Origin: Hydrogenophaga sp.
GTDB lineage: Bacteria > Pseudomonadota > Gammaproteobacteria > Burkholderiales > Burkholderiaceae_C
DNA: 64,000 bases
Direction: 5' to 3'
NCBI RefSeq assembly: GCF_050250835.1
Contig: NZ_JBFWNX010000019.1
Location: forward strand, 6,549 to 70,548
Below are positions 1 through 64,000 of this stretch, piece by piece. Numbering within the stretch: the first letter of the stretch is position 1; the number at the start of each line of letters is the position of its first letter. The notes below the pieces were generated by a model. It searched no databases and was not told the DNA's origin. It saw nothing but the letters and a program-made list of their open reading frames with translations. A program made the position numbers and the translations under genes.

Positions 1-167
1 GCGGCAAAGCCGAGCCACGGTAGGTCACCGTGGGGCGTTGAAGGGCTGGGTGGAAATGCTGCATCGCCGCATTTTAGATGATCAACGCGGCATCAAGGAC
101 CATGCATCCAAGATGCACCAGTGGAAACGGCGAACGACCTTTGTCAATATTCGGGATCAACCACCCA

Positions 168-1139
168 TCAGGCACGCTCGGGCGCCTTCATCAGTTTCAC
201 CACCACATAGATCCCCGTCAGCATGGCCGCAAAACTGGCCAGCGCCTGCAACGACAGCGTGGGCATCAACACCAGCAACACGGTGTCGTTGCCTCCCGGC
301 ACCAGTGCGCCACCGATGCCCATGAGTCCGCCGCCCAGCATGTTGCGCCACCCGAACATGGTCTGCGCGCCGCGCCATTGAAACTGGCCGCGCTGCACCG
401 ACGAGACCACCATGCCCACGAACAGGCAGGAGACCAGCGTCAGGCGATACCATCCTGGCGGCTTCGTTCCGGATATCCAAGAAACACCCAGCTCGCGCAG
501 GTAGTTGGTGTAGGTCCAGGCGCCTTCCAGCAGGAACAGCAGGCCGCTGCAAAGACCCAGCACCATCGCGGCCATTGAAAGTCGATACCTGGGCGCCAGA
601 AGCCACTTGTCTGGGCGCTGGTGGTGGACTCTGCAGCGCCAGAGCACCACGAGCTGCCACACCGCCCACGCCAGCAGCAGCAACATCAGCGCTTTGCGAA
701 AGCCCGCGCCCACCGCACTCCACCAGAGTGCTTCCGCATGGGGCCAGGGCAGTGTGCCGACCGATTGCAGCCACGTCACCACGAGGCTGCCCAGCACAAA
801 GAACGCCAGCGTGGTGAGCAGACGGGTTTCGCCGTCCGCCAGCCGCTGCAAGGTGGACAAGGAACAGCCGCCATTCACCGCTGCCCCCATGCCGAACAGC
901 AGACCGCCGACCACGCTGAACAGCCAGCTGCTGGCCAGCACGGGGCGCCCGGCGATGGGCGCTCCCACCCAGACAAACAACCCCGTGACCAGGCTGGCCC
1001 AGAGCGAGGCGTAAAAAAAACTGACCAGCAAGCTGGCCTTGCGCTGCTCCATCCACTGCATCACCGCGCGCACCGTGCACAAGCTGGCACGGTGGGCCGC
1101 GAAGCCGATCAGAAAAACCAACACAAAACTGAGCCACAT
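168..1139 (-). CDS. YeeE/YedE-family thiosulfate/sulfur(selenium) transporter
   Basis: 323 aa, multiple TM helices, RASLCTV, GLLFGMGAAVNGGCS and GGGLMGIGGALVPGGND repeats. Confidence 0.8.
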   Translation of the reverse strand: MWLSFVLVFLIGFAAHRASLCTVRAVMQWMEQRKASLLVSFFYASLWASLVTGLFVWVGAPIAGRPVLASSWLFSVVGGLLFGMGAAVNGGCSLSTLQRLADGETRLLTTLAFFVLGSLVVTWLQSVGTLPWPHAEALWWSAVGAGFRKALMLLLLAWAVWQLVVLWRCRVHHQRPDKWLLAPRYRLSMAAMVLGLCSGLLFLLEGAWTYTNYLRELGVSWISGTKPPGWYRLTLVSCLFVGMVVSSVQRGQFQWRGAQTMFGWRNMLGGGLMGIGGALVPGGNDTVLLVLMPTLSLQALASFAAMLTGIYVVVKLMKAPERA

Positions 1140-1146
1140 GGCGCTT

Positions 1147-1174
1147 GGTCGGTGATCGCCGCATCCGGATTACA
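1147..1174 (-). promoter_or_regulatory. ECF promoter variant B (TGTAAT-N17-CGACC) for yeeE; probably leaderless transcript
   Basis: Plus strand GGTCG 1147-1151 and ATTACA 1169-1174, 17-bp spacer; the ATG starts 8 nt after CGACC. Confidence 0.75.
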
Positions 1175-1182
1175 CCGATCGC

Positions 1183-1210
1183 TGTAATGATCCGGCTCCA
1201 GGTGACGACC
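1183..1210 (+). promoter_or_regulatory. ECF promoter variant B (TGTAAT-N17-CGACC) for the Cys-rich peptide operon
   Basis: TGTAAT 1183-1188, CGACC 1206-1210, 17-bp spacer. Confidence 0.75.
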
Positions 1211-1288
1211 AAGCCCCACCAAGGACTGTTCGTGGGCATCCGGCCTCGCGCATGTCACTGGTTTCTGTCACTTCACCGGAGAACCCCC

Positions 1289-1468
1289 ATGTCATCACTT
1301 TCTTCCCGCCTGTCCCTGAGCCTGGCTGCGGCCGTTGTCACCACCGCCGCCCTGGGTGGCTGCGCCATGGCCTGCCGCGCTTGCGGCGCCAAATGCGGCA
1401 CGTCCAAGACCATGCCTAAGTGCAGCGCCTGCAAGGCCAAATGCGGCGCCTGCGCACCCAAAAAGTAA
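1289..1468 (+). CDS. 59-aa secreted Cys-rich peptide (candidate RiPP precursor or metallothionein-like)
   Basis: GGAGA SD; hydrophobic N-terminal signal-like segment; core CRACGAKCG...CSACKAKCGAC; 8 Cys in total. Confidence 0.75.
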   Translation: MSSLSSRLSLSLAAAVVTTAALGGCAMACRACGAKCGTSKTMPKCSACKAKCGACAPKK

Positions 1469-1481
1469 TCAACCCGTGCCC

Positions 1482-1517
1482 CACGTCCCCTGAACGGCAC
1501 CCCGCTCTGGGGACGTG
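1482..1517 (+). other. Intergenic stem-loop after the peptide gene
   Basis: Perfect 9-bp inverted repeat CACGTCCCC (1482-1490) / GGGGACGTG (1509-1517), no U-tract. Confidence 0.5.
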
Positions 1518-1533
1518 TCATCGACCTGCATCC

Positions 1534-2241
1534 ATGCCTGCATCCGCCCTGCTGCGCCGACACTGGCGCTCGGCCCCATTCACCGAACTGGGCGCCGCCC
1601 TGCACCACGGCCAGGCCAGCGTAGAAGCCTTCGCCACCGCCACGGAAGCAGCGGGCTCCCTGCTCCAAAGCTGGGTGCAAGGCGCCGAGGTGGTGGCGTA
1701 CGAACACTACCCGCCATCCGACGTCATTGATCTGGCCAGCGGGACCCAGTTCTACTACCACGCCCACCGCACCCACGGCGACGAACACGGGCATCTGCAC
1801 GTGTTCTGGCACGCCACCGCGTCAGGCCGCCGCAGCCGCCCCACACAAGGCCGCAAGGTCTGGAAACGCAGCGCACCGACGCACATGTTGGCCATCGCGC
1901 TCGACGCCCGTGGCTTGCCGGTCAAGCTCTTCACCACCAACCAGTGGGTCACCGAAGGCCACTGGTTCGACACTGCGCTCACCCTGGCCTGCCTCGACCG
2001 CTGCCGACCCGGCCCGGTGCCCGGCCACGAAAACGCCTGCGCCTGGCTGGGCCATTTTCTGGCGCTGTACCGCCCCCTGATCGCCGACCTGCTGCAGCGC
2101 CGGGACGCCCGCCTCGCGAAGCACGGCGCCCTGGCGGATGCATTGAGCAACCACCGCCTGGAGGTGCTCAGCCAGTCGCGCATCGACTGGGCCGCCGATC
2201 TCGATGCCCTACAAGCCGAGGCGACCCGGCGCGGGCTCTGA
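1534..2241 (+). CDS. His-motif hypothetical protein (DUF6969-like from memory; start uncertain)
   Basis: Motifs QFYYHAHR, EHGHLHVF, THMLAIALD, LFTTNQWVT. Confidence 0.6.
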   Translation: MPASALLRRHWRSAPFTELGAALHHGQASVEAFATATEAAGSLLQSWVQGAEVVAYEHYPPSDVIDLASGTQFYYHAHRTHGDEHGHLHVFWHATASGRRSRPTQGRKVWKRSAPTHMLAIALDARGLPVKLFTTNQWVTEGHWFDTALTLACLDRCRPGPVPGHENACAWLGHFLALYRPLIADLLQRRDARLAKHGALADALSNHRLEVLSQSRIDWAADLDALQAEATRRGL

Positions 2242-2263
2242 GGCTGGGCACCGCCCCGGTGAA

Positions 2264-3340
2264 TCAGCGGGCCTCGACCGTGAACTGGTGGCTGTTGCCC
2301 TTGAGTACTTCGACCGTGGGCCGGTACAGGCCCGGCAGGCTGCCCGCGCGGAACTGGATCGCGAGCAGACCCGGGTTGGGCTTGCCGCCTCCGGCCGCAG
2401 GCGGAAAGCGGTCGCTGCGCAGCACCTGCCCCGAAAGCACCGGATTGCCATCGGCACCCAGCGGGCTGGTGGCCGCCTGGCCCGTGGCGCCTTTCGGTGC
2501 CGCACCGATGATGCCGCCGACCACCGTGTCGACCGCCGGGTCCAGGCGCTTGTCGCCGTTGCTGTCCTGCACCAGCAGACCACCGGTGTAGCGCGGAAAG
2601 CGGTTGATGTCGCGCGGCGCCACGCCCACACCGTTGAGCGGTGCACCGTTGGCGCCCCAGAGCAGCAGCCCCAGGTGCATGGGGGCGACCTGCCCGGTCG
2701 CTACCGTCTGGAAGTCGGTGTTCGCGCCCGGTGGCACATGGAAATTGGTGGGCGCCAGCCGTGCCTCCAGCATTTCTTCCTGCACCCGCATGCCTCCTTG
2801 CCAGACCGCCTGCACCTGGCCCTGGGCGGACCGGCGCGTGACCGTCACCGGGTAACCGCCGGTGGCCGGGTTGGTGAAGCTGCGACCGCGCAGATGAATC
2901 ACCTTGATGCCCGGTGCGTTGCCGCCTTCTGCCGCCATGTCCTTGAGCGCGGTGACGGTGATGACGTGGTCTTTCTCGACATAGTCTATGCGGTACTGCC
3001 CGGCCAGCGGCACGGCACCCTGCGGCCAGCCCTTGGTCAGCACGAGATTGGTGTCCCGGTCGGCCACGATGGGCACCGAGGCGTTGCGCTTGAACGCCGG
3101 AGACAGCGCCAGCTGCAGCGACTCGCCCGCCTTCAGGGCCAGGCCCGGTGTGGCCGGGTTGGCGTCGGGCACCAGCACAAACACATAGTCGGTCGCTTCG
3201 CCCGCCACATGCCCGTCGTATGACACCGGAGCCGGAGCGGTGAGGAGCGCCTGCGGTTTCTGCGGTTCGACGGTGCCGCACGCGGCCAGCAGCAGCACCG
3301 AAGCGCCGATCAGCGGAAGGGTTTGGGTCATGGCATGCAT
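2264..3340 (-). CDS. Lipoprotein of unknown function
   Basis: AGGAGA SD before ATG 3340, lipobox LLAAC, DSNGDKRLD Ca-binding-like motif. Confidence 0.7.
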   Translation of the reverse strand: MHAMTQTLPLIGASVLLLAACGTVEPQKPQALLTAPAPVSYDGHVAGEATDYVFVLVPDANPATPGLALKAGESLQLALSPAFKRNASVPIVADRDTNLVLTKGWPQGAVPLAGQYRIDYVEKDHVITVTALKDMAAEGGNAPGIKVIHLRGRSFTNPATGGYPVTVTRRSAQGQVQAVWQGGMRVQEEMLEARLAPTNFHVPPGANTDFQTVATGQVAPMHLGLLLWGANGAPLNGVGVAPRDINRFPRYTGGLLVQDSNGDKRLDPAVDTVVGGIIGAAPKGATGQAATSPLGADGNPVLSGQVLRSDRFPPAAGGGKPNPGLLAIQFRAGSLPGLYRPTVEVLKGNSHQFTVEAR

Positions 3341-3396
3341 GGGAAGGTCTCCTTGAAATGAGCGGTTCACCGAAGAACCCGTGGTTGAAGAATCGG

Positions 3397-4131
3397 TCAG
3401 ATGCCCACCGTGAGGTTGACCCAGGCGTCGGGCATCCACTGCACGAACAAAGCTTCGAGCCGTTTGTCCCAGCCCATCAGGATGGCCACACCCAGCAGGC
3501 CCAGCAACACGGCAAAAGCGTGGCGCACGCGATCGATGCGCGCCATCACCCAGTCGCGCACACGGTTGAAGCCGCTGCGCGAGGCGTACGCCACGGCCAC
3601 CAGGGGAATGGCCGCCCCCAGGCCAAAAACACCCAGGATCAAGCCGCCCCGCGCCAGGCCACCCTCGCTCGCCACAAGGGTGAGCGCCGAGCCGAGCAAA
3701 GGACCTGAGCAGGGGCTCCAGACCAGGCCCAGCACACCGCCGAGCAGAAACGCACCAGTGAGCGAACCGCCCTGCAGCCCCGACGATGCGGCATGGGCCG
3801 AATTGGCCAGCGGCAACATCCAGCGCGTGAAGCGTTCGCCCAGCGCGGGCACCAGCATCACCACCGCAAAGGCGATCAACATGGCGGCACCCGCAAAGCG
3901 CACGGTGTCGCCATCCACCCCCAGCGCCGGCCCGAGGGCGCCGAGCACCACGCCGATGCCGGCGAACGAGGCAACCATGCCCAGGCCCATGGCCACCGGC
4001 CCCAGCCGGTTGCCCTGCAGCGCACCACCGACCACCAGGGGGAGCATGGGGAAAACGCAGGGTGAGAGCGTCGTCAGGCCTCCGGCGGCCAGGCTGAAAC
4101 CGAGTTGTGGCAGAGAGACCAGATCAGACAT
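3397..4131 (-). CDS. ccdA: CcdA/DsbD-type transmembrane electron transporter
   Basis: LSPCVFPMLP and WSPCSGPLL Cys motifs, about 6 TM helices. Confidence 0.85.
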   Translation of the reverse strand: MSDLVSLPQLGFSLAAGGLTTLSPCVFPMLPLVVGGALQGNRLGPVAMGLGMVASFAGIGVVLGALGPALGVDGDTVRFAGAAMLIAFAVVMLVPALGERFTRWMLPLANSAHAASSGLQGGSLTGAFLLGGVLGLVWSPCSGPLLGSALTLVASEGGLARGGLILGVFGLGAAIPLVAVAYASRSGFNRVRDWVMARIDRVRHAFAVLLGLLGVAILMGWDKRLEALFVQWMPDAWVNLTVGI

Positions 4132-4144
4132 GCGTGTGTTGCGC

Positions 4145-4525
4145 TCAGAGCGCGGACTTGAATGCGGTGCGAATGGCGGCTGGGTCGGTGTCACCCACCA
4201 GGCGCGCCCACTCCTGTTGCCCGCGCAGCACCACGAAGGTGGACTGGGCGCGCACGTTGAACCGCTTCTTGATGTCCTTCTCGGTGTCGTAGTTGACGAC
4301 CATCACCGTCAGGTCCAGACCCGACTCGCTCTTGAGGGACTGCAAGACCTTGTCCTGCGCGCGGCAGGTCGGGCACCAGTCGGCATGGAAGTGCAGCGCC
4401 ACCGGCTGGTTGCTGGCCTGGGCCTGCGCCAGCAGCGCGGCAGAAAAGGGTTTGATCTCCAGCGCGTGCGAGGCAGCACTGGCGAGCAACAGAACAGAGG
4501 CAAAAAAGACGCGGCGAAGAACCAT
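4145..4525 (-). CDS. Periplasmic thioredoxin-family protein
   Basis: Signal peptide, FHADWCPTC, AQST cis-Pro loop equivalent. Confidence 0.85.
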   Translation of the reverse strand: MVLRRVFFASVLLLASAASHALEIKPFSAALLAQAQASNQPVALHFHADWCPTCRAQDKVLQSLKSESGLDLTVMVVNYDTEKDIKKRFNVRAQSTFVVLRGQQEWARLVGDTDPAAIRTAFKSAL

Positions 4526-4560
4526 GTTGACTCCTTGAATGGGACCTGGGTGATGAGTTC

Positions 4561-4588
4561 AGTCGCCCCCACGCGTGCATTCCTTACA
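4561..4588 (-). promoter_or_regulatory. ECF promoter variant A (TGTAAG-N17-CGACT) for trx-ccdA-lipoprotein
   Basis: Plus strand AGTCG 4561-4565, CTTACA 4583-4588, 17-bp spacer. Confidence 0.8.
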
Positions 4589-4603
4589 GGCGTCAATGAA
4601 CAA

Positions 4604-5827
4604 TCAGGCCAGGTCGGCCGGCGCCGCAACCGCTGCGTCCAGGTGAAGCCTGTGCAGACACACCCCTTCGAGCGGATCGTGTGGCGCTTCCCAAGGCTTT
4701 TCCGCCAGCGCCTGGCGCCCCAGCTTCAGCCCGGCGTCCGAACGCATGCCCACTCCGCGGGGCGTGAAGTCAATGTCCTTGCTCTGGTCCGCACCCGGCA
4801 GGTGCGGCGCCATCAGGCTGACGACGTGCATCACCGTGTTGCAACCCCAGGCGCCCAGCTCGCGCGCGTGGGCGCTGTCGGGCACTTGCCGGGCCAGGTC
4901 GCGGATGATGTGGCGCAGCCGGTGCAACTGGCGCTGGCGCTCGATGTGCGATTCGGCCCGGCTGGCGAACTGGATGTCTTTCAAACGGCCCTGCACGTCC
5001 CAGAGGCTTTGCGGTTCATCCCCGTGCGGCTCCCACAGGCGGCAGGCAAAGATCAGCGAGTCGCAGCGCGGCTTGTCGTCCAGCACGACCTCGATCGGCG
5101 TGTTCGAGTACAGCCCGCCGTCCCAGTACGGGTCGCCGTCGATGCGCACGGCACCGAAAGCCGGCGCCAGCGCCCCTGAGGCCATGATGTGGTCGACGCC
5201 GAGGCGTTCGTGCCGACTGTCGAAATACCGCATCTGCCCGGTGCGCGCGTTGACCGCGCCCACCGTGATGCGCATGGGCGAGCGCGCGAGGTATTCAAAA
5301 TCCACCAGCTCACCGAGTGTGTCGCGCAGCGGCTGCGTGTCGTAGTACGCCGCCTGTTCGATGCCGAGCGCCTGGCGCGGGTTGAACCAGGCGGGCAGGT
5401 TGGGCTTGAAGAAATCGGGAATGCCCTGCCCCACCACACCCAGGTTGTGCTGCCACTGCGCCAACCCGGCCAGCGAGGGCCACAGTGCAAAGACGCCTTG
5501 CCCCGCCTGCCGCGACTGCATGCGCGCCCAGAACTCACGCAAGCGCGCCAGCCGGTGCTGGGGATGGTTGCCAGCGATCAATGCGGCGTTGATCGCACCG
5601 ATGGAGGTGCCGATGACCCAGTCCGGCTCCTTGCCGCCTTCGTGCAGGGCCTGGTAGACACCGAGGTGAAACGCCCCTACCGCGCCACCGCCCTGCATGA
5701 CCATCACGGTCTGCTGGGGCGGGCAGTTCGTGTTCGGCATTTCCATCCTGGTACGCGCCACCTTCGCGGCCACCGTTTGGGCGGAATCGCGGGGTTGGCG
5801 GGATGGGGTTTTTGCGCGTGTGGCCAT
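4604..5827 (-). CDS. Patatin-like phospholipase/esterase with DUF3734-like C-terminus (start uncertain)
   Basis: QGGGAVG, GTSIG nucleophile elbow, WDGG. Confidence 0.85.
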   Translation of the reverse strand: MATRAKTPSRQPRDSAQTVAAKVARTRMEMPNTNCPPQQTVMVMQGGGAVGAFHLGVYQALHEGGKEPDWVIGTSIGAINAALIAGNHPQHRLARLREFWARMQSRQAGQGVFALWPSLAGLAQWQHNLGVVGQGIPDFFKPNLPAWFNPRQALGIEQAAYYDTQPLRDTLGELVDFEYLARSPMRITVGAVNARTGQMRYFDSRHERLGVDHIMASGALAPAFGAVRIDGDPYWDGGLYSNTPIEVVLDDKPRCDSLIFACRLWEPHGDEPQSLWDVQGRLKDIQFASRAESHIERQRQLHRLRHIIRDLARQVPDSAHARELGAWGCNTVMHVVSLMAPHLPGADQSKDIDFTPRGVGMRSDAGLKLGRQALAEKPWEAPHDPLEGVCLHRLHLDAAVAAPADLA

Positions 5828-5843
5828 ATCGATCCGCCTTTCG

Positions 5844-6644
5844 TTATTGCGCCGTCCAGCCGCCGTCGATGGGCATCACCGCGCCGGTGATGCTGGCGCC
5901 GGCGTCGGAACACAGGAAAGCCGCGTAGGCCGCCACCTGCTCGATGGTGACGAAGCGCTTGGTGGGCTGTGCGTGCAGCAGCACATCGTCGATCACCTGC
6001 TGTTCGGTCAGGCCGCGCGCCCTGGCCGTGTCGGGGATCTGCTTTTCCACCAGCGGTGTCCACACATAGCCCGGGCACAGCGCGTTGGCGGTGATGCCCT
6101 GGGTGGCCACTTCCAGCGCCACCGTTTTGGTGAACCCGGCGATGCCGTGTTTGGCCGCCACGTAGGCGGACTTGAACGGCGATGCCACCAGCGCGTGCGC
6201 AGAGGCCACGTTGATCACCCGGCCCCACCCCTTCGTCTTCATGCCGGGCAAGGCCAGCCGCGTGGTGTGGAACGCGGCCGACAGGTTGATCGCGATGATC
6301 GCGTTCCACTTGTCCACCGGAAACTCGTCCACCGGCGCCACGTATTGAATGCCCGCGTTGTTCACCAGGATGTCGATAGCGCCGCGGGTGCCGATGGCTT
6401 CTTCCATCATGGCCTGCGTGGCCGCCGGATCGGACAGGTCGGCGCCGCTGTGGTGCACGTTCACCCCGTGCAGCTGCGACAGCTCGCTGCGCAGTTGTTC
6501 GATGGCTTCGATTTCGCCGAAACCGTTGAGCACGATGTCGCACCCCGCCGCGGCCAGCGCCGTCGCGATACCGAGACCGATACCGCTGGTGGACCCTGTG
6601 ACGAGGGCGGTTTTTCTCTTGGCGCGGGTGGTCGGGTGGGACAT
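5844..6644 (-). CDS. bdhA: 3-hydroxybutyrate dehydrogenase (SDR)
   Basis: TGSTSGIG, NNAGIQ, YVAAKHG, CPGYVWTPLV. Confidence 0.9.
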   Translation of the reverse strand: MSHPTTRAKRKTALVTGSTSGIGLGIATALAAAGCDIVLNGFGEIEAIEQLRSELSQLHGVNVHHSGADLSDPAATQAMMEEAIGTRGAIDILVNNAGIQYVAPVDEFPVDKWNAIIAINLSAAFHTTRLALPGMKTKGWGRVINVASAHALVASPFKSAYVAAKHGIAGFTKTVALEVATQGITANALCPGYVWTPLVEKQIPDTARARGLTEQQVIDDVLLHAQPTKRFVTIEQVAAYAAFLCSDAGASITGAVMPIDGGWTAQ

Positions 6645-6695
6645 GGGCAATTCCTGAAAAGCGGTCGATGGCAAGCCAGACGGCTTGTGCCCTTC

Positions 6696-6723
6696 AGTCG
6701 CTGCCCATCACGGCATCCTTACA
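6696..6723 (-). promoter_or_regulatory. ECF promoter variant A (TGTAAG-N17-CGACT) for bdhA-patatin
   Basis: Plus strand AGTCG 6696-6700, CTTACA 6718-6723, 17-bp spacer. Confidence 0.8.
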
Positions 6724-6763
6724 GCGCGCCCATCGCGATGACGTTGTGCGTTGGCAAGCACGC

Positions 6764-7048
6764 TCAGTCAGGCGCCAGCGTCACACCCCGCCAGAAGGCC
6801 ACACGATCGCGTATGGCAGTGGCACGCGCGGTCGGGTGGGTATAGGTCCAGATGGCGTCCCTGTTGACCTGCCCGGCCACCACGATGTCGTAGTAGCTGG
6901 CCATGCCTTTGTAGGGGCACACGGTGTTTGTCGAGCTGCTGCGCACGTGCGCCTTGACCAGCGAGCCGAGCGGAAAGTAGCTGACCCCCTCGTGCTCCAC
7001 GATGTCATCGCTCTGCGCAATCACGGTGTGGTTCCAGATGGCCTTCAT
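6764..7048 (-). CDS. DUF427 domain protein
   Basis: MKAIWN..VIAQSD, YFP, CPYKG.ASYY, DAIWTY. Confidence 0.85.
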   Translation of the reverse strand: MKAIWNHTVIAQSDDIVEHEGVSYFPLGSLVKAHVRSSSTNTVCPYKGMASYYDIVVAGQVNRDAIWTYTHPTARATAIRDRVAFWRGVTLAPD

Positions 7049-7059
7049 CACACAGTCCC

Positions 7060-7755
7060 TCAAACACCCAGCCGCTGTGCGAGCGCGGGGAAGTCATCGA
7101 CCACGAAACTGCAGTCGGGGTGGGGATGCGGATCGGGCGGCCCAGCCGGTCCCCACTCCAGTGGCCGGCGGACGAAAGCGGTCTGGTAGCCGCAGCCTCG
7201 TGCCGCATTCAGGTCGAAGTTGTGGCAAGCCACCATCAGGATCTGCGCCGGCTCCAGGCCCAGCCAGGTGGCGACCTGCGCATAGGCCTCGGGTTGTGGC
7301 TTGTACACGCCGATCATCTCGCACGACACCACGGCATCCCAGTCGATGTCGTTGCGGCGCGAGACGGCCACCACCATGGCCAGCGGCAACATGGTGAACG
7401 AGACCACCGGGTAGCGGCGCTTCAGGCGGTTCAACGCGGCGGGAAAGTCGGGCCAGGTGTTCAGCGCGTGCCACGCCCGGTGTATCTGCCAGCGGTCCTG
7501 CGCGGTGAATGCCTGAAGACCGTGATGTGCCAACACGCCATCGAGCGTCGTGCGGTGCACGTCGTCCATGTTGAAGGCGGGTCGCACCTGCCCGACGATG
7601 GCTTTCATGGCCGCGCGCCGGTAGTCGTTGGTCACGGCATGCCAGTCGCGCGTCAGGTCATGCACATGACCCACGCGCGTGAATGCGTCCACGAGACCAG
7701 AATGCCAGTCGAACACCGTGCCGCCGGTGTCAAACGCCAGTGCCTGGATGTCCAT
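7060..7755 (-). CDS. Haloacid dehalogenase type II
   Basis: AFDTGGTVFDW, YKPQPEAY, MVACHNFDL. Confidence 0.85.
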   Translation of the reverse strand: MDIQALAFDTGGTVFDWHSGLVDAFTRVGHVHDLTRDWHAVTNDYRRAAMKAIVGQVRPAFNMDDVHRTTLDGVLAHHGLQAFTAQDRWQIHRAWHALNTWPDFPAALNRLKRRYPVVSFTMLPLAMVVAVSRRNDIDWDAVVSCEMIGVYKPQPEAYAQVATWLGLEPAQILMVACHNFDLNAARGCGYQTAFVRRPLEWGPAGPPDPHPHPDCSFVVDDFPALAQRLGV

Positions 7756-7785
7756 GGTGTGGGCTCCCGAGATGGTGACCTGCCA

Positions 7786-8094
7786 TCAACCGCCGCCGCG
7801 GTGCGTCTGCAGGTCAAAGCGTTTCTGGACCCGGTAGCGTTCAGCATCGCTCAGGTCCTCGTAGGTGAAGCGCACCGCCAGCTGCGGGATGACCAGCAGC
7901 GCTATGCGGCGCGGCGGCAGGGTCTGCCAGCTCAGCGTCAGGCGCCCCTGTGGCCAGCTCGCCAGATTGCTCTGCCCCGCCGCGTCGGTCTGCAACCGGG
8001 CCTCGGGCAAGGCCCGGGGCAGCCACGCCAACAATTCGTCGGCGGTGCAGCCCATGACCCGCTCGAAGGTTTCTGGAACGAAAGAAGGGGTCAT
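7786..8094 (-). CDS. Hypothetical protein
   Basis: 102-aa ORF tightly packed in the CMD-HAD operon. Confidence 0.65.
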   Translation of the reverse strand: MTPSFVPETFERVMGCTADELLAWLPRALPEARLQTDAAGQSNLASWPQGRLTLSWQTLPPRRIALLVIPQLAVRFTYEDLSDAERYRVQKRFDLQTHRGGG

Positions 8095-8107
8095 GGGCTT
8101 GCCGGTC

Positions 8108-8677
8108 TCAATCGACCTTGTAGGCCGCGAAGCGCTCGTCCACGGCCGTGCCGAACGCGTGGTTGGAATAGTTGCTCAGCACCTTCACCGACACCGCCAG
8201 CACGATGTAGAGCAGATCGCGCTCCTGGTAGCCAGCATCGAGAAACGCTTTGACCGCTGCAGGGCTGGGCTGGCCCAGGCCTTTGACCATTTCGGTGGTG
8301 ACTTCAAACAGTGCGGCCAGCTTCGGATCGGGAATGGGCTGGTGGCTGCGGATCGCTTGCAGCACAGGCGCCGGCACACCGGACATCTTGTCGGCAATCA
8401 TGCTGTGCGCCGCCGTGCAGTATTTGCAGCCATTGGTCCGGCTGACCGCCAGGAACACGACCTCCTGCTCGGTCGGCGTGAGGCCGGACTCCTTGCGAAA
8501 CAAGCCATAGCCGTGCAGGTAGGTGCTCAAGACGGCCGGTGCGTTGACCATGTTGGCGTACATGTTGGGGATGAACCCCACCTGCTTGAGCGCGGTGTCG
8601 AGGATCTCTTTCTGAGCGCCCTGGGCATCGGCGTGGGCCACGGGCTTGAGTTGCTGGATATAGGGTGCTGCTGACAT
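8108..8677 (-). CDS. Carboxymuconolactone decarboxylase/AhpD-like peroxidase
   Basis: GFIPNMY, EVVFLAVSRTNGCKYCTAAH. Confidence 0.85.
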   Translation of the reverse strand: MSAAPYIQQLKPVAHADAQGAQKEILDTALKQVGFIPNMYANMVNAPAVLSTYLHGYGLFRKESGLTPTEQEVVFLAVSRTNGCKYCTAAHSMIADKMSGVPAPVLQAIRSHQPIPDPKLAALFEVTTEMVKGLGQPSPAAVKAFLDAGYQERDLLYIVLAVSVKVLSNYSNHAFGTAVDERFAAYKVD

Positions 8678-8862
8678 GTGTGGGGCTCCTGGGGATGAGG
8701 TGAAACAAGCCGCGGTCGGTGAATCCGGATCGGTTCGACGGTGACTGAGCACCATGCTATGAGCCGTCCAAGCGCGGCGAATCACTGAACGTCTCAGCTT
8801 TGCTACCCATCGTTCTCCTGCCGTGCTGGTCGCGGTGAACGCAAAGATGGTGAAAAAATCCT

Positions 8863-8890
8863 TGTCACGTTTTTTCAGGTTGTTCCGACC
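8863..8890 (+). promoter_or_regulatory. Degenerate ECF promoter (TGTCAC-N17-CGACC) for the DUF4148 gene
   Basis: TGTCAC 8863-8868, CGACC 8886-8890. Confidence 0.5.
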
Positions 8891-8943
8891 AAGGTCATGA
8901 CGGCACTGCAGATCGCAGCGCTGCAAACCCGAAAGGAAACACC

Positions 8944-9423
8944 ATGAAAACCGTACTCTCTGCCGTGGTCATTGCCCTGTCCACACTGGCCGCCGGCCAG
9001 GCCCTCGCTGCCGACCCTGCAGCGCCCAAAACCCGCGCCGAAGTGCAGGCCGAGCTGGCTGAGGCCATTCGCAATGGCGACATGATGGCGAACGGCGAGT
9101 CTGGCGCCACTTACAGGCAGCTCTACCCCAGTCGCTACCCGCAACAGACTGCCACGATCGGCAAGACCCGGTCCGAGGTGCAGGCTGAACTGGTCGAAGC
9201 CATTCGCAATGGCGACATCATGGCGAACACCGAAAGCGGCGCCACCCTGCGGCAGCTCTATCCGAGCCGATATCCCCAGCAGCCTGCATCGCTCGGCAAG
9301 ACCCGCGCTGAAGTGAAGGCCGAACTGGCCGAGGCCGTCCGCAACGGTCACACGATCGCCGACGGCGAAAACGGTTCCAGCTTCAACCAGATCTATTCGG
9401 GTCGCTACGGACGGCGTTCCTGA
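8944..9423 (+). CDS. Secreted DUF4148-repeat protein (3 repeats)
   Basis: Signal peptide; KTRAEVQAELAEAIRNG-type repeats. Confidence 0.8.
   Translation: MKTVLSAVVIALSTLAAGQALAADPAAPKTRAEVQAELAEAIRNGDMMANGESGATYRQLYPSRYPQQTATIGKTRSEVQAELVEAIRNGDIMANTESGATLRQLYPSRYPQQPASLGKTRAEVKAELAEAVRNGHTIADGENGSSFNQIYSGRYGRRS
9028..9411 (+). repeat. Intragenic tandem repeat, 135-bp (45-aa) period
   Basis: Units begin at 9028, 9163 and 9298. Confidence 0.8.
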
Positions 9424-9606
9424 CTCAGGCCTTCGCCGTGAATCCATGCTCGTCACGCGGGTCAAGTCATGACAGCTCTGCACCCGCCCACGATAGCGGC
9501 CATGCATTGAACGGTGCGCCGTGCACCCGTGGCAGGGTCGCCCTGCATCACAGCGCTTCCGGCCGCGGTTGGAAGCGTTTTTTTCTGGATAGGGTCCGGG
9601 GGGAAC

Positions 9607-9634
9607 TGTAAGACGCGAGACTGCTAGAGCGACT
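9607..9634 (+). promoter_or_regulatory. ECF promoter variant A (TGTAAG-N17-CGACT), putative autoregulatory promoter of ECF sigma 1
   Basis: TGTAAG 9607-9612, CGACT 9630-9634. Confidence 0.8.
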
Positions 9635-9696
9635 GTGTGGGACCACCACCTGCCTTGTTCCAGCGACGGCGTACTTCAACCCAGGAGACCAAGACC

Positions 9697-10308
9697 ATGG
9701 ACACCGCTACGGGCCTTCATGCAAACCAACCCAGCACCCCCTCCACACCGCCGGGCGATCCGTGGACACCGCTGCGCCAGCGTCTGGTCCGGCACGCGCG
9801 CCTGCTGGTGCACGAGCCAGCGCTGGCCGAAGACCTGGCGCAGGAGACCCTGATGAGCGTGCTGGAGAGTCCGCAAGCCCACCGCGGCGATGCCTCGCTC
9901 ACCACCTGGGCCACCGCCATCCTGAAGAACAAAATTGCCGACTGGTACCGCTCGCCCCACCAGCGCCGCCGGGTCTACAACGCCAGCGACGAAGAGGAAG
10001 CCGACCCCGCCGAAGGACAGTTCAACGAACAGGGCGGGTACCTGGAGCCGGTTCCCGCCTGGCAACAGCCCGAAGGCCGGGAGGCGCAGCGTCAGATCAT
10101 GTCCAGCCTGGAGGCCTGCTTGCGCCATCTGCCACCGCAGACCGGACGCGTGTTCATGATGCGCGAATGGCTGGGATTCGAAACCTCCGAAATCTGCGAA
10201 CGGCTGGGGCTGACTGCTGACAACTGCCGCATGGTGCTGCACCGCGCACGCATGGGCCTGCGCCAATGCATGACATCCCATGGCCACACTGTCCGGAGCG
10301 CCACATGA
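9697..10308 (+). CDS. ECF sigma factor 1 (TIGR02943-like)
   Basis: AEDLAQETL, TWATAILKNKIAD, VFMMREWLG.ETSEIC..L.....N..M.LHRAR. Confidence 0.9.
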   Translation: MDTATGLHANQPSTPSTPPGDPWTPLRQRLVRHARLLVHEPALAEDLAQETLMSVLESPQAHRGDASLTTWATAILKNKIADWYRSPHQRRRVYNASDEEEADPAEGQFNEQGGYLEPVPAWQQPEGREAQRQIMSSLEACLRHLPPQTGRVFMMREWLGFETSEICERLGLTADNCRMVLHRARMGLRQCMTSHGHTVRSAT

Positions 10309-10535
10309 ACATTTTTCACTCCTGTGAGCGGGCGGCAGAACTCATGTCCCAGGCACTGGACGAACCCCTGGACCTGGCCGACCAGATGCGGCTGCGCATC
10401 CACCTCAAGATGTGCGGCAACTGCCAGGAGGTGGAGAAGCAGATGGCCACGCTTCACGCGCTGGCACCTCAGCTGGGGCTGCTCGATCTGGACATGAGCG
10501 ACGAACGCGAGCCGCCCGTGTCGAACACACCTTGA
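10305..10535 (+). CDS. zf-HC2 (ZAS) anti-sigma factor 1
   Basis: ATGA overlap with the sigma stop; C...HLKMCGNC. Confidence 0.85.
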   Translation: MNIFHSCERAAELMSQALDEPLDLADQMRLRIHLKMCGNCQEVEKQMATLHALAPQLGLLDLDMSDEREPPVSNTP

Positions 10536-10536
10536 G

Positions 10537-11358
10537 TCAGACTGGCTGCGCCGTCCACGCACCCGGCGCCATGCCGATCTTGCGCACGAAGGCGCGAGAG
10601 AGTGCGCTGGCACTGCCGTACCCCACTTCCAACGCCACCTGCTTGATGGCCACCCCGCGCGCCAAAAGCCGCTGCGCCGTCAGCACACGCCAGGAGGCCA
10701 GGTAGTCGGCCGGGGTCTGCCCCGTCACTTCGCGAAAGCGCTCGGCAAACCGGGCGCGCGACATGCCAGCGCGGTGCGCCATGCCGGGCAGATCCCACTG
10801 CAGTTGCGGCGATTCGTGCAGGGCCGCGAGCACCGGACCGATCCGTGCGTCCGCCAGCCCCGCCAGCGTGCCGCCCTGCGTCAGACCCTGGGCCATGCAG
10901 TGGCGCAGCAGACGGACCATCAGCACCTCGCACAGTCGGTCCAGCACCCCTTGGCGACCGGGGTGTTCGTGGAACGCCTCGTCGAACATCAGGTCCAGCA
11001 AAGCGTCCACCCCGGGCAACTGGCTCAGAGACACCATGACCAGATCCGGCAAGGAGGCGGTGATCGGGTTGATGCCAGAGCCACCGAACTGCACCGTGGC
11101 ACACACCACGTCCGCTCCGGCCCCGTCGTCGGCCACCAGGCGGTGCTGGTCGGGTCGCGGCAGGAACATCAGCGTGGGCTCGGTCACCGCAAACCGACGT
11201 CGTGTCACGCCCCGCACCTGCACGTCGCCGCTGCGGATCAGGTGCAGGTGCCCGCGCTGGGTGTCGCGCTCGAAATCGTGAATGCCACAGATGTTGCCGG
11301 TGTAGAAAACACCCGCGTGCAGGGAAAAGCTTTGGAGCAGGCTGGCCAGAGGATCCAT
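10537..11358 (-). CDS. AraC-family regulator with N-terminal cupin
   Basis: MDPLASLL, GHLHLI cupin, C-terminal double HTH GMSRARFA...VGYGSASALSRAF. Confidence 0.9.
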   Translation of the reverse strand: MDPLASLLQSFSLHAGVFYTGNICGIHDFERDTQRGHLHLIRSGDVQVRGVTRRRFAVTEPTLMFLPRPDQHRLVADDGAGADVVCATVQFGGSGINPITASLPDLVMVSLSQLPGVDALLDLMFDEAFHEHPGRQGVLDRLCEVLMVRLLRHCMAQGLTQGGTLAGLADARIGPVLAALHESPQLQWDLPGMAHRAGMSRARFAERFREVTGQTPADYLASWRVLTAQRLLARGVAIKQVALEVGYGSASALSRAFVRKIGMAPGAWTAQPV

Positions 11359-11426
11359 GTTCAGATGGTACGTCCGGTCAATCAACCATCAACATCAGGC
11401 ACCATTCGTATCCATTGCGGGTCAAG

Positions 11427-11996
11427 TCAAGTGCCATCTGGCGCCTGGGATGCTGCATCCAGGAAGGCCAACAAGGGCGCATAGCCCGTGTCCTTGAGGC
11501 CCTGCCCGCGGGCGACAAACACCTCGGGCGAACCCTTCACCCCATGCCCTTCCAGCAGCCGGTTCATGAAGTTGAACAGGCACACTGTGAGCACGGCATC
11601 GTGCAGGGCGGCTTCGCTCCAACCGGCGGCAAACACTGCCTGCGCATCGGCTTCGGTCATGCGCGAGGGCTCCAGCGTGAGCTTGCGCGCGTAGCGCAGC
11701 AGCGGCTTGAGCCGCTCGTCCACGTCGGCGCTGTCAATGTCGGTCAGCAGACGCTCCAGCACCCCGGCTTCCAGCCCGAACGCCCTGGCCGTCTCGGCGT
11801 GCACGCCAAAACAGTACTGGCAGGCATTGAGTCCGGAGACGTAAGCGGCGATCAGTTCTTTGTGGCGCGGCTCCAGCAGCCCCTCGTTGCGCAACGCGGC
11901 GGTGTGGAACTCGACCAGGGCCCGGCCCGCTCTCGGATTGAGCGTCAGGATGTGGCGAACGCCCGCGTCCTCGGGCAGTGATTTGAAGAAGCTCAT
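11427..11996 (-). CDS. Second CMD/AhpD-like peroxidase-related protein
   Basis: ELIAAYVSGLNACQYCFGVH, FNFMNRL. Confidence 0.85.
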   Translation of the reverse strand: MSFFKSLPEDAGVRHILTLNPRAGRALVEFHTAALRNEGLLEPRHKELIAAYVSGLNACQYCFGVHAETARAFGLEAGVLERLLTDIDSADVDERLKPLLRYARKLTLEPSRMTEADAQAVFAAGWSEAALHDAVLTVCLFNFMNRLLEGHGVKGSPEVFVARGQGLKDTGYAPLLAFLDAASQAPDGT

Positions 11997-12229
11997 GGGT
12001 GCTTGCTTTCGTGGTTCTGGGTGTTTGCGGTGCCAGGTTCTTCGATCACCTCGTCCAGGCGCTCTGAATAGGCCTTCATGGCCTTGCGTAGAAAAGGCAC
12101 CTGCAAGCTGAAGTTCTTGCAGCCGTCGCACATCATCAGGTGCAGGTTGAGCGACATCTTCTCGACAACCGAGAGCTTGCGCTCCTGGGATTCGGACACC
12201 AGGCGGGTCACTTCGCGGCAATTCAGCAT
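11993..12229 (-). CDS. zf-HC2 anti-sigma factor 2
   Basis: MLNCREVT...HLMMCDGC. Confidence 0.85.
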   Translation of the reverse strand: MLNCREVTRLVSESQERKLSVVEKMSLNLHLMMCDGCKNFSLQVPFLRKAMKAYSERLDEVIEEPGTANTQNHESKHP

Positions 12230-12861
12230 GTTGCACCTCCCCGGGCAAACCAGCGGTCTTCCAGACACTCCCGCAGACGCAGGCGCGCACGGTGCAGCAT
12301 CACATTGAGGTTGGTCGGGGTGATGCCCACCTCGCTGCAGATCTCGCGCGACTCCAGGCCCACGTATTCACGCATCATGAACACCTTGGCTTGTTGGCCT
12401 GGCAGCCCCTCCAGGCACAGCTCGAACACCTTCCAGAACTGCTTGTCGTGCAGGGTTTCGGTCGGATTGCCCCAGGTCGCGGGGCGCTCGTCTGCCTCCC
12501 ACATGCCCCGGCCATTGAACAGCTCGGAGAGGTCGGCCTCTTCGTCGGCATCGCCCACCGGCTGGTGGATCGAAACCTCGCGCTGCCGCTGGCGCAGCCG
12601 CAGGATGTCGGTGATCTTGTTCTTCAGGATAGCGAAAACCCAGGTCTTGAGACTGGCCTTGCCAGCGTAGGCCGCGGTGTTCCTGAAAGCACCCATCAGG
12701 GCCTCCTGCACCGCGTCTTCGGCCAGTTGCGGGTCCCCCAGCTGAAGAGAAGCGAACTTGACCATCTTGCCCCGCAGCGCGCTCAGCTCGGCCGGATCAA
12801 TCTCCTGAGCCTGAGACGCGCCGTCCTGCACATCGGCTGCCTTTGTCTTGCTGGCGCTCAT
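12223..12861 (-). CDS. ECF sigma factor 2 (TIGR02943-like)
   Basis: AEDAVQEAL, TWVFAILKNKITD, VFMMREYVGLESREIC, LHRARLRLRECL. Confidence 0.9.
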   Translation of the reverse strand: MSASKTKAADVQDGASQAQEIDPAELSALRGKMVKFASLQLGDPQLAEDAVQEALMGAFRNTAAYAGKASLKTWVFAILKNKITDILRLRQRQREVSIHQPVGDADEEADLSELFNGRGMWEADERPATWGNPTETLHDKQFWKVFELCLEGLPGQQAKVFMMREYVGLESREICSEVGITPTNLNVMLHRARLRLRECLEDRWFARGGATC

Positions 12862-13094
12862 GGTGCAGCCTTGTTCGACAGTTGATTGCGCGCTGCGCTG
12901 TAACTGGACACCGCGTAGGGCACCAGGAAATTCAGTAACACGTGTCCCCAGGCGATGGGTCCGCCCGAGAAAAACGCCTCGCCCTGGTTGATCAGGTTGA
13001 GCACACAGCCCACGACCAGCGAAACACGCAGCGCGCCCACCACGATGGGCCGTGAAAACACCGTGCCTAAAAACCTTTGCATCAACGGCTCCAT
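12858..13094 (-). CDS. NrtS-like small membrane protein (start 13094 or 13082)
   Basis: ALRVSLVVGCVLNLINQG and NFLVPYAVSSY motifs; stop overlaps the sigma 2 start. Confidence 0.7.
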   Translation of the reverse strand: MEPLMQRFLGTVFSRPIVVGALRVSLVVGCVLNLINQGEAFFSGGPIAWGHVLLNFLVPYAVSSYSAARNQLSNKAAP

Positions 13095-13244
13095 ATGTAG
13101 GGTGGTGTCTGACGCCCTGTACAGGCGCGCAGACGCTGGCCGCGATTCTCGTACAGAACGCCCGGCGTCCGGGCGCAGCGCACAGCGGCGTCCACCGAAA
13201 TAGCTTGCAACCCATACCCGAACTCCATGTGTGTTGACAGACTT

Positions 13245-13272
13245 GGTCGCCGAGCGCGCGTTATTCATTACA
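13245..13272 (-). promoter_or_regulatory. ECF promoter variant B (TGTAAT-N17-CGACC) for nrtS-sigma2-antisigma2-CMD
   Basis: Plus strand GGTCG 13245-13249, ATTACA 13267-13272. Confidence 0.75.
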
Positions 13273-13341
13273 CGGTTCAGCCGTCTCCCATCACCAAGTC
13301 TCATCACCCGTGTGCGCTGAAAGAAAACTTCGGCGACTCGG

Positions 13342-13369
13342 TGTAAGGATCGCCCAAACGGAGGCGACT
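13342..13369 (+). promoter_or_regulatory. ECF promoter variant A (TGTAAG-N17-CGACT) for bufABCD
   Basis: TGTAAG 13342-13347, CGACT 13365-13369. Confidence 0.8.
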
Positions 13370-13434
13370 ACATCCCTGCAAGCTCATCTTGTGGGCGAGC
13401 ACCTTCCAACCTCAATCCCTTTCAGGAGAACACC

Positions 13435-13755
13435 ATGAGCTACAGCATCACCCGCCGCAACGCCGCCCAGATCGCCTCGGGCGCAGCCCTTGCCCTCGCC
13501 ATGGGCGCCGCCCTCACGCTGGCCGCCAGCCCGGCCGTCGCCCAGAGCGCCGACAAGGAGAAGTGCTTCGGCGTCGCCCTCAAAGGCAAGAACGACTGCG
13601 CTGCCGGCCCCGGCACCACCTGCGCCGGAACATCCAAGGTGGACTACCAGGGCAACGCCTGGTCGCTGGTGCCCAAGGGCAGCTGCGAGAAGACCGCATC
13701 GCCCAAGTCGCCCACCGGGTTCGGCCAGCTCAAGGAATTCAAAGAGAAGGCCTGA
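13435..13755 (+). CDS. bufA: Bufferin precursor (DUF2282/BufA1)
   Basis: Sec signal; [19 protein letters not shown]...W...GSC four-Cys pattern. Confidence 0.9.
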
Positions 13756-13799
13756 TCGCTTCGCGTGAACGACGGACACCAGAACCAGGAGCCGACGCC

Positions 13800-14774
13800 A
13801 TGAGCCACCGCGCTGCCTCGACCACCGCCTGCGTTCCGCCGATCACGCTGACGGACCACAGCCCACCCGATCGCTGGCCCCTGCCGCATCGGGCGGGGCT
13901 GGGCCTCAAGCCCGAACATTTCACGCACATTCACGAGCACCAGCCCGATGTCGGCTTCTTCGAGGTGCATGCGGAAAACTACCTCGTGGCCGGTGGCCCG
14001 CTGCTGCAACACCTCACCCGCATTCGTGAAAGCTATCCACTGAGCATCCACGGCGTGGGCCTGTCCATCGGCGGCGAAGACCCGCTCGATACCACCCACC
14101 TGGACGCCGTGGCCTGCCTGCTGGAGCGCTTCCAGCCCGCCGTTTTCTCCGAACACCTTGCTTGGTCCAGCCACGGCGGCGTGTTCTTCAACGACCTGCT
14201 GCCCCTGCCCTACAACCTGCCCACGCTGCAACGCGTGTGCGAACACATCGACCAGGTGCAAAGCCGCCTCGGGCGCGCCCTGCTGCTGGAGAACCCGTCC
14301 ACCTACGTCGAGTTCATCAGCTCGACCTGGAGCGAAGGCGACTTCCTGCGCGAAGTGATCCACCGCACCGGCTGCGGCCTGCTGCTCGATGTCAACAACG
14401 TGTATGTCTCCAGCGTCAACCACGGGCGCGACCCCCGACGCAGCCTGTGCGAACTGCCCTGCCATGCCGCGGGCGAAATCCACCTCGCGGGGTTTGCCGA
14501 AGACCTCGACGCCGCCGGCGACCGCCTGCTGATTGACACCCACGGCACGCCGGTGGCCGAGGCGGTCTGGGCCCTGTACGACGCCGCGCTGGCGATCACT
14601 GGACCGTTGCCGACATTGATCGAGCGAGACAACGATCTCCCTTCCTTCGAGGTGCTGCGTCAGGAGGCTCGCTTGGCCGACATGCACTTGTCGGCCATCG
14701 CCCCCGCCACCGGCCGCGCCAAACCTTGCCCCCGGACCAAAACCCGCTACGCGGCGGCACAGGAGGTTGCATGA
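13800..14774 (+). CDS. bufB: DUF692 multinuclear non-heme iron oxidase (MNIO)
   Basis: [60 protein letters not shown]. Confidence 0.92.
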
Positions 14775-15541
14775 GCGTGCAACACACCTGGGCGCAGTCC
14801 CTGCTGGATCCCTCGCAATCACCACCCGCAGGCCTCACCACCTGGAACCACAGCGATCCCTCCAAGCGCTTGGCGGTGTACCGCAACAACGTGCTGGTCT
14901 CGCTGGTGGACGCGCTGGCCCACACCTTCCCGGTGACGCAAGAACTGGTGGGAGAAGACTTCTTCCGCGCCATGGCCCAGGTCTTTGTGCGCGCCCACCC
15001 GCCCCGCACCCGCGTGCTCGCGCACTACGGCCAGGCGCTGCCGGGGTTCATCGCCCAGTTTCCGCCCGCCACCGGTCTGCCCTACCTGGCCGATGTGGCA
15101 CAACTCGAATGGCAACGCCTGCAGGCCCTGCATGCGGCCGACGCCAGCGCCATGGAGCCCGCCGCCATCGCCATGCTGCTGGGTGACGCCGCGAGCTTGC
15201 CTCAGGTGCATTGGCAACCGCATCCGAGCCTGCACCTGCTGCGCTCGCCTCATGCGGCCGTCTCGCTCTGGGCTGCCCACCAGGCCGACAGCGGCCTGGC
15301 GCTGGAACACATTGACACCACACGGGCCGAATCGGCCCTGGTGTTTCGCAGCGTGCTGAACGTGATGGTGCTGCAGGCCGATGCCGGCTTGGCCGCCCTG
15401 ACAGCCGGCCTGCTTGACAACGCCCCCTTCGGCGCAGCCATCGCCCAGGCCTTGAGCGCCGACCCCGCTTTCGACCCCGCGCAGGCCATGGCCGTGCTGA
15501 TCCGCCACGGGTTGCTGGTCGGCGCCCGGCACCCGCACTGA
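14771..15541 (+). CDS. bufC: DUF2063 (HvfC/BufC) MNIO partner protein
   Basis: [11 protein letters not shown]...[15 protein letters not shown]. Confidence 0.88.
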
Positions 15542-15607
15542 ACACCGGCACAGACCCCGTTTCGCCACTCACAACCTCTTTCAGCCACAACAACCCAGGA
15601 GACCGCC

Positions 15608-16138
15608 ATGAACACCCTCACCACTTCCCAAGGTACCGACACCAACGGCCTGATGTCGCGCCTGAGCGCGCTGCTGCGCACCGTGCACGGCATGATGGGC
15701 CACCTGCCCAACACGCTGCTGGCCTTCATCGCCCGCTTCTCCATCGCCGCCGTGTTCTGGAAATCGGGCCAGACCAAGATCGAAGGCCTGGCCATCGACA
15801 TCGTCAGCGGCGAGTTCACGCTGGGCATGCCCCGACTGTCCGACAACGCCGTGTTCCTGTTCAAGGAAGAATACAAATTGCCCATCCTGTCGCCAGAACT
15901 GGGCGCGACGATGGCCGCGCTGGGCGAACACATCCTGCCCATCTTCATCCTGCTCGGCCTGGCCACCCGCCTGTCGGCGCTGGGCCTGCTGGGCATGACG
16001 ATGGTGATCCAGCTCTTCGTCTACCCCGACGCCTACGCCACCCACGGCACCTGGGCCGCCGTGTTGCTCTACCTCATGGTCCACGGCCCGGGCAAGCTGT
16101 CGATCGACGCCTGGATTGCCAAGCGCTGCGCCGGCTGA
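15608..16138 (+). CDS. bufD: DoxX-family membrane protein
   Basis: FWKSGQTK, LFKEEY, GLATRLSAL, HGPGKLSID. Confidence 0.88.
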   Translation: MNTLTTSQGTDTNGLMSRLSALLRTVHGMMGHLPNTLLAFIARFSIAAVFWKSGQTKIEGLAIDIVSGEFTLGMPRLSDNAVFLFKEEYKLPILSPELGATMAALGEHILPIFILLGLATRLSALGLLGMTMVIQLFVYPDAYATHGTWAAVLLYLMVHGPGKLSIDAWIAKRCAG

Positions 16139-16163
16139 CCCGACCAACAAGCCGGAGCCGATC

Positions 16164-16964
16164 ATGGGCACGGTGTCTGGCTGGTTCGGCTCGCAACTGG
16201 CCCGTTACCTCTCCGCCGAGGTGCACCAGCATGGCAGCGCGCCGCCCACCCGGGCGGACCGGCTGCTGGCGACCCTGCAACCGGGCGATGTGCTGCTGGT
16301 GGAGGGCCACAGCCGCTTCAGCACCGCCATCAAATACCTCACACAATCGACCTGGTCGCACGCGGCCTTGTACGTGGGCAGCGAGGCACTGGTCGGCACC
16401 GGCGCCCCACCCGGACATTGTTTCGTGGAAGCCGATGTGAGTGACGGGGTGCGCACGGTGGGGGCCGCGCTGTTTGAGGCCTATCACACCCGCATCTGCC
16501 GACCGGTCGAACTGCGGGCCGAAGAGATCACACAGGTCGTGGGCTACGTGATTGCGCGTCTGGGCCACCAGTACGACCTGCGCAACGTGTGGGACCTCGC
16601 CCGCTACCTGTTGCCCACGCCACCCGTGCCACAGCGCTTTCGCCGACGCATGCTGTCGCTGGGCAGCGGCGACCCGACCCGCGCCATCTGCTCGACCCTG
16701 ATCGCCCAGGCCTTCCAGTCGATCCGCTACCCCATCCTGCCGCTGGTCAGCACCACCAGCCGCGACAGCCCGGACTGCCCCGCCTGCGTGGAAGAGATCC
16801 TGCAGCTGCGCCACCACAGCCTGTTTGCGCCCCGGGACTTCGACGTGTCACCCTACTTCGCCGTGGTCAAGCCGACGCTGGCGCAGGGCTTTGACTTTCA
16901 CAGTCTTCAATGGCAACCCGGTGCCGACGAGGTTGGTCCGGTCAGCACGCTGGCCAGTCGGTAA
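16164..16964 (+). CDS. YiiX/YebB-like permuted NlpC/P60 cysteine hydrolase
   Basis: LQPGDVLLVEG, WSHAALYVG (His), LGHQYD, AICSTLIAQAF (Cys). Confidence 0.8.
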   Translation: MGTVSGWFGSQLARYLSAEVHQHGSAPPTRADRLLATLQPGDVLLVEGHSRFSTAIKYLTQSTWSHAALYVGSEALVGTGAPPGHCFVEADVSDGVRTVGAALFEAYHTRICRPVELRAEEITQVVGYVIARLGHQYDLRNVWDLARYLLPTPPVPQRFRRRMLSLGSGDPTRAICSTLIAQAFQSIRYPILPLVSTTSRDSPDCPACVEEILQLRHHSLFAPRDFDVSPYFAVVKPTLAQGFDFHSLQWQPGADEVGPVSTLASR

Positions 16965-16994
16965 ATGTCAACAGCACAAACTGCGTTTCGCTGT

Positions 16995-17408
16995 TCAGGC
17001 CTGCCCGTCCCGGATCGATGCGATCAACGGGCAACGCACACGCCCACGCGTCGATCCGCAGCGCGCCACCAGATCGGCCAGCACCTGCTCGATGCGCTGC
17101 AGGTCTGCGAGACGGGCGCGCACATCGGCCAGCTTGCGCTCGCCCTGTTCGCGTGCCTCGCCACAATGCGATCCATCTTCCAGCTTGAGCAGTTCCGCCA
17201 CCTCGTCCAGGCTGAAACCCAGGCGTTGCGCGGATTTGATGAAGCGCACCCGCGCCAGATCAGCATCGCCGTAGCGCCGAACTCCACCCTGAGGCCGCGC
17301 AGGTTCGGGCATCAGACCTTTGCGTTGGTAGAAGCGGATGGTCTCCAGGTTGACCCCGGCCGCCTCCGCCAGGACGCCGATGGTGAAGACCGGGGAAACA
17401 GCTCGCAT
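16995..17408 (-). CDS. merR: Hg(II)-responsive regulator MerR
   Basis: [23 protein letters not shown]; three Hg-binding Cys (SHC, ARC, RCP). Confidence 0.9.
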
Positions 17409-17413
17409 GGCAC

Positions 17414-17444
17414 TTGACTCCGTACTTGAGTACAGCCTTAAGCT
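17414..17444 (+). promoter_or_regulatory. mer operator/promoter
   Basis: TTGACT (17414-19), 19-bp spacer with CCGTAC-TTGA-GTAC dyad, TAAGCT (17439-44). Confidence 0.9.
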
Positions 17445-17450
17445 TACGCC

Positions 17451-17822
17451 ATGAATACCGATCACCCCAGCACATCACAAGAAAAGTCCGGCCTGTGGGC
17501 TCTGCTGACCGGAGGCCTCGCGGCCTTGTTCGCATCGGCCTGCTGTCTCGGCCCCTTGGTGCTGATCACCCTCGGCGTCTCCGGTGCCTGGATCAGCCGG
17601 TTGAGCCAGCTCGGGCCGATGCAGCCGGTGTTTCTGGCCGCCGCAGTGGTGGCGCTCGTGCTCGCATGGCGTCGCATCTGGCGCCCTGCCGCGGTTTGCT
17701 TGCCAGGCCAGGTGTGTGCCCGTCCAGCCGTCAAGCGCGTTTACAGGCTGTTGTTTGCCGCGGTGGTCGCCCTGCTCACCATCGCGTTGGTATTCCCGTT
17801 CATCGCCCACTGGTTTTACTGA
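17451..17822 (+). CDS. merT: Mercuric transport protein MerT
   Basis: SACCLGPL, second Cys pair C....VC, 3 TM helices. Confidence 0.88.
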
Positions 17823-17834
17823 AAGGCCCCTCCA

Positions 17835-18119
17835 ATGACCAAGATTGGGATCACGCTGGTACTGTGCCTGGCGGCAGGACCGGGTATCGCAGCGCCACAA
17901 ACCGTCACCCTGTCCATTCCCACCATGGACTGCCCGGTCTGCCCCATCACCATCAAGAAGGCGCTGACACAGGTCACAGGTGTGAGCCAGGCCCTGGTGA
18001 GCTACGAGCGGCGCGAAGCCACGGTGACGTATGACAACGCACGCACCACGGTTGAAGCGCTGACGCGAGCGACCGCGCAAGCGGGATACCCCTCCACCTT
18101 GTCCGGGCGCCAACCATGA
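17835..18119 (+). CDS. merP: Periplasmic Hg-binding protein MerP
   Basis: Signal peptide; HMA motif MDCPVCPITIKKAL. Confidence 0.85.
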   Translation: MTKIGITLVLCLAAGPGIAAPQTVTLSIPTMDCPVCPITIKKALTQVTGVSQALVSYERREATVTYDNARTTVEALTRATAQAGYPSTLSGRQP

Positions 18120-18337
18120 GCGCGGTCGAACTGATCTCGATGCTCACCTGTCCCCATTGCGGACACGGCAAAACCGAAACCATGCCCATCGATGCCTGCC
18201 AATGGTTCTACGAATGCGAACAGTGTCATGAGGTGCTCAAGCCCCTGCCCGGCGACTGCTGCGTGTACTGCTCCTATGGTTCGGTTCCCTGCCCGCCGAT
18301 ACAGGCCAATACCGATGGTTGCTGCAACGGCGCTTGA
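18116..18337 (+). CDS. GDCCVxC domain Cys-rich protein
   Basis: CPHC, C..FYEC..C, GDCCVYCSYGSVPCPP. Confidence 0.85.
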   Translation: MSAVELISMLTCPHCGHGKTETMPIDACQWFYECEQCHEVLKPLPGDCCVYCSYGSVPCPPIQANTDGCCNGA

Positions 18338-18393
18338 TCGGCATCAACAACCGATTGCCACAGAGCCGGTGTCACCCGCCTAGAATCCCGAAC

Positions 18394-18750
18394 ATGCGTT
18401 TCCTTCTCGCCCTGCTGCTGTGCCTGGCCATTCCCTTGCAGGGATGGGCTGCAGGCCGGGGTGAGCCAGCACCGTGCCCGATGGCGGCCACGATGGCGAT
18501 GCATGCGTCAGCAGGCCATGGCGACATGCCTGTTGCATCCGGCGACTGTTGCAACGACGCCGCCACCGCCGCCTTGACCGGCAAGCTCTGCAAGACCGGG
18601 CAAGAATGCCAAACGCCCACCGGTGGGTTCGTGGCCCCGGCCCAGGCCGCCGTGTACCCCTTGCCAGCGGCCGCTGTTCCAGCGTTCTTCACCTCTGCTC
18701 CTTCATTGGGCGCCTCCGCCAGCGTCTGGCGCCCTCCCACCCTTCTCTGA
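18394..18750 (+). CDS. Exported Cys/Met/His-rich protein (CopL/DUF2946-like) ending in WRPP
   Basis: Signal-like N-terminus, PCPM, CCND, CKTGQEC, C-terminal VWRPPTLL. Confidence 0.65.
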   Translation: MRFLLALLLCLAIPLQGWAAGRGEPAPCPMAATMAMHASAGHGDMPVASGDCCNDAATAALTGKLCKTGQECQTPTGGFVAPAQAAVYPLPAAAVPAFFTSAPSLGASASVWRPPTLL

Positions 18751-18852
18751 CTCCGTTGATCCGGACCGTGCGCCGCCATGCGGCGCCGTCTGCGTCGTGG
18801 CCGCGTGCATGTTGCTGCAGGCGGCCGGGTTCATTCCTCATGGAGCAGAGAC

Positions 18853-20220
18853 ATGCCATCCCCTTTTGCGGCCGCAGGCCGCACCGTGTATCCGGTCGTT
18901 CGCGGTCGGCGCTCGAAATCACCCTTCATCCCGCTGGCCGTTGCGCTCTGCCTGGCCGCACCCGGCTGGGCATCGGGCGCTGAACCCCTGAGCCTGCAGG
19001 CCGCCGTGCACGCGGCACAGGTGCGCTCCCAGGCACTGAGCGCGCAGGACGCTGCGGCCCGCTCGGCACGCGAAGCCGCCGTGGCAGCGGGTCAGCGCCC
19101 GGACCCGGTGCTGCGGTTCTCGATCAACAGCTTGCCCATCGAAGGCGACAACCGCTTCAGCACATCGGCCGAGCCCATGACCAGCAAGGCCGTCTCTTTG
19201 ATGCAAGCGTTCCCCGCCGAGAGCAAGCGCCAGGCTCGTTCGCAGCGCCTGGAGCGCGAAGCCGAGGTAGCCCTGGCCACGCGGGCGGTGCGCGCGGCCA
19301 ACCTGCGGCGAGACACGGCCATCGCCTGGTTTGAACGGCAAGCGCAGGAGAAGCGCGTCGCCCTGCTGCGGGCGCAGCTGAACGAAAACCGCCTGCAGCT
19401 CCAGGCCGCCGAAGCGGCCACCCGCGGCGCTCTGCCCGCTGGCGCCAACAGCGCCTCGGTGGACTGGCTGAATGCGCGCGACGCGGTCGCCCAGGCGCAG
19501 CAAGCCCTGCTGGGCGCTGAGGCCAGCCTGGTCAACGCACGCCAGGCGCTGGCCCGCTGGACGGGTGAGACGCCCGACCGGCCCTTGGGTGATGCGCCCG
19601 CGCTGGCGCCCTTGGCACTGTCGGCCACGGGCTTCGCGCCCCACCTGCAGCAACACCCGGACCTGGCCTTGGCGAGCGCGCGCCTGGCCGCCGCCGAGGC
19701 CGACGCCGAGCTGGCCCGACAGGATCGCCAGCCCGACTGGAGCGGCGAGCTGATGTTCAGCCACCGCCGCCCGCGCTTCGACAACATGGTTTCGCTCGCG
19801 GTGTCGGTGCCGCTGCAATGGGACCGTGCGCAGCGCCAGGACCGTGTGCTGGCCGCGCGCCTGGCGCGCGTGGACGAACTGCAGGCCGAGCGCGAAGAGC
19901 GCTCGCGCGGGGCGCTCGCCGAGACCGAGCGCTGGCTGGCGGCCTTGCAGGCCGGTCTGGAGCAATCGGCACTGATCGACAGCGCGCGTTTGCCATTGGC
20001 GCGCCAGCGCGTGGACCTGGCGCAGGCGGCCTACCGCGGCGGCAACGCCCGGCTGGGCGATGTACTCGCGGCGCGCCGCATGGCCCTGGCCCTGGAGATG
20101 GAGCGCGTCGACTTGCAGCTCTCGACCGCGCGCCTGTGGGCCCGGCTCGAATACCTCCTGCCTGTCGCTTCACCCCCAGGTGCTGCACCCGTCGACCCGA
20201 CCGCCACCACAAAGGAATGA
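18853..20220 (+). CDS. cusC: Outer-membrane factor of heavy-metal RND efflux (CusC/TolC)
   Basis: GGAG SD, PDP.LRF, helical OMF repeats, first gene of the C-B-A cluster. Confidence 0.85.
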   Translation: MPSPFAAAGRTVYPVVRGRRSKSPFIPLAVALCLAAPGWASGAEPLSLQAAVHAAQVRSQALSAQDAAARSAREAAVAAGQRPDPVLRFSINSLPIEGDNRFSTSAEPMTSKAVSLMQAFPAESKRQARSQRLEREAEVALATRAVRAANLRRDTAIAWFERQAQEKRVALLRAQLNENRLQLQAAEAATRGALPAGANSASVDWLNARDAVAQAQQALLGAEASLVNARQALARWTGETPDRPLGDAPALAPLALSATGFAPHLQQHPDLALASARLAAAEADAELARQDRQPDWSGELMFSHRRPRFDNMVSLAVSVPLQWDRAQRQDRVLAARLARVDELQAEREERSRGALAETERWLAALQAGLEQSALIDSARLPLARQRVDLAQAAYRGGNARLGDVLAARRMALALEMERVDLQLSTARLWARLEYLLPVASPPGAAPVDPTATTKE

Positions 20221-20224
20221 CACC

Positions 20225-21892
20225 ATGAAAACATCCACCTGGATCGGGCTGACGGCTGTCGCCCTGGCCACCTTGACCGCCGTCGGCTACGGCGCCTGGA
20301 CCGTTGGCATGAATGCCGGCATGTCCATGGCAACACCCCAGGGAGCACCCGCCGACGCCGGCGCGGCCACCCCTTCCACACAAGACCCCAGCGGCTGGAC
20401 GATCACGCAAGGCTTCGAGGCCACCGAACGCCACATGCGCGAGGGCCTCAAGGCCGGGGATGTGGACCCGATGACGGGGCTGAAAATCCTGAATTACCAC
20501 GACCCCATGGTCCCAGGCAAGAACTTCGACGCGCCGGGCAAATCACCCTTCATGGACATGCTGCTGGTGCCCCGCTACGCCGGCGGCGGTGCTGCCGACA
20601 CCGGTGGCGTCAGCGTGAGTGCCCGCGTGCAACAAAACCTCGGGCTGCGCACGGTGGCAGTGACCGAAGGCCAGCTCGACAGCGCGGTGTCGGTGGTCGG
20701 CAACGTGGCCTGGAACGAACGCGACCAGGTGCTGGTCAGCGCTCGGGCGCTGGGTTTTGTCGAACGCCTGCACGTGCGCGCCGCGCAGGACCGGGTTGCA
20801 AAGGGTGCACCATTGGCCGACATCTACGTGCCCAGCTGGGTGGCGGCGCAGGAAGAGTATCTGGCCGTGGCCCGCATGGCCGAACAAGACCCCCAGTTGG
20901 TGTCCCTGCGCGATGCCGCTGCACAGCGCATGCGCCAGGCGGGCATGAGCCCGGTGCAGATTGATCGTGTGGTGAACAGCGGCAGCCTGCAGCCCCGTTT
21001 CACGCTGACCGCACCCCTGGATGGCGTCGTCACGGAACTGATGGTGAGCGAAGGCGCAACCGTGATGCCAGGCATGGCCCTGCTGCGGCTGCAGGGCACG
21101 GGCACCGTCTGGGCCGAAGGCCAGGTGCCCGAGAGCCAGGCCGCCCAGCTCACCACCGGCGCATCCGTCAGCGCCACCAGCCCGGCCGCCCCAGGCCAGA
21201 CCTTCACCGGGCGCCTGCAGGCGCTGCTGCCCTCGGTCGACCCGGCCACACGCACGATCAAGGCACGGCTGGAACTCGCCAATCCCCAGGGCCGGCTGGT
21301 GCCGGGCATGTTTGTGCAGATGCGCTTCGCCAACCCCGATGCGAGGCAGGTTTTGCTGCTGCCCAGCGACGCGGTGATCCACACCGGACAGCGCAGCGTG
21401 GTGATGCTGGCTGAAGGTGACGGCCGTTTCTCGCCGGTCGAAGTGCGCACCGGTCGCGAAGCGGGCGATCAGACCGAGATTCTGCAAGGTCTGCAGTTGG
21501 GGCAAAAGGTGGTGCGTTCGGGCCAGTTCCTGATCGACTCCGAAGCCAGCCTCAACGGCTTTCTGGCGCGGCTGAGCCCTCCGACAGAAGCTGCGATGGA
21601 CAAAGCGGCAGCGATGCCCGAGAAGGCTGGCGCCGTATCGCCAACCGCGCACCAGACGCCCGCCAAAGTCAAGGCGGTCGATGGCGACACCGTCACGCTG
21701 AATCACCCGGCCATACCGGCGCTCAAATGGCCGGCCATGACCATGGATTTCCGGTTGCCACCAGCAGACCAGCGGCCGAAGCATCTGTCGGCAGGCCAGT
21801 CGGTCCAGATCGAATTTGAGATGCGCGACGGTGACGTGCCGCAGATCACGCGCATCGAACCCCGCACCGCAGCCACCGGAGCGAAACGATGA
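20225..21892 (+). CDS. cusB: Membrane fusion protein CusB with C-terminal CusF-like domain
   Basis: YHDPM..KSPFMDM motif, MFP core, C-terminal VTLNH...[10 protein letters not shown]. Confidence 0.88.
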
Positions 21893-24800
21893 TCGCGCGC
21901 CTGATCCACTGGAGCATCGCCAACCGCTTCCTGGTTCTGATGGCCACGGTGATGATCACCGCCTGGGGCGTGGTGTCGATGCTGCGCACGCCTCTGGATG
22001 CGCTGCCCGACCTGTCGGACACCCAGGTCATCATCCGCACCAGTTGGCCCGGGCAGGCGCCGCAGCTGGTGGAAAACCAGGTCACCTACCCACTGACCAC
22101 CACCATGCTCTCGGTGCCCGGCGCCAAGGCGGTGCGCGGGTTCTCGATGTTTGGGGACAGCTTTGTCTACGTGCTGTTCGACGACGGCGTGGACCTGTAC
22201 TGGGCGCGCTCGCGGGTGCTCGAATACCTGAACCAGGTGCAGTCCCGGCTGCCGGCCACGGCCAAATCGTCACTCGGCCCCGACGCCACAGGCGTGGGCT
22301 GGATCTACCAGTACGCGCTGATCGACCGCAGCGGGCGGCAGGACCTGGCCCAGCTGCGCTCGCTGCAGGACTGGTTCCTGCGCTTCGAACTCAAGACGGT
22401 GCCCGACGTGGCCGAGGTCGCCAGCATCGGCGGCATGGTGCGCCAGCACCAGATCGTGCTCGACCCAGACAAACTGGCGACCTACGGCATCACGCAGCAG
22501 ATGGTGGGTGATGCCGTGGCGCGCGGCAACCAGGAGGCCGGCGGCTCGGTGCTGGAGCTTGGCGAGGCCGAATACGCGGTGCGTGCCAACGGCTACCTGA
22601 AAACCCTGGACGACTTCCGGGCGCTGCCGCTGAAGACCACCGACGCCGGTGTGTCGGTGCGGCTGGGCGACGTGGCGCGCGTGCAGATCGGGCCCGAAAT
22701 GCGGCGCGGCATCGGTGAGCTCAATGGCGAAGGCGAAGCGGTCGGCGGGGTGGTGGTCATGCGTTCGGGCAAGAACGCTTTGCAGACCATTGAAGCGGTC
22801 AAGGTTCGGCTGGCCGAATTGCAGCGTGGCCTGCCCGAGGGGGTGGAAATCGTGCCCGTGTATGACCGCTCTGGCCTGATTCAGCGCGCTGCCAACAACC
22901 TGGGCATCAAGCTGCTGGAGGAGTTTGGTGTGGTCGCCCTGGTGTGCGCGCTGTTCCTGTTTCACCTGCGCAGCGCCCTGGTGGCCATCGTTTCGCTGCC
23001 GCTGGGCATTCTGGTGGCCTTCATCGTGATGCAGCAGCAGGGCGTGAACGCCAACATCATGTCGCTCGGCGGCATCGCCATCGCCATTGGCGCCATGGTG
23101 GACGCGGCGGTGGTGATGATCGAAAACGCCCACAAGCACCTGGAGCGCTGGGCGCACGAACACCCGGGCGAGACGCTCGAAGGCGAGCCGCGCTGGCAAG
23201 TGATCGGCCACGCGGCGGCGGAGGTCGGCCCCGCCTTGTTCTTCTCGCTGCTGATCATCACCCTGAGCTTCATCCCGGTGTTCACCCTGCAGGCGCAAGA
23301 GGGGCGGCTGTTTGCGCCACTGGCCTACACCAAGACCTACGCCATGGCGGCGGCCGCCGGTCTGGCGGTCACCTTGATTCCGGTGCTGATGGGTTACCTG
23401 GTGCGCGGCCGCATTCCCGAAGAGACCGCCAACCCGCTCAACCGCGGACTCATCGCGCTGTACCGGCCGGTGCTGGATGCCGTTCTCAAGGGGCCGAAGC
23501 GCACTCTGCTGGTGGCCGCCGTGCTGCTGGGTTTGAGCGTCTGGCCGCTACAGCACATCGGCGCCGAGTTCATGCCGCCGATGGACGAGGGCGACCTGCT
23601 CTACATGCCGACCGCGCTGCCCGGTCTGTCGGCAGCCAAGGCCACCGAACTGCTGCAACTGACCGACCGCCTGATCAAGACCGTGCCCGAGGTGGCCAGC
23701 GTGTACGGCAAGGCGGGCCGCGCCGACAGCGCCACCGACCCGGCACCGCTGGAGATGTTCGAGACCACGATCCAGTTCAAGCCGCGCGAGCAATGGCGCG
23801 CGGGCATGACACCAGACAAACTGGTGGACGAACTCGACCGCACCGTGCGCGTGCCCGGCCTGGCCAACATCTGGGTGCCACCGATCCGCAACCGCATCGA
23901 CATGCTCGCCACCGGGATCAAGAGCCCGGTGGGGGTGAAGGTGGCCGGCGCCGACCTCGCCACCATCAACCGCCTCACGCAGCAGATTGAAACGGTGGTC
24001 AAGGGCGTGCCCGGTGTCACCAGCGCGCTGGCCGAGCGCCTGAGCGGTGGGCGCTACATCGACGTCGACATCCGCCGCGACGAAGCGGCGCGTTACGGTC
24101 TGAACATCGCCGACGTGCAGGACGTGATCTCGGGTGCGGTGGGCGGCATGAACATCGGCGAGACCGTGGAAGGGCTGCAGCGTTATCCGATCAACCTGCG
24201 TTACCCGCGCGACGCGCGCGACTCGCTCGCAGCACTGCGCGAGCTGCCCATCGTCACACCGCGCGGCCAGCGTCTGGTGCTGGCCGACGTGGCGCGCCTG
24301 AGCATCGCCGACGGTCCACCCATGCTGCGCAGCGAAAACGCACGCCTGGCCGGGTTCGTCTATGTGGACATCCGCGACCGCGACCTGCGCGGCGCCGTGC
24401 TGGACATGCAAAAGGCAGTGGCTGAGCAGGTGAATTTGCCGGCTGGCTATTCGGTGTCGTGGTCGGGCCAGTTCGAGTTCCTGGAGCGCGCCAGCGCCCA
24501 GCTCAAGCTGGTGGTGCCGTTCACGCTGCTGGTGATCTTCCTGCTGCTCTACCTGACCTTCCGCCGCCTCGACGAAGCCCTGCTCATCATGGCCACGCTG
24601 CCCTTCGCCCTCATTGGCGGCATCTGGCTGCTCTGGACCCTGGGGCACAACCTGTCGGTGGCCAGCGTGGTCGGCTTCATCGCGCTGGCCGGCGTGGCGG
24701 CCGAGTTCGGCGTGATCATGCTGCTGTACCTGAAGCAGGCCTGGGCCGCGCGGCTGGCCAAAGGGCTGGACACCGACACCGACCTGCTCGACGCGATCCG

Positions 24801-25059
24801 CGAAGGCGCGGTATTGCGCGTGCGGCCCAAGGCGATGACGGTGGCGGTGATCGTGGCCGGCCTGCTGCCCCTGTTCTGGGGCGCGGGGGCGGGCAGCGAG
24901 GTGATGCAGCGCATCGCCGCACCGATGGTGGGCGGCATGCTCAGCGCACCGCTGCTGTCCATGCTGGTGGTGCCGGTGGTTTATCGTCTGATGCGCAGAC
25001 CCAAGCGACAAGTCCAGCTGGGTTTGACGACCCAGGGCACCCCAACGCCATCCAACTGA
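21889..25059 (+). CDS. cusA: Cu(I)/Ag(I) RND efflux pump CusA
   Basis: 1056 aa HME-RND; [19 protein letters not shown] Met positions; [12 protein letters not shown]. Confidence 0.93.
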
Positions 25060-25065
25060 CCCTTC

Positions 25066-27348
25066 ATGCAAGCCTCCGAACAACCCATCCTGCGCGACCT
25101 GGTCCTGGTCGGCGGTGGCCACAGCCACGTGGTCGTCTTGCGCATGCTGGCCATGCAGCCCGAGCCCGGCCTGCGCATCACGCTGATCTGCACCGACATC
25201 GACACGCCCTACTCCGGCATGCTGCCGGGCTATATCTCGGGCCACTACCGCTTTGACGATGTGCACATCGACCTGGGCCGCCTGGCGGCCTTCGCCGGGG
25301 CGCGCTTCATCCACGGCGAGGTGACAGGTCTGGACCGCGCCAACCAGCGCGTGCAGCTGCGTGACCGGCCTGCCGTGCCCTACGACCTGCTCTCCATCAA
25401 CACCGGCTCCACGCCCAACATGCGCCAGATCAAGGGCGCACAGGCGCACGCGGTGCCGGTCAAGCCCATCGCCCAGTTCAACCAGCGCTGGCTGCACCTG
25501 CTGGCGCGCGTGCGCGAGTTGCACCGCCGTTTCACGATCGCGGTCGTGGGCGGCGGTGCGGGCGGGGTGGAGCTGGTGCTGTCCATGCAGTACCGGCTGC
25601 GCAACGAGCTGCAGAAACTCGGCCGCAACCCCGACCTGCTGCACTTTGTGCTGCTCACGGCGGGCGACACCCTGCTGCCGACACACAACCCCGGGGTCCG
25701 TGCCCGATTTGTGCGCGTGCTCAAGGAGCGCCATGTGGCCGTGCACACCCGTGCGGAAGTGAATCAGGTCTCGCCCGGCTGCCTGCACACACAGGACGGC
25801 CGCACCTTCGACGCCGATGAAACGATGTGGGTCACCCAGGCCGGCGGACCGGCCTGGCTGCAAAGTACCGGCCTGGCGCTGGACGAACACGGCTTCATCC
25901 AGGTCAACGACCGGCTCCAGACGCTGGACGACCCGAAGATCTTCGCCGCGGGCGACGTGGCCTCGTTCAGCCGCCGTCCGCTGGAAAAGGCCGGTGTGTT
26001 CGCGGTGCGCATGGGCCCGCCGCTGGTGAAAAACCTGCGCCTGGCCTTGCGTGGCCAGCCGCTGGTGGTCTACCACCCTCAACGCAGCTGGCTGGCGCTG
26101 ATCTCCACCGGCGACCGCTACGCCGTGGCCTCGCGCGGCTGGCTCGGCTTTGCTGGCGCCTGGGTCTGGACCTGGAAGGACAGCATCGACCGCCGCTTCA
26201 TGCGCAAATTCACCGAGCTGCCCGCCATGGCGCCCGGTACCGCGGCATCGGCCGCACCGGCCAGCCTCGCGCTCAGCGCCGAAGAATCGCGCCAGGCCAT
26301 CTCGGCCATCGCCATGCGCTGCGGCGGCTGCGGCGCCAAGGTGGGTGCCAGCATCCTGAGCCGCGCGCTGGGCAGCCTGCAGCCGGTCGAGCGCGACGAC
26401 GTGCTGATCGGTCTGCACGCCCCCGACGACGCCGCCGTGGTGCGCGTGCCGCCGGGCAAGGCGATGGTGCACACGGTGGACTTCTTCCGCAGCTTCATCG
26501 ACGACCCCTACCTGTTCGGCAAGGTCGCGGCCAACCACGCCCTGGGCGACATCTTCGCCATGGGCGCCGAGCCCCAGTCCGCCACCGCCGTCGCCAACGT
26601 GCCGCCGGGCCTGGAAGCCAAGGTCGAAGACCTGCTGTTGCAGATGATGACCGGCGCGGTCGAGGTGCTCAACGCCGCCGGTTGCGCCCTGGTCGGCGGC
26701 CACACCGGCGAAGGCCGCGAGCTGGCACTGGGCTTCGCCATCAACGGCCTGATCGACGACAGCATGGAAGGCGTCCTGCGCAAGGGTGGCATGTTGCCCG
26801 GTGACGTGCTGCTGCTGACCAAACCCATCGGCACCGGCACCCTGTTCGCCGCCCACGCGCGGCATTTCCCCAAAGGCCGCTGGATCGATGCGGCGCTGAC
26901 ATCGATGGTCGTGTCCAACCAGGCCGGCGCTCAGATTCTGCGGGCGCACGGCGCCACCGCCTGCACCGACCTGACCGGCTTCGGCTTGCTCGGGCATCTG
27001 GTGGAAATGACGCGCCCCTCGGGCGTGGACGCCGAACTGCAGCTGAGCGCCCTGCCCTTGCTGGACGGCGCCGTGGAATGTGTGCAGGCCGGCATCGTCA
27101 GCTCGCTGCAGCCGGCCAATGTGCGGCTGCGCCGCGCCTTGCGCAACGCCGACGCCTTTGTGAACGACCCGCGCTACCCGCTGCTGTTCGACCCGCAGAC
27201 GGCCGGTGGACTGCTGGCCAGCGTGCCGGCCGACCGGGCGGCCGACTGCATCCGGGCCCTCAAGGCCGCGGGCTACCCGCAGACCGCCGCCATCGGCCGC
27301 ATCAGCGGTGCGTCGGACGCGCTGGAGCCCGTGGTGCTGACGCCCTGA
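25066..27348 (+). CDS. selD: FAD-dependent oxidoreductase-selenophosphate synthetase fusion
   Basis: N-terminal GGGHSH, YSGMLPG, GGGAGG; C-terminal RCGGCGAK, DDAAV, HTVDFF, ACTDLTGFGLLGH, DPQTAGGLL. Confidence 0.9.
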   Translation: MQASEQPILRDLVLVGGGHSHVVVLRMLAMQPEPGLRITLICTDIDTPYSGMLPGYISGHYRFDDVHIDLGRLAAFAGARFIHGEVTGLDRANQRVQLRDRPAVPYDLLSINTGSTPNMRQIKGAQAHAVPVKPIAQFNQRWLHLLARVRELHRRFTIAVVGGGAGGVELVLSMQYRLRNELQKLGRNPDLLHFVLLTAGDTLLPTHNPGVRARFVRVLKERHVAVHTRAEVNQVSPGCLHTQDGRTFDADETMWVTQAGGPAWLQSTGLALDEHGFIQVNDRLQTLDDPKIFAAGDVASFSRRPLEKAGVFAVRMGPPLVKNLRLALRGQPLVVYHPQRSWLALISTGDRYAVASRGWLGFAGAWVWTWKDSIDRRFMRKFTELPAMAPGTAASAAPASLALSAEESRQAISAIAMRCGGCGAKVGASILSRALGSLQPVERDDVLIGLHAPDDAAVVRVPPGKAMVHTVDFFRSFIDDPYLFGKVAANHALGDIFAMGAEPQSATAVANVPPGLEAKVEDLLLQMMTGAVEVLNAAGCALVGGHTGEGRELALGFAINGLIDDSMEGVLRKGGMLPGDVLLLTKPIGTGTLFAAHARHFPKGRWIDAALTSMVVSNQAGAQILRAHGATACTDLTGFGLLGHLVEMTRPSGVDAELQLSALPLLDGAVECVQAGIVSSLQPANVRLRRALRNADAFVNDPRYPLLFDPQTAGGLLASVPADRAADCIRALKAAGYPQTAAIGRISGASDALEPVVLTP

Positions 27349-27383
27349 CGCGCCGGCCCAGCGCCACGGTGATTGCAAGCAAC

Positions 27384-27411
27384 TGTAAGGACCCGGGACA
27401 TCGCAGCGACT
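27384..27411 (+). promoter_or_regulatory. ECF promoter variant A (TGTAAG-N17-CGACT) for the TVP38-reductase operon
   Basis: TGTAAG 27384-27389, CGACT 27407-27411. Confidence 0.8.
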
Positions 27412-27468
27412 GAGGTTCAAGTCGGCAGCACATCGTTGCCAGATTTCGCCCCCAAGAACCACGTCCCC

Positions 27469-29619
27469 ATGAAACGAATCCTGATCCTTGCCACCGTCGT
27501 GCTGCTGGTGGCCGCCTATTTCGGGCTGGGGCTGAACCGGTACCTGACCCTCGCCGCCGTGCAGGAGCGCCTGGGGGAATTTGAAGCCATGCGTCAGGCG
27601 GCCCCTGTCGCCACGGCGCTGGGCTTCTTTGGCCTGTATGTGCTGGCCACCGCCTTGTCCCTGCCCGGCGCGGTCATCCTCACGCTGGCGGCGGGCGCCC
27701 TGTTCGGCTTGGTGGCCGGCACGCTGATCGTCTCGTTCGCCTCCAGCGTGGGCGCCACGCTGGCGTTTCTGGCCTCGCGCCACCTGCTGCGCGACGGCGT
27801 GCAGGCGCGCTTTGGCAACCGGCTCAAGGCCATCAACGACGGCATGGCCCAAGACGGCGCGCTGTACCTGTTCACGCTGCGCCTGATTCCGGTGTTCCCG
27901 TTTTTCCTGGTCAACCTGCTCATGGGCCTGACCCCGATCCGCACCGGCACCTATTACGCGGTCAGCCAGCTGGGCATGCTCGCGGGCACCCTGGTCTACG
28001 TCAACGCCGGCACGCAGCTCGGCCAACTCAACAGCCTCTCGGGCATCCTCTCGCCCGGCGTCCTGCTTTCTTTTGTCCTGCTCGGAGTGTTTCCCATGAT
28101 CGCCAAGTCCGCCCTCGGTTTTCTGCAACGTCGCCGGGTGTATGCCAAGTGGCAGCGCCCCAAGACCTTTGACCGCAACCTGGTGGTCATCGGTGGCGGC
28201 GCGGCGGGTCTGGTCACTTCTTACATCGCGGCGGCCGTCAAAGCCAAGGTCACGCTGGTCGAGGCGCACAAGATGGGCGGCGACTGCCTGAACTACGGCT
28301 GCGTGCCCAGCAAGGCGCTGATCAAGTCGGCCAAGCTGGCCACCCAGATGCGCCGCGCCGACCACTACGGCCTGGAGGCCGCCACCCCCGCCTTCAGCTT
28401 CAGGCAGGTGATGGCGCGGGTGCACAAGGTCATCAGCGAGGTGGCGCCACACGACAGCGTGGAGCGCTACACCGGGCTGGGCGTGGAGGTATTGCAGGGC
28501 CGCGCCCGCATCGTCGATCCCTGGACGGTCGAGATCGCGCTCAACGGCGGCGGCACCCAGCGCCTGACCACGCGCAGCATCGTCATCGCCGCCGGTGCCC
28601 GCCCCTTCGTGCCGCCGCTGCCCGGCCTGGACGATGTGGGCTACGTCACCAGCGACACGCTGTGGGACGAGTTCGCCCAACTTGACGCGCCCCCGGCCCG
28701 CCTGGTGGTGCTGGGCGGTGGACCGATCGGCTGCGAGCTGGCGCAGAGCTTTGCGCGCCTGGGCTCGCAGGTGACCCAGGTGGAAATGGCGCCGCGCATC
28801 ATGATCCGGGAAGACGAAGAGGTCTCGGAACTGGCGCGTGACTCGCTGGTGCGCGACGGTGTGGATGTGCTCACCGGCCACAAGGCGCTGCGCTGCGAGC
28901 GCGAGGGCGAACGCAAATTCATCGTGGTGGAGCACCAGGGCCAGGAAAAGCGCATCGAGTTCGACGCGCTGCTGTGCGCGGTCGGCCGCGTGGCGCGGCT
29001 GCAGGGCTACGGTCTGGAAGAGCTGGGCATCCCCACGCAGCGCACGGTGGTGGTCAACGAATACCTCGAAACGCTGTACCCCAACATTTTTGCCGCGGGC
29101 GACGTGGCCGGGCCGTTCCAGTTCACCCACACGGCCGGGCACCAGGCCTGGTACGCCGCCGTCAACGCCCTGTTCGGCAGCTTCAAGAAATTCAAGGTCG
29201 ATTATTCGGTGATCCCCTGGGCCACGTTCATCGAGCCCGAGGTGGCGCGTGTGGGCCTGAACGAACAGGACGCGAAGGAAAAGAAGATCCTTTACGAGGT
29301 CACGAAATACGGCATCGACGACCTGGACCGCGCCATCGCCGACGGCTCTGCGCACGGCTTCGTCAAGGTGCTGACCGTACCGGGCAAAGACCGCATTCTG
29401 GGCGTGACCATCGTGGGCGAACATGCCGGCGACCTGCTGGCCGAGTTCGTGCTGGCCATGAAACACAGCCTGGGATTGAACAAGATCCTGGGCACCATCC
29501 ACACCTACCCCACGCTGGCCGAGGCCAACAAATACGCCGCTGGGGAATGGAAACGCGCCCACGCGCCCCAGGGCGTGCTGGCCTGGCTGGGCCGCTACCA
29601 CGCCTGGCGCCGAGGCTGA
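27469..29619 (+). CDS. TVP38/SNARE-associated membrane domain fused to a pyridine nucleotide-disulfide oxidoreductase (MerA/LpdA-like)
   Basis: LFTLRLIPVFPF DedA/TVP38 motif; GGDCLNYGCVPSK; GGGPIG; no C-terminal CC. Confidence 0.9.
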   Translation: MKRILILATVVLLVAAYFGLGLNRYLTLAAVQERLGEFEAMRQAAPVATALGFFGLYVLATALSLPGAVILTLAAGALFGLVAGTLIVSFASSVGATLAFLASRHLLRDGVQARFGNRLKAINDGMAQDGALYLFTLRLIPVFPFFLVNLLMGLTPIRTGTYYAVSQLGMLAGTLVYVNAGTQLGQLNSLSGILSPGVLLSFVLLGVFPMIAKSALGFLQRRRVYAKWQRPKTFDRNLVVIGGGAAGLVTSYIAAAVKAKVTLVEAHKMGGDCLNYGCVPSKALIKSAKLATQMRRADHYGLEAATPAFSFRQVMARVHKVISEVAPHDSVERYTGLGVEVLQGRARIVDPWTVEIALNGGGTQRLTTRSIVIAAGARPFVPPLPGLDDVGYVTSDTLWDEFAQLDAPPARLVVLGGGPIGCELAQSFARLGSQVTQVEMAPRIMIREDEEVSELARDSLVRDGVDVLTGHKALRCEREGERKFIVVEHQGQEKRIEFDALLCAVGRVARLQGYGLEELGIPTQRTVVVNEYLETLYPNIFAAGDVAGPFQFTHTAGHQAWYAAVNALFGSFKKFKVDYSVIPWATFIEPEVARVGLNEQDAKEKKILYEVTKYGIDDLDRAIADGSAHGFVKVLTVPGKDRILGVTIVGEHAGDLLAEFVLAMKHSLGLNKILGTIHTYPTLAEANKYAAGEWKRAHAPQGVLAWLGRYHAWRRG

Positions 29620-29632
29620 AAGGAAAACCACC

Positions 29633-30679
29633 ATGGCCAAGACACCCGCCCCGCAGGTCCATCTGCAACTGCCCGACGGCCCTGAACGCGACGCCCTGCG
29701 CGCCGGTCTGCTGGCCCTGCAATGCATCCCGGTGAACCTGCCGCCGCCGGGTGCAGCGCTCACAGAGCAGCTGGAACACCTGGCGCAGGACCCCAGGGCG
29801 GTGGTGTTCCTGGACATCTCCAATGCCCTGCCCAGGGTCACTCACCGGTTCGACCGCATCCTCAAGACCTGGCCCCAGGCCCTGAAGGCCCGAACGGTGC
29901 TGACCCGGCTGGCCGCCGGGCACGTGAGCCCCGCCGACCGCACCTGGGTGCAGTCGCTGGGGTTTGCCGACCTGATCGCTTCGTTCGAAGACCACGCGCC
30001 TGCATCGCCCTTGCGGCGATCGCTGGACATGGTCGCGGCCACCGTGGGCTTGCCTGCGCTGGCGGCCGGGGACCTTGACCGCTACCTGCGCGCCGTCCCC
30101 ACCGCGCCGTCCAGCCTGTCGCCCCGCGCGCTCATCCGCGCTCGCACAGGACTTGAAGCCGAGGCGCTGGCGGACCTGCTGCAGTTCAAGCTCGACATCC
30201 GCGACCGCAGCTACCACCTCAAGAAGTACCCCGCCTGTTTTCTCGCGACCGAGGCGGTGGCCTGGATGGGCTCGCATTTCAAACTGGGGCGCGCGGAGGT
30301 GATCGAAGTTGGCGTGGCCTTGCAGACCCTGGGCCTGCTCTACCACGTAGCCCACGAACAGGCTTTTGCCGACGAGGACCTGTTCTTCCGGCTGCGCGCA
30401 CCGGCCCAGTTGCCCAACGTGAACCTGGGGCTGGTCCTGCAGACCCTGCGCGATCGATTGGTGGTGGTGGACCGCAGCTACCTCGGCAAGGACTACCCGA
30501 GCTGCTGGATCGGCCAAGAGGCGGTCGATGCGCTCTGCGCCAAACGCAACATCACGCGCCATGAGAGCCAGCTGATCCTGCACCGGCTGATGCAGTTCGG
30601 GTGCTTTGAACACGTTGTCGGCGAACATGGTTTCATCGACGGCAACTTCTTCTACCGGTTCAACGAAGGCCTGGCCTGA
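29633..30679 (+). CDS. Protein with two DEP domains and a degenerate receiver-like N-terminus
   Basis: IRDRSYHLKKYPACFLATEAVAW...LYHV..EQAF.DEDLFFRL and VVDRSYLGKDYPSCWIGQEAVD...FEHV..EHGFIDGNFFYRF. Confidence 0.8.
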   Translation: MAKTPAPQVHLQLPDGPERDALRAGLLALQCIPVNLPPPGAALTEQLEHLAQDPRAVVFLDISNALPRVTHRFDRILKTWPQALKARTVLTRLAAGHVSPADRTWVQSLGFADLIASFEDHAPASPLRRSLDMVAATVGLPALAAGDLDRYLRAVPTAPSSLSPRALIRARTGLEAEALADLLQFKLDIRDRSYHLKKYPACFLATEAVAWMGSHFKLGRAEVIEVGVALQTLGLLYHVAHEQAFADEDLFFRLRAPAQLPNVNLGLVLQTLRDRLVVVDRSYLGKDYPSCWIGQEAVDALCAKRNITRHESQLILHRLMQFGCFEHVVGEHGFIDGNFFYRFNEGLA

Positions 30680-30696
30680 ACCGACATCACGCACCG

Positions 30697-31371
30697 ATGC
30701 GCTGTTCCATCATCGTTCCCATGCTCAACGAAGCGCAGGGCTTGCCTCGCCTGCTGGCGCGGCTGCGCGCGCTAGAGCGCCAGGGATGCGAGGTGCTGAT
30801 CGTGGACGGCGGCAGCGACGACGGCGGTGCTGAGCGGGCTGCGCAGGCTGGGTTTCGGGTGCTGTCGTCGCCGCGGGGGCGCGCCCGGCAAATGAACCAG
30901 GGCGCCGCACACGCCACAGGCGACGTGCTGCTGTTCCTGCACGCCGACACTCAACTGCCTGACGGCGCCCTTGTCACCCTCCGCCGAGCACTGCAGCGGT
31001 CCGGCGCGCCCTGGGGCCGGTTCGACGTGGTCATCGAGGGCCGCCACCCCATGCTGCGCGTGGTGGCCTGGCTGATGAACCTGCGCTCGCGCTGGACCGG
31101 CATCGCCACCGGCGACCAGGCGATCTTCGTCACACGCGAGGCCTTCGACACCGTGGGCGGCTACCCCGACCAGCCCCTGATGGAGGACATCGAACTGTCC
31201 AGCCGCCTGCTCCATCGCGCCCGCCCGGTGTGCATTCGCGACCGTGTGCAGACCTCGGGGCGCCGCTGGGAAAGCAGGGGCGTCTGGCGCACCGTGCTGC
31301 TGATGTGGCAACTGCGCTGGGCCTACTGGCGTGGCGCACCGGCCGTGCAGCTGGCACAACGTTACCGGTGA
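30697..31371 (+). CDS. GT2 glycosyltransferase (TIGR04283-like)
   Basis: IIVPMLNEA, VDGGS.D, GRARQMN.GA, FLHADT, TGDQAIFV, LMEDIE, TSGRRW. Confidence 0.9.
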   Translation: MRCSIIVPMLNEAQGLPRLLARLRALERQGCEVLIVDGGSDDGGAERAAQAGFRVLSSPRGRARQMNQGAAHATGDVLLFLHADTQLPDGALVTLRRALQRSGAPWGRFDVVIEGRHPMLRVVAWLMNLRSRWTGIATGDQAIFVTREAFDTVGGYPDQPLMEDIELSSRLLHRARPVCIRDRVQTSGRRWESRGVWRTVLLMWQLRWAYWRGAPAVQLAQRYR

Positions 31372-31378
31372 CCGCCTC

Positions 31379-32008
31379 ATGGCCGATGAACCCCGCATCG
31401 TCATCTTCGCCAAGGCACCCGTGGCGGGCCTGGCAAAGACCCGGCTGATCCCGGCGCTGGGTGCACAGCGGGCGGCCCGACTCGCTGCCAAGATGCTGAA
31501 CCACGCGGTGGAACAGGCCCTGGCCAGCGAGGTCGGTCCGGTGGAGCTGTGCGTGACGCCAGCGCCGCAAGACCCGATGTGGGCCGGGCGGTTGCCCAGG
31601 CATGCAGCGTTGACCTTCAGTGACCAGGGCGATGGCGATCTGGGCGAGCGCATGGCGCGGGCCGCACGGCGCACGCTGGAGGCCGGTCGGCCGGTGCTGC
31701 TGATGGGAACCGACTGCCCCGCCCTCACCGCAGAGCGCCTGCGCTCCGCCAGCGAGGCCCTGATGACGAGCGATGCCGTCATGATCCCGGCAACCGATGG
31801 CGGCTATGTGCTGCTGGGACTGCGACGTTTTGCCGTCAGCCTGTTCCATGACATCGCATGGAGCACCGAGCACGTGGCAGCAGCCACGCGAGATCGGCTT
31901 TGCGCCCTGGGTTGGCCCTTGAACGAAAAGGCACCGCTACACGACATCGACGAGCCCGATGACCTGCGTTGGCTCCCGACCGACTGGGACGGCGTTAGTC
32001 GGGTCTGA
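31379..32008 (+). CDS. TIGR04282/DUF2064 CofC-like nucleotidyltransferase-fold protein
   Basis: IFAKAP..G.AKTRL, QGDGDLGERM, GTDCP, PATDGGYVLLG, WST, DIDEPDD. Confidence 0.88.
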   Translation: MADEPRIVIFAKAPVAGLAKTRLIPALGAQRAARLAAKMLNHAVEQALASEVGPVELCVTPAPQDPMWAGRLPRHAALTFSDQGDGDLGERMARAARRTLEAGRPVLLMGTDCPALTAERLRSASEALMTSDAVMIPATDGGYVLLGLRRFAVSLFHDIAWSTEHVAAATRDRLCALGWPLNEKAPLHDIDEPDDLRWLPTDWDGVSRV

Positions 32009-32606
32009 ACACCTGCATGCCCGTGGCGATGCGCGTGAGGATCGTGAGCGCGCACAAGGCGGAAAACCCATAGGCCAACACACTGAACGCTTCAGGCCAC
32101 AGGCACATCAGCACGAACACCGTGATGGTTTCTGTGCTCTCGGAGAGCCCCCCCAGGTAGTAGATGCCCTTGCCAGCGTACGCGACGCTTGACAGCCCTC
32201 TTTGAGCGGCCAGCACCGCAAAAGCCAGAAAACTGCTGCCCGTACCGACGAACGAAAACAGCAACACAGTGGAAGCGAGGGCATGCTGCTCTGGCTTGGC
32301 GAGCGCGAACGCCATCGGAATGGACGCATAGAAAAGAAAATCCAGGGCGATGTCGAGGAACGCGCCTCGGTCCGTGGGCTGTGTCAATCGGGCCATGGTG
32401 CCGTCCAGCCCATCGGCAAGGCGATTCAGAAAGATCGTGATCAAGGCCCACTGAGACATCCCCAGAGCGATCAACGGCACTGAAAGCAGCCCGATCACAA
32501 AGCCCACCCAAGTGAGGTGATCGGCCTTCAATCCCCAGTTCAACAGCCGCAAGGCAACGGCTTGCAGCGGGGATTTGAGTCGCTGGTTGAGCGTTGCGTC
32601 AAACAT
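31995..32606 (-). CDS. ynjF: CDP-alcohol phosphatidyltransferase family (YnjF-like)
   Basis: DGLDGTMAR...GAFLDIALD signature. Confidence 0.88.
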   Translation of the reverse strand: MFDATLNQRLKSPLQAVALRLLNWGLKADHLTWVGFVIGLLSVPLIALGMSQWALITIFLNRLADGLDGTMARLTQPTDRGAFLDIALDFLFYASIPMAFALAKPEQHALASTVLLFSFVGTGSSFLAFAVLAAQRGLSSVAYAGKGIYYLGGLSESTETITVFVLMCLWPEAFSVLAYGFSALCALTILTRIATGMQVFRPD

Positions 32607-33246
32607 GCTGGGCCTGCCACTGGTGAATGTCCATGACCCGCCCACCCTGAGGCACATCGCCTGGGTCGTGGGTGACCAACAGGGTAGGAATGCCTTGACG
32701 CGCGATTTGCTCGAACACCAGCTCGCGGAACTGCACACGCAAACTGGCGTCGAGCTTGGAAAATGGTTCGTCCAGCAGCAGCGCACAAGGCTCGGCCAGC
32801 AGCGCCCGCATCAAACTCACACGGGCGCGCTGCCCGCCCGACAATGTGGCGGGGTCGCGGTCGTGGAATCCGGCCAGACCGATGTCCTGCAACGTCTGCT
32901 CCACCCGGGCGCGCCGCGCGGCAGCGCTACCCACCGCGCCCGGCAAGGCAAAGGCCAGGTTCTGCCCCACGCTCAGGTGCGGAAACAGCAGGTCGTCCTG
33001 GAACAGGATGCCGATGCCCCGCGATTCCACCGGCAGGCCATCGCGCCGCTGGCCGTCCAGCCACAGCTCGCCACTGGCCTGGAAAGCGGGGTCGAGATCG
33101 CCCACCAGCCAGTTCAGCAAGGTGGATTTGCCCGAGCCCGAGGCGCCGGTGATGGTCGCCACGGCACCAGCCTCCACCCGCAGGTTCAGGTTCGTGACCA
33201 GCGCCAGGCGGCCCTGCGCAATGGTGAGGTTCTTGATGTCCAGCAT
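32599..33246 (-). CDS. ynjD: ABC transporter ATPase (YnjD-like)
   Basis: GASGSGKS, LSGGQ, LLDEPF. Confidence 0.88.
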   Translation of the reverse strand: MLDIKNLTIAQGRLALVTNLNLRVEAGAVATITGASGSGKSTLLNWLVGDLDPAFQASGELWLDGQRRDGLPVESRGIGILFQDDLLFPHLSVGQNLAFALPGAVGSAAARRARVEQTLQDIGLAGFHDRDPATLSGGQRARVSLMRALLAEPCALLLDEPFSKLDASLRVQFRELVFEQIARQGIPTLLVTHDPGDVPQGGRVMDIHQWQAQHV

Positions 33247-33247
33247 G

Positions 33248-34915
33248 TCAGCGAAGTCCTTTGCGGCAACGACCCGCCCATTGGGCCATCAGCGCAGCGA
33301 GCCCGAAACCCAGCAGCGGCAAGGCGATCTGCAGCAGCGCCTGCACCGCCAGCACGCGGCGGTTGCCGCCGGCGCTCAGGCCCACCGCCTCGGTCGTGAC
33401 CGTCACAAACCGACCACCGCCCGCAAACAGCGTGGGCAGGTACTGCGCCACGCTGACGGCAAAGCCGACCGCCAGCGCGGCCAGGATGGGCTTGATCAGC
33501 ATCGGCCACTTCACGCGCAGACAGGCCCCCAGGGGGGACTGCCCGAGCGCGCGCGCGGTGGTCATGAGGCGGCGGTCAAAGGCGCGGTAGGGGCCGACCA
33601 GCGTGAGCACCATGTACGGCAGCACCCACAGCAGGTGGCTCCAGACCAGGCCGGCGGCGGTGCCGTCGCCCTGCAGGCGCAGCAGCGCGGCGTACTGCGC
33701 CGCCACCAGAGGCAGCGCGGGAATGATCAGCGGCACATACAGCACGGCGTTGAAGCGCTGCGGCCCCCACTCCAGCCAGACCAGGGTGGCCGGCAGGCAC
33801 AGCAGCGTGGCGGCAGCCGCCAGCCACAGCGTGGTCCAGAACGGTGCCCAGTCGGCCTGCATCCAGGTGCGCAGCGACAAGGCGTCGGGCCACAGTGCCG
33901 GGAAGAACCAGGTGTCGGCCAGCGACCACAGCACCAGCACCGCCACCACCGCATAGCCCACCAGATACAGGGGCTGGTGCAGGCCCAGCCGCGACGCTGT
34001 TGCCGCTGGCTTTCGTTCGCCCGCCGGGTAGGCCGCGCGCCGCGCGATCTGCCGCCAGGCCCACCGCGCACCACCGGCGATCAGCAGGAACAGCCCCAGC
34101 AGCACCAGCGAAGCCGCCGCCCCTTTGGCCTGCGTGGCCGCATCGGGGTCGGTCAGCCACTGCCAGACCAGCACGGCCAGTGTGGGTGGCGTGCTCGGCC
34201 CCAGGATCACCGCCATGTCCACCACCGACAGGCCATAGGCGAGCACCGCCGCCAGCGGCCAGCCCAGGCGCGGCAGCAGCTGGGGCCACAGCACATGACG
34301 CCAAGTCTGTGCGCGGTTGTAGCCCAGGGATCGGGCCACCACCATGTGCCGCTGCACCGTCTGCTCGCCCAGCACCGCCACCAGCACCCAGAGCAGGAAC
34401 CAGCTTTCTTTCAAGCCCAGCGCCAAGGCCAGACTCAGCGCAAAGGGGTCCTGCACCGTGGTCCATGGCGGCGGCTCCAGCCAGCCCAGCAACGGCGCCA
34501 CCGCCCGCACCAGCCAGCCGGACGGCGAGAGAAGGAAAAAAAGCCCGACGGCAAACGCCGCGTGGGGCACCGACAGCAGCAAGGGCAGCCGCCGCTGCAG
34601 CGCCAGCCAGCGCGGCCCCGGATACAGCGCGGTGGCCAGCCCGGCCGCCAGTCCCACCCCCAGCGCAGTGCCCAGCCCGGCAGACAGCAGGGTCGCGCGC
34701 AAGGCCTGTGGCCACTGGGTGTCGGCCCACAGCGACTGCCAGACCGCCAGGTCCAGGGCCGGCACGAGCGCCCAGTACAGGCCCGGCAGCATGGGGCCGA
34801 GGATCAGCGCCACCGGCAGCGCCGCCAGCCAGACCGGCGACAAACGCCGTCGGGCTCCCGAAGAGCCGGGTGGCGAGCTGCGCCGGATCAGCGGGAACCG
34901 TAGCGCTTGAGCCAC
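33248..34915 (-). CDS. ynjC: ABC transporter permease (YnjC-like; start uncertain)
   Basis: Two permease repeats, PHAAFAVG, AVSVAQYLPTLFAGGGR. Confidence 0.85.
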   Translation of the reverse strand: MAQALRFPLIRRSSPPGSSGARRRLSPVWLAALPVALILGPMLPGLYWALVPALDLAVWQSLWADTQWPQALRATLLSAGLGTALGVGLAAGLATALYPGPRWLALQRRLPLLLSVPHAAFAVGLFFLLSPSGWLVRAVAPLLGWLEPPPWTTVQDPFALSLALALGLKESWFLLWVLVAVLGEQTVQRHMVVARSLGYNRAQTWRHVLWPQLLPRLGWPLAAVLAYGLSVVDMAVILGPSTPPTLAVLVWQWLTDPDAATQAKGAAASLVLLGLFLLIAGGARWAWRQIARRAAYPAGERKPAATASRLGLHQPLYLVGYAVVAVLVLWSLADTWFFPALWPDALSLRTWMQADWAPFWTTLWLAAAATLLCLPATLVWLEWGPQRFNAVLYVPLIIPALPLVAAQYAALLRLQGDGTAAGLVWSHLLWVLPYMVLTLVGPYRAFDRRLMTTARALGQSPLGACLRVKWPMLIKPILAALAVGFAVSVAQYLPTLFAGGGRFVTVTTEAVGLSAGGNRRVLAVQALLQIALPLLGFGLAALMAQWAGRCRKGLR

Positions 34916-36063
34916 TCGGTCTCCAGCGCCTCCACCCAGCTGGCGTGGGGCTCGGCCAGCGTGGGCACGGCCTCGGCCAGTGCACCGGGCGCGGTCTTGC
35001 GCATGGCGGCCTGGGTGGCGGACGGCAGCTTGTTCACGTCCAGCACGCTGCCATCACCCCAGACGGTGATGTCGGCCTTGCGGGCCTGGGCCTCGGGCGA
35101 CAGCAGGAAATTGGCCACCACCTGAGCGCCCGCCGCCGCCTTGGCGTTGACGGGGATGCCGACGAAGTGCACGTTGCCAATGGTGCCGCCGGTGAAGCCG
35201 AAGCTGTAGGCGGTGGCGGGCAGCTGGCGCGTGGCAATCAGGTTGGCGGCCTCGTTGGGGTTGAAGGTCAGCGAGAGCTTGAGCTCGCCGTCGGCCAGCA
35301 TGCGGTGCATCTCGGCCGCACTGGCGGGAAAGGCCTTGCCACCGCGCCAGAGCTGCGGGTGCAACTGGTCCAGGTACGCCCACAGCGGCGCGGTCGAGGT
35401 GTTGAAGCTGGCGGGTGTGACAGGCACCTGCAGCACCTTGCGATCCGGGGCCAGCTCGATCAGCGCCTGTTTGACGAAGGTGGTGCCGTGAAAGTCGGTC
35501 GGCTTGGGGTAGCTCACCCGACCCGCGTTGGCCTTGGCAAAGGCCAGCAAGTCTGCGGCCGAACGGGGCGGCACGGGTGTCTTGGCCTTGTCGGCGATGA
35601 AGGTCAGCTGCGCGGTGCCCCAGGGCGCCTCATAGCCGTCGGTGGGCACCGAGAAATCGCTGCGCACCGGCTTGTTCAGGTCGACCGCGCCCCAGTTGGG
35701 CAATGCTTCGGCCCAGGGACCGAACAGCAAGCCGCCTTGCTTGAGGTTGCGGAAGTTCTCGCCGTTGATCCACATCAGGTCGATCGAACCATCGGTGCGG
35801 CGCCCGGCTGCCACCTCGGTCTGCACCCGCTTGACCACCTCGGCCGTGTCCGTCACCTTGACGTGACGAAGCTCCACGCCATAGCGGCTCTTGACCTGCT
35901 GCGCCACCCAGCCGATGTAGGCATTGGTTGCCTCACTACCGCCCCAGGCGTTGAAAAACACAGTCTGGCCTTTGGCATCGGCCTCGGTCTTGGCCCAGTC
36001 GGCGCTCGCGGCCAAAGGGAACGACAGGCTGAGGGCCAGGGTGGTCAGGGGAAACCATTTCAT
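34888..36063 (-). CDS. ynjB: ABC transporter substrate-binding protein (YnjB-like)
   Basis: Signal peptide; GQTVFFNAWGG, DLMWINGENF, EAPWG, GNVHFVGIP. Confidence 0.88.
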   Translation of the reverse strand: MKWFPLTTLALSLSFPLAASADWAKTEADAKGQTVFFNAWGGSEATNAYIGWVAQQVKSRYGVELRHVKVTDTAEVVKRVQTEVAAGRRTDGSIDLMWINGENFRNLKQGGLLFGPWAEALPNWGAVDLNKPVRSDFSVPTDGYEAPWGTAQLTFIADKAKTPVPPRSAADLLAFAKANAGRVSYPKPTDFHGTTFVKQALIELAPDRKVLQVPVTPASFNTSTAPLWAYLDQLHPQLWRGGKAFPASAAEMHRMLADGELKLSLTFNPNEAANLIATRQLPATAYSFGFTGGTIGNVHFVGIPVNAKAAAGAQVVANFLLSPEAQARKADITVWGDGSVLDVNKLPSATQAAMRKTAPGALAEAVPTLAEPHASWVEALETEWLKRYGSR

Positions 36064-36100
36064 GCGTGAACGCTCCGTATAAGAGGATGGGAAAGCCCAT

Positions 36101-36128
36101 AGTCGGATGAGCACCCCAAATGCTTACA
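36101..36128 (-). promoter_or_regulatory. ECF promoter variant A (TGTAAG-N17-CGACT) for ynjBCDF
   Basis: Plus strand AGTCG 36101-36105, CTTACA 36123-36128. Confidence 0.8.
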
Positions 36129-36142
36129 GGCAAGGGCACGCT

Positions 36143-37207
36143 TTAGCCGGCCAGCGCTCCCTGCAGCGCATGAAATTCGGTCAGCATGCGTTCGATGGTT
36201 CGCGGTTTGAGGTAGTCGTTCACCCTGCCCCGCACATGAACGATCAGCGCATCCTCGCTGTGCTGCGTGGACCAGTCTTCGCCATCGCCACCGCGGCCCT
36301 GGTGGTTGGCCGACTCGGCCAGCCATTTGGCACACCAGGTCACCGACCACAACCACATCAACTCACGCAGCGGCACCAGCGCGCCCCGGCAAGGCCCCGC
36401 GATGCCCTCCCCGACCGCCTGCGCCCAGGTTACGTACGCTCGCGCCACAGCGTCGATGGACAGCTCAAAAGCGGCCTCACGGTCCCAGGTCGTTGACGTG
36501 TACAGACTGGCGTGCGCCAGGTCGAGCGGTGGGTAGCTGTAGCGCAGCTTCTCCAGATCCACCAGCACCGCCTTGCCCGTCGATGTGATCAGAAAATTGC
36601 CCGGGTGGGCGTCGAAGGTGATCAGCCGCTGCGGACAAAGCTGTACCAGAGGCGCCATGCGCGGCGTCACATCCTGCAACCGCGCCTTCAAGACCCGAGC
36701 CGATTCGGCGGGAACGGCCGAATGGTCCAGATACCGGGCCTGGGCTTCGATCAACGCGACGAGACCTGCCAGCGGGTCCGACTCATCCAGCAGGGGCGCG
36801 CGGTCTGGTGGTGGCGGCACTGGCAACGCATGGATCGCAGCAAGGGCCTGCATGATGGACCCCAGATGCTCCGGTTGGCTGGCGGGAGTGCCGATGATTT
36901 CTTCGACCAGCAAGGCACCCCGCGGCAGATGCTCAGACGGGCCCAGCACCGCTTCCAGCTGCGGCACGTGCCCGGAGGGCTCTGCACGCCGAAAGCAGGT
37001 GCTCTGGTACAGCAGGTTGTCCTGGGCGACCAGCGCCATCTGGCTCTGTTTGGGGATTCGGGCCAGCAGACCCGTGCCTTTCAAACGCACATGCCAGTGG
37101 GCCAGACCTTTGTCCGGCAGGGCCTCCAGAACGACAGGCCTGGGAAACCGACCCGACAGCTGCTTGTCCAGCAGGGTCAGTATTGAGTCAAATTGCATGA
37201 AGCTCAT
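36143..37207 (-). CDS. APH/choline-kinase-like phosphotransferase
   Basis: LLARIPK (ATP Lys), ITFDAHPGNFL (Brenner-like), VLVDLEK. Confidence 0.8.
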   Translation of the reverse strand: MSFMQFDSILTLLDKQLSGRFPRPVVLEALPDKGLAHWHVRLKGTGLLARIPKQSQMALVAQDNLLYQSTCFRRAEPSGHVPQLEAVLGPSEHLPRGALLVEEIIGTPASQPEHLGSIMQALAAIHALPVPPPPDRAPLLDESDPLAGLVALIEAQARYLDHSAVPAESARVLKARLQDVTPRMAPLVQLCPQRLITFDAHPGNFLITSTGKAVLVDLEKLRYSYPPLDLAHASLYTSTTWDREAAFELSIDAVARAYVTWAQAVGEGIAGPCRGALVPLRELMWLWSVTWCAKWLAESANHQGRGGDGEDWSTQHSEDALIVHVRGRVNDYLKPRTIERMLTEFHALQGALAG

Positions 37208-37280
37208 CGTACAACCGCGCGATGGTTCAACGCAGCGACGTGGGAGCCCAACGGCGGGCTACAGCGGGTGCTCCATCAGC

Positions 37281-38687
37281 CTACAAGTTCATGCCTTCTG
37301 CATCGTGCGCCGCTGCATCGATTTTCGCCTTGCCCAATACGATGACCTCCCTCGCGGATTCGCCGCGCATCCAACTGTCCAGCATGTCCGCCCACACTTG
37401 CATTAGGGCCCGCCGAGGCCCGGATAAGCGCGCATGGTTGTAGGCCGCAGCGACTTGGTCCTTCTTCTGGTGGGCCAGGCAGGCTTCGACCAGGGCTTCC
37501 GGGAAGAGCGCGTCGTTGAGCCGAGACGAGAATGTTCTGCGCAGGTCGTGCACTGACACTGGCAAGAACAGCTCCTGACTGGGTGTTCGATCCTTGTTGA
37601 TTCGATCCACCGAAGCGGCGATCGTTCGGTTCAGTGTGGCCTGGCTGATTGGCTCGGCGGAGTCATATCGGCCTGGGTGGACGAAGTTGCTTGAAGGAAA
37701 GCAGGTCCGAAGCGTTGTCAGGATGTCCAGGGCCTGTTCTGCCAGATACACCGTGTGCGGCTTGCCAGCCTTCATCCTCTCGGCGGGGATCACCCACTGT
37801 GCCCGCTCCCAGTCCACTTCCGCCCAGGTGGCTCCGATGAACTCTCCTTTGCGAACACCCGTCAGCAGCAAGAACCTGACCGCCAGTCGAAGTGTCGGCG
37901 CGGTGCCTGTCCTCTCCAGCGCGTCGAGCAAGGTCTTGATTTCGTGGCGGCTCAGATTGCGTTCGCGAGGGACAAAGGTCGCGTAGGCCTTCCGGGCGAG
38001 CGCTTCAGCCGGATTTGCGACATCGACGCCTTTGCCATTCGCGAACCGGTAAACCTGCAACACGAGTTCCCTGGCGTGCACAGCCGGGCCAGGGCCTCGC
38101 TCAGTTTTGACGCGGTCGAGCAACTCACCCAGCGCGACTGGCTTGATTTCATCCAGGTTCAGTTTTCCAAACGGGCCAGCCAGGATGCGGTCGTAGATCG
38201 AACGCCGTAACGCCAGCGTGCTGTCAGCGAGACGTTCGGCCCCGCTCTTGGCGTCGGACTTGAACTCGAAGTACCGTGTCGCCCAGCGCCCGAAGCTCAT
38301 GGCGTCCGCGACTTCGCTGCGCTGCTCGACCTTGGCCCGTGCGGGCGACCGCCCGGAACTGACATCGACACGCGCCCGAGCCAGCAGGAAGCGGGCTTCC
38401 TCCAGCGTCACATCCATGCCGTAGGCCAGATGAGACCGCTGGGCGTGACGGGCAACCGGTTCATGGCGACCAATGGTCAGCGTCTCGCGGCGGCCGCTCA
38501 ATCGATAGTCATAGCGGAAGGACCTGCTGCCACTGGGCGAGACGACGACGTAGAGACCGTTGCCTCCGTCGCTGACCTTGTAGGCCCGCTCGCCCGGCTT
38601 TAGTTCTCGCAGCTTGGCTTCCGTCAACCCGTGGCGTGTTTTCGCGCTCGCCAGCCCAACCCGCGCCCGTTCCATCAAGGTGTCCAT
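37281..38687 (-). CDS. P4-type tyrosine integrase with arm-binding domain (alternative start 38732)
   Basis: KVSDGGNGLYV.V...G.RSF arm domain; catalytic TGVR, HDLRR, LAH, AAY intact. Confidence 0.93.
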   Translation of the reverse strand: MDTLMERARVGLASAKTRHGLTEAKLRELKPGERAYKVSDGGNGLYVVVSPSGSRSFRYDYRLSGRRETLTIGRHEPVARHAQRSHLAYGMDVTLEEARFLLARARVDVSSGRSPARAKVEQRSEVADAMSFGRWATRYFEFKSDAKSGAERLADSTLALRRSIYDRILAGPFGKLNLDEIKPVALGELLDRVKTERGPGPAVHARELVLQVYRFANGKGVDVANPAEALARKAYATFVPRERNLSRHEIKTLLDALERTGTAPTLRLAVRFLLLTGVRKGEFIGATWAEVDWERAQWVIPAERMKAGKPHTVYLAEQALDILTTLRTCFPSSNFVHPGRYDSAEPISQATLNRTIAASVDRINKDRTPSQELFLPVSVHDLRRTFSSRLNDALFPEALVEACLAHQKKDQVAAAYNHARLSGPRRALMQVWADMLDSWMRGESAREVIVLGKAKIDAAAHDAEGMNL

Positions 38688-38722
38688 GAGATCTCCGATC
38701 CGTTGCTTGTCGCAGGACCGAA

Positions 38723-38798
38723 ATACCGTCATGGGGTCTGACGGTATCGCTGCAGGCCTGCAAGCTTAGGTGGCCGGATACCGTCAGGTCAACCGTCA
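38723..38798. repeat. Putative integrase arm-type sites (ATACCGTCA three times, one inverted, plus AACCGTCA)
   Basis: 38723-31 direct, 38739-47 inverted, 38778-86 direct, 38791-98 AACCGTCA. Confidence 0.6.
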
Positions 38799-38805
38799 GA
38801 ACGCC

Positions 38806-38903
38806 TGGGACGCCCTGGGATGAGATGGGACGCCGTTGGACGCTAAGTCCTTGTCCCTACAGGGAAATCGGGTTTTCCTGGGATGTACCGAAACACCTTG
38901 GGA
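38806..38903 (+). repeat. 10-bp-phased TGGGA array (putative excisionase/RDF sites)
   Basis: TGGGA at 38806, 38816 and 38826, TTGGA at 38836; two more at 38879 and 38899. Confidence 0.55.
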
Positions 38904-38913
38904 CAATCTTGAC

Positions 38914-40530
38914 TCATTCCCACTCGATCGTCGCCGGCGGTTTGGAGCTCACGTCGTAGGTCACCCGATTGATGCCGCGCACCTCGTTGATGATGCGGCT
39001 GGACACCTTCTTGAGCAGCGCATACGGCAGCTCTGCCCAGTCGGCGGTCATGAAATCGCTGGTCTGCACCGCTCGCAGGGCCACCACGTAGTCGTAGGTG
39101 CGGCCGTCGCCCATCACGCCCACACTCTTGACCGGCAGGAATACGGTGAAGGCCTGGCTGGTGAGCTCGTACCAGGTCTTGCCGCTGTTCGGCTCCAGTG
39201 TGGAGCGCAGTTCCTCGATGAAGATGGCGTCGGCCCGGCGCAGCAGGTCGGCGTATTCCTTCTTCACTTCGCCCAGGATGCGCACGCCCAGCCCAGGCCC
39301 GGGGAAGGGGTGGCGGTAGACCATGTCGTGCGGCAAGCCCAGGGCCACGCCGAGTTCACGCACCTCGTCCTTGAAAAGATCGCGCAGGGGTTCCAGCAGT
39401 TTCAGGCCGAGCTGTTCGGGAAGGCCGCCCACGTTGTGGTGGCTCTTGATCGTCACGGCCTTCTTGCTCTTGGCACCGCCCGATTCGATCACATCCGGAT
39501 AAATTGTGCCTTGCGCCAACCATTTAGCGCCTTTTATTGATGTTCCACTTGAAGTCAGTTTGGCGGCTTCGGCTTTGAAGACCTCCACAAATTCGCGGCC
39601 AATGATCTTGCGTTTGGCTTCCGGATCGCTCACGCCCGCCAGGTGACCCAGGAACTGGTCGGCTGCGTCCACCCGGATCACTTTGGCGTGCAACTGGCCG
39701 ACGAACATGTCCATCACCATGTCGCCCTCGTTCAGGCGAAGCAGGCCGTGGTCGACGAAGACACAGGTGAGCTGGTCGCCGATGGCGCGGTGGATGAGCG
39801 CGGCGGCCACAGACGAGTCCACCCCGCCCGAGAGGCCGAGGATGACTTCTTCGTCGCCCACCTGCTGACGGATTTTTTCGACCGCCTCGGCGATGTGGTC
39901 GCGCATCACCCAGTCGGGCCGCGTGCCGCAGATGCCGAGCACGAATCGCTCCAGCAAGGCTCGTCCCTGAACGGTGTGCGTCACTTCCGGATGGAACTGA
40001 ACGGCATAAAAATGACGCGTTTCGTCGGCCATGCCGGCGATGGGGCAGGAATCGGTGCTGGCCATGAGCTTGAAGCCCGGCGGCAATTCGGTGACCTTGT
40101 CGCCGTGGCTCATCCAGACCTTGAGCATCCCGTGGCCTTCGGGAGTGTGGAAGTCGGCAATGTCCTTGAGCAGCGCCGTGTGACCCCGGGCGCGCACTTC
40201 GGCGTAGCCAAACTCGCGGGTGTGCGAGCCTTCCACCTTTCCACCGAGCTGCTGCGCCATGGTCTGCATGCCGTAGCAGATGCCCAGCACCGGAATGCCG
40301 AGCTGGTAGACCACGTCGGGCGCCTTGTCGTCCACCTCGTACACGCTGGCGTGGCTCCCGGACAGGATGACGCCCTTCAACTGCCCGTCGGCGGCGAATT
40401 CACGCACCCACTCCTCGCTCACATCGCAGGGATGGACTTCGCAGTACACATGCGCCTCGCGCACTCGGCGGGCGATGAGCTGGGTGACCTGGGAACCGAA
40501 ATCGAGGATGAGGATTTTCTGGTGCTGCAT
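38914..40530 (-). CDS. guaA: GMP synthase
   Basis: [31 protein letters not shown]. Confidence 0.97.
38918..38925 (-). other. att core candidate GAGTGGGA in the guaA 3' end
   Basis: Matches the core reported for guaA-targeting islands; partner copy not in window. Confidence 0.6.
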
Positions 40531-40601
40531 GGGGTGTGGTGGGGTGCGGCGAGAAAAATGAAAAAGGCCGTCGCGCTGGACGGCCTGCTGGGCGGTGGCG
40601 G

Positions 40602-42071
40602 TCACTCCGCCCTGTAGTTGGGTGCTTCTTTCGTGATCTGCACGTCGTGGACGTGGCTCTCGCGGATGCCGGCCGAGGTGATTTCGACGAACTCCGCCTT
40701 GTGGCGCATGTGCTCGATGCTGGGGCAGCCGCAGTAGCCCATGGCCGCCCGCAGGCCGCCGGCCATCTGGAAAATGATGGAGACCACCGATCCCTTGTAG
40801 GGCACGCGGCCTTCGATGCCCTCGGGCACCAGCTTGTCCGCGTTGGGGTTGCCGGTGCTGCTTTCCTGGAAATAGCGATCGGCACTGCCCTGTTGCATGG
40901 CACCAATGGAGCCCATGCCACGGTAGCTCTTGTAGCTGCGTCCCTGGTACAGCACGATTTCGCCCGGCGCTTCTTCAGTGCCGGCGAACATGCCGCCCAT
41001 CATCACGGTGTTGGCTCCCGCCGCAATGGCCTTGGCGATGTCGCCGCTGTACCGGATGCCACCGTCGGCGATCATGGGCACGCCCGTGCCTTGCAGGGCG
41101 CTGGCCACGTTGTCGATGGCCATGATCTGCGGCACGCCCACGCCGGCCACGATCCGGGTGGTGCAGATCGAGCCCGGGCCGATGCCGACCTTGACCGCAT
41201 CGGCGCCCGCCTCCACCAGTGCCATGGCCGCGCCCCCGGTGGCGATGTTGCCGCCGATCACGTCGATCTGGGGGTACTGTTGCTTGACCCAGCGCACGCG
41301 CTCGATCACGCCCTTGCTGTGGCCGTGCGCGGTGTCCACCACGATGGCGTCCACCCCGGCTTTCACCAGCGCTTCCACGCGTTCCTCGGTGCCTTCGCCC
41401 ACACCCACCGCCGCGCCCACGCGAAGGCGGCCAGCGGCGTCGCGCGCGGCGTTCGGAAAGTTCAGCTGCTTGGTGATGTCCTTGACCGTGATCAGGCCCT
41501 TGAGCTCGAACGCGTCGTTGACCAGCAGCAGGCGTTCGAGCTTGTGCTTGTTCAACAGCGTCTTGGCCTCGGCCGGCGTGGTGCCGTCGGGCATGGTGAT
41601 GAGGCGCTCGCGCGGCGTCATGATCTCGCTCACCGGCAGGTCGTAGCGGGTCTCGAAGCGCAGATCGCGACCGGTGACGATGCCGACCACCTTGCCTGCC
41701 TCGACCACCGGGAAGCCGGAGACGCCCAGCTCGTCGGACAGCTTCATGACCTGGCGGATCGTGGTCTGCGGGGTGATGACCACAGGGTCGCGCAGCACAC
41801 CCGATTCGTAGCGCTTGACCTTGGCCACATGCGCGGCCTGTTCCTGTGGCGTGAGGTTTTTGTGGATGATGCCGATGCCGCCCTCCTGGGCGATGGCGAT
41901 CGCCAGGCGAGCCTCGGTGACGGTGTCCATGGCCGCCGAGACCAGGGGAAGATTGAGCTTGATGTTGCGGGAGAACTGGGTGGCAAGCGAGGTGTCCTTG
42001 GGCAGGACCTGGGAGTACGCTGGCACCAGCAACACGTCGTCGAAGGTGAGCGCTTTGCCGAGGAGGCGCAT
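40602..42071 (-). CDS. guaB: IMP dehydrogenase
   Basis: [25 protein letters not shown] pair. Confidence 0.97.
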
Positions 42072-42243
42072 GGGTAAAGCTCCAAAAGCGACGATTGTAG
42101 CCGCCCGACCTCCGTGCAAACCCGCACATCGGGCAGCGCAGGGCCTACCGCTCAGCCACGAAAATCGACCGCTGCGACGGCTGGTGCGGCACCCGAGCCC
42201 TGGTGCGCTGCGCATCGCCATGGGCGAGGGCTAAACTTGCGCC

Positions 42244-42795
42244 ATGCCTCAACACCTCCCCCACGTCCGGCGCTGGCGCGCCGCCTGCCTGACGGCGATT
42301 TTGCTGGCGTCCAGCCCATGGGCACTGGCGCAATGGCAGTGGATCGACGGCACCGGTCGCAAGGTGTTCAGCGACACCGCGCCACCTTCGGGCATCCCGG
42401 AAAAGAACATCCTCAAAAGCCCGGCGACTTCGCGGGCGCCTGTGCAGGCTGCGGCCACACCCGCCTCCGCGCCGGCTGCATCCCAGCCGGGCGCCGTACC
42501 TCAGCTGCCCGCGAGAGACGAAGAACTCGAAGCCCGCAAGAAGCAGGCCGACGAGGCCGAACAGGCTCGCCGCAAGGCCGAAGAACAGCGCGTGGCCAAG
42601 GGCCGGGCCGAGAGTTGTGAACGCGCTCGCAAGGCCAAAAGTGTGATGGAGTCGGGCACACGCCTGGCCACCACCAACGCCAAGGGTGAGCGCGAGATCA
42701 TGGACGACAAGGCCCGGGCAGCTGAAGCCCGTCGCATGGACGACATCATCCGCGCCGATTGCGGCCCCATGCCCAAGACCGCCAACGCTCAGTAA
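42244..42795 (+). CDS. DUF4124 domain secreted protein
   Basis: Signal peptide, WQWID..G.KVFSD..PP. Confidence 0.8.
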   Translation: MPQHLPHVRRWRAACLTAILLASSPWALAQWQWIDGTGRKVFSDTAPPSGIPEKNILKSPATSRAPVQAAATPASAPAASQPGAVPQLPARDEELEARKKQADEAEQARRKAEEQRVAKGRAESCERARKAKSVMESGTRLATTNAKGEREIMDDKARAAEARRMDDIIRADCGPMPKTANAQ

Positions 42796-43118
42796 CCCGC
42801 CTTGGAGCCGGGCCTTCGCTTGGCAAACAGGCCGGTGGCTCGCGCACCCTGGCCCACGAAGCGCTCGCGCCGGGCCACTTTCGGGTCCACCCGCAGCGCC
42901 CTCACCACCTCGACACGGTCGCCTTCGCGCAGGGCATGCTCGGGGCCAGCCTTGCGGCCCCACACACAGGTCGTGAGCGATTCGGCCTCGATTTCCGGAA
43001 AGCGCTCTGGCCAGCCTGCCTGAACCAGCGCCTGCCACAACGTGCAACCGGACGGCACCTCCAGCGGTAGCTCGACGACCGAGCGCGGTGCTTGGGCGTA
43101 CATCAGGACAACCTGCAT
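42789..43118 (-). CDS. rnfH: RnfH/RatB ubiquitin-like protein
   Basis: LREGDRVEVVR.L.VDPK.ARR. Confidence 0.85.
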   Translation of the reverse strand: MQVVLMYAQAPRSVVELPLEVPSGCTLWQALVQAGWPERFPEIEAESLTTCVWGRKAGPEHALREGDRVEVVRALRVDPKVARRERFVGQGARATGLFAKRRPGSKAGY

Positions 43119-43381
43119 CTCAGTGCTCCATGGCGCCGAGCGCCTTCCACGACGGATGAAACAGCGCTGCAGGGGTACCGTGGGGACGGCTTTGCCGGAC
43201 CACGGGGGCCGCCCCCCTCCCGCCCAAGGCGAGAGAGGGGGGAGACGCGAAGCGGCGCGGGGGGTGTTTCATGCCAGGGCCTGTTCACACCATTCGGGGG
43301 GCAACCCCGGCTGCGTTCCGCGCCTTGCGCATGGCCATTTTTGATCCGCAACGCATCTTGGAAAAACAGTGTGAACAGACG

Positions 43382-43828
43382 CTAGTCCGCGCCATAGACC
43401 TGATCGGCACGCTTGACGAAGGCGTCGACCAGGTTGCCGGCGATCTTGTCGAACACCGGCCCGACCAGCGCGGCCAGCGCGCTGCTGGCAAAGCCGTAGC
43501 TCAGCTGGAAATCCACCTTGCAGGCGCGCTGGGTACCGTCGCCCAGTGGGGTGAATTCCCAGACGCCGTCGAGCCGTGAAAAAGGTCCGTCGACCAGTTC
43601 CATGAGCACCTTGCGGTCGGCCTCGTGTGTGTTGCGGGTGGTAAAGCTCTGGCGCAGGCCGCTGATGGCCATGCCCACTCGGGCCACCATGCCGTCCTCG
43701 GTTTGCTCCAGCACCTCACCGTGATCGCACCAGGGCAGGAACCTCGGGTAGTGCTCGATGTCGGTGACCAGCGCGAACATTTCATGAGCGCTGTGCCACA
43801 GCAAGACGGACTTGTGAATCGTTTTCAT
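43382..43828 (-). CDS. ratA: RatA/Coq10 START-domain protein
   Basis: MF.LV.DIE.YP.FLPWC, GPFSRL.G.W.F. Confidence 0.9.
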   Translation of the reverse strand: MKTIHKSVLLWHSAHEMFALVTDIEHYPRFLPWCDHGEVLEQTEDGMVARVGMAISGLRQSFTTRNTHEADRKVLMELVDGPFSRLDGVWEFTPLGDGTQRACKVDFQLSYGFASSALAALVGPVFDKIAGNLVDAFVKRADQVYGAD

Positions 43829-43876
43829 ACAATCGAACTCATTGTATTGGCCTGAAATGGCCGCACCTCGCGCTTC

Positions 43877-44371
43877 ATGGCCACCAAAAACAGCAAAGAC
43901 ACCAGCTCCAAAGGCACCGAAAGCCGCATCGCCGACAACCGAAAAGCGTTCTTCAACTACGCGATCGAAGAGCGTTTCGAAGCCGGTGTGGTGCTCGAGG
44001 GGTGGGAAGTCAAGGCGCTGCGCGAAGGCAAGGTTCAACTCACCGATGGCTATGTGGTCATTCGCGAAGGTGAGATGTTCCTCATTGGTTGCCAGGTCAA
44101 CCCCCTGCACACCGCCTCTTCCCACGTGAGCCCGGACTCGGTGCGCACCAAGAAGCTGCTGCTTCACAAGGAACAGATCCGCCGCCTGATCGGCAAGGTC
44201 GAGCAGAAGGGCTACACCCTGGTGCCTCTGAACCTGCACTGGAAGAACGGCAAGGTGAAGTGCGAAATTGCGCTGGCCAAAGGCAAGGCTGAACATGACA
44301 AGCGCGACACCATCAAGGACCGCGAAGGCAGACGCGAGGTGGAACGGGCGATGAAGTCGCGCAATCGCTGA
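43877..44371 (+). CDS. smpB: SsrA-binding protein
   Basis: [35 protein letters not shown]. Confidence 0.97.
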
Positions 44372-44384
44372 GGACTTTTTTTTT
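44354..44384 (+). terminator. Possible intrinsic terminator overlapping the smpB stop
   Basis: Bulged AAGTC-GCG/CGC-GACTT hairpin followed by a T run. Confidence 0.4.
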
Positions 44385-44390
44385 GGCGAT

Positions 44391-44420
44391 GGAATAAATC
44401 TCCATGGCCTGGCGTTCGTT
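44391..44420 (+). promoter_or_regulatory. Candidate ECF promoter GGAATAAA...CGTT for the lipoprotein-sigma-antisigma operon
   Basis: GGAATAAA 44391-98; CGTT at 44413-16 and 44417-20. Confidence 0.45.
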
Positions 44421-44465
44421 CCCATGCAGAGACCTTCTTCTGCCCCACCCACCGGAGAACGCGCC

Positions 44466-44840
44466 ATGAAACGACTGATGTCCCTCGCCTTTGCTGCAGC
44501 CCTGCTGGGCGGCTGCGCCTCGATGCCCGCATCCACGCCTGCCCAAGTGGCCGACGGCGTGCTTGTTGGCCCGACCAAGATGACGCTCTACACCTTCGAC
44601 CGCGATGCCTCGGGCAGCGGCAAGTCGGTCTGCAACGGCCCCTGTGCGGCCAACTGGCCGCCGCTCATGGCAAGCGCCACCGACAAGCCGGCGGGCGACT
44701 ACACCGTGATCACCCGCGACGATGGACAGAAGCAATGGGCGATCAAGGGCAAGCCGCTGTACTACTGGGTCAAGGATGCGAAGCCCGGCGACAAGACCGG
44801 TGACGGCTTCAATGGAGTCTGGCGCGTGGCCAGGCCCTGA
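44466..44840 (+). CDS. COG4315-type secreted-repeat lipoprotein
   Basis: Lipobox LGGC; MTLYTFD, CAANWPP, GKPLYYW. Confidence 0.85.
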   Translation: MKRLMSLAFAAALLGGCASMPASTPAQVADGVLVGPTKMTLYTFDRDASGSGKSVCNGPCAANWPPLMASATDKPAGDYTVITRDDGQKQWAIKGKPLYYWVKDAKPGDKTGDGFNGVWRVARP

Positions 44841-44876
44841 GCCCATCGCATCGACCCTGGCTGACGTCGGCGTGGC

Positions 44877-45419
44877 ATGAATCCATCCGATCTCGTGGCC
44901 CAGATTCCCGGCTTGCGCCGCTACGCTCGCGCACTGACCGGGGACAGCTGGGCCGCCGACGACCTGGTGCAGGACACACTGGAGCGCGCATGCCAGAAAT
45001 GGCGCCTGTGGGCCATCGGCTCAGACCTGCGTGCCTGGCTGTTCACCCTGATGCACCACCTTCACGCTGGTGGCGTGCGCCAGACCATGCGCCGATCCGC
45101 CTCGCTCAGGCAGGTCGACATTGACGACGTGGCGGCCGAACTTGTCGCGCCCGAAACCGCGCAGGATCTGGCGCTGGACCTGCAGCGCTGCCTGCTGCGC
45201 TTGCCGGAAGAACAGCGCGCCGTGCTGCTGCTGGTGAGTCTGGAGGACATGAGCTACGAACAGGTGGCCCGAATCACCGACACCCCCATCGGCACGGTGA
45301 TGTCGCGGCTCTCACGAGCCCGCACACGCCTGCAGGCCCTGATGGATGCACCTGCCGTCGACCAGGCGCCCCAGCACCTGGATGTACAGCCCCCTGCGCA
45401 CCTGAAGCGGCTGAAATAG
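44877..45419 (+). CDS. ECF sigma factor (ECF26-like context)
   Basis: LRRYARALTG, DDLVQDTLE, GTVMSRLSRAR. Confidence 0.9.
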   Translation: MNPSDLVAQIPGLRRYARALTGDSWAADDLVQDTLERACQKWRLWAIGSDLRAWLFTLMHHLHAGGVRQTMRRSASLRQVDIDDVAAELVAPETAQDLALDLQRCLLRLPEEQRAVLLLVSLEDMSYEQVARITDTPIGTVMSRLSRARTRLQALMDAPAVDQAPQHLDVQPPAHLKRLK

Positions 45420-45433
45420 CGCCGCCCCACACC

Positions 45434-46228
45434 ATGGACAAGTCCACACTGCCACCGCCGCTGACCGACGCCGAGATCCACGCACTCCTCGATGATCAGG
45501 TGCAAGGGCCCGCACGCGCCGCACTGCTGGCACGCCTTCAACACGACGAGGCGGGCCGCCGGCGCCTCGACGCTTGGCAAGCCCAGCGCGACGCCTTGCG
45601 CGAGCTGCACCGGAATCTGCTGGACGAACCCGTCCCACCCGCGCTGCGCGATGCCGCGCAAGGCATCTACTTTTCGCGCCAACAACGCGCTCGCTGGCAG
45701 CGCTGGGGGGGTCTGGCCGCAACCATCGTGCTGGCCTTTGGCGCGGGGTGGCTGGGCCGAAGCTCATGGCCGCGCTACCCCACCGCGCTGCCCCTGGCGG
45801 CCCTGCCCGCCTTCGCACGCGATGCATCGGTGGCCCACGCCGTCTTCACCCCTGAAAAGCGGCACCCGGTGGAGGTGACCGCTGCCGAACAGGAGCACCT
45901 TGTGCAGTGGCTTTCGCGCCGTACCGGCAAGGCCTTGAAGGTACCCAACCTGCAAGCGCAGGGTTACGAACTGGTTGGCGGCCGGCTGCTGCCAGGCGGC
46001 GACGGCGCCCGCGCCCAGTTCATGTTCCAGAACACCCAAGGCGTCCGGTTGACGCTGTACCTGGGCGCGCTGGCGGCTTCATCGCCAGAGATCACCTTTC
46101 GCTTCACTCACGAGGGTCCGGTGCCGGGCTTTTACTGGGTGGATCAGGGCTTCGGCTATGCCGTGAGTGGTCCGTTGACGCGGGAAGCCCTGATGGCGCT
46201 GGCCGAGGCGGTGTACCGGCAGCTTTGA
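45434..46228 (+). CDS. Transmembrane anti-sigma factor (COG5662-like)
   Basis: IHALLDD, TM helix, HPVEV, HLVQWLS, GGRLLP. Confidence 0.88.
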   Translation: MDKSTLPPPLTDAEIHALLDDQVQGPARAALLARLQHDEAGRRRLDAWQAQRDALRELHRNLLDEPVPPALRDAAQGIYFSRQQRARWQRWGGLAATIVLAFGAGWLGRSSWPRYPTALPLAALPAFARDASVAHAVFTPEKRHPVEVTAAEQEHLVQWLSRRTGKALKVPNLQAQGYELVGGRLLPGGDGARAQFMFQNTQGVRLTLYLGALAASSPEITFRFTHEGPVPGFYWVDQGFGYAVSGPLTREALMALAEAVYRQL

Positions 46229-46233
46229 GGCCG

Positions 46234-47229
46234 TCAGCCCGTCGCCGCGTCGCTCACCAAGCTTTCTGCGCGCACGTCACCCGTCCACGCGAGCCCGGTG
46301 ACAAACCGCTGCAGCGCGCTTTCCTTGCCCAGCCCCACCCGGTGCTGGTCGCTGAGAAGCGAGTCGATCAGGTCGCTGCTGCCATCCTCACGGCCGATCA
46401 GCAGCGCCACGAGATCGGGCGATTCCTGGCACAGCCGCGACATGCGCGGGTCGTACAGCATGGCGGCATGCAACTTCATGTCGTGCAGGGTGATCGCCCT
46501 TTCCAGGGTGAGCGGCTGAATACCGATGTCGATCACATGCTCCGTGCCGCGGATCGCGGTAGCGGGAGAACGCAGCAGGCCATAGATCTCTCCCCGGATG
46601 TACAGGTGCGCCACCCTCAGCCGTTCTCGCTGGGCCAGCACTTCGCCGGGGTGCCGGATGAACGCCTTCAACGCCTTGACCGCCCCATCTGAACTGCCCA
46701 GCAGCGATTCGATGTCGTTCAGGGCGCGAGCAAAGTCGCCGGGTGCAAGGGCCACCGCACGCAACGGCACCTGCGCGAAAACGGTGCTGGGCTGGTCGAA
46801 CCACACGCTCATGACCGAAGCCAGGCCACCGCCCAGGCCATGGCCGGTGAAGATGATGCGGCTCGGATCACGGCCTCTCTGGAGCACCAGCTGACGCAGC
46901 AGGCCGTAAGTGTGGGTGGCCATCAGCATCGCCTCGGTGAACGAGGCCAGGCCCACGTCCAGCGCCAGGTTGGTCACGAATTCTTCGGCGTCGTCCGATG
47001 CGGTCAGGACGTCGGCTGTGAAGTCCCGCCCGGCAAAGGCAAGTACCGCGTCGCCCTGGACGTTCATGAAGGCTCTGGCATGGAAGCCAGGGGGATCGGG
47101 TTCGAGGGTCAGGTCTGACAGCAAGGACCAGCCTGCCGGCGGCGCAAGGCCATGGGGACCGTCATCATTGATGCAATAGGGATTGCAAACCATCGCCGAC
47201 ATCGCGGCGCATTCCTTTTCCATGGCCAT
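46234..47229 (-). CDS. Lipase-class-3-like alpha/beta hydrolase with GHGLG replacing GHSLG
   Basis: AGGAGG SD; VLAFAG.D, FTGHGLGGGLAS. Confidence 0.65.
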   Translation of the reverse strand: MAMEKECAAMSAMVCNPYCINDDGPHGLAPPAGWSLLSDLTLEPDPPGFHARAFMNVQGDAVLAFAGRDFTADVLTASDDAEEFVTNLALDVGLASFTEAMLMATHTYGLLRQLVLQRGRDPSRIIFTGHGLGGGLASVMSVWFDQPSTVFAQVPLRAVALAPGDFARALNDIESLLGSSDGAVKALKAFIRHPGEVLAQRERLRVAHLYIRGEIYGLLRSPATAIRGTEHVIDIGIQPLTLERAITLHDMKLHAAMLYDPRMSRLCQESPDLVALLIGREDGSSDLIDSLLSDQHRVGLGKESALQRFVTGLAWTGDVRAESLVSDAATG

Positions 47230-47424
47230 GTTTCCTCCTGATCCAGGTCGCCTCAATGGCGGTCTTTTGGGATCGGAGTTTTAGTACAAAAGTGAAAACA
47301 TGTCCATGAAAATTTGTGGGAAAAAGAGGTCATTACGCCTCAAATTCAGACCAATTGGCGTCAGTTGCAGATACGGGGATCAAGCTGCAAATCCCTGGGC
47401 ACCAATTGCATTGGCCAACGCAGG

Positions 47425-48525
47425 TCAACCCAGTGTGCGCAGTGGATGATTTTCAGCCGACCATGGGCTTTCGAAAAATGCAGCGACTTGCGCGGGCGTC
47501 ACATCTTCCAGGCGCGCGGGGTTCCATCGGGGCGCGTGGTCCTTGTCCACCGCCAGGGCGCGAATGCCCTCCACTGTCTCGCTGAGGGCACCGGGGCGCA
47601 GGTGGAAGCAGCGGTGAACCATGTCGCGCTCCATGCGCAGGTCGTCCGCCAGACCCATGCCACGAGCGCGCCGAAGCTGTTCGAGCACCACATGCAGCAT
47701 CAAAGGCGAACGCTCGCGCAGTGTGGCGGCCGTGGTGCGCGCCCAGTCGCTGTCCGTGGTTTCGAGGGCCAGGATGATCTGCACCACATCGGGCAGGCCA
47801 AACACGCGATCCACTTCTTTCACCGGCCAGGTCGCCGGGAGCACGGTGGTGCTGAGGTGGCTGGCGCACCAGCGTTCCACCGAGGCACCGTTTTCGAACG
47901 GCGTCTGCGCGAACGAGGCCCACAGACCCGGCAGGCGACCGGAGTCGATGTAGCCGTCGGCCAGGCCGGCGGTGATCGCTTCCTTGCCGTTGAGCACCCG
48001 CCCGGTGAGCGCCAGGTACTCGCCCAGGCGGCCGGTACAGCGGCTGAGGAAGTACCCCCCACCCACGTCGGGAAACAGGCCGATGTGGGTCTCGGGCATG
48101 GCCAGTTTGCTGCGCTCGGTGACGATGCGCAGGCTCGCTCCCTGGCTGATGCCCATGCCACCACCCATGACGATGCCGTCCATGAAGGCGATGTAGGGCT
48201 TGGGATAGGTGTGGATGAGGTAGTTGAGCGCGTACTCTTCCGTGAAGAAAGCTTCGAGTGCACTGTCACCGGCCAGGGCAGCCTGGTGGAAGAAGCGGAT
48301 GTCGCCACCTGCACAGAAAGCGCCGAAGGGGCCTTCCTTGCTGACGCCGCGCACGGCCACGGCCAGAACCAGGGGATCTTCGCGCCAAGCCTGCAGCGCG
48401 TTCGTGATGGCCCGGATCATCTCGAGCGACAAGGCGTTGAGCGCCTTGGGCCGATGGAGTGTGATGCAGCCGACGCGGCCCTGGATTTCAGCGACGACGA
48501 GGCTTTCGGTGGCGGGGGAATTCAT
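47425..48525 (-). CDS. 3-hydroxyisobutyryl-CoA hydrolase-like enoyl-CoA hydratase family
   Basis: AFCAGGDI, GIVMGGGMG, AMPE..IG.FPDVG. Confidence 0.9.
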   Translation of the reverse strand: MNSPATESLVVAEIQGRVGCITLHRPKALNALSLEMIRAITNALQAWREDPLVLAVAVRGVSKEGPFGAFCAGGDIRFFHQAALAGDSALEAFFTEEYALNYLIHTYPKPYIAFMDGIVMGGGMGISQGASLRIVTERSKLAMPETHIGLFPDVGGGYFLSRCTGRLGEYLALTGRVLNGKEAITAGLADGYIDSGRLPGLWASFAQTPFENGASVERWCASHLSTTVLPATWPVKEVDRVFGLPDVVQIILALETTDSDWARTTAATLRERSPLMLHVVLEQLRRARGMGLADDLRMERDMVHRCFHLRPGALSETVEGIRALAVDKDHAPRWNPARLEDVTPAQVAAFFESPWSAENHPLRTLG

Positions 48526-48554
48526 AAGGGGGTCCGGTTCGGTCGTCGATCAGG

Positions 48555-49562
48555 TCATTGTGTCTGTTTGTCCACCGTCTGGATACGCGGTGTGCCCGTG
48601 CGAGATCGCCAACCCAGCAGCTCATTGAGCATCAGAGCACCAATCACCAGGGCGCCGCCGGTCAGCACTTCGGTGCCAGGCGCCTCACCCGCGCCTACCC
48701 AGGCCAGCAGAATGCCGAAGATGACTTCAAGCAAGGCGAGCAACGAGACCTCGGGCGCTTTCAGCGAACGGGCGCAGACCACCGCCAGCGCACAGGGAAT
48801 GGCCAGTTGCACCAACCCGAGCAGACCGAGCCAGGCCAGGTCCGAACCTGTGGCCGCGAAGGGCAGCGCCAGTGGCAAGGTCATCAGTGAGGACAGCACG
48901 CCACCCAGCAGAACCGAAGGCACCAGGTCGATTTTTTCTCCGTGGGTCTGGCCCCGCTGCACCACCGTCCAGTTGATGGCTCCCGCCACGGGCACACAGA
49001 GTGCGACGAGCGACCCCGCCACCAGCCCACTGGTGTTCACCGAAGGATCGCCGAAGGCGTTCAGGAACTGGCTGCCGTACATGTAAACGATGCCCGCGCC
49101 AGCGGCAAGAATCGCCAGCCAGGTGCGCAGTGCCAACCGCTGGCCCAGGGTCACACGCGCCACCAGCGCGGTGAAGAGCGGCCCCACCGACATGATGATG
49201 AGAACGTTGGCCACGGTGGTGAAGCTCAGCGCCAACATGAACGCGGTGAACATCACGCTCCAGCAGACGCCCGAAATCCAGAACGCTCTGGAACGGGCCA
49301 GCACACCCCAGTGCCGCTCGAGAATGTCCTGTTCGCGGTCGTCAGGAATGAAGCCGGCGGAGCGATCGGCCGCACGCCACCAGGGCAGGATGATCAGCAG
49401 CGACAGCGTGGTGAAGGCGCTGCGCCAGAACGTCACCTCGAAACGCGCCGCTGATTCGAGCTGGCGCGACACCACCCCGGCGATGGACCACATCAGGGTC
49501 ACCGCGACCATCAGGAACACGGCCTGGGTGTGGGTCAGGCGGCTGAGCGAGCGAAACGGCAT
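48555..49562 (-). CDS. DMT/EamA transporter
   Basis: About 10 TM helices, two EamA repeats. Confidence 0.85.
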   Translation of the reverse strand: MPFRSLSRLTHTQAVFLMVAVTLMWSIAGVVSRQLESAARFEVTFWRSAFTTLSLLIILPWWRAADRSAGFIPDDREQDILERHWGVLARSRAFWISGVCWSVMFTAFMLALSFTTVANVLIIMSVGPLFTALVARVTLGQRLALRTWLAILAAGAGIVYMYGSQFLNAFGDPSVNTSGLVAGSLVALCVPVAGAINWTVVQRGQTHGEKIDLVPSVLLGGVLSSLMTLPLALPFAATGSDLAWLGLLGLVQLAIPCALAVVCARSLKAPEVSLLALLEVIFGILLAWVGAGEAPGTEVLTGGALVIGALMLNELLGWRSRTGTPRIQTVDKQTQ

Positions 49563-49659
49563 GGTTCGGAATGAGAAAAAGGGCCGCGGCGCAGGACCGC
49601 CCCGAGCAAGGCCGCGCCCTCAGGGGGCAGCGACCCGCGCAGCGGCGGAGCGTGGGGGC

Positions 49660-51486
49660 TCAAGCCTCGCGGCTGGCGCGCTTGCGGTCGTGTTCCTTCA
49701 AATAACGCTTGCGCAGGCGAATGCTCTTGGGCGTGATCTCCACCAGTTCGTCGTCCTCGATGAACTCCACCCCGTATTCCAGCGTGCACTCGATCGGCGG
49801 CGTGATCTTGATCGCGTCTTCCTTGCCGCTGACGCGAAAGTTGGTGAGCTGCTTGGTACGGGTGGCATTGACCACGAGGTCGTTGTCACGGTTGTGGATG
49901 CCAACGATCATGCCTTCGTACACCGGATCACCGGCGCGCACGAACATGCGACCGCGGTCGTCGAGCTTGCCCAGTGCATAGGTGAAGATTTCACCGTCGT
50001 CCATGGAAATCAGCACGCCGTTCTTGCGGCTGCCGATCTCACCTTTGTGAGGCTCGTAGCCATCGAAGATGTTGGCGATCAGGCCAGAGCCGCGCGTCAG
50101 GTTCAGGAATTCGTTGGTGAAACCGATCAGGCCACGCGCCGGAATGCGGTACTCCAGGCGCACGCGGCCACGGCCATCGGGCTCCATGTTGACCAACTCG
50201 CCCTTGCGCTCGCCCAGTGCCTGCATCACGCCCCCCTGGTGCTGCTCCTCGATGTCGGCCGTCACCAGCTCGATCGGCTCGTGGCGCTCACCGTCGACGT
50301 CGCGGAACACCACGCGCGGCTTGGACACCGCCAGTTCATAGCCCTCCCGACGCATGTTTTCCAGCAGGATGGTCAGGTGAAGTTCACCGCGACCCATCAC
50401 CTCGAAGATGCCGTCCTCGCTGGTTTCCTTGACACGCAGCGCCACGTTGCTCTGAAGTTCCTTCTGCAACCGGTCCCACACCTGGCGGCTGGTCACGTAC
50501 TTGCCCTCGCGGCCTGCCAGCGGACTGGTGTTCACGCAGAAGTTCATGGTCAGTGTCGGCTCGTCGATCTTGAGCATGGGCAGCGGCGTGGGGTTCAATG
50601 GGTCTGTCACGGTCACGCCAATCCCGATGTCGGCGATGCCGTTGATCAGCACGATGTCTCCCGGGCCTGCTTCGGTGACCTGCACACGGTCCAGGCCACG
50701 GAACGTGAGCACCTGGTTGACGCGCCCTTTGACGGACTTGCCGTCCGGACCTTCCATCACCACGACGTCCATCATGGGCTTGATGGTGCCAGCGCTGATG
50801 CGGCCCACGCCGATGCGCCCCACGAAGGTGGAGAAATCGAGCGCGGAGATCTGGAGTTGAAGCGGAGCCGCCGGATCGCCCTTCTGCGCCGGCACGTGCT
50901 TGAGCACGGTGTCAAAAAGGGCCGACATGTCGGGTCCCCACTGTTCACCCGGAGCACCCTCCTCCAGCGAGGTCCAGCCGTTGATGCCAGAGGCGTAGAC
51001 CACGGGGAAGTCCAGCTGTTCGTCGGTGGCGCCCAGTTTGTCAAACAGGTCGAACGCGGCGTTCACCACATGCTGCGGGCGGGCGCCTGGCTTGTCGACC
51101 TTGTTCACCACCACGATGGGCTTCAGACCCAGGGCCAACGCCTTCTTGGTCACGAAACGCGTCTGGGGCATGGGGCCTTCCTGCGCGTCGATCAACAACA
51201 CCACACCGTCCACCATGGACAGGGCGCGCTCCACTTCGCCGCCGAAATCCGCGTGCCCGGGTGTGTCGACGATGTTGATGTGCGTGCCTTCCCAGCTCAC
51301 AGCGCAGTTCTTGGCCAGGATGGTGATGCCACGCTCGCGTTCGATGGCGTTGTTGTCCATCACGGTGTCGACGACCTTCTCGTGCTCGGCAAACGTGCCG
51401 GACTGGCGCAGAAGCTGATCGACCATGGTGGTCTTGCCATGGTCCACGTGGGCAATGATGGCGATGTTGCGGATTTGTTTGCTCAT
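49660..51486 (-). CDS. typA: Translational GTPase TypA/BipA
   Basis: [30 protein letters not shown]. Confidence 0.97.
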
Positions 51487-52466
51487 GTTGCGGTTTCCGG
51501 TGAGGTTTCCTGGATTTGTCGAATGTCGGTGGGGCTCAAGAGACGCCCCGCAATGAGTTCGCCCGCGCGGACGTGGGCTGTGCCCAGCAGCGCGGGGGGC
51601 AAGCCGTCGTCGGGACACGGGCCGAAGACGGCGATTTGATCGCTATCGGGCCAGTCGCCACGTCGGCGAAGGCCACTGAGGAAGCGCCCCGCATCTTCGG
51701 CACCGAGCGCGATGACGGTATGGTTTTCGAGCAGGGTGTGCACCGGTCGCAGCAGCGCCAGACGATCCGTCTCGTCCATCGCCTCCAAGGCCTGCAGCGT
51801 GGTGCATTGCGATTCATGGAAGGCGCCGGTCGCGGTACGCCGCAGGCGCGTGAGGTGGCCTCCGCAGCCCAGGGCTTCACCAATGTCTTCGCCCAGCGTC
51901 CGGATGTAGGTGCCCTTGCTGCAACGCACGCGCAGGCTGATCTCTGGCTCATCGCCTTGCAGCCTCAGGTCCAGCAGCTCCAGATCGTGGATCACCACCT
52001 GCCGTGGCTCTCGCTCCAAGACTTCGCCCTCGCGTGCGTATTCATAGAGCGCTTTGCCATCCCTCTTGAGGGCGCTGTGCATCGGCGGCACCTGGCTGAT
52101 CGGACCCATGAAACGATCCAGCACCTCCACCACCTCGCCGGCCGTACAGGTGACTTCGCGCGTCTGCACCAAGTCGCCCTCGGCATCGCCGGTGCTGGTC
52201 TTCTGCCCTAGGCGCACCGTGGTTTCATAGGTTTTGTCAGCGTCCAGGTGAATCTGGCTGAACTTGGTGGCCGCGCCAAAGCACAGCGGCAGCACGCCAC
52301 TGGCCAATGGATCGAGCGTGCCGGTGTGGCCAGCCTTCTCGGCGCGCAACAGCCATTTGGCTTTTTGCAAAGCCTGGTTGCTGGAGAGTCCCAGCGGTTT
52401 GTCCAGCAGCAGCACCCCATGCACAGGGCGCCGTTGCACCCTGGTGCGTGGCGCGTCCATGCTCAT
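51483..52466 (-). CDS. truB: tRNA pseudouridine(55) synthase
   Basis: [24 protein letters not shown]. Confidence 0.96.
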
Positions 52467-52834
52467 TCTTCCTTTGAACGGGAGGAAACGGCCTTGGAAA
52501 TCAAGGCGTTCATGTCGGCCGCACGCTCGGTCGTGCGATCAAAGACAAAGTGCAGCGTGGGCACAGTGTGAATGTGCAGGCGCTTGAAGAGACCACTGCG
52601 CAGGAATCCCGCCGCCGCATTGAGGCCCAGCTGGGTCTCCTCTGCGTCGCCGGTGAGCAGGCTGAAGAACACCTTGGCATGCGCGTAGTCGGGCGTCACC
52701 TCCACCGCATTGATGGTCACCATGCCCACCCGTGGGTCTTTGAGCTCGCGCGCAATCAGCTCGGCCAGATCGCGCTGGATCTGGTCGGCCACGCGGAATC
52801 CGCGGTTGGGGGTGGATGAAGCCTTGCGGGGCAT
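52463..52834 (-). CDS. rbfA: Ribosome-binding factor A
   Basis: [21 protein letters not shown]. Confidence 0.95.
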
Positions 52835-52852
52835 GATGGATCGGCCTCGCGC

Positions 52853-55717
52853 TTACAGCGTGCGGGCCACTTCCTTGACCTCGAAGAACTCCAGCTGATC
52901 ACCTTCCTTGATGTCGTTGTAGTTCTTGAGCTTGATACCGCACTCGAAGCCTTCCTTGACTTCGCGCACGTCGTCCTTGAGGCGCTTGAGTGTGTCGATC
53001 TCGCCGGTGTAGACCACCACGTTCTCACGCAACAGACGGAAATGCGCATTGCGTGTGACCATGCCGGAAGTGACCATGCAGCCGGCCACCGTGCCGATCT
53101 TGGAGGCCACGAAAACCGTTCGGATCTCGGCCGAACCAATGACCTCTTCGCGCTTCTCGGGCGCCAGCATGCCGGACATGGCGGCCTTCAGCTCGTCCAC
53201 CGCGTCGTAGATGATGTTGTAGTAGCGCAGGTCGACGTCGTTGCCTTCGGCCAGCTTGCGCGCACCCACGTCAGCCCGAACGTTGAAACCGATGACGACC
53301 GCTTTGGAGGCGATCGCCAGGTTGACATCGGACTCGCTGATGCCGCCGACGCCGGCAAACACGAGCTGCACCTTGACCTCTTCGGTCGAGAGCTTGAGCA
53401 GCGAAGCAGACAGGGCTTCCTGGGAACCTTGCACATCGGCCTTGACGATGATGGGCAACACCTTGACTTCGCCAGCGCTCATGTCGGAGAACATGTTCTC
53501 CAGCTTGGCTGCCTGCTGCTTGGCCAGCTTGGTGTTGCGGAACTTGCCTGCCCGGTAGGTGGCAATCTCGCGCGCACGGCGCTCGTCCGTCATCACCATG
53601 AAGTCGTCACCAGCTTGCGGCACTTCCGACAGGCCCTGGATCTCCACGGGAATCGACGGCCCGGCGGTCTTGATGGGTTTGCCGTTTTCATCCAGCATCG
53701 CGCGCACGCGGCCGGAGGTCTGTCCCACCAGGATCACGTCGCCGGTCTTGAGCGTGCCGCTTTGAACCAGCACGGTGGCCACGGCACCGCGACCCTTGTC
53801 CAGGCGCGCTTCGATCACCAGGCCTTTGGCCATGGCATCGACAGGCGCCTTGAGTTCGAGCACCTCGGCCTGCAGCAGCACCTGTTCGAGCAAGGCATCC
53901 ACGCCCTCACCGGTCTTGGCGGAAACGCCGACGAAGGGCGTATCTCCACCGAATTCTTCAGGCACGACCTCTTCGGCGATCAGCTCGGAGCGCACGCGCT
54001 CCAGGTTGATGCCAGGCTTGTCGATCTTGGTCAGTGCGACCACGATGGGCACACCCGCCGCCTTCGCGTGCTTGATGGCTTCCCTGGTCTGGGGCATGAC
54101 ACCGTCGTCGGCCGCGCAAACCAGAATGACAATGTCGGTCGCCTGCGCACCCCGCGCACGCATGGCGGTGAACGCCTCGTGACCGGGCGTGTCCAGGAAC
54201 GAAATCATGCCGCGCTCGGTCTCGACGTGGTAGGCCCCGATGTGCTGCGTGATGCCACCCGCCTCGCCAGCAGCCACTTTGGCGCGGCGAATGTAGTCCA
54301 GCAGCGAGGTCTTGCCGTGGTCCACGTGGCCCATGACGGTGACCACGGGTGCGCGCGGCATCGACTCCACCTGGTCGTGCGAGGCTTCCTCGTCGGTAAA
54401 GGCTTCCGGGTCGTCCAGTGCGGCCACGATGGCCTTGTGGCCCAGCTCTTCCACCACGATCATGGCGGTGTCCTGGTCCAGCGGCTGGTTGATGGTGACC
54501 ATCTGCCCCAGCTTCATCAACTGCTTGATCACCTCGGACGATTTCAGACTCATCTTGTGCGCCAGTTCGGCCACGGTGATGGTCTCGGGCACGTGCACCT
54601 CAATGGCCTTGAACTCGGTGGGTGCCACAAAGCCGCTCTGGCCTGCGTCGCGCGAATCGCGATCGTTGCGGCGACCGCGCGGACCGCCACGCCAGTTGGA
54701 ACGCCCGGCGCTCGTGTCGCCACGGGTCTTGATTTCCTTCTTCTTGGCCGCGTCGTCCTTCCAGGTGGAAGAGAGGTTCTCGGATTTGACTTCCTTCTTG
54801 CCAGCCGCGCCTGCGGCAGCGGCGGCCGTGGTTGCGGCGCCGGGGGCCTTGACAGGCGTGCCTGCTGGCTTGTGCAGCGTACCCTTGATGCCCGCCTTGG
54901 GATCGGGCGTGGGCTCGGGCTTCTTGGCCACCAGGGTGCGGGCCGGAGCGGACATCATGGCGCGGATGTTGGCCGCTTCCGATTCGGCCTTGCGACGGCG
55001 CGCTTCGAGGTCCTGCGCACGCAGATCGTCGGCACGCTTGGTCTCGGCGTTGCGGTCGGCAATCACACGGGCGGCCGACTCGCGTTCGAGCGAAGCGGTC
55101 TTGGCTTTGGCGTCGTTGCTGACGCGTTCGGCGATGGCTTCTGCAGCGGTCTCCGCGGGAGAAACCTTGGCGGCCTCGCGGGCAGCGCTCTCAGCCGCCT
55201 CCGCAGCGGCACGCTCCTGGTCGGCCTGCGCTTGCGCATCGCGAGCTTCCTGAGCTTCACGGGCCTGGCGCTTCTGGTTGAACTCTTCTTCCTGACGGCG
55301 CAGGAGCTCGGCCTGGCGCTGAGCATCCGCCTCGCGGCGCGCGAGCTCTTCCTTGTCGACGACGGGCGCAGCGGCCACGGGCTCGGCCACCGCTGGCTCA
55401 GGCACGGCTACCTCGTCATCGCGCTTGATGAAGGTGCGCTTCTTGCGGACCTCCACCTGAATGGTGCGCGCACGCCCCGTCGCGTCGGCCTGCTTGATTT
55501 CAGAGGTCGATTTCTTGACGAGGGTGATCTTCTTGCGCTCGCCGCCGGCCGTGCCGTGGCTGGCCTTGAGGTGGCCCAGCAGCGACTGTTTGTCAGATTC
55601 GGTGACCGAATCGGTCCCGGTGGTCTTGGGCACTCCGGCTGCTGCGAGTTGCTCCAGCAGGACGGAAGTGGGCTTGTTCAGCTCGGCAGCCAATTCGGCG
55701 ACGGTGGTACTGGTCAT
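52853..55717 (-). CDS. infB: Translation initiation factor IF-2
   Basis: [24 protein letters not shown]. Confidence 0.97.
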
Positions 55718-55748
55718 GGGTTCTTTTCTCCGCTGGGGCCTCCGCTGG

Positions 55749-57248
55749 TCAGGTCGTGGATTGCGCTTCGTCACCGGTGAACCAGTGCGCGCGTGCCAGC
55801 ATGATCAGCGCCGTGGCCTCTTCAGGCGTCAGTGCGGTGATATCGGTGAGTTCGTCGGTGGCCAGATCGGCCAGCTCGTCGCGGGTGTGGATGCCTGCAT
55901 CGGCCAGCTTGGCGATGAGTTCGGGCGTCACGCCTTCGAGATCGCGCAGATTCTGCGAGACTTCCTCGACGCTCTCCTCCCGGGCGATTTCCATGGTGAG
56001 CAAGGCGTCCTTGGCACGGGTGCGCAGCTCGTTGACCGTGTCTTCGTCAAAGGATTCGATCTCCAGCATCTCTTGCAGCGGCACATAGGCCACTTCTTCG
56101 AGGCTGGTGAAGCCTTCTTCGATCAGGATGTCGGCGATTTCCTGGTCCACGTCCAGCTTGGCCATGAACACCTTGCGAATCCCGTCAGCCTCTTCGGCCT
56201 GCTTCTGAGCCGACTCGTCGGCCGTCATGATGTTGATTCGCCAGCCGGTCAGCTCGGAGGCGAGGCGCACATTCTGGCCCCCACGCCCAATGGCGATGGC
56301 CAGGTTTTCCTCGTCGACCACCACATCCATGGCGTGACGCTCTTCATCCACCACGATGGAGACCACGTTGGCGGGTGCCAGGGCGCCAATGACGAACTGC
56401 GCCGGATCTTCTGACCACAGCACGATGTCCACCCGTTCACCGGCGAGCTCGTTGGTCACGCCGTTGACGCGCGAACCGCGCACGCCGACACAAGTGCCGA
56501 TGGGGTCGATGCGGCGGTCGTTGCTGTGCACTGCGATCTTGGCACGTGAACCAGGGTCGCGGGCGCAAGTCTTGATCTCCAGCAGGCCCTGCTCGATCTC
56601 GGGCACTTCCTGGCGGAAGAGTTCGATCATGAAAGCCGGGGCCGAGCGCGACAGCAGGATGGGCGCGCCGCGCAGCGTGAGGTCAACGTCCATGATCATG
56701 GCTCGAACGCGATCGCCGGTGCGGAAGTTTTCCTTCGGGATCATCTCGCTGCGCTTCAAGCGCCCTTCGACGCGGCCGCTCTCGACGATCAGGTCGCCCT
56801 TGTCCATGCGCTTGACGGTGCCGACGAAGATCTTGTCGCCACGGGACATGAAGTCGTTGAGCAGCATCTCACGCTCGGCGTCGCGGATCTTCTGCAGGAT
56901 CACCTGCTTGGCCGCCATGGCGCCAATGCGGCCGATCGGCACGCTCTCGACCGGCTTCTCGATGTAGTCGCCTTCTTCGATGTCGGCGAGTTCATCGCGC
57001 GCATCGGTCAGCAGCTCTTCGGCGTCCGGATTCTGCAGGCCCGCTTCGTCGGGCACCACCAGCCAGCGCCGGAAGGTTTCATAGGCGCCGGTGTCCGGGT
57101 CCATGGCAACGCGGATGTCCACATCACCCTTGTAGAGTTTCTTGGTGGCCGAGGCCAAAGCCAGCTCCACTGCGCCGAGTACCACGTCGCGCTCGACGTT
57201 TTTCTCGCGCGAGATGGCATCAATCAGCATCAACATTTCGCGGTTCAT
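55749..57248 (-). CDS. nusA: Transcription factor NusA
   Basis: S1/KH domains, [22 protein letters not shown], acidic repeats. Confidence 0.97.
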
Positions 57249-57283
57249 TTCACTCGCCCACCTTTCCAATTAGCAAGTCCTGT

Positions 57284-57904
57284 TCAGGACGCTTGAGTTC
57301 CATCATTTGCATCTGTCTGCGGCGCCAAGGCCGCACCCGGAGACCTTCGTCCCTTGAAATCCACGATCGGCGCCAATCGCGCCTGCTGGACGTCGTCCAG
57401 CGAAAACTGCATGGCCTGCATCGGCACAGGTGCGCGTTTCTTGCTTACCCGCTGCCCCGGCCTGGGTTCCGGCGCATCGCTCCAGACCACCTGCCACTGC
57501 GCACCATCGACACGCTCGAGCGTGCCTCTAAATTTCTTGCGATTGGCCGCCACATCGGTACCGGTCACGCCAATCGGCGCTTTCAGCGTCAGGTCCACCA
57601 CGTGGCCCTCGAACCGCACGTAGTCGATTTCGCGCTTGAGCGGGCGGTCGATGCCGGGTGAGCCGACTTCCAGGCGCCGGTATTCCAGACCCTCGACCTC
57701 CAGCAGGTAGTGCAACTGGCGCGTGACCTTCTCGCAATCCTCGACCGTGACGAATCGCTCCACCGGGGCCGGCCGGCCTTCTTCGGGCTGCTCCCATGGG
57801 TAGTCGATGGTGACCCGCAGCAAACCACCGGCGGAGCGTTCGAGCTCCACCAGGTCCAATCCCAGTCCGGTGACGGTTTGCTCTACGGTTTCTTGCCAGG
57901 CCAT
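57284..57904 (-). CDS. rimP: Ribosome maturation factor RimP
   Basis: VEDCEKV, LEVGSPGIDRPL. Confidence 0.93.
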   Translation of the reverse strand: MAWQETVEQTVTGLGLDLVELERSAGGLLRVTIDYPWEQPEEGRPAPVERFVTVEDCEKVTRQLHYLLEVEGLEYRRLEVGSPGIDRPLKREIDYVRFEGHVVDLTLKAPIGVTGTDVAANRKKFRGTLERVDGAQWQVVWSDAPEPRPGQRVSKKRAPVPMQAMQFSLDDVQQARLAPIVDFKGRRSPGAALAPQTDANDGTQAS

Positions 57905-57937
57905 TGTTGTGGTGTCGGTCCTAAAAAGCGTTCGGCC

Positions 57938-57970
57938 AAAAAAAATGGGCCGGTAGTTACCCGCCCATTT
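57938..57970 (-). terminator. Intrinsic terminator in the rimP 5' leader
   Basis: Minus strand AAATGGGC-GGGTAACTACCG-GCCCATTT continuing into a T8 run. Confidence 0.7.
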
Positions 57971-57985
57971 GGTCGTGAAGCTCGC

Positions 57986-58014
57986 ATTGTAACGCTGATA
58001 CCCCCCTCTTGCAA
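57986..58014 (-). promoter_or_regulatory. Sigma70 promoter TTGCAA-N17-TACAAT for rimP-nusA-infB
   Basis: Plus strand ATTGTA 57986-91, TTGCAA 58009-14. Confidence 0.65.
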
Positions 58015-58032
58015 CCAGACTGCCAGCGTATT

Positions 58033-58254
58033 TCACATGCCCAGAATCCACTGGATCACGCTCTTGGCAAGAAATCCGAGCATGCCGAAAGACAGCACCA
58101 GGAAGAGCACGAAGGTGCCGAATTTCCCGGCCTTGGACTCACGGGCCAGATTGAAGACGATGAACAACATGTAGAGGATGAACGCCCCGACGCCGAACGT
58201 GAGGCCGAACTGGGCGATCTGGCCCTCCGTGAAGCCGAAGACGGTGGGCTCCAT
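58033..58254 (-). CDS. DUF2788 small membrane protein
   Basis: FIVFNLARESKAGKFGT motif. Confidence 0.8.
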   Translation of the reverse strand: MEPTVFGFTEGQIAQFGLTFGVGAFILYMLFIVFNLARESKAGKFGTFVLFLVLSFGMLGFLAKSVIQWILGM

Positions 58255-58257
58255 GGC

Positions 58258-59022
58258 TCAACCGCCCACCCGCCGACCGGTGCTGGCATTCAGGTCGCGG
58301 TAGGCGTGCCAGCTCGCGTGTCCGACGAGCGGTATGGCAACCACCAGCCCCAGGAGCGCGGTGAGCATGCCCAGGCCAATCAGGGCCACGATGACCACCG
58401 CCCACAAAGCCGTGGGTCCAGGGTGACTGGCCACGGCACGCCAGCTCTGCGCCACGGCATTGCCCACGGGCATTGCCGTGTCCACCAGCAGGGGCAGGGC
58501 CACCACGGTAGAGGCGTACACCGGCGCCGCCAGCAGGGCGCCGAGCAGCAGCCAGGCCTCGAACAGGCCCAGCCGGGGCTCCAGCACCACATGGCGCAGA
58601 AAATCCAGCGGCTTCTGAATGGGCACGGGCGACCACAGGGTGATGAGCCCGGCCGAGGTGAGCACCCAGCCGGTGCCGGCCAGTCCCAGCAGCAGGCCGA
58701 AACGGACCAGCCGGCCATCGCCCGAGCGCCACAGCGCCAGCACCTCGGCCAGCCCCACGTGCCTGCCGCTCTGGCGGGCCTGGCTCACGGTGTACAGACC
58801 CGTGGCCAGGATGGGGGCGACGATCAGGAAACCCGAAAACGCGCCAGCCAGCAGCCAGAACCGATCGCGGGCAGCCGAGAGCAGCAGGCCGCCGAAGGCG
58901 GTGAGCAGCAGCCCGTGTACCAGGCCAGGCACCGGGTTGTATCGAAGGTCGGCCCAGCCGAGGGTGAGCCAGCGCAAGGGCGATCTCAATGTGACGGCTT
59001 GTGGCGGGCTCATGGGGGCCAT
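58258..59022 (-). CDS. DUF2189 membrane protein
   Basis: WL.LGW.DL, GF.IVAP.LA.GLY..S, P.VGHASWHAYRDL. Confidence 0.85.
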   Translation of the reverse strand: MAPMSPPQAVTLRSPLRWLTLGWADLRYNPVPGLVHGLLLTAFGGLLLSAARDRFWLLAGAFSGFLIVAPILATGLYTVSQARQSGRHVGLAEVLALWRSGDGRLVRFGLLLGLAGTGWVLTSAGLITLWSPVPIQKPLDFLRHVVLEPRLGLFEAWLLLGALLAAPVYASTVVALPLLVDTAMPVGNAVAQSWRAVASHPGPTALWAVVIVALIGLGMLTALLGLVVAIPLVGHASWHAYRDLNASTGRRVGG

Positions 59023-59078
59023 TTATAGATCAGCCCCCGGGCCGCATGGCTGACCCAGATCAAACGAAAAAGAGTCGG

Positions 59079-60686
59079 TCAGGCCGCCGCCTGCACCAGC
59101 GTTTGCGTGTAGGGGTGCACCGGGTGGTGAAGCACCTGCATCACGCCACCGCTCTCCACCACCGCCCCATCCTTCATCACCACCACCTGATGGGCCATGG
59201 CGCGGATCACTTCGACGTCGTGCGTGATCAGCAGGTAGCTCAGGCCCCGCTCGCGCTGGAGGCGTTGCAACAGCGCCAGCACCTGCTTCTGCACCGTGAC
59301 GTCCAGCGCGCTGGTGGGCTCGTCGAGCACCAGCAGACGCGGTTCGACGATGAGCGCGCGGGCAATCGCCAGGCGCTGGCGCTGCCCACCCGAGAACTCG
59401 TGTGGATAGCGCTGCAACCAGTCGCCACCTCGGGCGGGATCGTCCACCAGCCCCACCTCAGCCAACGCGCGCACCACCCGGTCGCGTCGCTCGGCCACCG
59501 AAAGGCCGGGCTGGTGCACCAGCAGACCTTCACCAACGATCTGTTCGATGGTCATGCGCGGAGAGAGCGAGGAAAACGGGTCCTGAAACACCACCTGGAT
59601 GCGCTGACGCAGCGCGCGCGTCTGGCCGTTTTGCTTCGCCTGCTGCCAGTCGGCACCGGTCACGCTCAGTTTGCCCTGATGCGGCAACAGACCCAGAGCG
59701 GCCAGCGCCAAAGTGGATTTGCCCGAGCCGGACTCGCCGATCACCCCCAGCGTCTGTCCAGGCGGGATGTCCAGATCGGCACCCTGCACGGCCACAAACT
59801 CGCCTTTCCTGAACCAGCCACGCAGGCCAGGCAAGGGCACCGGATAGATCACACGCAGCCCGCGCGCCCGCAGCACCACTTCGCCACCGGTTGCCGGCGC
59901 TGTCTCGACCACTTGGCGCTCGGGCTTGCTGGCCAGCAGCATTCGGGTGTAGCGGTGCCGGGGCGCATCGAACACCTCGGACACCGCGCCCTGCTCCACC
60001 AGATGCCCGTGCTCCATCACCGCCACGCGGTCGGCAAAGCGGCGCACCAGGTTCAGGTCGTGTGTGATCAGGAGCACGGCCATGCCGTGCTGGCGCTGGA
60101 GATCGGCCAGCAGCTCCAGAATCTGCCCGCGCAGGCTCACGTCCAGCGCGGTGGTGGGCTCGTCGGCCAGCAGCAGCTTGGGCGCGCTGGCCAGCGCCAT
60201 CGCAATCATGGCGCGCTGGCGCTGGCCACCGCTGAGCTGGTGCGGGAAGGCACCGGCCCGGCGCGCGGGCTCCGGGATGCCGGTGGACGCGAGCAGCTCG
60301 AGGGTGGCCGCCAGGGCCTGGCGCGGCGTGAGGCCTTTCTTGAGCTGGAGCACCTCGGCAATCTGGTCGCCCACGGTGTAGAGCGGATTGAGCGCGCTCA
60401 TGGGCTCCTGGAAGATGATGGCCACGTCGTCGCCACGCACACCGCGCAACTGGTGCTCGGTCATGGCCAGCAGGTCGCGCCCATTCAGCAGGGCCGAGCC
60501 GGCCACGTCGGCGTTGTGCACCAGGCGCAGCAAGGAAAGCGCGGACACGGTCTTGCCCGAACCGGATTCGCCGACCAACGCCAGCTTTTCGCCGGCCTTG
60601 ATGGAAAAGTCGATGCCATGAACGACTTCCTGGCCGCCGAATGAGACCCTCAGATTTTTCACATCCAGCAGGACCTGGTCTTTCAT
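59079..60686 (-). CDS. yejF: Peptide ABC transporter dual ATPase (YejF-like)
   Basis: Two Walker A motifs GESGSGK, two LSGGQ/FSGGQ. Confidence 0.88.
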   Translation of the reverse strand: MKDQVLLDVKNLRVSFGGQEVVHGIDFSIKAGEKLALVGESGSGKTVSALSLLRLVHNADVAGSALLNGRDLLAMTEHQLRGVRGDDVAIIFQEPMSALNPLYTVGDQIAEVLQLKKGLTPRQALAATLELLASTGIPEPARRAGAFPHQLSGGQRQRAMIAMALASAPKLLLADEPTTALDVSLRGQILELLADLQRQHGMAVLLITHDLNLVRRFADRVAVMEHGHLVEQGAVSEVFDAPRHRYTRMLLASKPERQVVETAPATGGEVVLRARGLRVIYPVPLPGLRGWFRKGEFVAVQGADLDIPPGQTLGVIGESGSGKSTLALAALGLLPHQGKLSVTGADWQQAKQNGQTRALRQRIQVVFQDPFSSLSPRMTIEQIVGEGLLVHQPGLSVAERRDRVVRALAEVGLVDDPARGGDWLQRYPHEFSGGQRQRLAIARALIVEPRLLVLDEPTSALDVTVQKQVLALLQRLQRERGLSYLLITHDVEVIRAMAHQVVVMKDGAVVESGGVMQVLHHPVHPYTQTLVQAAA

Positions 60687-61735
60687 TGGTCGGCTTTCCT
60701 GGGGTCCAGCGCGTCCCGCAGCGCATCGCCCATGAAGGTGAGCAGCAGCAGCGTCATCACCAGCACGGCAAAGGTGGACAGGGATATCCACCACGCATCA
60801 ATGTTGTTTTTGCCCTGGCTGAGGAGCTCGCCCAGCGAGGGGGTGCCCGGCGGCACACCCAGGCCAAGGAAATCGAGCGATGTCAGGGCCAGGATGGCCG
60901 CGCTCATGCGAAACGGCAGGAAGGTGACCACCGGGGTGAGGCTGTTGGGCAGCACGTGGCGCCAGATGATCTGCCAGTTCGACAAACCCAGCGCACGCGC
61001 CGCGCGCACGTAGTCAAGCTGGCGGTTGCGCAGAAACTCGGCGCGCACGTAGTCCGACAAACCCATCCAGCCGAACAGGCTGAGCAGGATCAACAGCAGG
61101 CTGATGCTCGGCGCAAACACTGCAGAGAAGATGATGAGCAGGTAGAGCTCGGGCATGGAGCCCCAGATCTCGATGAAGCGCTGGAAAGCCAGGTCGGTCT
61201 TGCCGCCGAAAAATCCCTGTATGGCGCCGGTGATCACGCCCAGCACCACACCGATGAACGTGAGCGCCAGTGCAAACAGCACACTTACCCGGAAACCATA
61301 GATGAGCTGGGCGAGCAAGTCGCGGCCCCGATCGTCGGTTCCCAACAGGTTGTCGCGCGTGGGCGGCGAAGGGTTGGGCAGCCTGGCGAAATAGTTCAGC
61401 GTCTGCGGGCCATAGGGGTTGGGCGCGTAGATCGCCCAATTGCCATCTTTGGAGAGCTGCTCACGAATGAAGGGATCGAGGTAGTCCGTGGGCGTATCGA
61501 AGTCGCCACCGAACACCGTTTCGGCATAGTCGTTCACGATCGGGAAGTAGGTCTTGCTTTCGTACCGCACGACCAGCGGTCGATCGTTGGACAGCACCTC
61601 GGCCAGCAAGCTGCCCACCACGAGCACGCAGAAGACGATCAGGCTCCAGTAGCCCACGCGGTTGCGCCGAAAGCGACGCCAGGCGCGTGCGCTGGGTGAC
61701 GAAGCGAGGACGGTGGCTTCAGTCGAACTTGACAC
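60683..61735 (-). CDS. yejE: Peptide ABC permease (YejE-like; GTG start inferred)
   Basis: LLGTDDRGRD, VRAEFLR, SLDFLG.G.P. Confidence 0.88.
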   Translation of the reverse strand: MSSSTEATVLASSPSARAWRRFRRNRVGYWSLIVFCVLVVGSLLAEVLSNDRPLVVRYESKTYFPIVNDYAETVFGGDFDTPTDYLDPFIREQLSKDGNWAIYAPNPYGPQTLNYFARLPNPSPPTRDNLLGTDDRGRDLLAQLIYGFRVSVLFALALTFIGVVLGVITGAIQGFFGGKTDLAFQRFIEIWGSMPELYLLIIFSAVFAPSISLLLILLSLFGWMGLSDYVRAEFLRNRQLDYVRAARALGLSNWQIIWRHVLPNSLTPVVTFLPFRMSAAILALTSLDFLGLGVPPGTPSLGELLSQGKNNIDAWWISLSTFAVLVMTLLLLTFMGDALRDALDPRKADQ

Positions 61736-62747
61736 GCGGATCCACCCACACATAGCAGAGATCGGAAATCAGCTTGGTCACCAGGCCGATCAGCGTGAAA
61801 AAGAACAGGGTGCCCAGCACCACCGGGTAGTCGCGTCGAATCACGCTCTCGTAGCTCAGCAGGCCCAGGCCGTCGAGAGAGAACAGCGTCTCGATCAGCA
61901 GCGACCCGGCAAAGAACGCCCCAATGAAGGCGGACGGGAACCCTGTCACGATGGGAATCAGCGCGTTGCGGAAGATGTGCTTCCAGAGCACCTGACGTTC
62001 TGACAATCCCTTGGCGCGTGCGGTCATCACATATTGCTTGCGAATCTCTTCCAGGAAGGCGTTCTTGGTGAGCATGGCGGTCACGGCAAAACTGCCCAGC
62101 ACCATGGCCGTGACGGGCAGCGTGATGTGCCAGAGGTAGTCGACGATGCGAGCGCCCCAACTCAATTCCTCCCAGTTGGACGATGTGAGTCCGCGCAGCG
62201 GGAACCACTGCAGTTGCCCGCCAAAGATGACGAGCAGGGCCACCCCGAGCACGAAGCCCGGGATGGCGTAGCCAATGAGCACGAGCAAAGTGGTCACCAG
62301 ATCGAAACGGGAACCTGCCCGCACGGCCTTGGCCACGCCCAGCGGTACGGCCACGCCATAGCTGATGAGGAACGTCCACAGACCCAGGGTGATGGAAACC
62401 GGCAGTTTTTCCATGATCAACTCGGACACCGCCTTGTTCTGGAAGAAGCTGGTGCCCAGATCGAAGCGGGCGAACTGCCCGAGCATCTGGACGAAGCGCT
62501 CATGCGCGGGTTTGTCAAAGCCGTAGAGCGCCTTGATCTGTTCGATGCGCTTGGGGTCTACCCCCTGCGCGCCGCGGTAGACCGAGCCGCCTTCGGCACC
62601 CGCACCACCGGCCCCTGCCCGCGCCTCGGCCAGGTATTGATCGACAGGCCCCCCTGGCACGAACTGGATCACCACGAAGGTCAACAACAAGACCCCGAAC
62701 AGCGTTGGGATCATGAGCAGCAGGCGCTTGAGGATGTAGACCCACAT
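61719..62747 (-). CDS. yejB: Peptide ABC permease (YejB-like)
   Basis: KRLLLMIPTL, YGFDKP, FAGSLLIE.LFSLDGLG. Confidence 0.9.
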   Translation of the reverse strand: MWVYILKRLLLMIPTLFGVLLLTFVVIQFVPGGPVDQYLAEARAGAGGAGAEGGSVYRGAQGVDPKRIEQIKALYGFDKPAHERFVQMLGQFARFDLGTSFFQNKAVSELIMEKLPVSITLGLWTFLISYGVAVPLGVAKAVRAGSRFDLVTTLLVLIGYAIPGFVLGVALLVIFGGQLQWFPLRGLTSSNWEELSWGARIVDYLWHITLPVTAMVLGSFAVTAMLTKNAFLEEIRKQYVMTARAKGLSERQVLWKHIFRNALIPIVTGFPSAFIGAFFAGSLLIETLFSLDGLGLLSYESVIRRDYPVVLGTLFFFTLIGLVTKLISDLCYVWVDPRVKFD

Positions 62748-62750
62748 GGT

Positions 62751-64000
62751 TCAGGGTGCCTTCTGGTCGGGGGTTCGAGCCCACCACGTGTCCACCGCCC
62801 AGGTTTCTCCTGCGGCGAAAGGCGGCATTTCTTTGGGGCGACCCAGGCGCCAGGCGTTGTAGGCCATGCGGTGCGTGGTCGCGGTCCATTGCGGAATGAG
62901 GTAGTGGCTGTGGCTGATGACGCGATCGAGCGCTCGGCAGGCGGCCAGAAAAGCAGGTTGCGTGCGAGCGGCGGTCATGCTTGTGATGATGGCATCGACC
63001 GCCGGGCTGGCCACGCCGGCGAAGTTGCCCGAATCTTCTGTCCTGGCGGCCTGGCTGCCGAACAGATCCGCGTACTCGGAGCCCGGGTTGCTGGTGCCCT
63101 GAAAGTTGATGGAGATGATGTCGAAATCGAAGCTGCGCAGACGCTGCTGGTAGAGCGCAAAGTCCACCGGACGAAAACGCAGTTCGACGCCGAGTTTCTT
63201 CAGGTTGCGCATCCAGGGCGACACCACACGAGCACCGGTTTCATTGCTGTCGAGGAACTCGAGCACCATCGGCTTGCCTTGCGCATTGAAGAGCTGGCCG
63301 CCCTGCACTGTCCAGCCGGCCTCGCGCAACATCGCTTGCGCGCGGCGCAGATTGGCGCGCAGGGAATTCTCGCCATCGGTGCGGGGTGGCCGGTACATCG
63401 GCCCGAACACGGCGGACGGCAGCTGTTTGCGCCAGGGTTCCAGCAGTGCCAGTTCTTCGGGCGCCGGTGCGCCCTGCGGCGCGCAATCGGTGTTGCCAAA
63501 CAGGCCCTGCACGCGCTGGTAGGCGTTGTAGAACATCTGCCGGTTCATCCATTCGTAGTCCATCGCCAGGCCCAAAGCCTCGCGCACTCGAATGTCGTCC
63601 AGCGGCGGGCGGCGCGTGTTGAGCACGTAGCTCTGGAAGCCCATCGGCAGGCGGTGTGTGAACTCACCCCTGACCAGTTCTCCGGTGTCGAAACGCTTGC
63701 CATTGACACGCCGCGCCCAGTCGCCTGCTGAGAAAAAACGCATCAGGTCGAATTCACCGGCCTTGAGCGCTTCAAGTCGCGCTGTGTTGTCCTTGTAGAT
63801 CTTGACGGTGATGCGATCAAAGTTGGCCGTGCCGCGCCGCACCGGCAGATCGCGCGCCCAGTAAGCAGGGTCGCGCACATAGGTGATGTCTTTGCCGAAC
63901 TGGACCGGACCAATCTTGTACGGCCCGCTGCCGATGGGAATGTCCATCACCACCTGGTCAAAAGTCTTGCGCTGCCCGGTTTTGGGATCCATCGCATTGC
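62751..64000 (-). CDS. yejA: Peptide ABC substrate-binding protein (YejA-like), 5' end outside window
   Basis: PIGSGPY, YWARDLPV..G..NFD, VREAL.LAMD. Confidence 0.88.
   Translation of the reverse strand, partial: NAMDPKTGQRKTFDQVVMDIPIGSGPYKIGPVQFGKDITYVRDPAYWARDLPVRRGTANFDRITVKIYKDNTARLEALKAGEFDLMRFFSAGDWARRVNGKRFDTGELVRGEFTHRLPMGFQSYVLNTRRPPLDDIRVREALGLAMDYEWMNRQMFYNAYQRVQGLFGNTDCAPQGAPAPEELALLEPWRKQLPSAVFGPMYRPPRTDGENSLRANLRRAQAMLREAGWTVQGGQLFNAQGKPMVLEFLDSNETGARVVSPWMRNLKKLGVELRFRPVDFALYQQRLRSFDFDIISINFQGTSNPGSEYADLFGSQAARTEDSGNFAGVASPAVDAIITSMTAARTQPAFLAACRALDRVISHSHYLIPQWTATTHRMAYNAWRLGRPKEMPPFAAGETWAVDTWWARTPDQKAP

Follow-up and report, generated by a model that had tools for sequence, protein, structure and literature searches.

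A convergent operon pair on a Hydrogenophaga island as a possible radical-SAM-independent, salvage-type variant of the ArsS/TIGR04282/TIGR04283 cassette

The two convergent operons analyzed here, located in a window of 64,000 nucleotides of a Hydrogenophaga genome (the window being the whole stretch of DNA under study), can be read as one linked system consisting of two modules, and we see an even chance that this system represents a salvage-type, radical-SAM-independent variant of the ArsS/TIGR04282/TIGR04283 cassette. The first module would consist of YnjBCD, a kinase of the APH/choline-kinase fold, TIGR04282 and TIGR04283, the second of a DedA/VTT-flavoreductase fusion protein and YnjF, often accompanied by TIGR03169/SelD. 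A succession of import, phosphorylation, activation with a nucleotide and transfer is the simplest reading of this gene set.

All nine genes of both operons turned out to be what the first-pass annotation had called them (Pfam/NCBIfam, Table 1), and the 14-bp overlap of the 3' ends that it had described at 31995-32008 is real, as the TIGR04282 gene ends with a TGA at 32006-32008 and the minus-strand ynjF with a TAA at 31995-31997. This overlap is not conserved: in the loci L084-L087, ynjD faces the TIGR04282 gene with approximately 150 nt between them. Some gene starts had to be corrected. The similarity of the ynjF ORF to E. coli YnjF begins only at residue 61 of its translation, and ynjF was therefore shortened to 31995-32606. 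Since the -10 box of the ECF-type promoter overlaps the long ynjB ORF, the start of ynjB was assigned to the ATG at 36063, which is followed by a signal peptide. For the TIGR04282 gene, the open frame extends back to 31331, but its start is probably the ATG at 31379.

Table 1 Features of the two operons and of associated loci in the window
Feature	Position	Strand	Basis
Autoregulated ECF sigma factor, TIGR02943 family	9697-10308 (region 9607..10535)	+	same promoter motif in front
Short ZAS anti-sigma factor, HLKMCGNC	10266-10535	+	follows the sigma gene
TIGR03169 (Nterm_to_SelD) oxidoreductase fused to SelD	25066..27348	+	504 and 286 bits
ECF-type promoter motif TGTAAG-N17-CGACT before the plus-strand operon	27384..27411	+	motif count vs shuffles
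VTT/DedA (TVP38, COG0398-type) membrane domain fused to a glutathione-reductase/Lpd-like flavoprotein disulfide reductase	27469..29619	+	Pfam/NCBIfam
Protein ending in two DEP domains, N-terminal part (about 170 residues) unassigned	29633..30679	+	Pfam/NCBIfam
Soluble family-2 glycosyltransferase (GT2), TIGR04283	30697..31371	+	286 bits vs cut-off 182
DUF2064/TIGR04282, CofC/MobA-like, nucleotidyltransferase fold	31379..32008	+	200 bits vs cut-off 134
YnjF orthologue, CDP-alcohol phosphatidyltransferase	31995..32606	-	PF01066; 55% identity to E. coli YnjF over 197 residues
YnjD, ABC ATPase	32599..33246	-	Pfam/NCBIfam; 52% identity to E. coli YnjD (tblastn)
YnjC, fused double ABC permease	33248..34915	-	Pfam/NCBIfam; 42% identity to E. 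coli YnjC
YnjB, periplasmic substrate-binding protein, cluster-D fold	34888..36063	-	NF008633, 539 bits; 58% identity to E. coli YnjB
ECF-type promoter motif between kinase and ynjB	36101..36128	-	motif count vs shuffles
Small-molecule kinase, APH/choline-kinase fold	36143..37207	-	Pfam APH, 54 bits

The kinase belongs to an unnamed family; neither an NCBIfam model nor, by sequence, a PDB relative was found for it. The AF2 model (pLDDT 89) and the motifs PKQSQ, FDAHPGNF and VDLEK, which are invariant in the alignment, confidently predict an APH/choline-kinase fold with an intact catalytic loop. The top fold match is 3dxq, a protein of the choline/ethanolamine-kinase family, and overall the hits are of a generic kind (choline/ethanolamine kinases, APH(2'')), with no anomeric sugar kinase among the top 50. 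For YnjB (pLDDT 84), the nearest structures of the predicted fold are the PhnS-like 4r6y, FutA/FbpA, PotD/F, TbpA and AfuA, whose ligands comprise iron, polyamines, phosphonates, thiamin and sugar phosphates. TIGR04282 is a putative nucleotidyltransferase; it matches PDB 3cgx (1e-16) and a fused homologue matches NTP_transf_3. The VTT-flavoreductase fusion possesses the redox centre CLNYGC and the dyad HTYPTLAE, and lacks the C-terminal Cys pair of the MerA type. Its identity to E. coli proteins is 37% for YdjX (VTT domain) and 30% for YdjZ. This type of fusion has been mentioned before (bioRxiv 10.1101/2023.01.04.522824). The DEP protein is encoded by an accessory gene, which among the 80 kinase loci was encountered only in L083 and L139. 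Published work on TIGR04282, TIGR04283, YnjB and YnjF is almost non-existent.

The functional link between the convergent operons, which had been proposed from the window alone, is supported by the neighborhood of the kinase in several gene orders and genera and by a paralogous set in the same genome. Among the closest 80 kinase loci, 73 have GT2/TIGR04282 (52 loci) or ynjB/C (51 loci) within 10 kb, and 30 have both. The kinase family is thus found almost only beside one or both of these partners, and this holds for several genera. At least five gene orders exist: the window type, with kinase-ynjBCD(F) facing TIGR04282-GT2 (L083-L087); VTT-flavoreductase and kinase-GT2-TIGR04282 together with ynjFDCB (the copy on contig C4, L105, L125, L142, L145, L152); a single operon GT2-TIGR04282-ynjBCD-kinase (L110, L113, L116, L119, L120, L130, L158, L162); GT2-TIGR04282-kinase; and kinase-ynjBCD alone. 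The whole set is present once more on contig C4 of the Hydrogenophaga genome, as a diverged paralogous copy (44-78% identical) in which the kinase is relocated into the GT2 operon. TIGR04283 adjoins TIGR04282 in 36 of 40 class-wide loci and the two are fused in about 16 loci as well as in the C4 copy. TIGR04282 exceeds the cut-off in 19 of the 20 kinase genomes vs 101 of 201 genomes in the class (Fisher p = 7e-5). The adjacency of the kinase occurs in both major YnjB clades, and in the TIGR04282 tree the kinase-linked copies require a minimum of three partner changes; since these copies go back to few evolutionary events, the many loci are not independent observations. The expectation that the families co-occur was borne out only where the kinase is present: class-wide, YnjB (10/201) and TIGR04282 (101/201) are uncorrelated, and among the 201 genomes no adjacency of YnjB and TIGR04282 was found outside the Hydrogenophaga genome.

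The relation to ArsS differs from what the first-pass annotation had assumed. No radical SAM gene lies on the contig of the window, as it had stated for the window itself, and the 12 PF04055 matches of the genome are all located elsewhere. ArsS was not found in the Hydrogenophaga genome (best TIGR04167 score 19.6 bits vs a cut-off of 300). Class-wide, 32 of 40 TIGR04282 loci adjoin a true ArsS (TIGR04167, 462 bits), but the assumed association of the pair with ArsS is reversed in the presence of the kinase, as neither the 80 kinase loci nor the 20 kinase genomes contain any ArsS. ArsM was likewise not seen, either in the Hydrogenophaga genome or in the 80 kinase loci. TIGR04282 copies linked to the kinase are nested on short branches in the ArsS-linked grade of the tree. 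Since nearly all kinase genomes possess TIGR04282 and none possesses ArsS, whereas most class-wide TIGR04282 loci lie beside ArsS, kinase and importer appear to be an alternative, salvage-type feed into the same pair. Twenty-eight kinase loci additionally encode a nucleoside hydrolase of the IU_nuc_hydro family, in most cases immediately behind kinase-GT2-TIGR04282; the Hydrogenophaga genome lacks it.

As in the arsenosugar cassette (ArsM, ArsS/TIGR04167, TIGR04282, TIGR04283), the TIGR04283 and TIGR04282 proteins exceed the NCBIfam cut-offs, are encoded adjacently and are fused in some copies, and loci of the ArsS type are often neighbored by DedA and flavoreductase genes as well. The difference is that kinase and ABC importer, elsewhere also the nucleoside hydrolase, replace ArsS. 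The only characterized member of the cassette is ArsS, which adenosylates DMAs(III) to DDMAA (PMC13598754). The roles of the two transferases in the arsenosugar cassette are names, not experiments. Salvage by APH-fold kinases, mostly paired with a nucleotidyltransferase, is represented by AmgK/MurU, LicA/LicC and the MtnK-type ribose kinases. As proposed here, the AmgK/MurU and LicA/LicC routes phosphorylate an imported or recycled compound by an enzyme of the APH/choline-kinase fold and then activate it with a nucleotide, thereby bypassing de novo synthesis. However, the Hydrogenophaga proteins do not belong to these families at the sequence level, and the nucleotidyltransferase is DUF2064/CofC-like and not MurU/LicC-like.

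The motif TGTAAG-N17-CGACT occurs at six sites in the window vs 0.03 expected from shuffles, and all nine exact sites of the two motif variants in the 4.26-Mb genome lie within the window. The claim of an identical promoter on both strands is correct for both hexamers and their spacing, but not for the spacer sequences. Of the related loci, 20 of 49 retain the motif immediately upstream of ynjB and 11 of 25 retain it upstream of the VTT-flavoreductase gene (0.005 expected), a conservation that extends to other genera; it also precedes the paralogue on contig C4. The kinase gene had been counted among the co-regulated genes, yet the ECF promoter lies downstream of it and thus does not drive it, and no motif of this type precedes the kinase itself. 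The likely regulator of both operons is the sigma/anti-sigma pair at 9607..10535. There are two such pairs and two promoter variants on the island, and a third sigma factor is encoded on the chromosome. Like SigE/MseR of Neisseria and RpoE2/HrsE of H. influenzae, which respond to HOCl and H2O2 (PMC7907618), the system consists of an autoregulated ECF sigma factor followed by a short HxxxCxxC anti-sigma factor and has a DUF692/DUF2063 operon in its regulon. In contrast, the ynjBCDF and DedA-flavoreductase operons are part of the predicted regulon here, which is unreported for those organisms.

YnjF and the DedA-flavoreductase are a separable membrane and redox module that is shared with the ydjXYZ-ynjABCD/ynjF cluster of E. 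coli. In one genome (G101), TIGR03169-like, VTT-flavoreductase and ynjBCDF genes form one operon. The E. coli K-12 cluster resembles the window by its orthologous YnjB, YnjC, YnjD and YnjF proteins, its DedA domain of the COG0398 type, the association with ynjF, which is convergent there, and by thiol- or sulfur-active partners. However, kinase, GT2 and TIGR04282 are missing in E. coli, as they are in G149, a genome of the same genus that also possesses YnjBCD/YnjF/DedA. The E. coli DedA proteins lack the fused reductase, and the cluster instead carries YdjY, the AhpD-like YnjA and the rhodanese YnjE. While the two convergent operons are predicted to be ECF-controlled, ydjXYZ-ynjABCD is a single FNR-activated operon (PMC3688515).

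This distribution bears on the view that the CDP-alcohol phosphotransferase performs the last step of a Kennedy/Lic-type pathway, in which an imported alcohol would be phosphorylated, converted to a CDP-alcohol by TIGR04282 and transferred by YnjF to diacylglycerol or a polyol, yielding a new phospholipid or polyol phosphate that is scrambled by DedA. Such a pathway would agree with the choline and ethanolamine kinases as top fold matches of the kinase, with the intact motif of YnjF (DGx2DGx2AR...Gx3Dx3D), with the translational coupling of ynjF to ynjD in the window and the C4 copy, with the existence of lipid scramblases within the DedA superfamily, and with the presence of all three enzyme types in both copies of the Hydrogenophaga genome. 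We nevertheless consider it unlikely. The YnjF protein is of the E. coli type, and no more than 10 of the 80 kinase loci and nine of the 20 kinase genomes encode it, so this final step is not part of the core; E. coli and G149 possess YnjF without kinase or TIGR04282, and the close island relatives L084-L087 retain kinase-ynjBCD and TIGR04282-GT2 without YnjF and the DedA fusion. Furthermore, the invariably paired GT2 would have no role, and TIGR04282 is not a cytidylyltransferase of the CCT/LicC type. Similarly improbable is a selenium-specific system, in which the cluster and SelD/TIGR03169 would import selenium, reduce it and conjugate it (for instance to a selenosugar, a seleno-ribosyl compound or a lipid), with the DedA-flavoreductase delivering the reduced selenium. 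A TIGR03169-SelD fusion or a stand-alone TIGR03169 gene lies beside the cluster not only in the window but also in the C4 copy, G101, G149 and 14 of the 80 kinase loci, and the related E. coli cluster includes the rhodanese YnjE and the AhpD-like YnjA. SelD exceeds the cut-off in six of ten YnjB genomes and, uncorrected for phylogeny, in 16 of 20 kinase genomes vs 39 of 201 in the class. The suggested link to SelD agrees with this enrichment, but four kinase genomes have no SelD, most kinase loci lack it within 10 kb and the cluster contains no enzyme known to use selenophosphate. Since the Hydrogenophaga genome encodes a SelU homologue, SelD already has its standard role in the formation of tRNA selenouridine. 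That the substrate contains Se, S or As, as once suggested, is purely conjectural.

We give still less credit to a polyprenyl-phosphate route, where the GT2 would load a sugar onto undecaprenyl phosphate (UndP), DedA would flip or recycle the carrier and a component of the envelope would be decorated under stress. The GT2 is weakly similar to the polyprenyl-phosphate glycosyltransferases ArnC, PpgS and AglJ, about 16 of 40 class-wide loci have VTT and/or flavoreductase genes no more than 10 kb from the pair, uppP is found inside the C4 copy, and DedA proteins have been proposed as UndP flippases. However, this proposal concerns the COG0586 subfamily and not the COG0398/YdjX type present here, uppP adjoins the set only in the Hydrogenophaga genome and a single close relative, the GT2 lacks a membrane segment and a periplasmic transferase was not seen. 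Finally, there might be no shared pathway at all, but an arsenosugar-type remnant and a YnjBCDF importer, two independent stress modules united by the assembly of the island and by common regulation. The class-wide lack of correlation between YnjB and TIGR04282, the unconserved 14-bp overlap and the location on an island that is bounded by an integrase and carries many unrelated stress genes fit this explanation. It is, however, hardly probable given that at least eight loci combine GT2-TIGR04282-ynjBCD-kinase in a single operon, that the kinase accompanies either module depending on the lineage and is adjacent in both YnjB clades, and that the same set is kept in a chromosomal paralogue.

What the sequences show directly are the identities of the genes, their conserved co-location in several gene orders, the mutual exclusion with ArsS and the conservation of the promoter motif. 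For the salvage-type variant, we infer each of the biochemical steps, the direction in which they run and the signal that induces them. The ZAS-controlled ECF sigma factor of the island would drive ynjBCDF and the DedA-flavoreductase-DEP-GT2-TIGR04282 operon. A small polar compound would be imported by the binding-protein-dependent YnjBCD and phosphorylated by the kinase; the CofC/MobA-like TIGR04282 would then join a nucleotide to it, and the activated group would be transferred to an acceptor by the soluble GT2 TIGR04283. The second module probably contributes a lipid-linked or phospho-alcohol step and an NAD(P)H-driven reduction of a disulfide (or selenosulfide). In most lineages, the precursor would be made by ArsS from SAM as a 5'-modified adenosine, whereas here it would be supplied by import and the kinase, and in many relatives also by the nucleoside hydrolase. 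Since both the ArsS precursor and the nucleoside hydrolase of the relatives point in this direction, the cargo of the system is most likely a ribosyl- or nucleoside-type compound.

The kinase encoded in this cluster is the link between a transferase pair, the GT2 protein TIGR04283 and the DUF2064/CofC-like protein TIGR04282, and the YnjBCD proteins known from E. coli. The system is a previously undescribed variant of a known but barely characterised cassette; this variant is independent of the radical SAM protein ArsS (TIGR04167) and is joined to the ynj system of E. coli.

All nine genes named in the first-pass annotation were confirmed by ORF listing and family scans. Only 13 nt separate the first two plus-strand genes, 17 nt the second and third, and no more than 8 nt the last two, therefore these four genes constitute one operon. 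Its first product, a DedA/VTT domain fused to a flavoprotein disulfide reductase (VTT-flavoreductase), has the redox centre CLNYGC and the dyad HTYPTLAE, and the C-terminal Cys pair of MerA is absent from it. No family match was obtained for the N-terminal approximately 170 residues of the DEP protein encoded next. Elsewhere, a tandem-DEP gene was seen beside the VTT-flavoreductase gene only in the loci L083 (85% identity) and L139 (38%). On the minus strand, the ECF -10 box falls within the long ynjB ORF; the true ynjB start is the ATG listed in the table, after which a signal peptide follows. The 14-bp overlap of the converging 3' ends is real. It was rejected as a conserved feature, since ynjF is missing at this place in the closest relatives, where the genes that face each other are some 150 nt apart.

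The region (G+C content of the window approximately 66%) is flanked by an integrase gene and guaB. ARAGORN detected no tRNA genes within positions 1-64000, thus the island is not tRNA-adjacent inside the window. Its upstream neighbours are cusCBA-type efflux genes and a gene for a fusion of TIGR03169 (an Nterm_to_SelD oxidoreductase) with SelD. The closest relatives of the window genes are found in Hydrogenophaga and other Comamonadaceae, which makes an origin from Hydrogenophaga probable.

Features of the cluster and its regulators (positions in the window, except for the last line)
Feature	Position	Strand	Remark
Promoter motif	9607-9634		of the ECF sigma gene
ECF sigma	9697-10308		TIGR02943 family, 171 bits (cut-off 162)
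Anti-sigma, short			directly after ECF sigma; HxxxCxxC zinc motif HLKMCGNC; NF052368, 52.7 bits (cut-off 50)
Peroxidase-related enzyme, AhpD-like	11427-11996	-	TIGR01926; after the second sigma/anti-sigma pair
Second sigma/anti-sigma pair	11993-13215	-	
Promoter motif	13342-13369		of the DUF692/DUF2063 operon
ECF-type promoter motif	27384-27411	+	upstream of the four-gene operon
VTT-flavoreductase	27469-29619	+	DedA/VTT (TVP38) domain fused to flavoprotein disulfide reductase; likely ATG 27469, stop 29619
DEP protein	29633-30679	+	two DEP domains
GT2	30697-31371	+	TIGR04283, 285.8 bits (curated cut-off 182)
DUF2064/CofC-like protein	ends 32008	+	TIGR04282, 200 bits (curated cut-off 134); TGA 32006-32008
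ynjF, CDP-alcohol phosphatidyltransferase	31995-32606	-	TAA 31995-31997
ynjB, ynjC, ynjD	ynjB ATG at 36063	-	follow the motif in this order, then ynjF
Second promoter motif copy	36101-36128	-	after the kinase gene, before ynjB
APH-family kinase	36143-37207	-	family scan
Integrase	37281-38732	-	directly upstream of the kinase gene, same strand
Second copy of the gene set (L058)	C4:292944-312916		SelD, stand-alone TIGR03169, flavoreductase-VTT, kinase, fused GT2~TIGR04282, uppP, ynjFDCB, MNIO/DUF2063, third ECF sigma

The window contains the promoter sequence TGTAAG-N17-CGACT six times, where 0.03 occurrences would be expected. If the TGTAAT/CGACC variant of the first-pass annotation is counted as well, all nine exact TGTAA[GT]-N17-CGAC[TC] sites of the 4.26-Mb genome lie inside the window, between positions 1147 and 36128 (contig C19 of the genome). 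With a spacing of N16-17 allowed, three more sites appear beside the paralogous cluster on contig C4. Apart from the sites at the two converging operons, there are four TGTAAG sites, which precede thioredoxin/DsbD genes, SDR/patatin genes, the DUF692 (MNIO)/DUF2063 operon and the ECF sigma gene. With two sigma/ZAS anti-sigma pairs, the island brings along an ECF regulon of its own. The enzyme encoded after the second pair is AhpD-like, as are YnjA of E. coli and TIGR04169 of ArsS clusters.

The claim that the converging genes are co-regulated holds for ynjBCDF and the plus-strand operon. The kinase gene is located upstream of the motif and is not preceded by another one, and therefore the co-regulation does not demonstrably extend to it. 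In 80 related loci, the relaxed motif TGTAA[GT]-N16-17-CGAC was detected at 40 sites, with a chance expectation of 0.005 per gene start; 20 sites are directly upstream of ynjB (49 loci possess this gene) and 11 upstream of the VTT-flavoreductase gene (present in 25 loci). The relaxed motif is thus kept in other genera at both positions. The layout of an ECF sigma gene followed by one for a short HxxxCxxC anti-sigma is the same as for SigE/MseR of Neisseria and RpoE2/HrsE of H. influenzae, two systems reacting to HOCl and H2O2 (PMC7907618). As in SigE/MseR-type systems, the sigma gene is itself preceded by the motif, and the regulon includes a DUF692/DUF2063 operon. By analogy, thiol oxidation would be the inducing signal of the window regulon, and the ArsS-independent variant would be under the control of an oxidant-type ECF sigma.

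In E. coli K-12, the gene order is ydjX (DedA), ydjY, ydjZ (DedA), ynjA, ynjB, ynjC, ynjD and ynjE, with ynjF being convergent. The window proteins are 58% (YnjB), 42% (YnjC), 52% (YnjD) and 55% (YnjF) identical to their E. coli counterparts, and YnjB matches NF008633 with 539 bits. The alignment of YnjF begins only at residue 61 of the window protein, from which we derived the gene borders listed in the table; the ynjF start so defined overlaps the ynjD stop by 8 nt. The VTT domain shares 37% identity with YdjX and 30% with YdjZ. Judged by these similarities, the minus-strand run encodes orthologs of E. coli YnjBCD and YnjF, and a COG0398-type DedA protein is likewise part of the cluster. In E. 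coli, ydjXYZ-ynjABCD forms one FNR-activated operon (PMC3688515), and counterparts of the first gene of the plus-strand operon and of the minus-strand run are thus already joined in that organism. The genome G101 from one other family of the class possesses a single operon consisting of TIGR03169-like, VTT-flavoreductase and ynjBCDF genes, and within the COG0398 DedA subfamily, fusion to such a reductase is more frequent than any other.

In a YnjB tree, the window copy belongs to the clade containing the E. coli protein. Adjacency to the kinase gene occurs in this E. coli-like clade and in a separate clade, all members of which are kinase-linked. No relative of YnjB in the PDB was found by sequence, and a profile search gave only weak matches to PotD/SpuD. 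The structural model (pLDDT 84) predicts a binding protein with a cluster-D fold, resembling PhnS, FutA/FbpA, PotD/F, TbpA and AfuA. The attempt to deduce the ligand from this model was dropped, as the fold matches range over binders of Fe3+, polyamines, phosphonate, thiamin, sugar phosphates and metal citrate; the predicted fold would allow at most a ligand class to be stated.

TIGR04282 is present above the cut-off in 101 of 201 genomes of the same class (one genome per family). Within forty 20-kb loci around it, the GT2 gene is located beside it in 36, and a true ArsS gene (TIGR04167, 462 bits) in 32; 13 of the loci contain an ArsM-like methyltransferase gene, and approximately 16 contain VTT and/or flavoreductase genes. 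ArsS makes a 5'-modified adenosine, DDMAA (PMC13598754). In the genome studied here, the best TIGR04167 score is 19.6 bits (cut-off 300), and an ArsM-like representative gave no tblastn match at E <= 1e-15. The earlier statement that the window lacks a radical SAM gene can be upheld for the entire contig, and there is none near the C4 copy either. TIGR04283 and TIGR04282 are encoded side by side in the window and are fused in the C4 copy and in approximately 16 loci. In a TIGR04282 tree, the kinase-linked copies of Burkholderiales form one weakly supported group nested in an ArsS-linked grade, with two well-supported subclades, one including the window copy and the other the C4 copy. The tree requires at least three partner switches. 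The large number of loci therefore reflects few events, retained through long divergence and rearrangement. The cluster itself shows that the transferase pair is able to run without ArsS. The GT2-TIGR04282-kinase genes of L101 (NZ_JBDVNU010000017.1), a MAG labelled Ilumatobacter, nest among Burkholderiales (Rubrivivax/Piscinibacter) in the tree, which may be due to mis-binning or recent transfer.

The role of the kinase as the link became apparent from scanning one genome per species, which yielded 403 loci with kinase relatives. Among the best 80 of these 403, GT2/TIGR04282 or ynjB/C genes lie within 10 kb of the kinase gene in 73 (GT2/TIGR04282 in 52, ynjB/C in 51, both in 30), and many of the others are incomplete contigs. 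VTT/flavoreductase genes were found within this distance in 24 loci, ynjF in ten, a DEP gene in two, and ArsS or ArsM (ArsM-like query) in none. The gene order varies: besides the window type, with kinase-ynjBCD opposite TIGR04282-GT2, there are VTT-flavoreductase / kinase-GT2-TIGR04282 ... ynjFDCB, GT2-TIGR04282-kinase, a single operon GT2-TIGR04282-ynjBCD-kinase (at least eight loci) and, in Roseovarius and other Alphaproteobacteria, kinase-ynjBCD by itself. TIGR04282 is encoded in 19 of 20 kinase genomes, compared to the 101 of 201 in the class (Fisher tests, kinship ignored); nine of the ten whose kinase locus lacks it possess it elsewhere. ArsS is present in none of the 20, in contrast to its frequent adjacency to TIGR04282 across the class. 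The importer genes and the transferase pair are linked only where the kinase is present. Across the class, YnjB is rare (10 of 201 genomes), and its association with TIGR04282 was rejected, since the two are neither correlated nor adjacent. The first-pass annotation had itself named a lack of co-occurrence across genomes as its refutation, and this result weakens a general six-family pathway.

Several side observations concern the neighbours of the kinase genes. Nine Roseovarius-type loci (L128:249-1346 and eight others) encode a radical SAM/SPASM protein with the motif CHRRCKHC, its gene directly preceding kinase-ynjBCD; this protein differs from ArsS and matches none of the NCBIfam models. 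In some Burkholderiales (L162:1065-3182 and five other loci), a B12-binding radical SAM protein with weak PhpK/ArsL-like matches is encoded upstream of GT2-TIGR04282-ynjBCD-kinase. A gene for a P-type cation ATPase of approximately 905 aa lies between the VTT-flavoreductase/kinase genes and ynjF in L125 (4605-7340), L078 (4377-7094) and seven further loci.

Neither sequence nor profile searches revealed a relative of the kinase in the PDB. Its model (pLDDT 89) predicts an APH/choline-kinase fold with the invariant motifs PKQSQ, FDAHPGNF and VDLEK. The fold matches are generic, with 3dxq from the choline/ethanolamine kinase family on top (TM 0.59-0.69), followed by ChoK, EthK and APH(2''). An anomeric kinase like MtnK, NahK or AmgK was reduced to an analogy, as the top 50 Foldseek matches (choline/ethanolamine kinases, APH(2''), YtaA, homoserine kinase II) contain no specific sugar-kinase signal. 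Clustering of the remaining ORFs revealed a nucleoside hydrolase of the IU_nuc_hydro family in 28 kinase loci, mostly encoded right after kinase-GT2-TIGR04282 and otherwise adjoining the kinase gene (for instance L130:11042-12139, with the motif DTDAANEIDD). It is distant from RihA, RihB and RihC, and this genome encodes no nucleoside hydrolase at E <= 1e-3.

Two other readings have to be weighed against a nucleoside-type substrate. The Kennedy/Lic logic proposed in the first-pass annotation agrees with the choline/ethanolamine kinase fold, a match at the fold level only, and with the intact catalytic motif of YnjF. TIGR04282, with a CofC/MobA-like nucleotidyltransferase fold and outside the CCT/LicC family, would be the candidate for the CTP:phospho-alcohol cytidylyltransferase. 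However, YnjF is not co-inherited with the kinase (9 of 20 kinase genomes, 10 of the best 80 loci). Because YnjF and the DedA protein are separable from the other genes, being missing in L084-L087 and occurring without the kinase and the transferase pair in E. coli and the genome G149, a Kennedy-type ending is not part of the conserved core, while in this genome such an ending through YnjF is possible. The other reading concerns selenium. SelD is encoded in 16 of 20 kinase genomes compared to 39 of 201 in the class, an association that is real but uncorrected for kinship. SelA, SelB and tRNA-Sec are absent from this genome, and an orphan SelD was rejected owing to the presence of a SelU homolog. 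We consider it rather unlikely that the cluster and the TIGR03169-SelD fusion make a ribosyl or glycosyl conjugate or lipid bearing selenium (or another chalcogen or a metalloid) from an imported precursor, serving as an oxidant-induced protective metabolite. If this were true, cells would be using selenophosphate in a new way, or selenium would have its own equivalent of arsenosugars and of phospholipids containing arsenosugars, and it would assign a function to the ydjXYZ-ynjABCD/ynjF genes of E. coli.

On contig C4, the complete set is found once more, with 44-78% identity to the window set. In this copy, the kinase gene is placed before the fused GT2~TIGR04282 gene and the DEP gene is absent. 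The uppP gene of this copy was judged a coincidental clue to undecaprenyl phosphate, since it has this neighbourhood in no more than one close relative besides this genome, which contains a single uppP gene.

Overall, the observation of the converging gene set was confirmed, and its interpretation as an import-phosphorylate-activate-transfer pathway is supported in part. We infer all biochemical steps of two modules. Module A, consisting of YnjBCD, the kinase, TIGR04282 and TIGR04283, would import, phosphorylate, nucleotide-activate and transfer its substrate, and would thereby feed a salvaged ribosyl- or nucleoside-type compound into the transferase pair that otherwise accompanies ArsS. This salvage model is the simplest one, because ArsS makes a 5'-modified adenosine and the kinase loci lack ArsS and often contain a nucleoside hydrolase gene. 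In AmgK/MurU and LicA/LicC, an APH-fold kinase and its partner nucleotidyltransferase circumvent the de novo route, and module A would be similar in this respect. Module B would comprise the DedA-flavoreductase, YnjF and often TIGR03169/SelD, and is separable. The loci most closely related to the island (L084-L087) lack it, and E. coli and G149, a genome of the same genus, possess it in the absence of module A; in G149, a P-type ATPase gene occupies the place of kinase-GT2-TIGR04282.

The cluster is a good experimental lead rather than a solved function. TIGR04282 and TIGR04283, which roughly every second sampled family of the class possesses, bear the NCBIfam name 'arsenosugar biosynthesis glycosyltransferases', borrowed from one cyanobacterial pathway, and YnjBCD, YnjF and the DedA proteins YdjX/YdjZ are long-standing, uncharacterised E. 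coli genes; full-text searches yielded practically no functional information on TIGR04282, TIGR04283, DUF2064, YnjB or YnjF. One kinase family ties TIGR04282/TIGR04283, YnjBCD, YnjF and YdjX/YdjZ-type DedA proteins together. The cluster suggests that the cargo is of the ribosyl or nucleoside type and that induction runs through a thiol-oxidation-sensing ECF sigma. If this cargo holds selenium, arsenic or sulfur, the system would be relevant to metalloid cycling as well as to the antioxidant chemistry of bacteria.

Follow-up and report, generated by a model that had tools for sequence, protein, structure and literature searches.

A bacterial tandem DEP protein resembling DEPTOR, encoded behind a SigF-type ECF promoter-like motif

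DEP domains are textbook signalling modules of eukaryotes, familiar from Wnt, mTOR, RGS and the Rac and Rap GEFs. A gene of Hydrogenophaga sp. that appears to encode two of them inside an operon raises the question of whether its product truly carries such domains and, if so, what they would do in a bacterial cell. We analysed this gene within a stretch of 64,000 nucleotides (the window). The original prediction, made from the sequence alone, described two DEP repeats behind a degenerate receiver-like region, and suggested that the protein might scaffold or recruit the enzymes of a neighbouring pathway at anionic lipids, or sense a lipid product.

Two DEP folds in a bacterial protein

The gene and the parts of its product are as follows.

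29633-30679, plus strand: tandem-DEP gene; 348-aa product, predicted cytoplasmic, with a receiver-like domain, a helical linker and a tandem DEP
29633-29992, plus strand: N-terminal alpha/beta domain, aa 1-120, receiver/flavodoxin-like fold (alignments, AF2, Foldseek; no Pfam match)
29993-30157, plus strand: helical linker, aa 121-175 (AF2 helices 126-138, 145-154 and 164-172)
30158-30406, plus strand: DEP domain 1, aa 176-258 (Pfam; best DEPTOR match is the first DEP, residues 48-118)
30425-30670, plus strand: DEP domain 2, aa 265-346 (Pfam best stretch 276-343; best DEPTOR match is the second DEP, residues 153-218)

The reading frame begins with ATG, and an AAGGA ribosome-binding site lies 9 nt upstream. 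Two stretches of the 348-aa protein are recognized by the Pfam DEP model (PF00610) with an E value of 1.1e-28 and 99.4 bits, compared with a cut-off of 32.7. No TM-like segments were found in the protein and no PDZ domain was detected by Pfam; the polypeptide finishes at the second DEP. The AF2 model (mean pLDDT 87.7, pTM 0.85) contains two DEP folds at roughly aa 176-256 and 265-345 (pLDDT 85-98), each composed of a helix, a beta-hairpin arm, two helices and two short C-terminal strands.

A profile search of the PDB ranks the tandem DEP of DEPTOR, an mTOR regulator of animals, first (7ped/7dkl; E 6e-34), in a single collinear alignment that includes both domains, followed by P-Rex1/2, Epac and Dvl. 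Foldseek returns the DEPTOR DEPt with an E value of 5e-12 and the Dvl2 DEP with an rmsd of 1.8-2.0 Å across 86-89 columns, and its matches also include P-Rex1, Epac2 and the pleckstrin DEP. The two repeats proposed originally are thus borne out by Pfam, AF2, the PDB profile search and Foldseek, and the gene product is confirmed as a bacterial two-DEP protein that closely resembles the DEPTOR tandem. Two long minus-strand ORFs that overlap the gene (2097 aa, 23548-29841; 443 aa, 29363-30694) were rejected as shadow frames of G+C-rich coding DNA.

A possible receiver-like fold at the N terminus

The AF2 model of the N-terminal domain shows five strands alternating with helices, and a model of this domain alone has a pLDDT of 84. 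When Foldseek was run with the separate model, weak receiver matches were obtained (E 0.02-0.1, TM to target 0.6-0.68), together with flavodoxin-like reductases. Pfam matched no family, Response_reg (PF00072) included, when the N-terminal domains of 16 family members were searched at E ≤ 10. Response_reg is likewise absent from the full-length window protein at E ≤ 0.01, and the PDB profile search gave no match for this domain. The suggestion of a degenerate receiver-like region therefore finds support at the level of the fold but not at the level of sequence.

Asp61, which ends strand 3, is invariant in the family alignments, and Thr91 is nearly so. The receiver catalytic set is otherwise incomplete: the residues that follow strand 1 vary among homologues (PDG, PTG, PTA, PAV, APS, ATD), and the Lys after strand 5 is not conserved in the same alignments.

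The operon and its surroundings

The gene is flanked, and the promoter motif discussed below is positioned, as follows.

27384-27410, plus strand: SigF-type ECF promoter-like motif TGTAAGG-N16-CGAC, preceding the DEP-containing operon
27469-29619, plus strand: first operon gene; fusion of a DedA/VTT membrane domain with an FAD pyridine-nucleotide disulfide reductase (CxxxxC)
30697-31371, plus strand: GT2 glycosyltransferase, NCBIfam TIGR04283 (285.8 bits, cut-off 182)
31331-32008, plus strand: DUF2064/CofC-like nucleotidyltransferase-type protein, NCBIfam TIGR04282 (200 bits, cut-off 134), last gene of the operon
31995-37207, minus strand: convergent companion block (Pfam), with the five genes that follow
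36143-37207, minus strand: APH-like kinase (Pfam)
34888-36114, minus strand: ynjB-like binding protein (Pfam)
33248-34915, minus strand: ynjC-like permease (Pfam)
32599-33246, minus strand: ABC ATPase (Pfam)
31995-32786, minus strand: CDP-alcohol phosphatidyltransferase (Pfam)
12226-13353, minus strand: ECF sigma gene
13342-13368, plus strand: promoter motif by the ECF sigma gene and bufferin operon
13800-16931, plus strand: bufferin-type module MbnB/DUF2063/DoxX/C92 (tblastn with the proteins of homologue locus L001; Pfam)

The DEP gene is embedded between the flavoreductase and GT2 genes, as had been noted from the sequence, with gaps of only 13 nt and 17 nt, respectively. No terminator-like site was found between the operon genes, and within the operon the promoter motif occurs only upstream of the reductase gene. 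Pfam assigns VTT_dom, Pyr_redox_2 and Pyr_redox_dim to the reductase, NCBIfam calls it an FAD-containing oxidoreductase, and its N-terminal half has 6-7 TM-like segments. We place its start at ATG 27469 rather than at TTG 27373, because the promoter motif would lie inside the TTG-extended ORF and a conserved ATG follows the motif.

Although the TIGR04283 and TIGR04282 transferases pass their cut-offs, arsenosugar biosynthesis was rejected as the function of these neighbours. The genome, which is 99.99% complete, lacks the ArsS radical-SAM enzyme (TIGR04167; best 19.6 bits, cut-off 300), and thus the label 'arsenosugar pathway' does not describe what they do. The ECF sigma/bufferin block (12226-16931) is the remainder of an ancestral island. 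It is separated from the DEP operon in the window by mer, cus and SelD-fusion genes; at locus L001 the reductase-DEP operon directly follows the C92 gene.

An ECF-type promoter motif accompanies the family

The motif was detected only through comparison of orthologous leaders, and the leaders of the two operons share no word of eight or more bases. Loci L001-L004, L009, L010 and L035 retain it ahead of their orthologous reductase genes, and in the window it also stands before the ECF sigma gene and before the bufferin operon. The looser pattern TGTAAS-N15-18-CGWC has six matches in the window, compared with 0.37 expected.

Stand-alone members of the family show the same signature. TGTAAG-N15-17-CGAC lies 46-119 nt upstream of nine such homologues (L005, L006, L007, L011, L014, L023, L034, L035 and L036), where the background of 0.019 per 450 nt predicts about 0.6 over 31 loci, and near-matches occur at L015, L018 and L019. 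The EAL-DEP, MscS-DEP, DEP-reductase and L042 genes have no such motif upstream. The Caulobacter sigmaF site, GTAACC-N16-CGAA, shares the layout of the window motif (PMC3511200), and bufferin operons are members of the SigF copper-stress regulon (PMC11626156). From motif similarity and enrichment, the DEP gene is probably a member of a putative SigF-type metal/oxidative-stress regulon.

A compact family that is rare in bacteria

We collected 126 homologues with 38-99% identity, and all 120 that were listed carry PF00610. The full-length architecture is kept from 35 to 99% identity, with 33 invariant columns. In a domain tree, the family's DEP1 domains group in one clade (support 99) and its DEP2 domains in another (support 98), and the G+C content of the gene matches that of its surroundings. 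The statement that DEP domains are rare in bacteria holds in our samples: they were found in 13 of 300 genomes of the same bacterial family, none of 400 elsewhere in the phylum, 1 of 300 in a second phylum and none of 14 controls. The DEP gene family itself is present in about 4% of sampled genomes of the window's bacterial family.

A search over 1.84 billion representatives returned 4007 matches, 289 of them at E ≤ 1e-30. The top matches outside the family are multi-DEP proteins, which rank high because scores sum over their 5-7 domains; among ten looked up, the one that carried an organism name comes from a stramenopile alga. Neither a donor nor a direction of transfer can be inferred from these 4007 matches. 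Literature searches on bacterial or prokaryotic DEP domains, DEP with EAL and DEP with MscS found no study of bacterial DEP proteins, and searches on TIGR04283, TIGR04282 and DUF2064 yielded nothing useful for the DEP protein.

DEP domains are also present in other bacterial architectures, including TM-periplasmic-TM-EAL-DEP-DEP and MscS-DEP proteins. The first DEP of the EAL-DEP protein groups beside the DEP1 domains of the family (support 84). In a single case, L040, a DEP domain precedes a reductase of the same subfamily in one polypeptide and takes the place of the DedA domain; along its full length this reductase shares 41% identity with the reductase half of the window's DedA-FAD protein. 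The fusion fits a membrane-proximal role.

Linkage to the reductase and to the pathway genes

Among 31 homologue loci, 18 carry reductase, TIGR04283, TIGR04282 or ynjBC genes or the bufferin/ECF module, and 13 have none of the system's genes inside the stretch examined. Linkage to operon genes recurs in at least five separate clades with differing gene orders. In 12 of the 31 loci the reductase gene adjoins the DEP gene or is near it; either gene may come first, and the clades concerned fall on both sides of the tree. In the Ramlibacter/Caenimonas clade the DEP gene stays with the reductase, and the GT2, DUF2064 and APH genes are divergent and 4 kb away. The recurrent immediate partner gene is the DedA-FAD reductase, not the GT2 and CofC-like enzymes.

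Ties to the remaining genes are looser. GT2, DUF2064 and APH kinase genes recur near DEP genes in three clades, and homologues of the kinase or of the binding protein and permease adjoin DEP-family genes at L018, L019, L035 and L042; at L042 the DEP gene lies between ynjB-like and ynjC-like genes. TIGR04283 is present in 8 of 13 DEP-positive genomes and in 65 of 287 DEP-negative ones, a co-occurrence that is only indicative because related genomes do not count as independent observations. TIGR04283 is lacking from three to five DEP-positive genomes, some of them incomplete. Conversely, 65 of the 73 TIGR04283-positive genomes have no DEP gene at all, which together with the 13 unlinked loci indicates that the DEP protein is an accessory rather than a pathway scaffold. 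The apparent regulatory link, a SigF-type ECF motif wherever the family sits, is firmer than the pathway links.

Possible functions

The domain identity, rarity in bacteria, conserved linkage and shared promoter motif established above give a setting from which we infer membrane docking, a partner and a regulatory effect. With confidence a little short of even, we favour a stress-induced, membrane-proximal adaptor or regulator, in which a pseudo-receiver and a DEPTOR-like tandem DEP, encoded in an ECF-promoter operon, dock near the DedA-reductase. Such a soluble cytoplasmic signalling or adaptor protein would share a transcript with the DedA-anchored FAD disulfide reductase, started at a SigF-type ECF sigma promoter. 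Because it shares an ECF-type promoter motif with the reductase, we propose that it is made under metal or oxidative stress. The tandem DEP may then attach the protein to the inner membrane from the cytoplasmic side, through a membrane protein, a lipid or both, with the DedA-reductase as the most likely partner. The conserved face of the N-terminal domain, which includes D61, T91-R92 and H97, could bind a partner or a small ligand, and the protein would regulate or position a reductase-centred stress response. A bolder version, in which a DEPTOR-type tandem is a stress-induced docking module that brings a pseudo-receiver, sensing a ligand or a partner, to the DedA-anchored reductase at the inner membrane and shares ancestry, as a unit, with the DEPTOR and P-Rex tandems, is possible but doubtful.

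The original proposal would instead make the protein a lipid-binding scaffold or sensor dedicated to the pathway of TIGR04283, TIGR04282, the kinase and the CDP-alcohol transferase, recruiting the enzymes to an anionic lipid or sensing the lipid product. The position of the gene between those for the reductase and GT2, the three clades with GT2, DUF2064 and kinase genes nearby and the arrangement at L042 agree with this idea, and the DEPTOR tandem does bind phosphatidic acid (PMC8439649). The recurrent operon linkage that a scaffold would call for is real. However, most pathway-bearing genomes dispense with DEP, the unlinked loci and the many stand-alone DEP genes with their own ECF-type promoter motif point away from the pathway, and in Ramlibacter/Caenimonas it is the reductase that is kept. 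A net-charge test of the family's DEP domains gave no signal for lipid or DNA binding: charge is near-neutral and variable (-4 to +4 among family members; in the window protein, -1 and -2), which indicates no conserved polybasic surface. The part of the proposal that invoked recruitment to anionic lipids thus finds no support in the sequence, and we regard the dedicated scaffold as unlikely. The same charge data bear on a transcription factor in which the DEPs are winged-helix DNA binders, the receiver-like domain is the input and the adjacent operons are the targets. DEP is a winged-helix fold, a receiver joined to a winged helix is the commonest layout of bacterial response regulators, the gene adjoins possible targets, and one EAL-DEP relative has sub-threshold IclR and MarR HTH matches. 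Yet basic residues are not conserved in helix 3, which would have to serve for DNA recognition (consensus AVAVGQAL..LG and A...LHRLMQFG). The net charge of the domains is close to zero or negative, and the other bacterial DEP fusions are membrane proteins and enzymes rather than DNA-binding contexts. An ECF-type promoter motif already stands before the operon, 65 TIGR04283-positive genomes manage without DEP, and we know of no DEP domain that binds DNA; a transcription factor is quite improbable.

The promoter motif could also be read as the sign of a feedback component of an ECF sigma/anti-sigma switch, perhaps one that works by partner switching, with the pseudo-receiver as its binding site for the anti-sigma factor. 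PhyR is a precedent for ECF systems regulated by a protein with a receiver, the gene has its own ECF-type motif in many genomes, and an ECF sigma gene lies within a few kb at L001, L011, L018, L019, L034 and L038. The protein nevertheless contains neither a sigma-like nor an anti-sigma-like domain, only about 4% of genomes in the bacterial family carry the gene whereas the ECF/bufferin system and TIGR04283 are far commoner, and in most linked loci the immediate neighbour is the reductase rather than a sigma/anti-sigma pair, which makes this role very unlikely. A functionless, inert relic of transfer from a eukaryote, suggested by the eukaryotic type of domain, the narrow and patchy distribution and best matches to animal proteins, is hardly credible for an architecture that persists at 35-99% identity with 33 invariant columns, whose DEP1 and DEP2 each form one clade, whose G+C content is local, whose promoter motif is conserved and whose domain type is reused in other bacterial architectures.

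If the bolder reading is correct, in which the tandem shares ancestry with those of DEPTOR and P-Rex, then DEP-based membrane signalling would not be an invention of eukaryotes alone, or else a whole tandem crossed between domains of life. A compact bacterial family with a DEPTOR-like tandem is now defined in a testable physiological setting, namely a putative SigF-type metal/oxidative-stress regulon, with a membrane-tethered disulfide reductase for its likely partner and a natural DEP-reductase fusion. This setting offers a tractable genetic route to what a DEP tandem recognizes, and adds a candidate accessory regulator to the DedA-reductase/TIGR04283/TIGR04282 stress genes, which are themselves poorly understood. 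Should membrane docking fail, an orphan family with clear limits and a distinct regulatory signature would still stand.

Comparison with known systems

The putative regulon resembles the SigF/NrsF copper-chromate regulon of Caulobacter in its promoter layout, GTAAsN-N16-CGAx (PMC3511200), and in the ECF sigma gene that lies beside an MbnB/DUF2063/DoxX operon in the window's island (PMC3511200, PMC11626156). The motif bases differ (GTAAGG...CGAC in the window; PMC3511200), and the available text of the two reports mentions no DEP protein, DedA-reductase or TIGR04283/04282 gene (PMC3511200, PMC11626156).

The N-terminal domain, with its predicted five-stranded alpha/beta fold and an Asp that ends strand 3, resembles AmiR, the KaiA N-domain, the TadZ ARD and the FleR REC. 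These pseudo- or atypical receivers are among its Foldseek matches, but the matches are weak (E 0.01-0.1) and come with no sequence-profile similarity. Unlike receivers, the domain conserves neither the acidic pair nor the Lys, and histidine kinases do not recur near DEP genes.

The TM-EAL-DEP-DEP, MscS-DEP and DEP-FAD reductase proteins have in common with the window protein that they carry DEP domains, and all are located at the membrane or close to it. In those proteins, however, DEP is covalently joined to an effector or channel and the genes lack the ECF motif, whereas the window protein is a free-standing two-module protein with its own N-terminal domain.

P-Rex1 and P-Rex2 with their tandem DEPs, Epac and Dishevelled have the DEP fold and its sequence signature in common with the window protein (E 2e-28 to 1e-5; Dvl2 rmsd 1.8-2.0 Å). 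Their DEPs are membrane- or receptor-docking modules within large eukaryotic GEF and Wnt signalling proteins. Both window DEPs best match the second DEP of P-Rex1, and thus no position-specific correspondence exists with that protein. DEPTOR, which has two consecutive DEPs, aligns collinearly with the window protein along 173 residues, about 28% of them identical (E 6e-34), and each window DEP best matches its counterpart in order. The ligands of the DEPTOR tandem include phosphatidic acid and the FAT domain of mTOR (PMC8439649). Orthology is not implied, because DEPTOR is described as vertebrate-specific (PMC8439649). Unlike DEPTOR, the window protein has no PDZ domain, phosphodegron linker or mTOR partner; it is bacterial, carries a receiver-like domain at its N terminus, and is encoded behind an ECF-type promoter motif in a metal-stress island.

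A bacterial protein with two DEP domains

Despite the high G+C content of the window (62–70%) and its many shadow ORFs, 29633–30679 (+) is a real gene, which starts at an ATG preceded at 9 nt by an AAGGA site and whose 348-aa product has 126 homologues (38–99% identity), with a Pfam DEP match in all 120 of those listed. Two antisense ORFs, 23548–29841 (−, 2097 aa) and 29363–30694 (−, 443 aa), overlap the genes from cusA to the DEP gene and were taken as shadow frames of G+C-rich coding DNA. The tandem DEP pattern of the original prediction is recovered by Pfam DEP, which matches two stretches of the protein with 99.4 bits (cut-off 32.7); NCBIfam holds no model for the protein. An AF2 model built from 20 diverse homologues (pLDDT 87.7, pTM 0.85) has the following layout.

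N-terminal alpha/beta domain: strands 8–12, 32–35, 57–61, 88–91 and 113–115, alternating with helices
Linker: three helices
Two DEP folds: about 176–256 and 265–345

Structural comparison of this model using Foldseek bears out the DEP fold, with matches to the DEPTOR DEP tandem (E 5e-12) and to the Dvl2 DEP domain (rmsd 1.8–2.0 Å). When a family profile was run against all PDB sequences, the DEPTOR tandem ranked first (E 6e-34), followed by P-Rex1/2, Epac, Iml1/DEPDC5, Dishevelled and GPR155. Residues 175–347 and DEPTOR 35–218 form a single collinear alignment and, taken alone, DEP1 has the first DEPTOR domain (48–118) and DEP2 the second (153–218) as its top DEPTOR match.

Genomes with DEP genes in a whole-genome six-frame search with PF00610
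Own genome: one DEP gene
Same GTDB family: 13 of 300 genomes, 11 of 201 genera
Rest of the phylum: 0 of 400 genomes
Second phylum: 1 of 300 genomes
Named control genomes: 0 of 14

These counts agree with the expectation that DEP domains are rare in bacteria. All 13 positive genomes of the family carry a tandem, and one also has a single-DEP gene (L040). The named loci come from Hydrogenophaga, Rhodoferax, Polaromonas, Ramlibacter, Caenimonas, Brachymonas, Piscinibacter and Rubrivivax. In public sources the label is 'hypothetical' or 'DEP domain-containing protein', and no paper on bacterial DEP proteins was found in the library searched.

Genomic setting and linkage

The DEP gene lies, as originally described, between a flavoreductase and a glycosyltransferase gene, with gaps of 13 nt and 17 nt.

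27469–29619 (+): DedA/VTT–FAD disulfide reductase (DedA-reductase), 716 aa
29633–30679 (+): DEP protein
30697–31371: glycosyltransferase GT2 (TIGR04283)
31331–32008: DUF2064 protein (TIGR04282), overlapping the GT2 gene

No terminator-like site was found between these genes. Convergent genes on the opposite strand encode an APH-like kinase, a ynjBCD-like transporter and a CDP-alcohol phosphatidyltransferase. Upstream of the operon are a flavoprotein–SelD fusion, cusCBA and mer genes and, beyond them, a bufferin-type module (MbnB, DUF2063, DoxX, C92) with an ECF sigma gene. In the closest isolate genome (Hydrogenophaga aromaticivorans, L001), no cus or SelD-fusion homologues were found upstream, and a gap of about 1.4 kb separates the reductase–DEP operon from the bufferin module that precedes it, so the proximity of copper-pump and selenium genes in the window is secondary. 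TIGR04283 and TIGR04282 carry the NCBIfam name 'arsenosugar biosynthesis glycosyltransferases'; the window's own genome (99.99% complete) contains no ArsS radical-SAM enzyme (top TIGR04167 score 19.6 bits, cut-off 300), and a second TIGR04283 copy lies at C4:301957–302616.

Linkage was surveyed at 31 non-redundant loci by tblastn and clustering of all neighbouring ORFs, and mapped onto a maximum-likelihood protein tree. One or more genes of the system accompany the DEP gene at 18 loci, which belong to five or more clades and lie on either side of the midpoint root: the reductase at 12 loci, GT2 TIGR04283 at 11, the bufferin/ECF module at 9, and also the kinase or the binding protein/permease. 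Homologues thus do show linkage to this operon.

Hydrogenophaga: reductase–DEP–GT2–DUF2064
Piscinibacter group: the same order plus a C92 gene
Ramlibacter/Caenimonas: DEP–reductase–DUF547, with kinase–GT2–DUF2064 divergent
L042: DEP between ynjB-like and ynjC-like genes
L008, L023: DEP beside a stand-alone reductase
L032, L034, L038: DEP beside the bufferin module only

The other 13 loci show none of these genes, and DEP is absent from 65 of the 73 genomes with TIGR04283 among 300 of the family, which makes the DEP protein an accessory of the system rather than part of its core. TIGR04283 is present in 8 of the 13 DEP-positive genomes. Two further genes recur near DEP-family genes, for DUF547 (L003, L004, L010, L016, L018, L019, L035) and for a PNP_UDP_1 phosphorylase (L001, L003, L004, L009, L032, L038).

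An ECF-type promoter-like motif

The most general result of the analysis is a regulatory link. When leaders from orthologous reductase genes were aligned, a conserved motif came to light, TGTAAG(G)-N16-CGAC; read as TGTAAS-N15-18-CGWC, the pattern occurs six times in the window (0.37 expected).

27384–27410: before the DedA-reductase gene
9607–9633 (+): before an ECF sigma gene
13342–13368 (+): before the bufferin operon
4562–4588 (−), 6697–6723 (−) and 36102–36128 (−): further copies

The first copy falls inside the longest reductase ORF, called from TTG 27373, which places the true start at the conserved ATG, 27469. The copy at 36102–36128 overlaps the called start (36114) of the ynjB-like gene, so that either this start or the minus-strand genes' transcription unit is provisional.

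Nine DEP genes with their own leader (L005, L006, L007, L011, L014, L023, L034, L035, L036) have the strict motif (TGTAAG-N15-17-CGAC) 46–119 nt upstream, against a background of 0.019 per 450 nt, and near-matches precede three others (L015, L018, L019). At five of the nine, no gene of the system lies close by. Judged by these motifs, the family looks like a member of a SigF-type ECF regulon wherever it is encoded. The sigmaF site of Caulobacter, GTAACC-N16-CGAA, is laid out in the same way (PMC3511200), and the SigF copper-stress regulon includes bufferin operons (PMC11626156).

Other bacterial DEP architectures

The other bacterial DEP architectures seen here are all at or near the membrane.

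L028: 9779–12052 (−), EAL–DEP–DEP
L029: 9803–12148 (−), EAL–DEP–DEP
L030: 146–2440 (+), EAL–DEP–DEP
L031: 5134–7446 (+), EAL–DEP–DEP
L021: 7664–10273 (+), MscS–DEP
L046: 1474–3009 (−), MscS–DEP
L040: 9818–11797 (+), DEP–FAD disulfide reductase, DEP at aa 32–101 (N-terminal)

The EAL proteins (758–782 aa), from four genomes of the same family, have an external part of about 200 aa between two TM-like segments; EAL (c-di-GMP phosphodiesterase-type) and the DEP tandem follow. Their external part contains a Cys and resembles that of CSS-domain EAL proteins; the L031 gene is directly downstream of cusBA homologues. MscS channels with a C-terminal DEP occur in two genomes of another phylum. The L040 reductase can be aligned over its full length to the reductase half of the window DedA-reductase (41% identity, CxxxxC included), and DEP therefore takes the place of the DedA/VTT domain; its genome also has a receiver-like–DEP–DEP gene (L020). 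In a domain tree, the family DEP1 domains fall into one clade (support 99) and the DEP2 domains into another (98), which makes the tandem ancestral to the family; EAL–DEP domain 1 sits beside family DEP1 (support 84).

The N-terminal domain

The proposed 'degenerate receiver' may hold at the level of fold, and no further. Modelled separately (pLDDT 84), the domain gives weak Foldseek matches to receivers (E 0.02–0.1, TM to target 0.6–0.68), with FleR, ArcA, RR468, TadZ and VicR intermixed with flavodoxin-like reductases; the whole protein also returned the pseudo-receivers AmiR and KaiA. In contrast, no Pfam family matched any of 16 N-domains at E ≤ 10, and neither the acidic pair after strand 1 nor the Lys after strand 5 is conserved in alignments. 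By profile and catalytic residues, the protein is outside the receiver family. The best conserved residues are D61, invariant at the end of strand 3, L90-T91-R92 at the end of strand 4 (T91 nearly invariant), G96-H97 in the next loop, R103, W105 and G110-F111. We read these as a putative site for a ligand or partner rather than for phosphorylation.

Possible function

In eukaryotes, DEP domains bring proteins to membranes by engaging acidic lipids or membrane proteins. The window protein has no enzymatic domain and no TM-like segment was found in it. The bacterial fusions, above all the replacement of DedA by DEP on one and the same reductase type, point to the cytoplasmic membrane face and to the reductase as partner. 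We therefore prefer, with slightly less than even confidence, an adaptor or regulator that is induced by stress and works together with the DedA-reductase. Under stress, the protein would be made, dock at the cytoplasmic membrane face and act with the DedA-reductase. The net charge of the DEP domains is near-neutral and variable (−4 to +4 across the family; −1 and −2 in the window protein), which argues against a lipid anchor of a simple electrostatic kind; the main docking mode may be onto protein.

The earlier idea of a pathway scaffold is weakened by co-occurrence, as 65 of 73 TIGR04283 genomes do without DEP. DNA binding by the DEP domains is less likely, since the would-be recognition helices have no conserved basic residues and DEP is fused to a DNA-related module in no case seen here. 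Action inside the sigma/anti-sigma switch is conceivable, at low probability.

In DEPTOR, which ranked first in the PDB search, the DEP pair has both phosphatidic acid and the FAT domain of mTOR as binding partners (PMC8439649). The PDZ domain of DEPTOR has no counterpart in the window protein, which belongs to the DEP domain family and stands outside the DEPTOR family.
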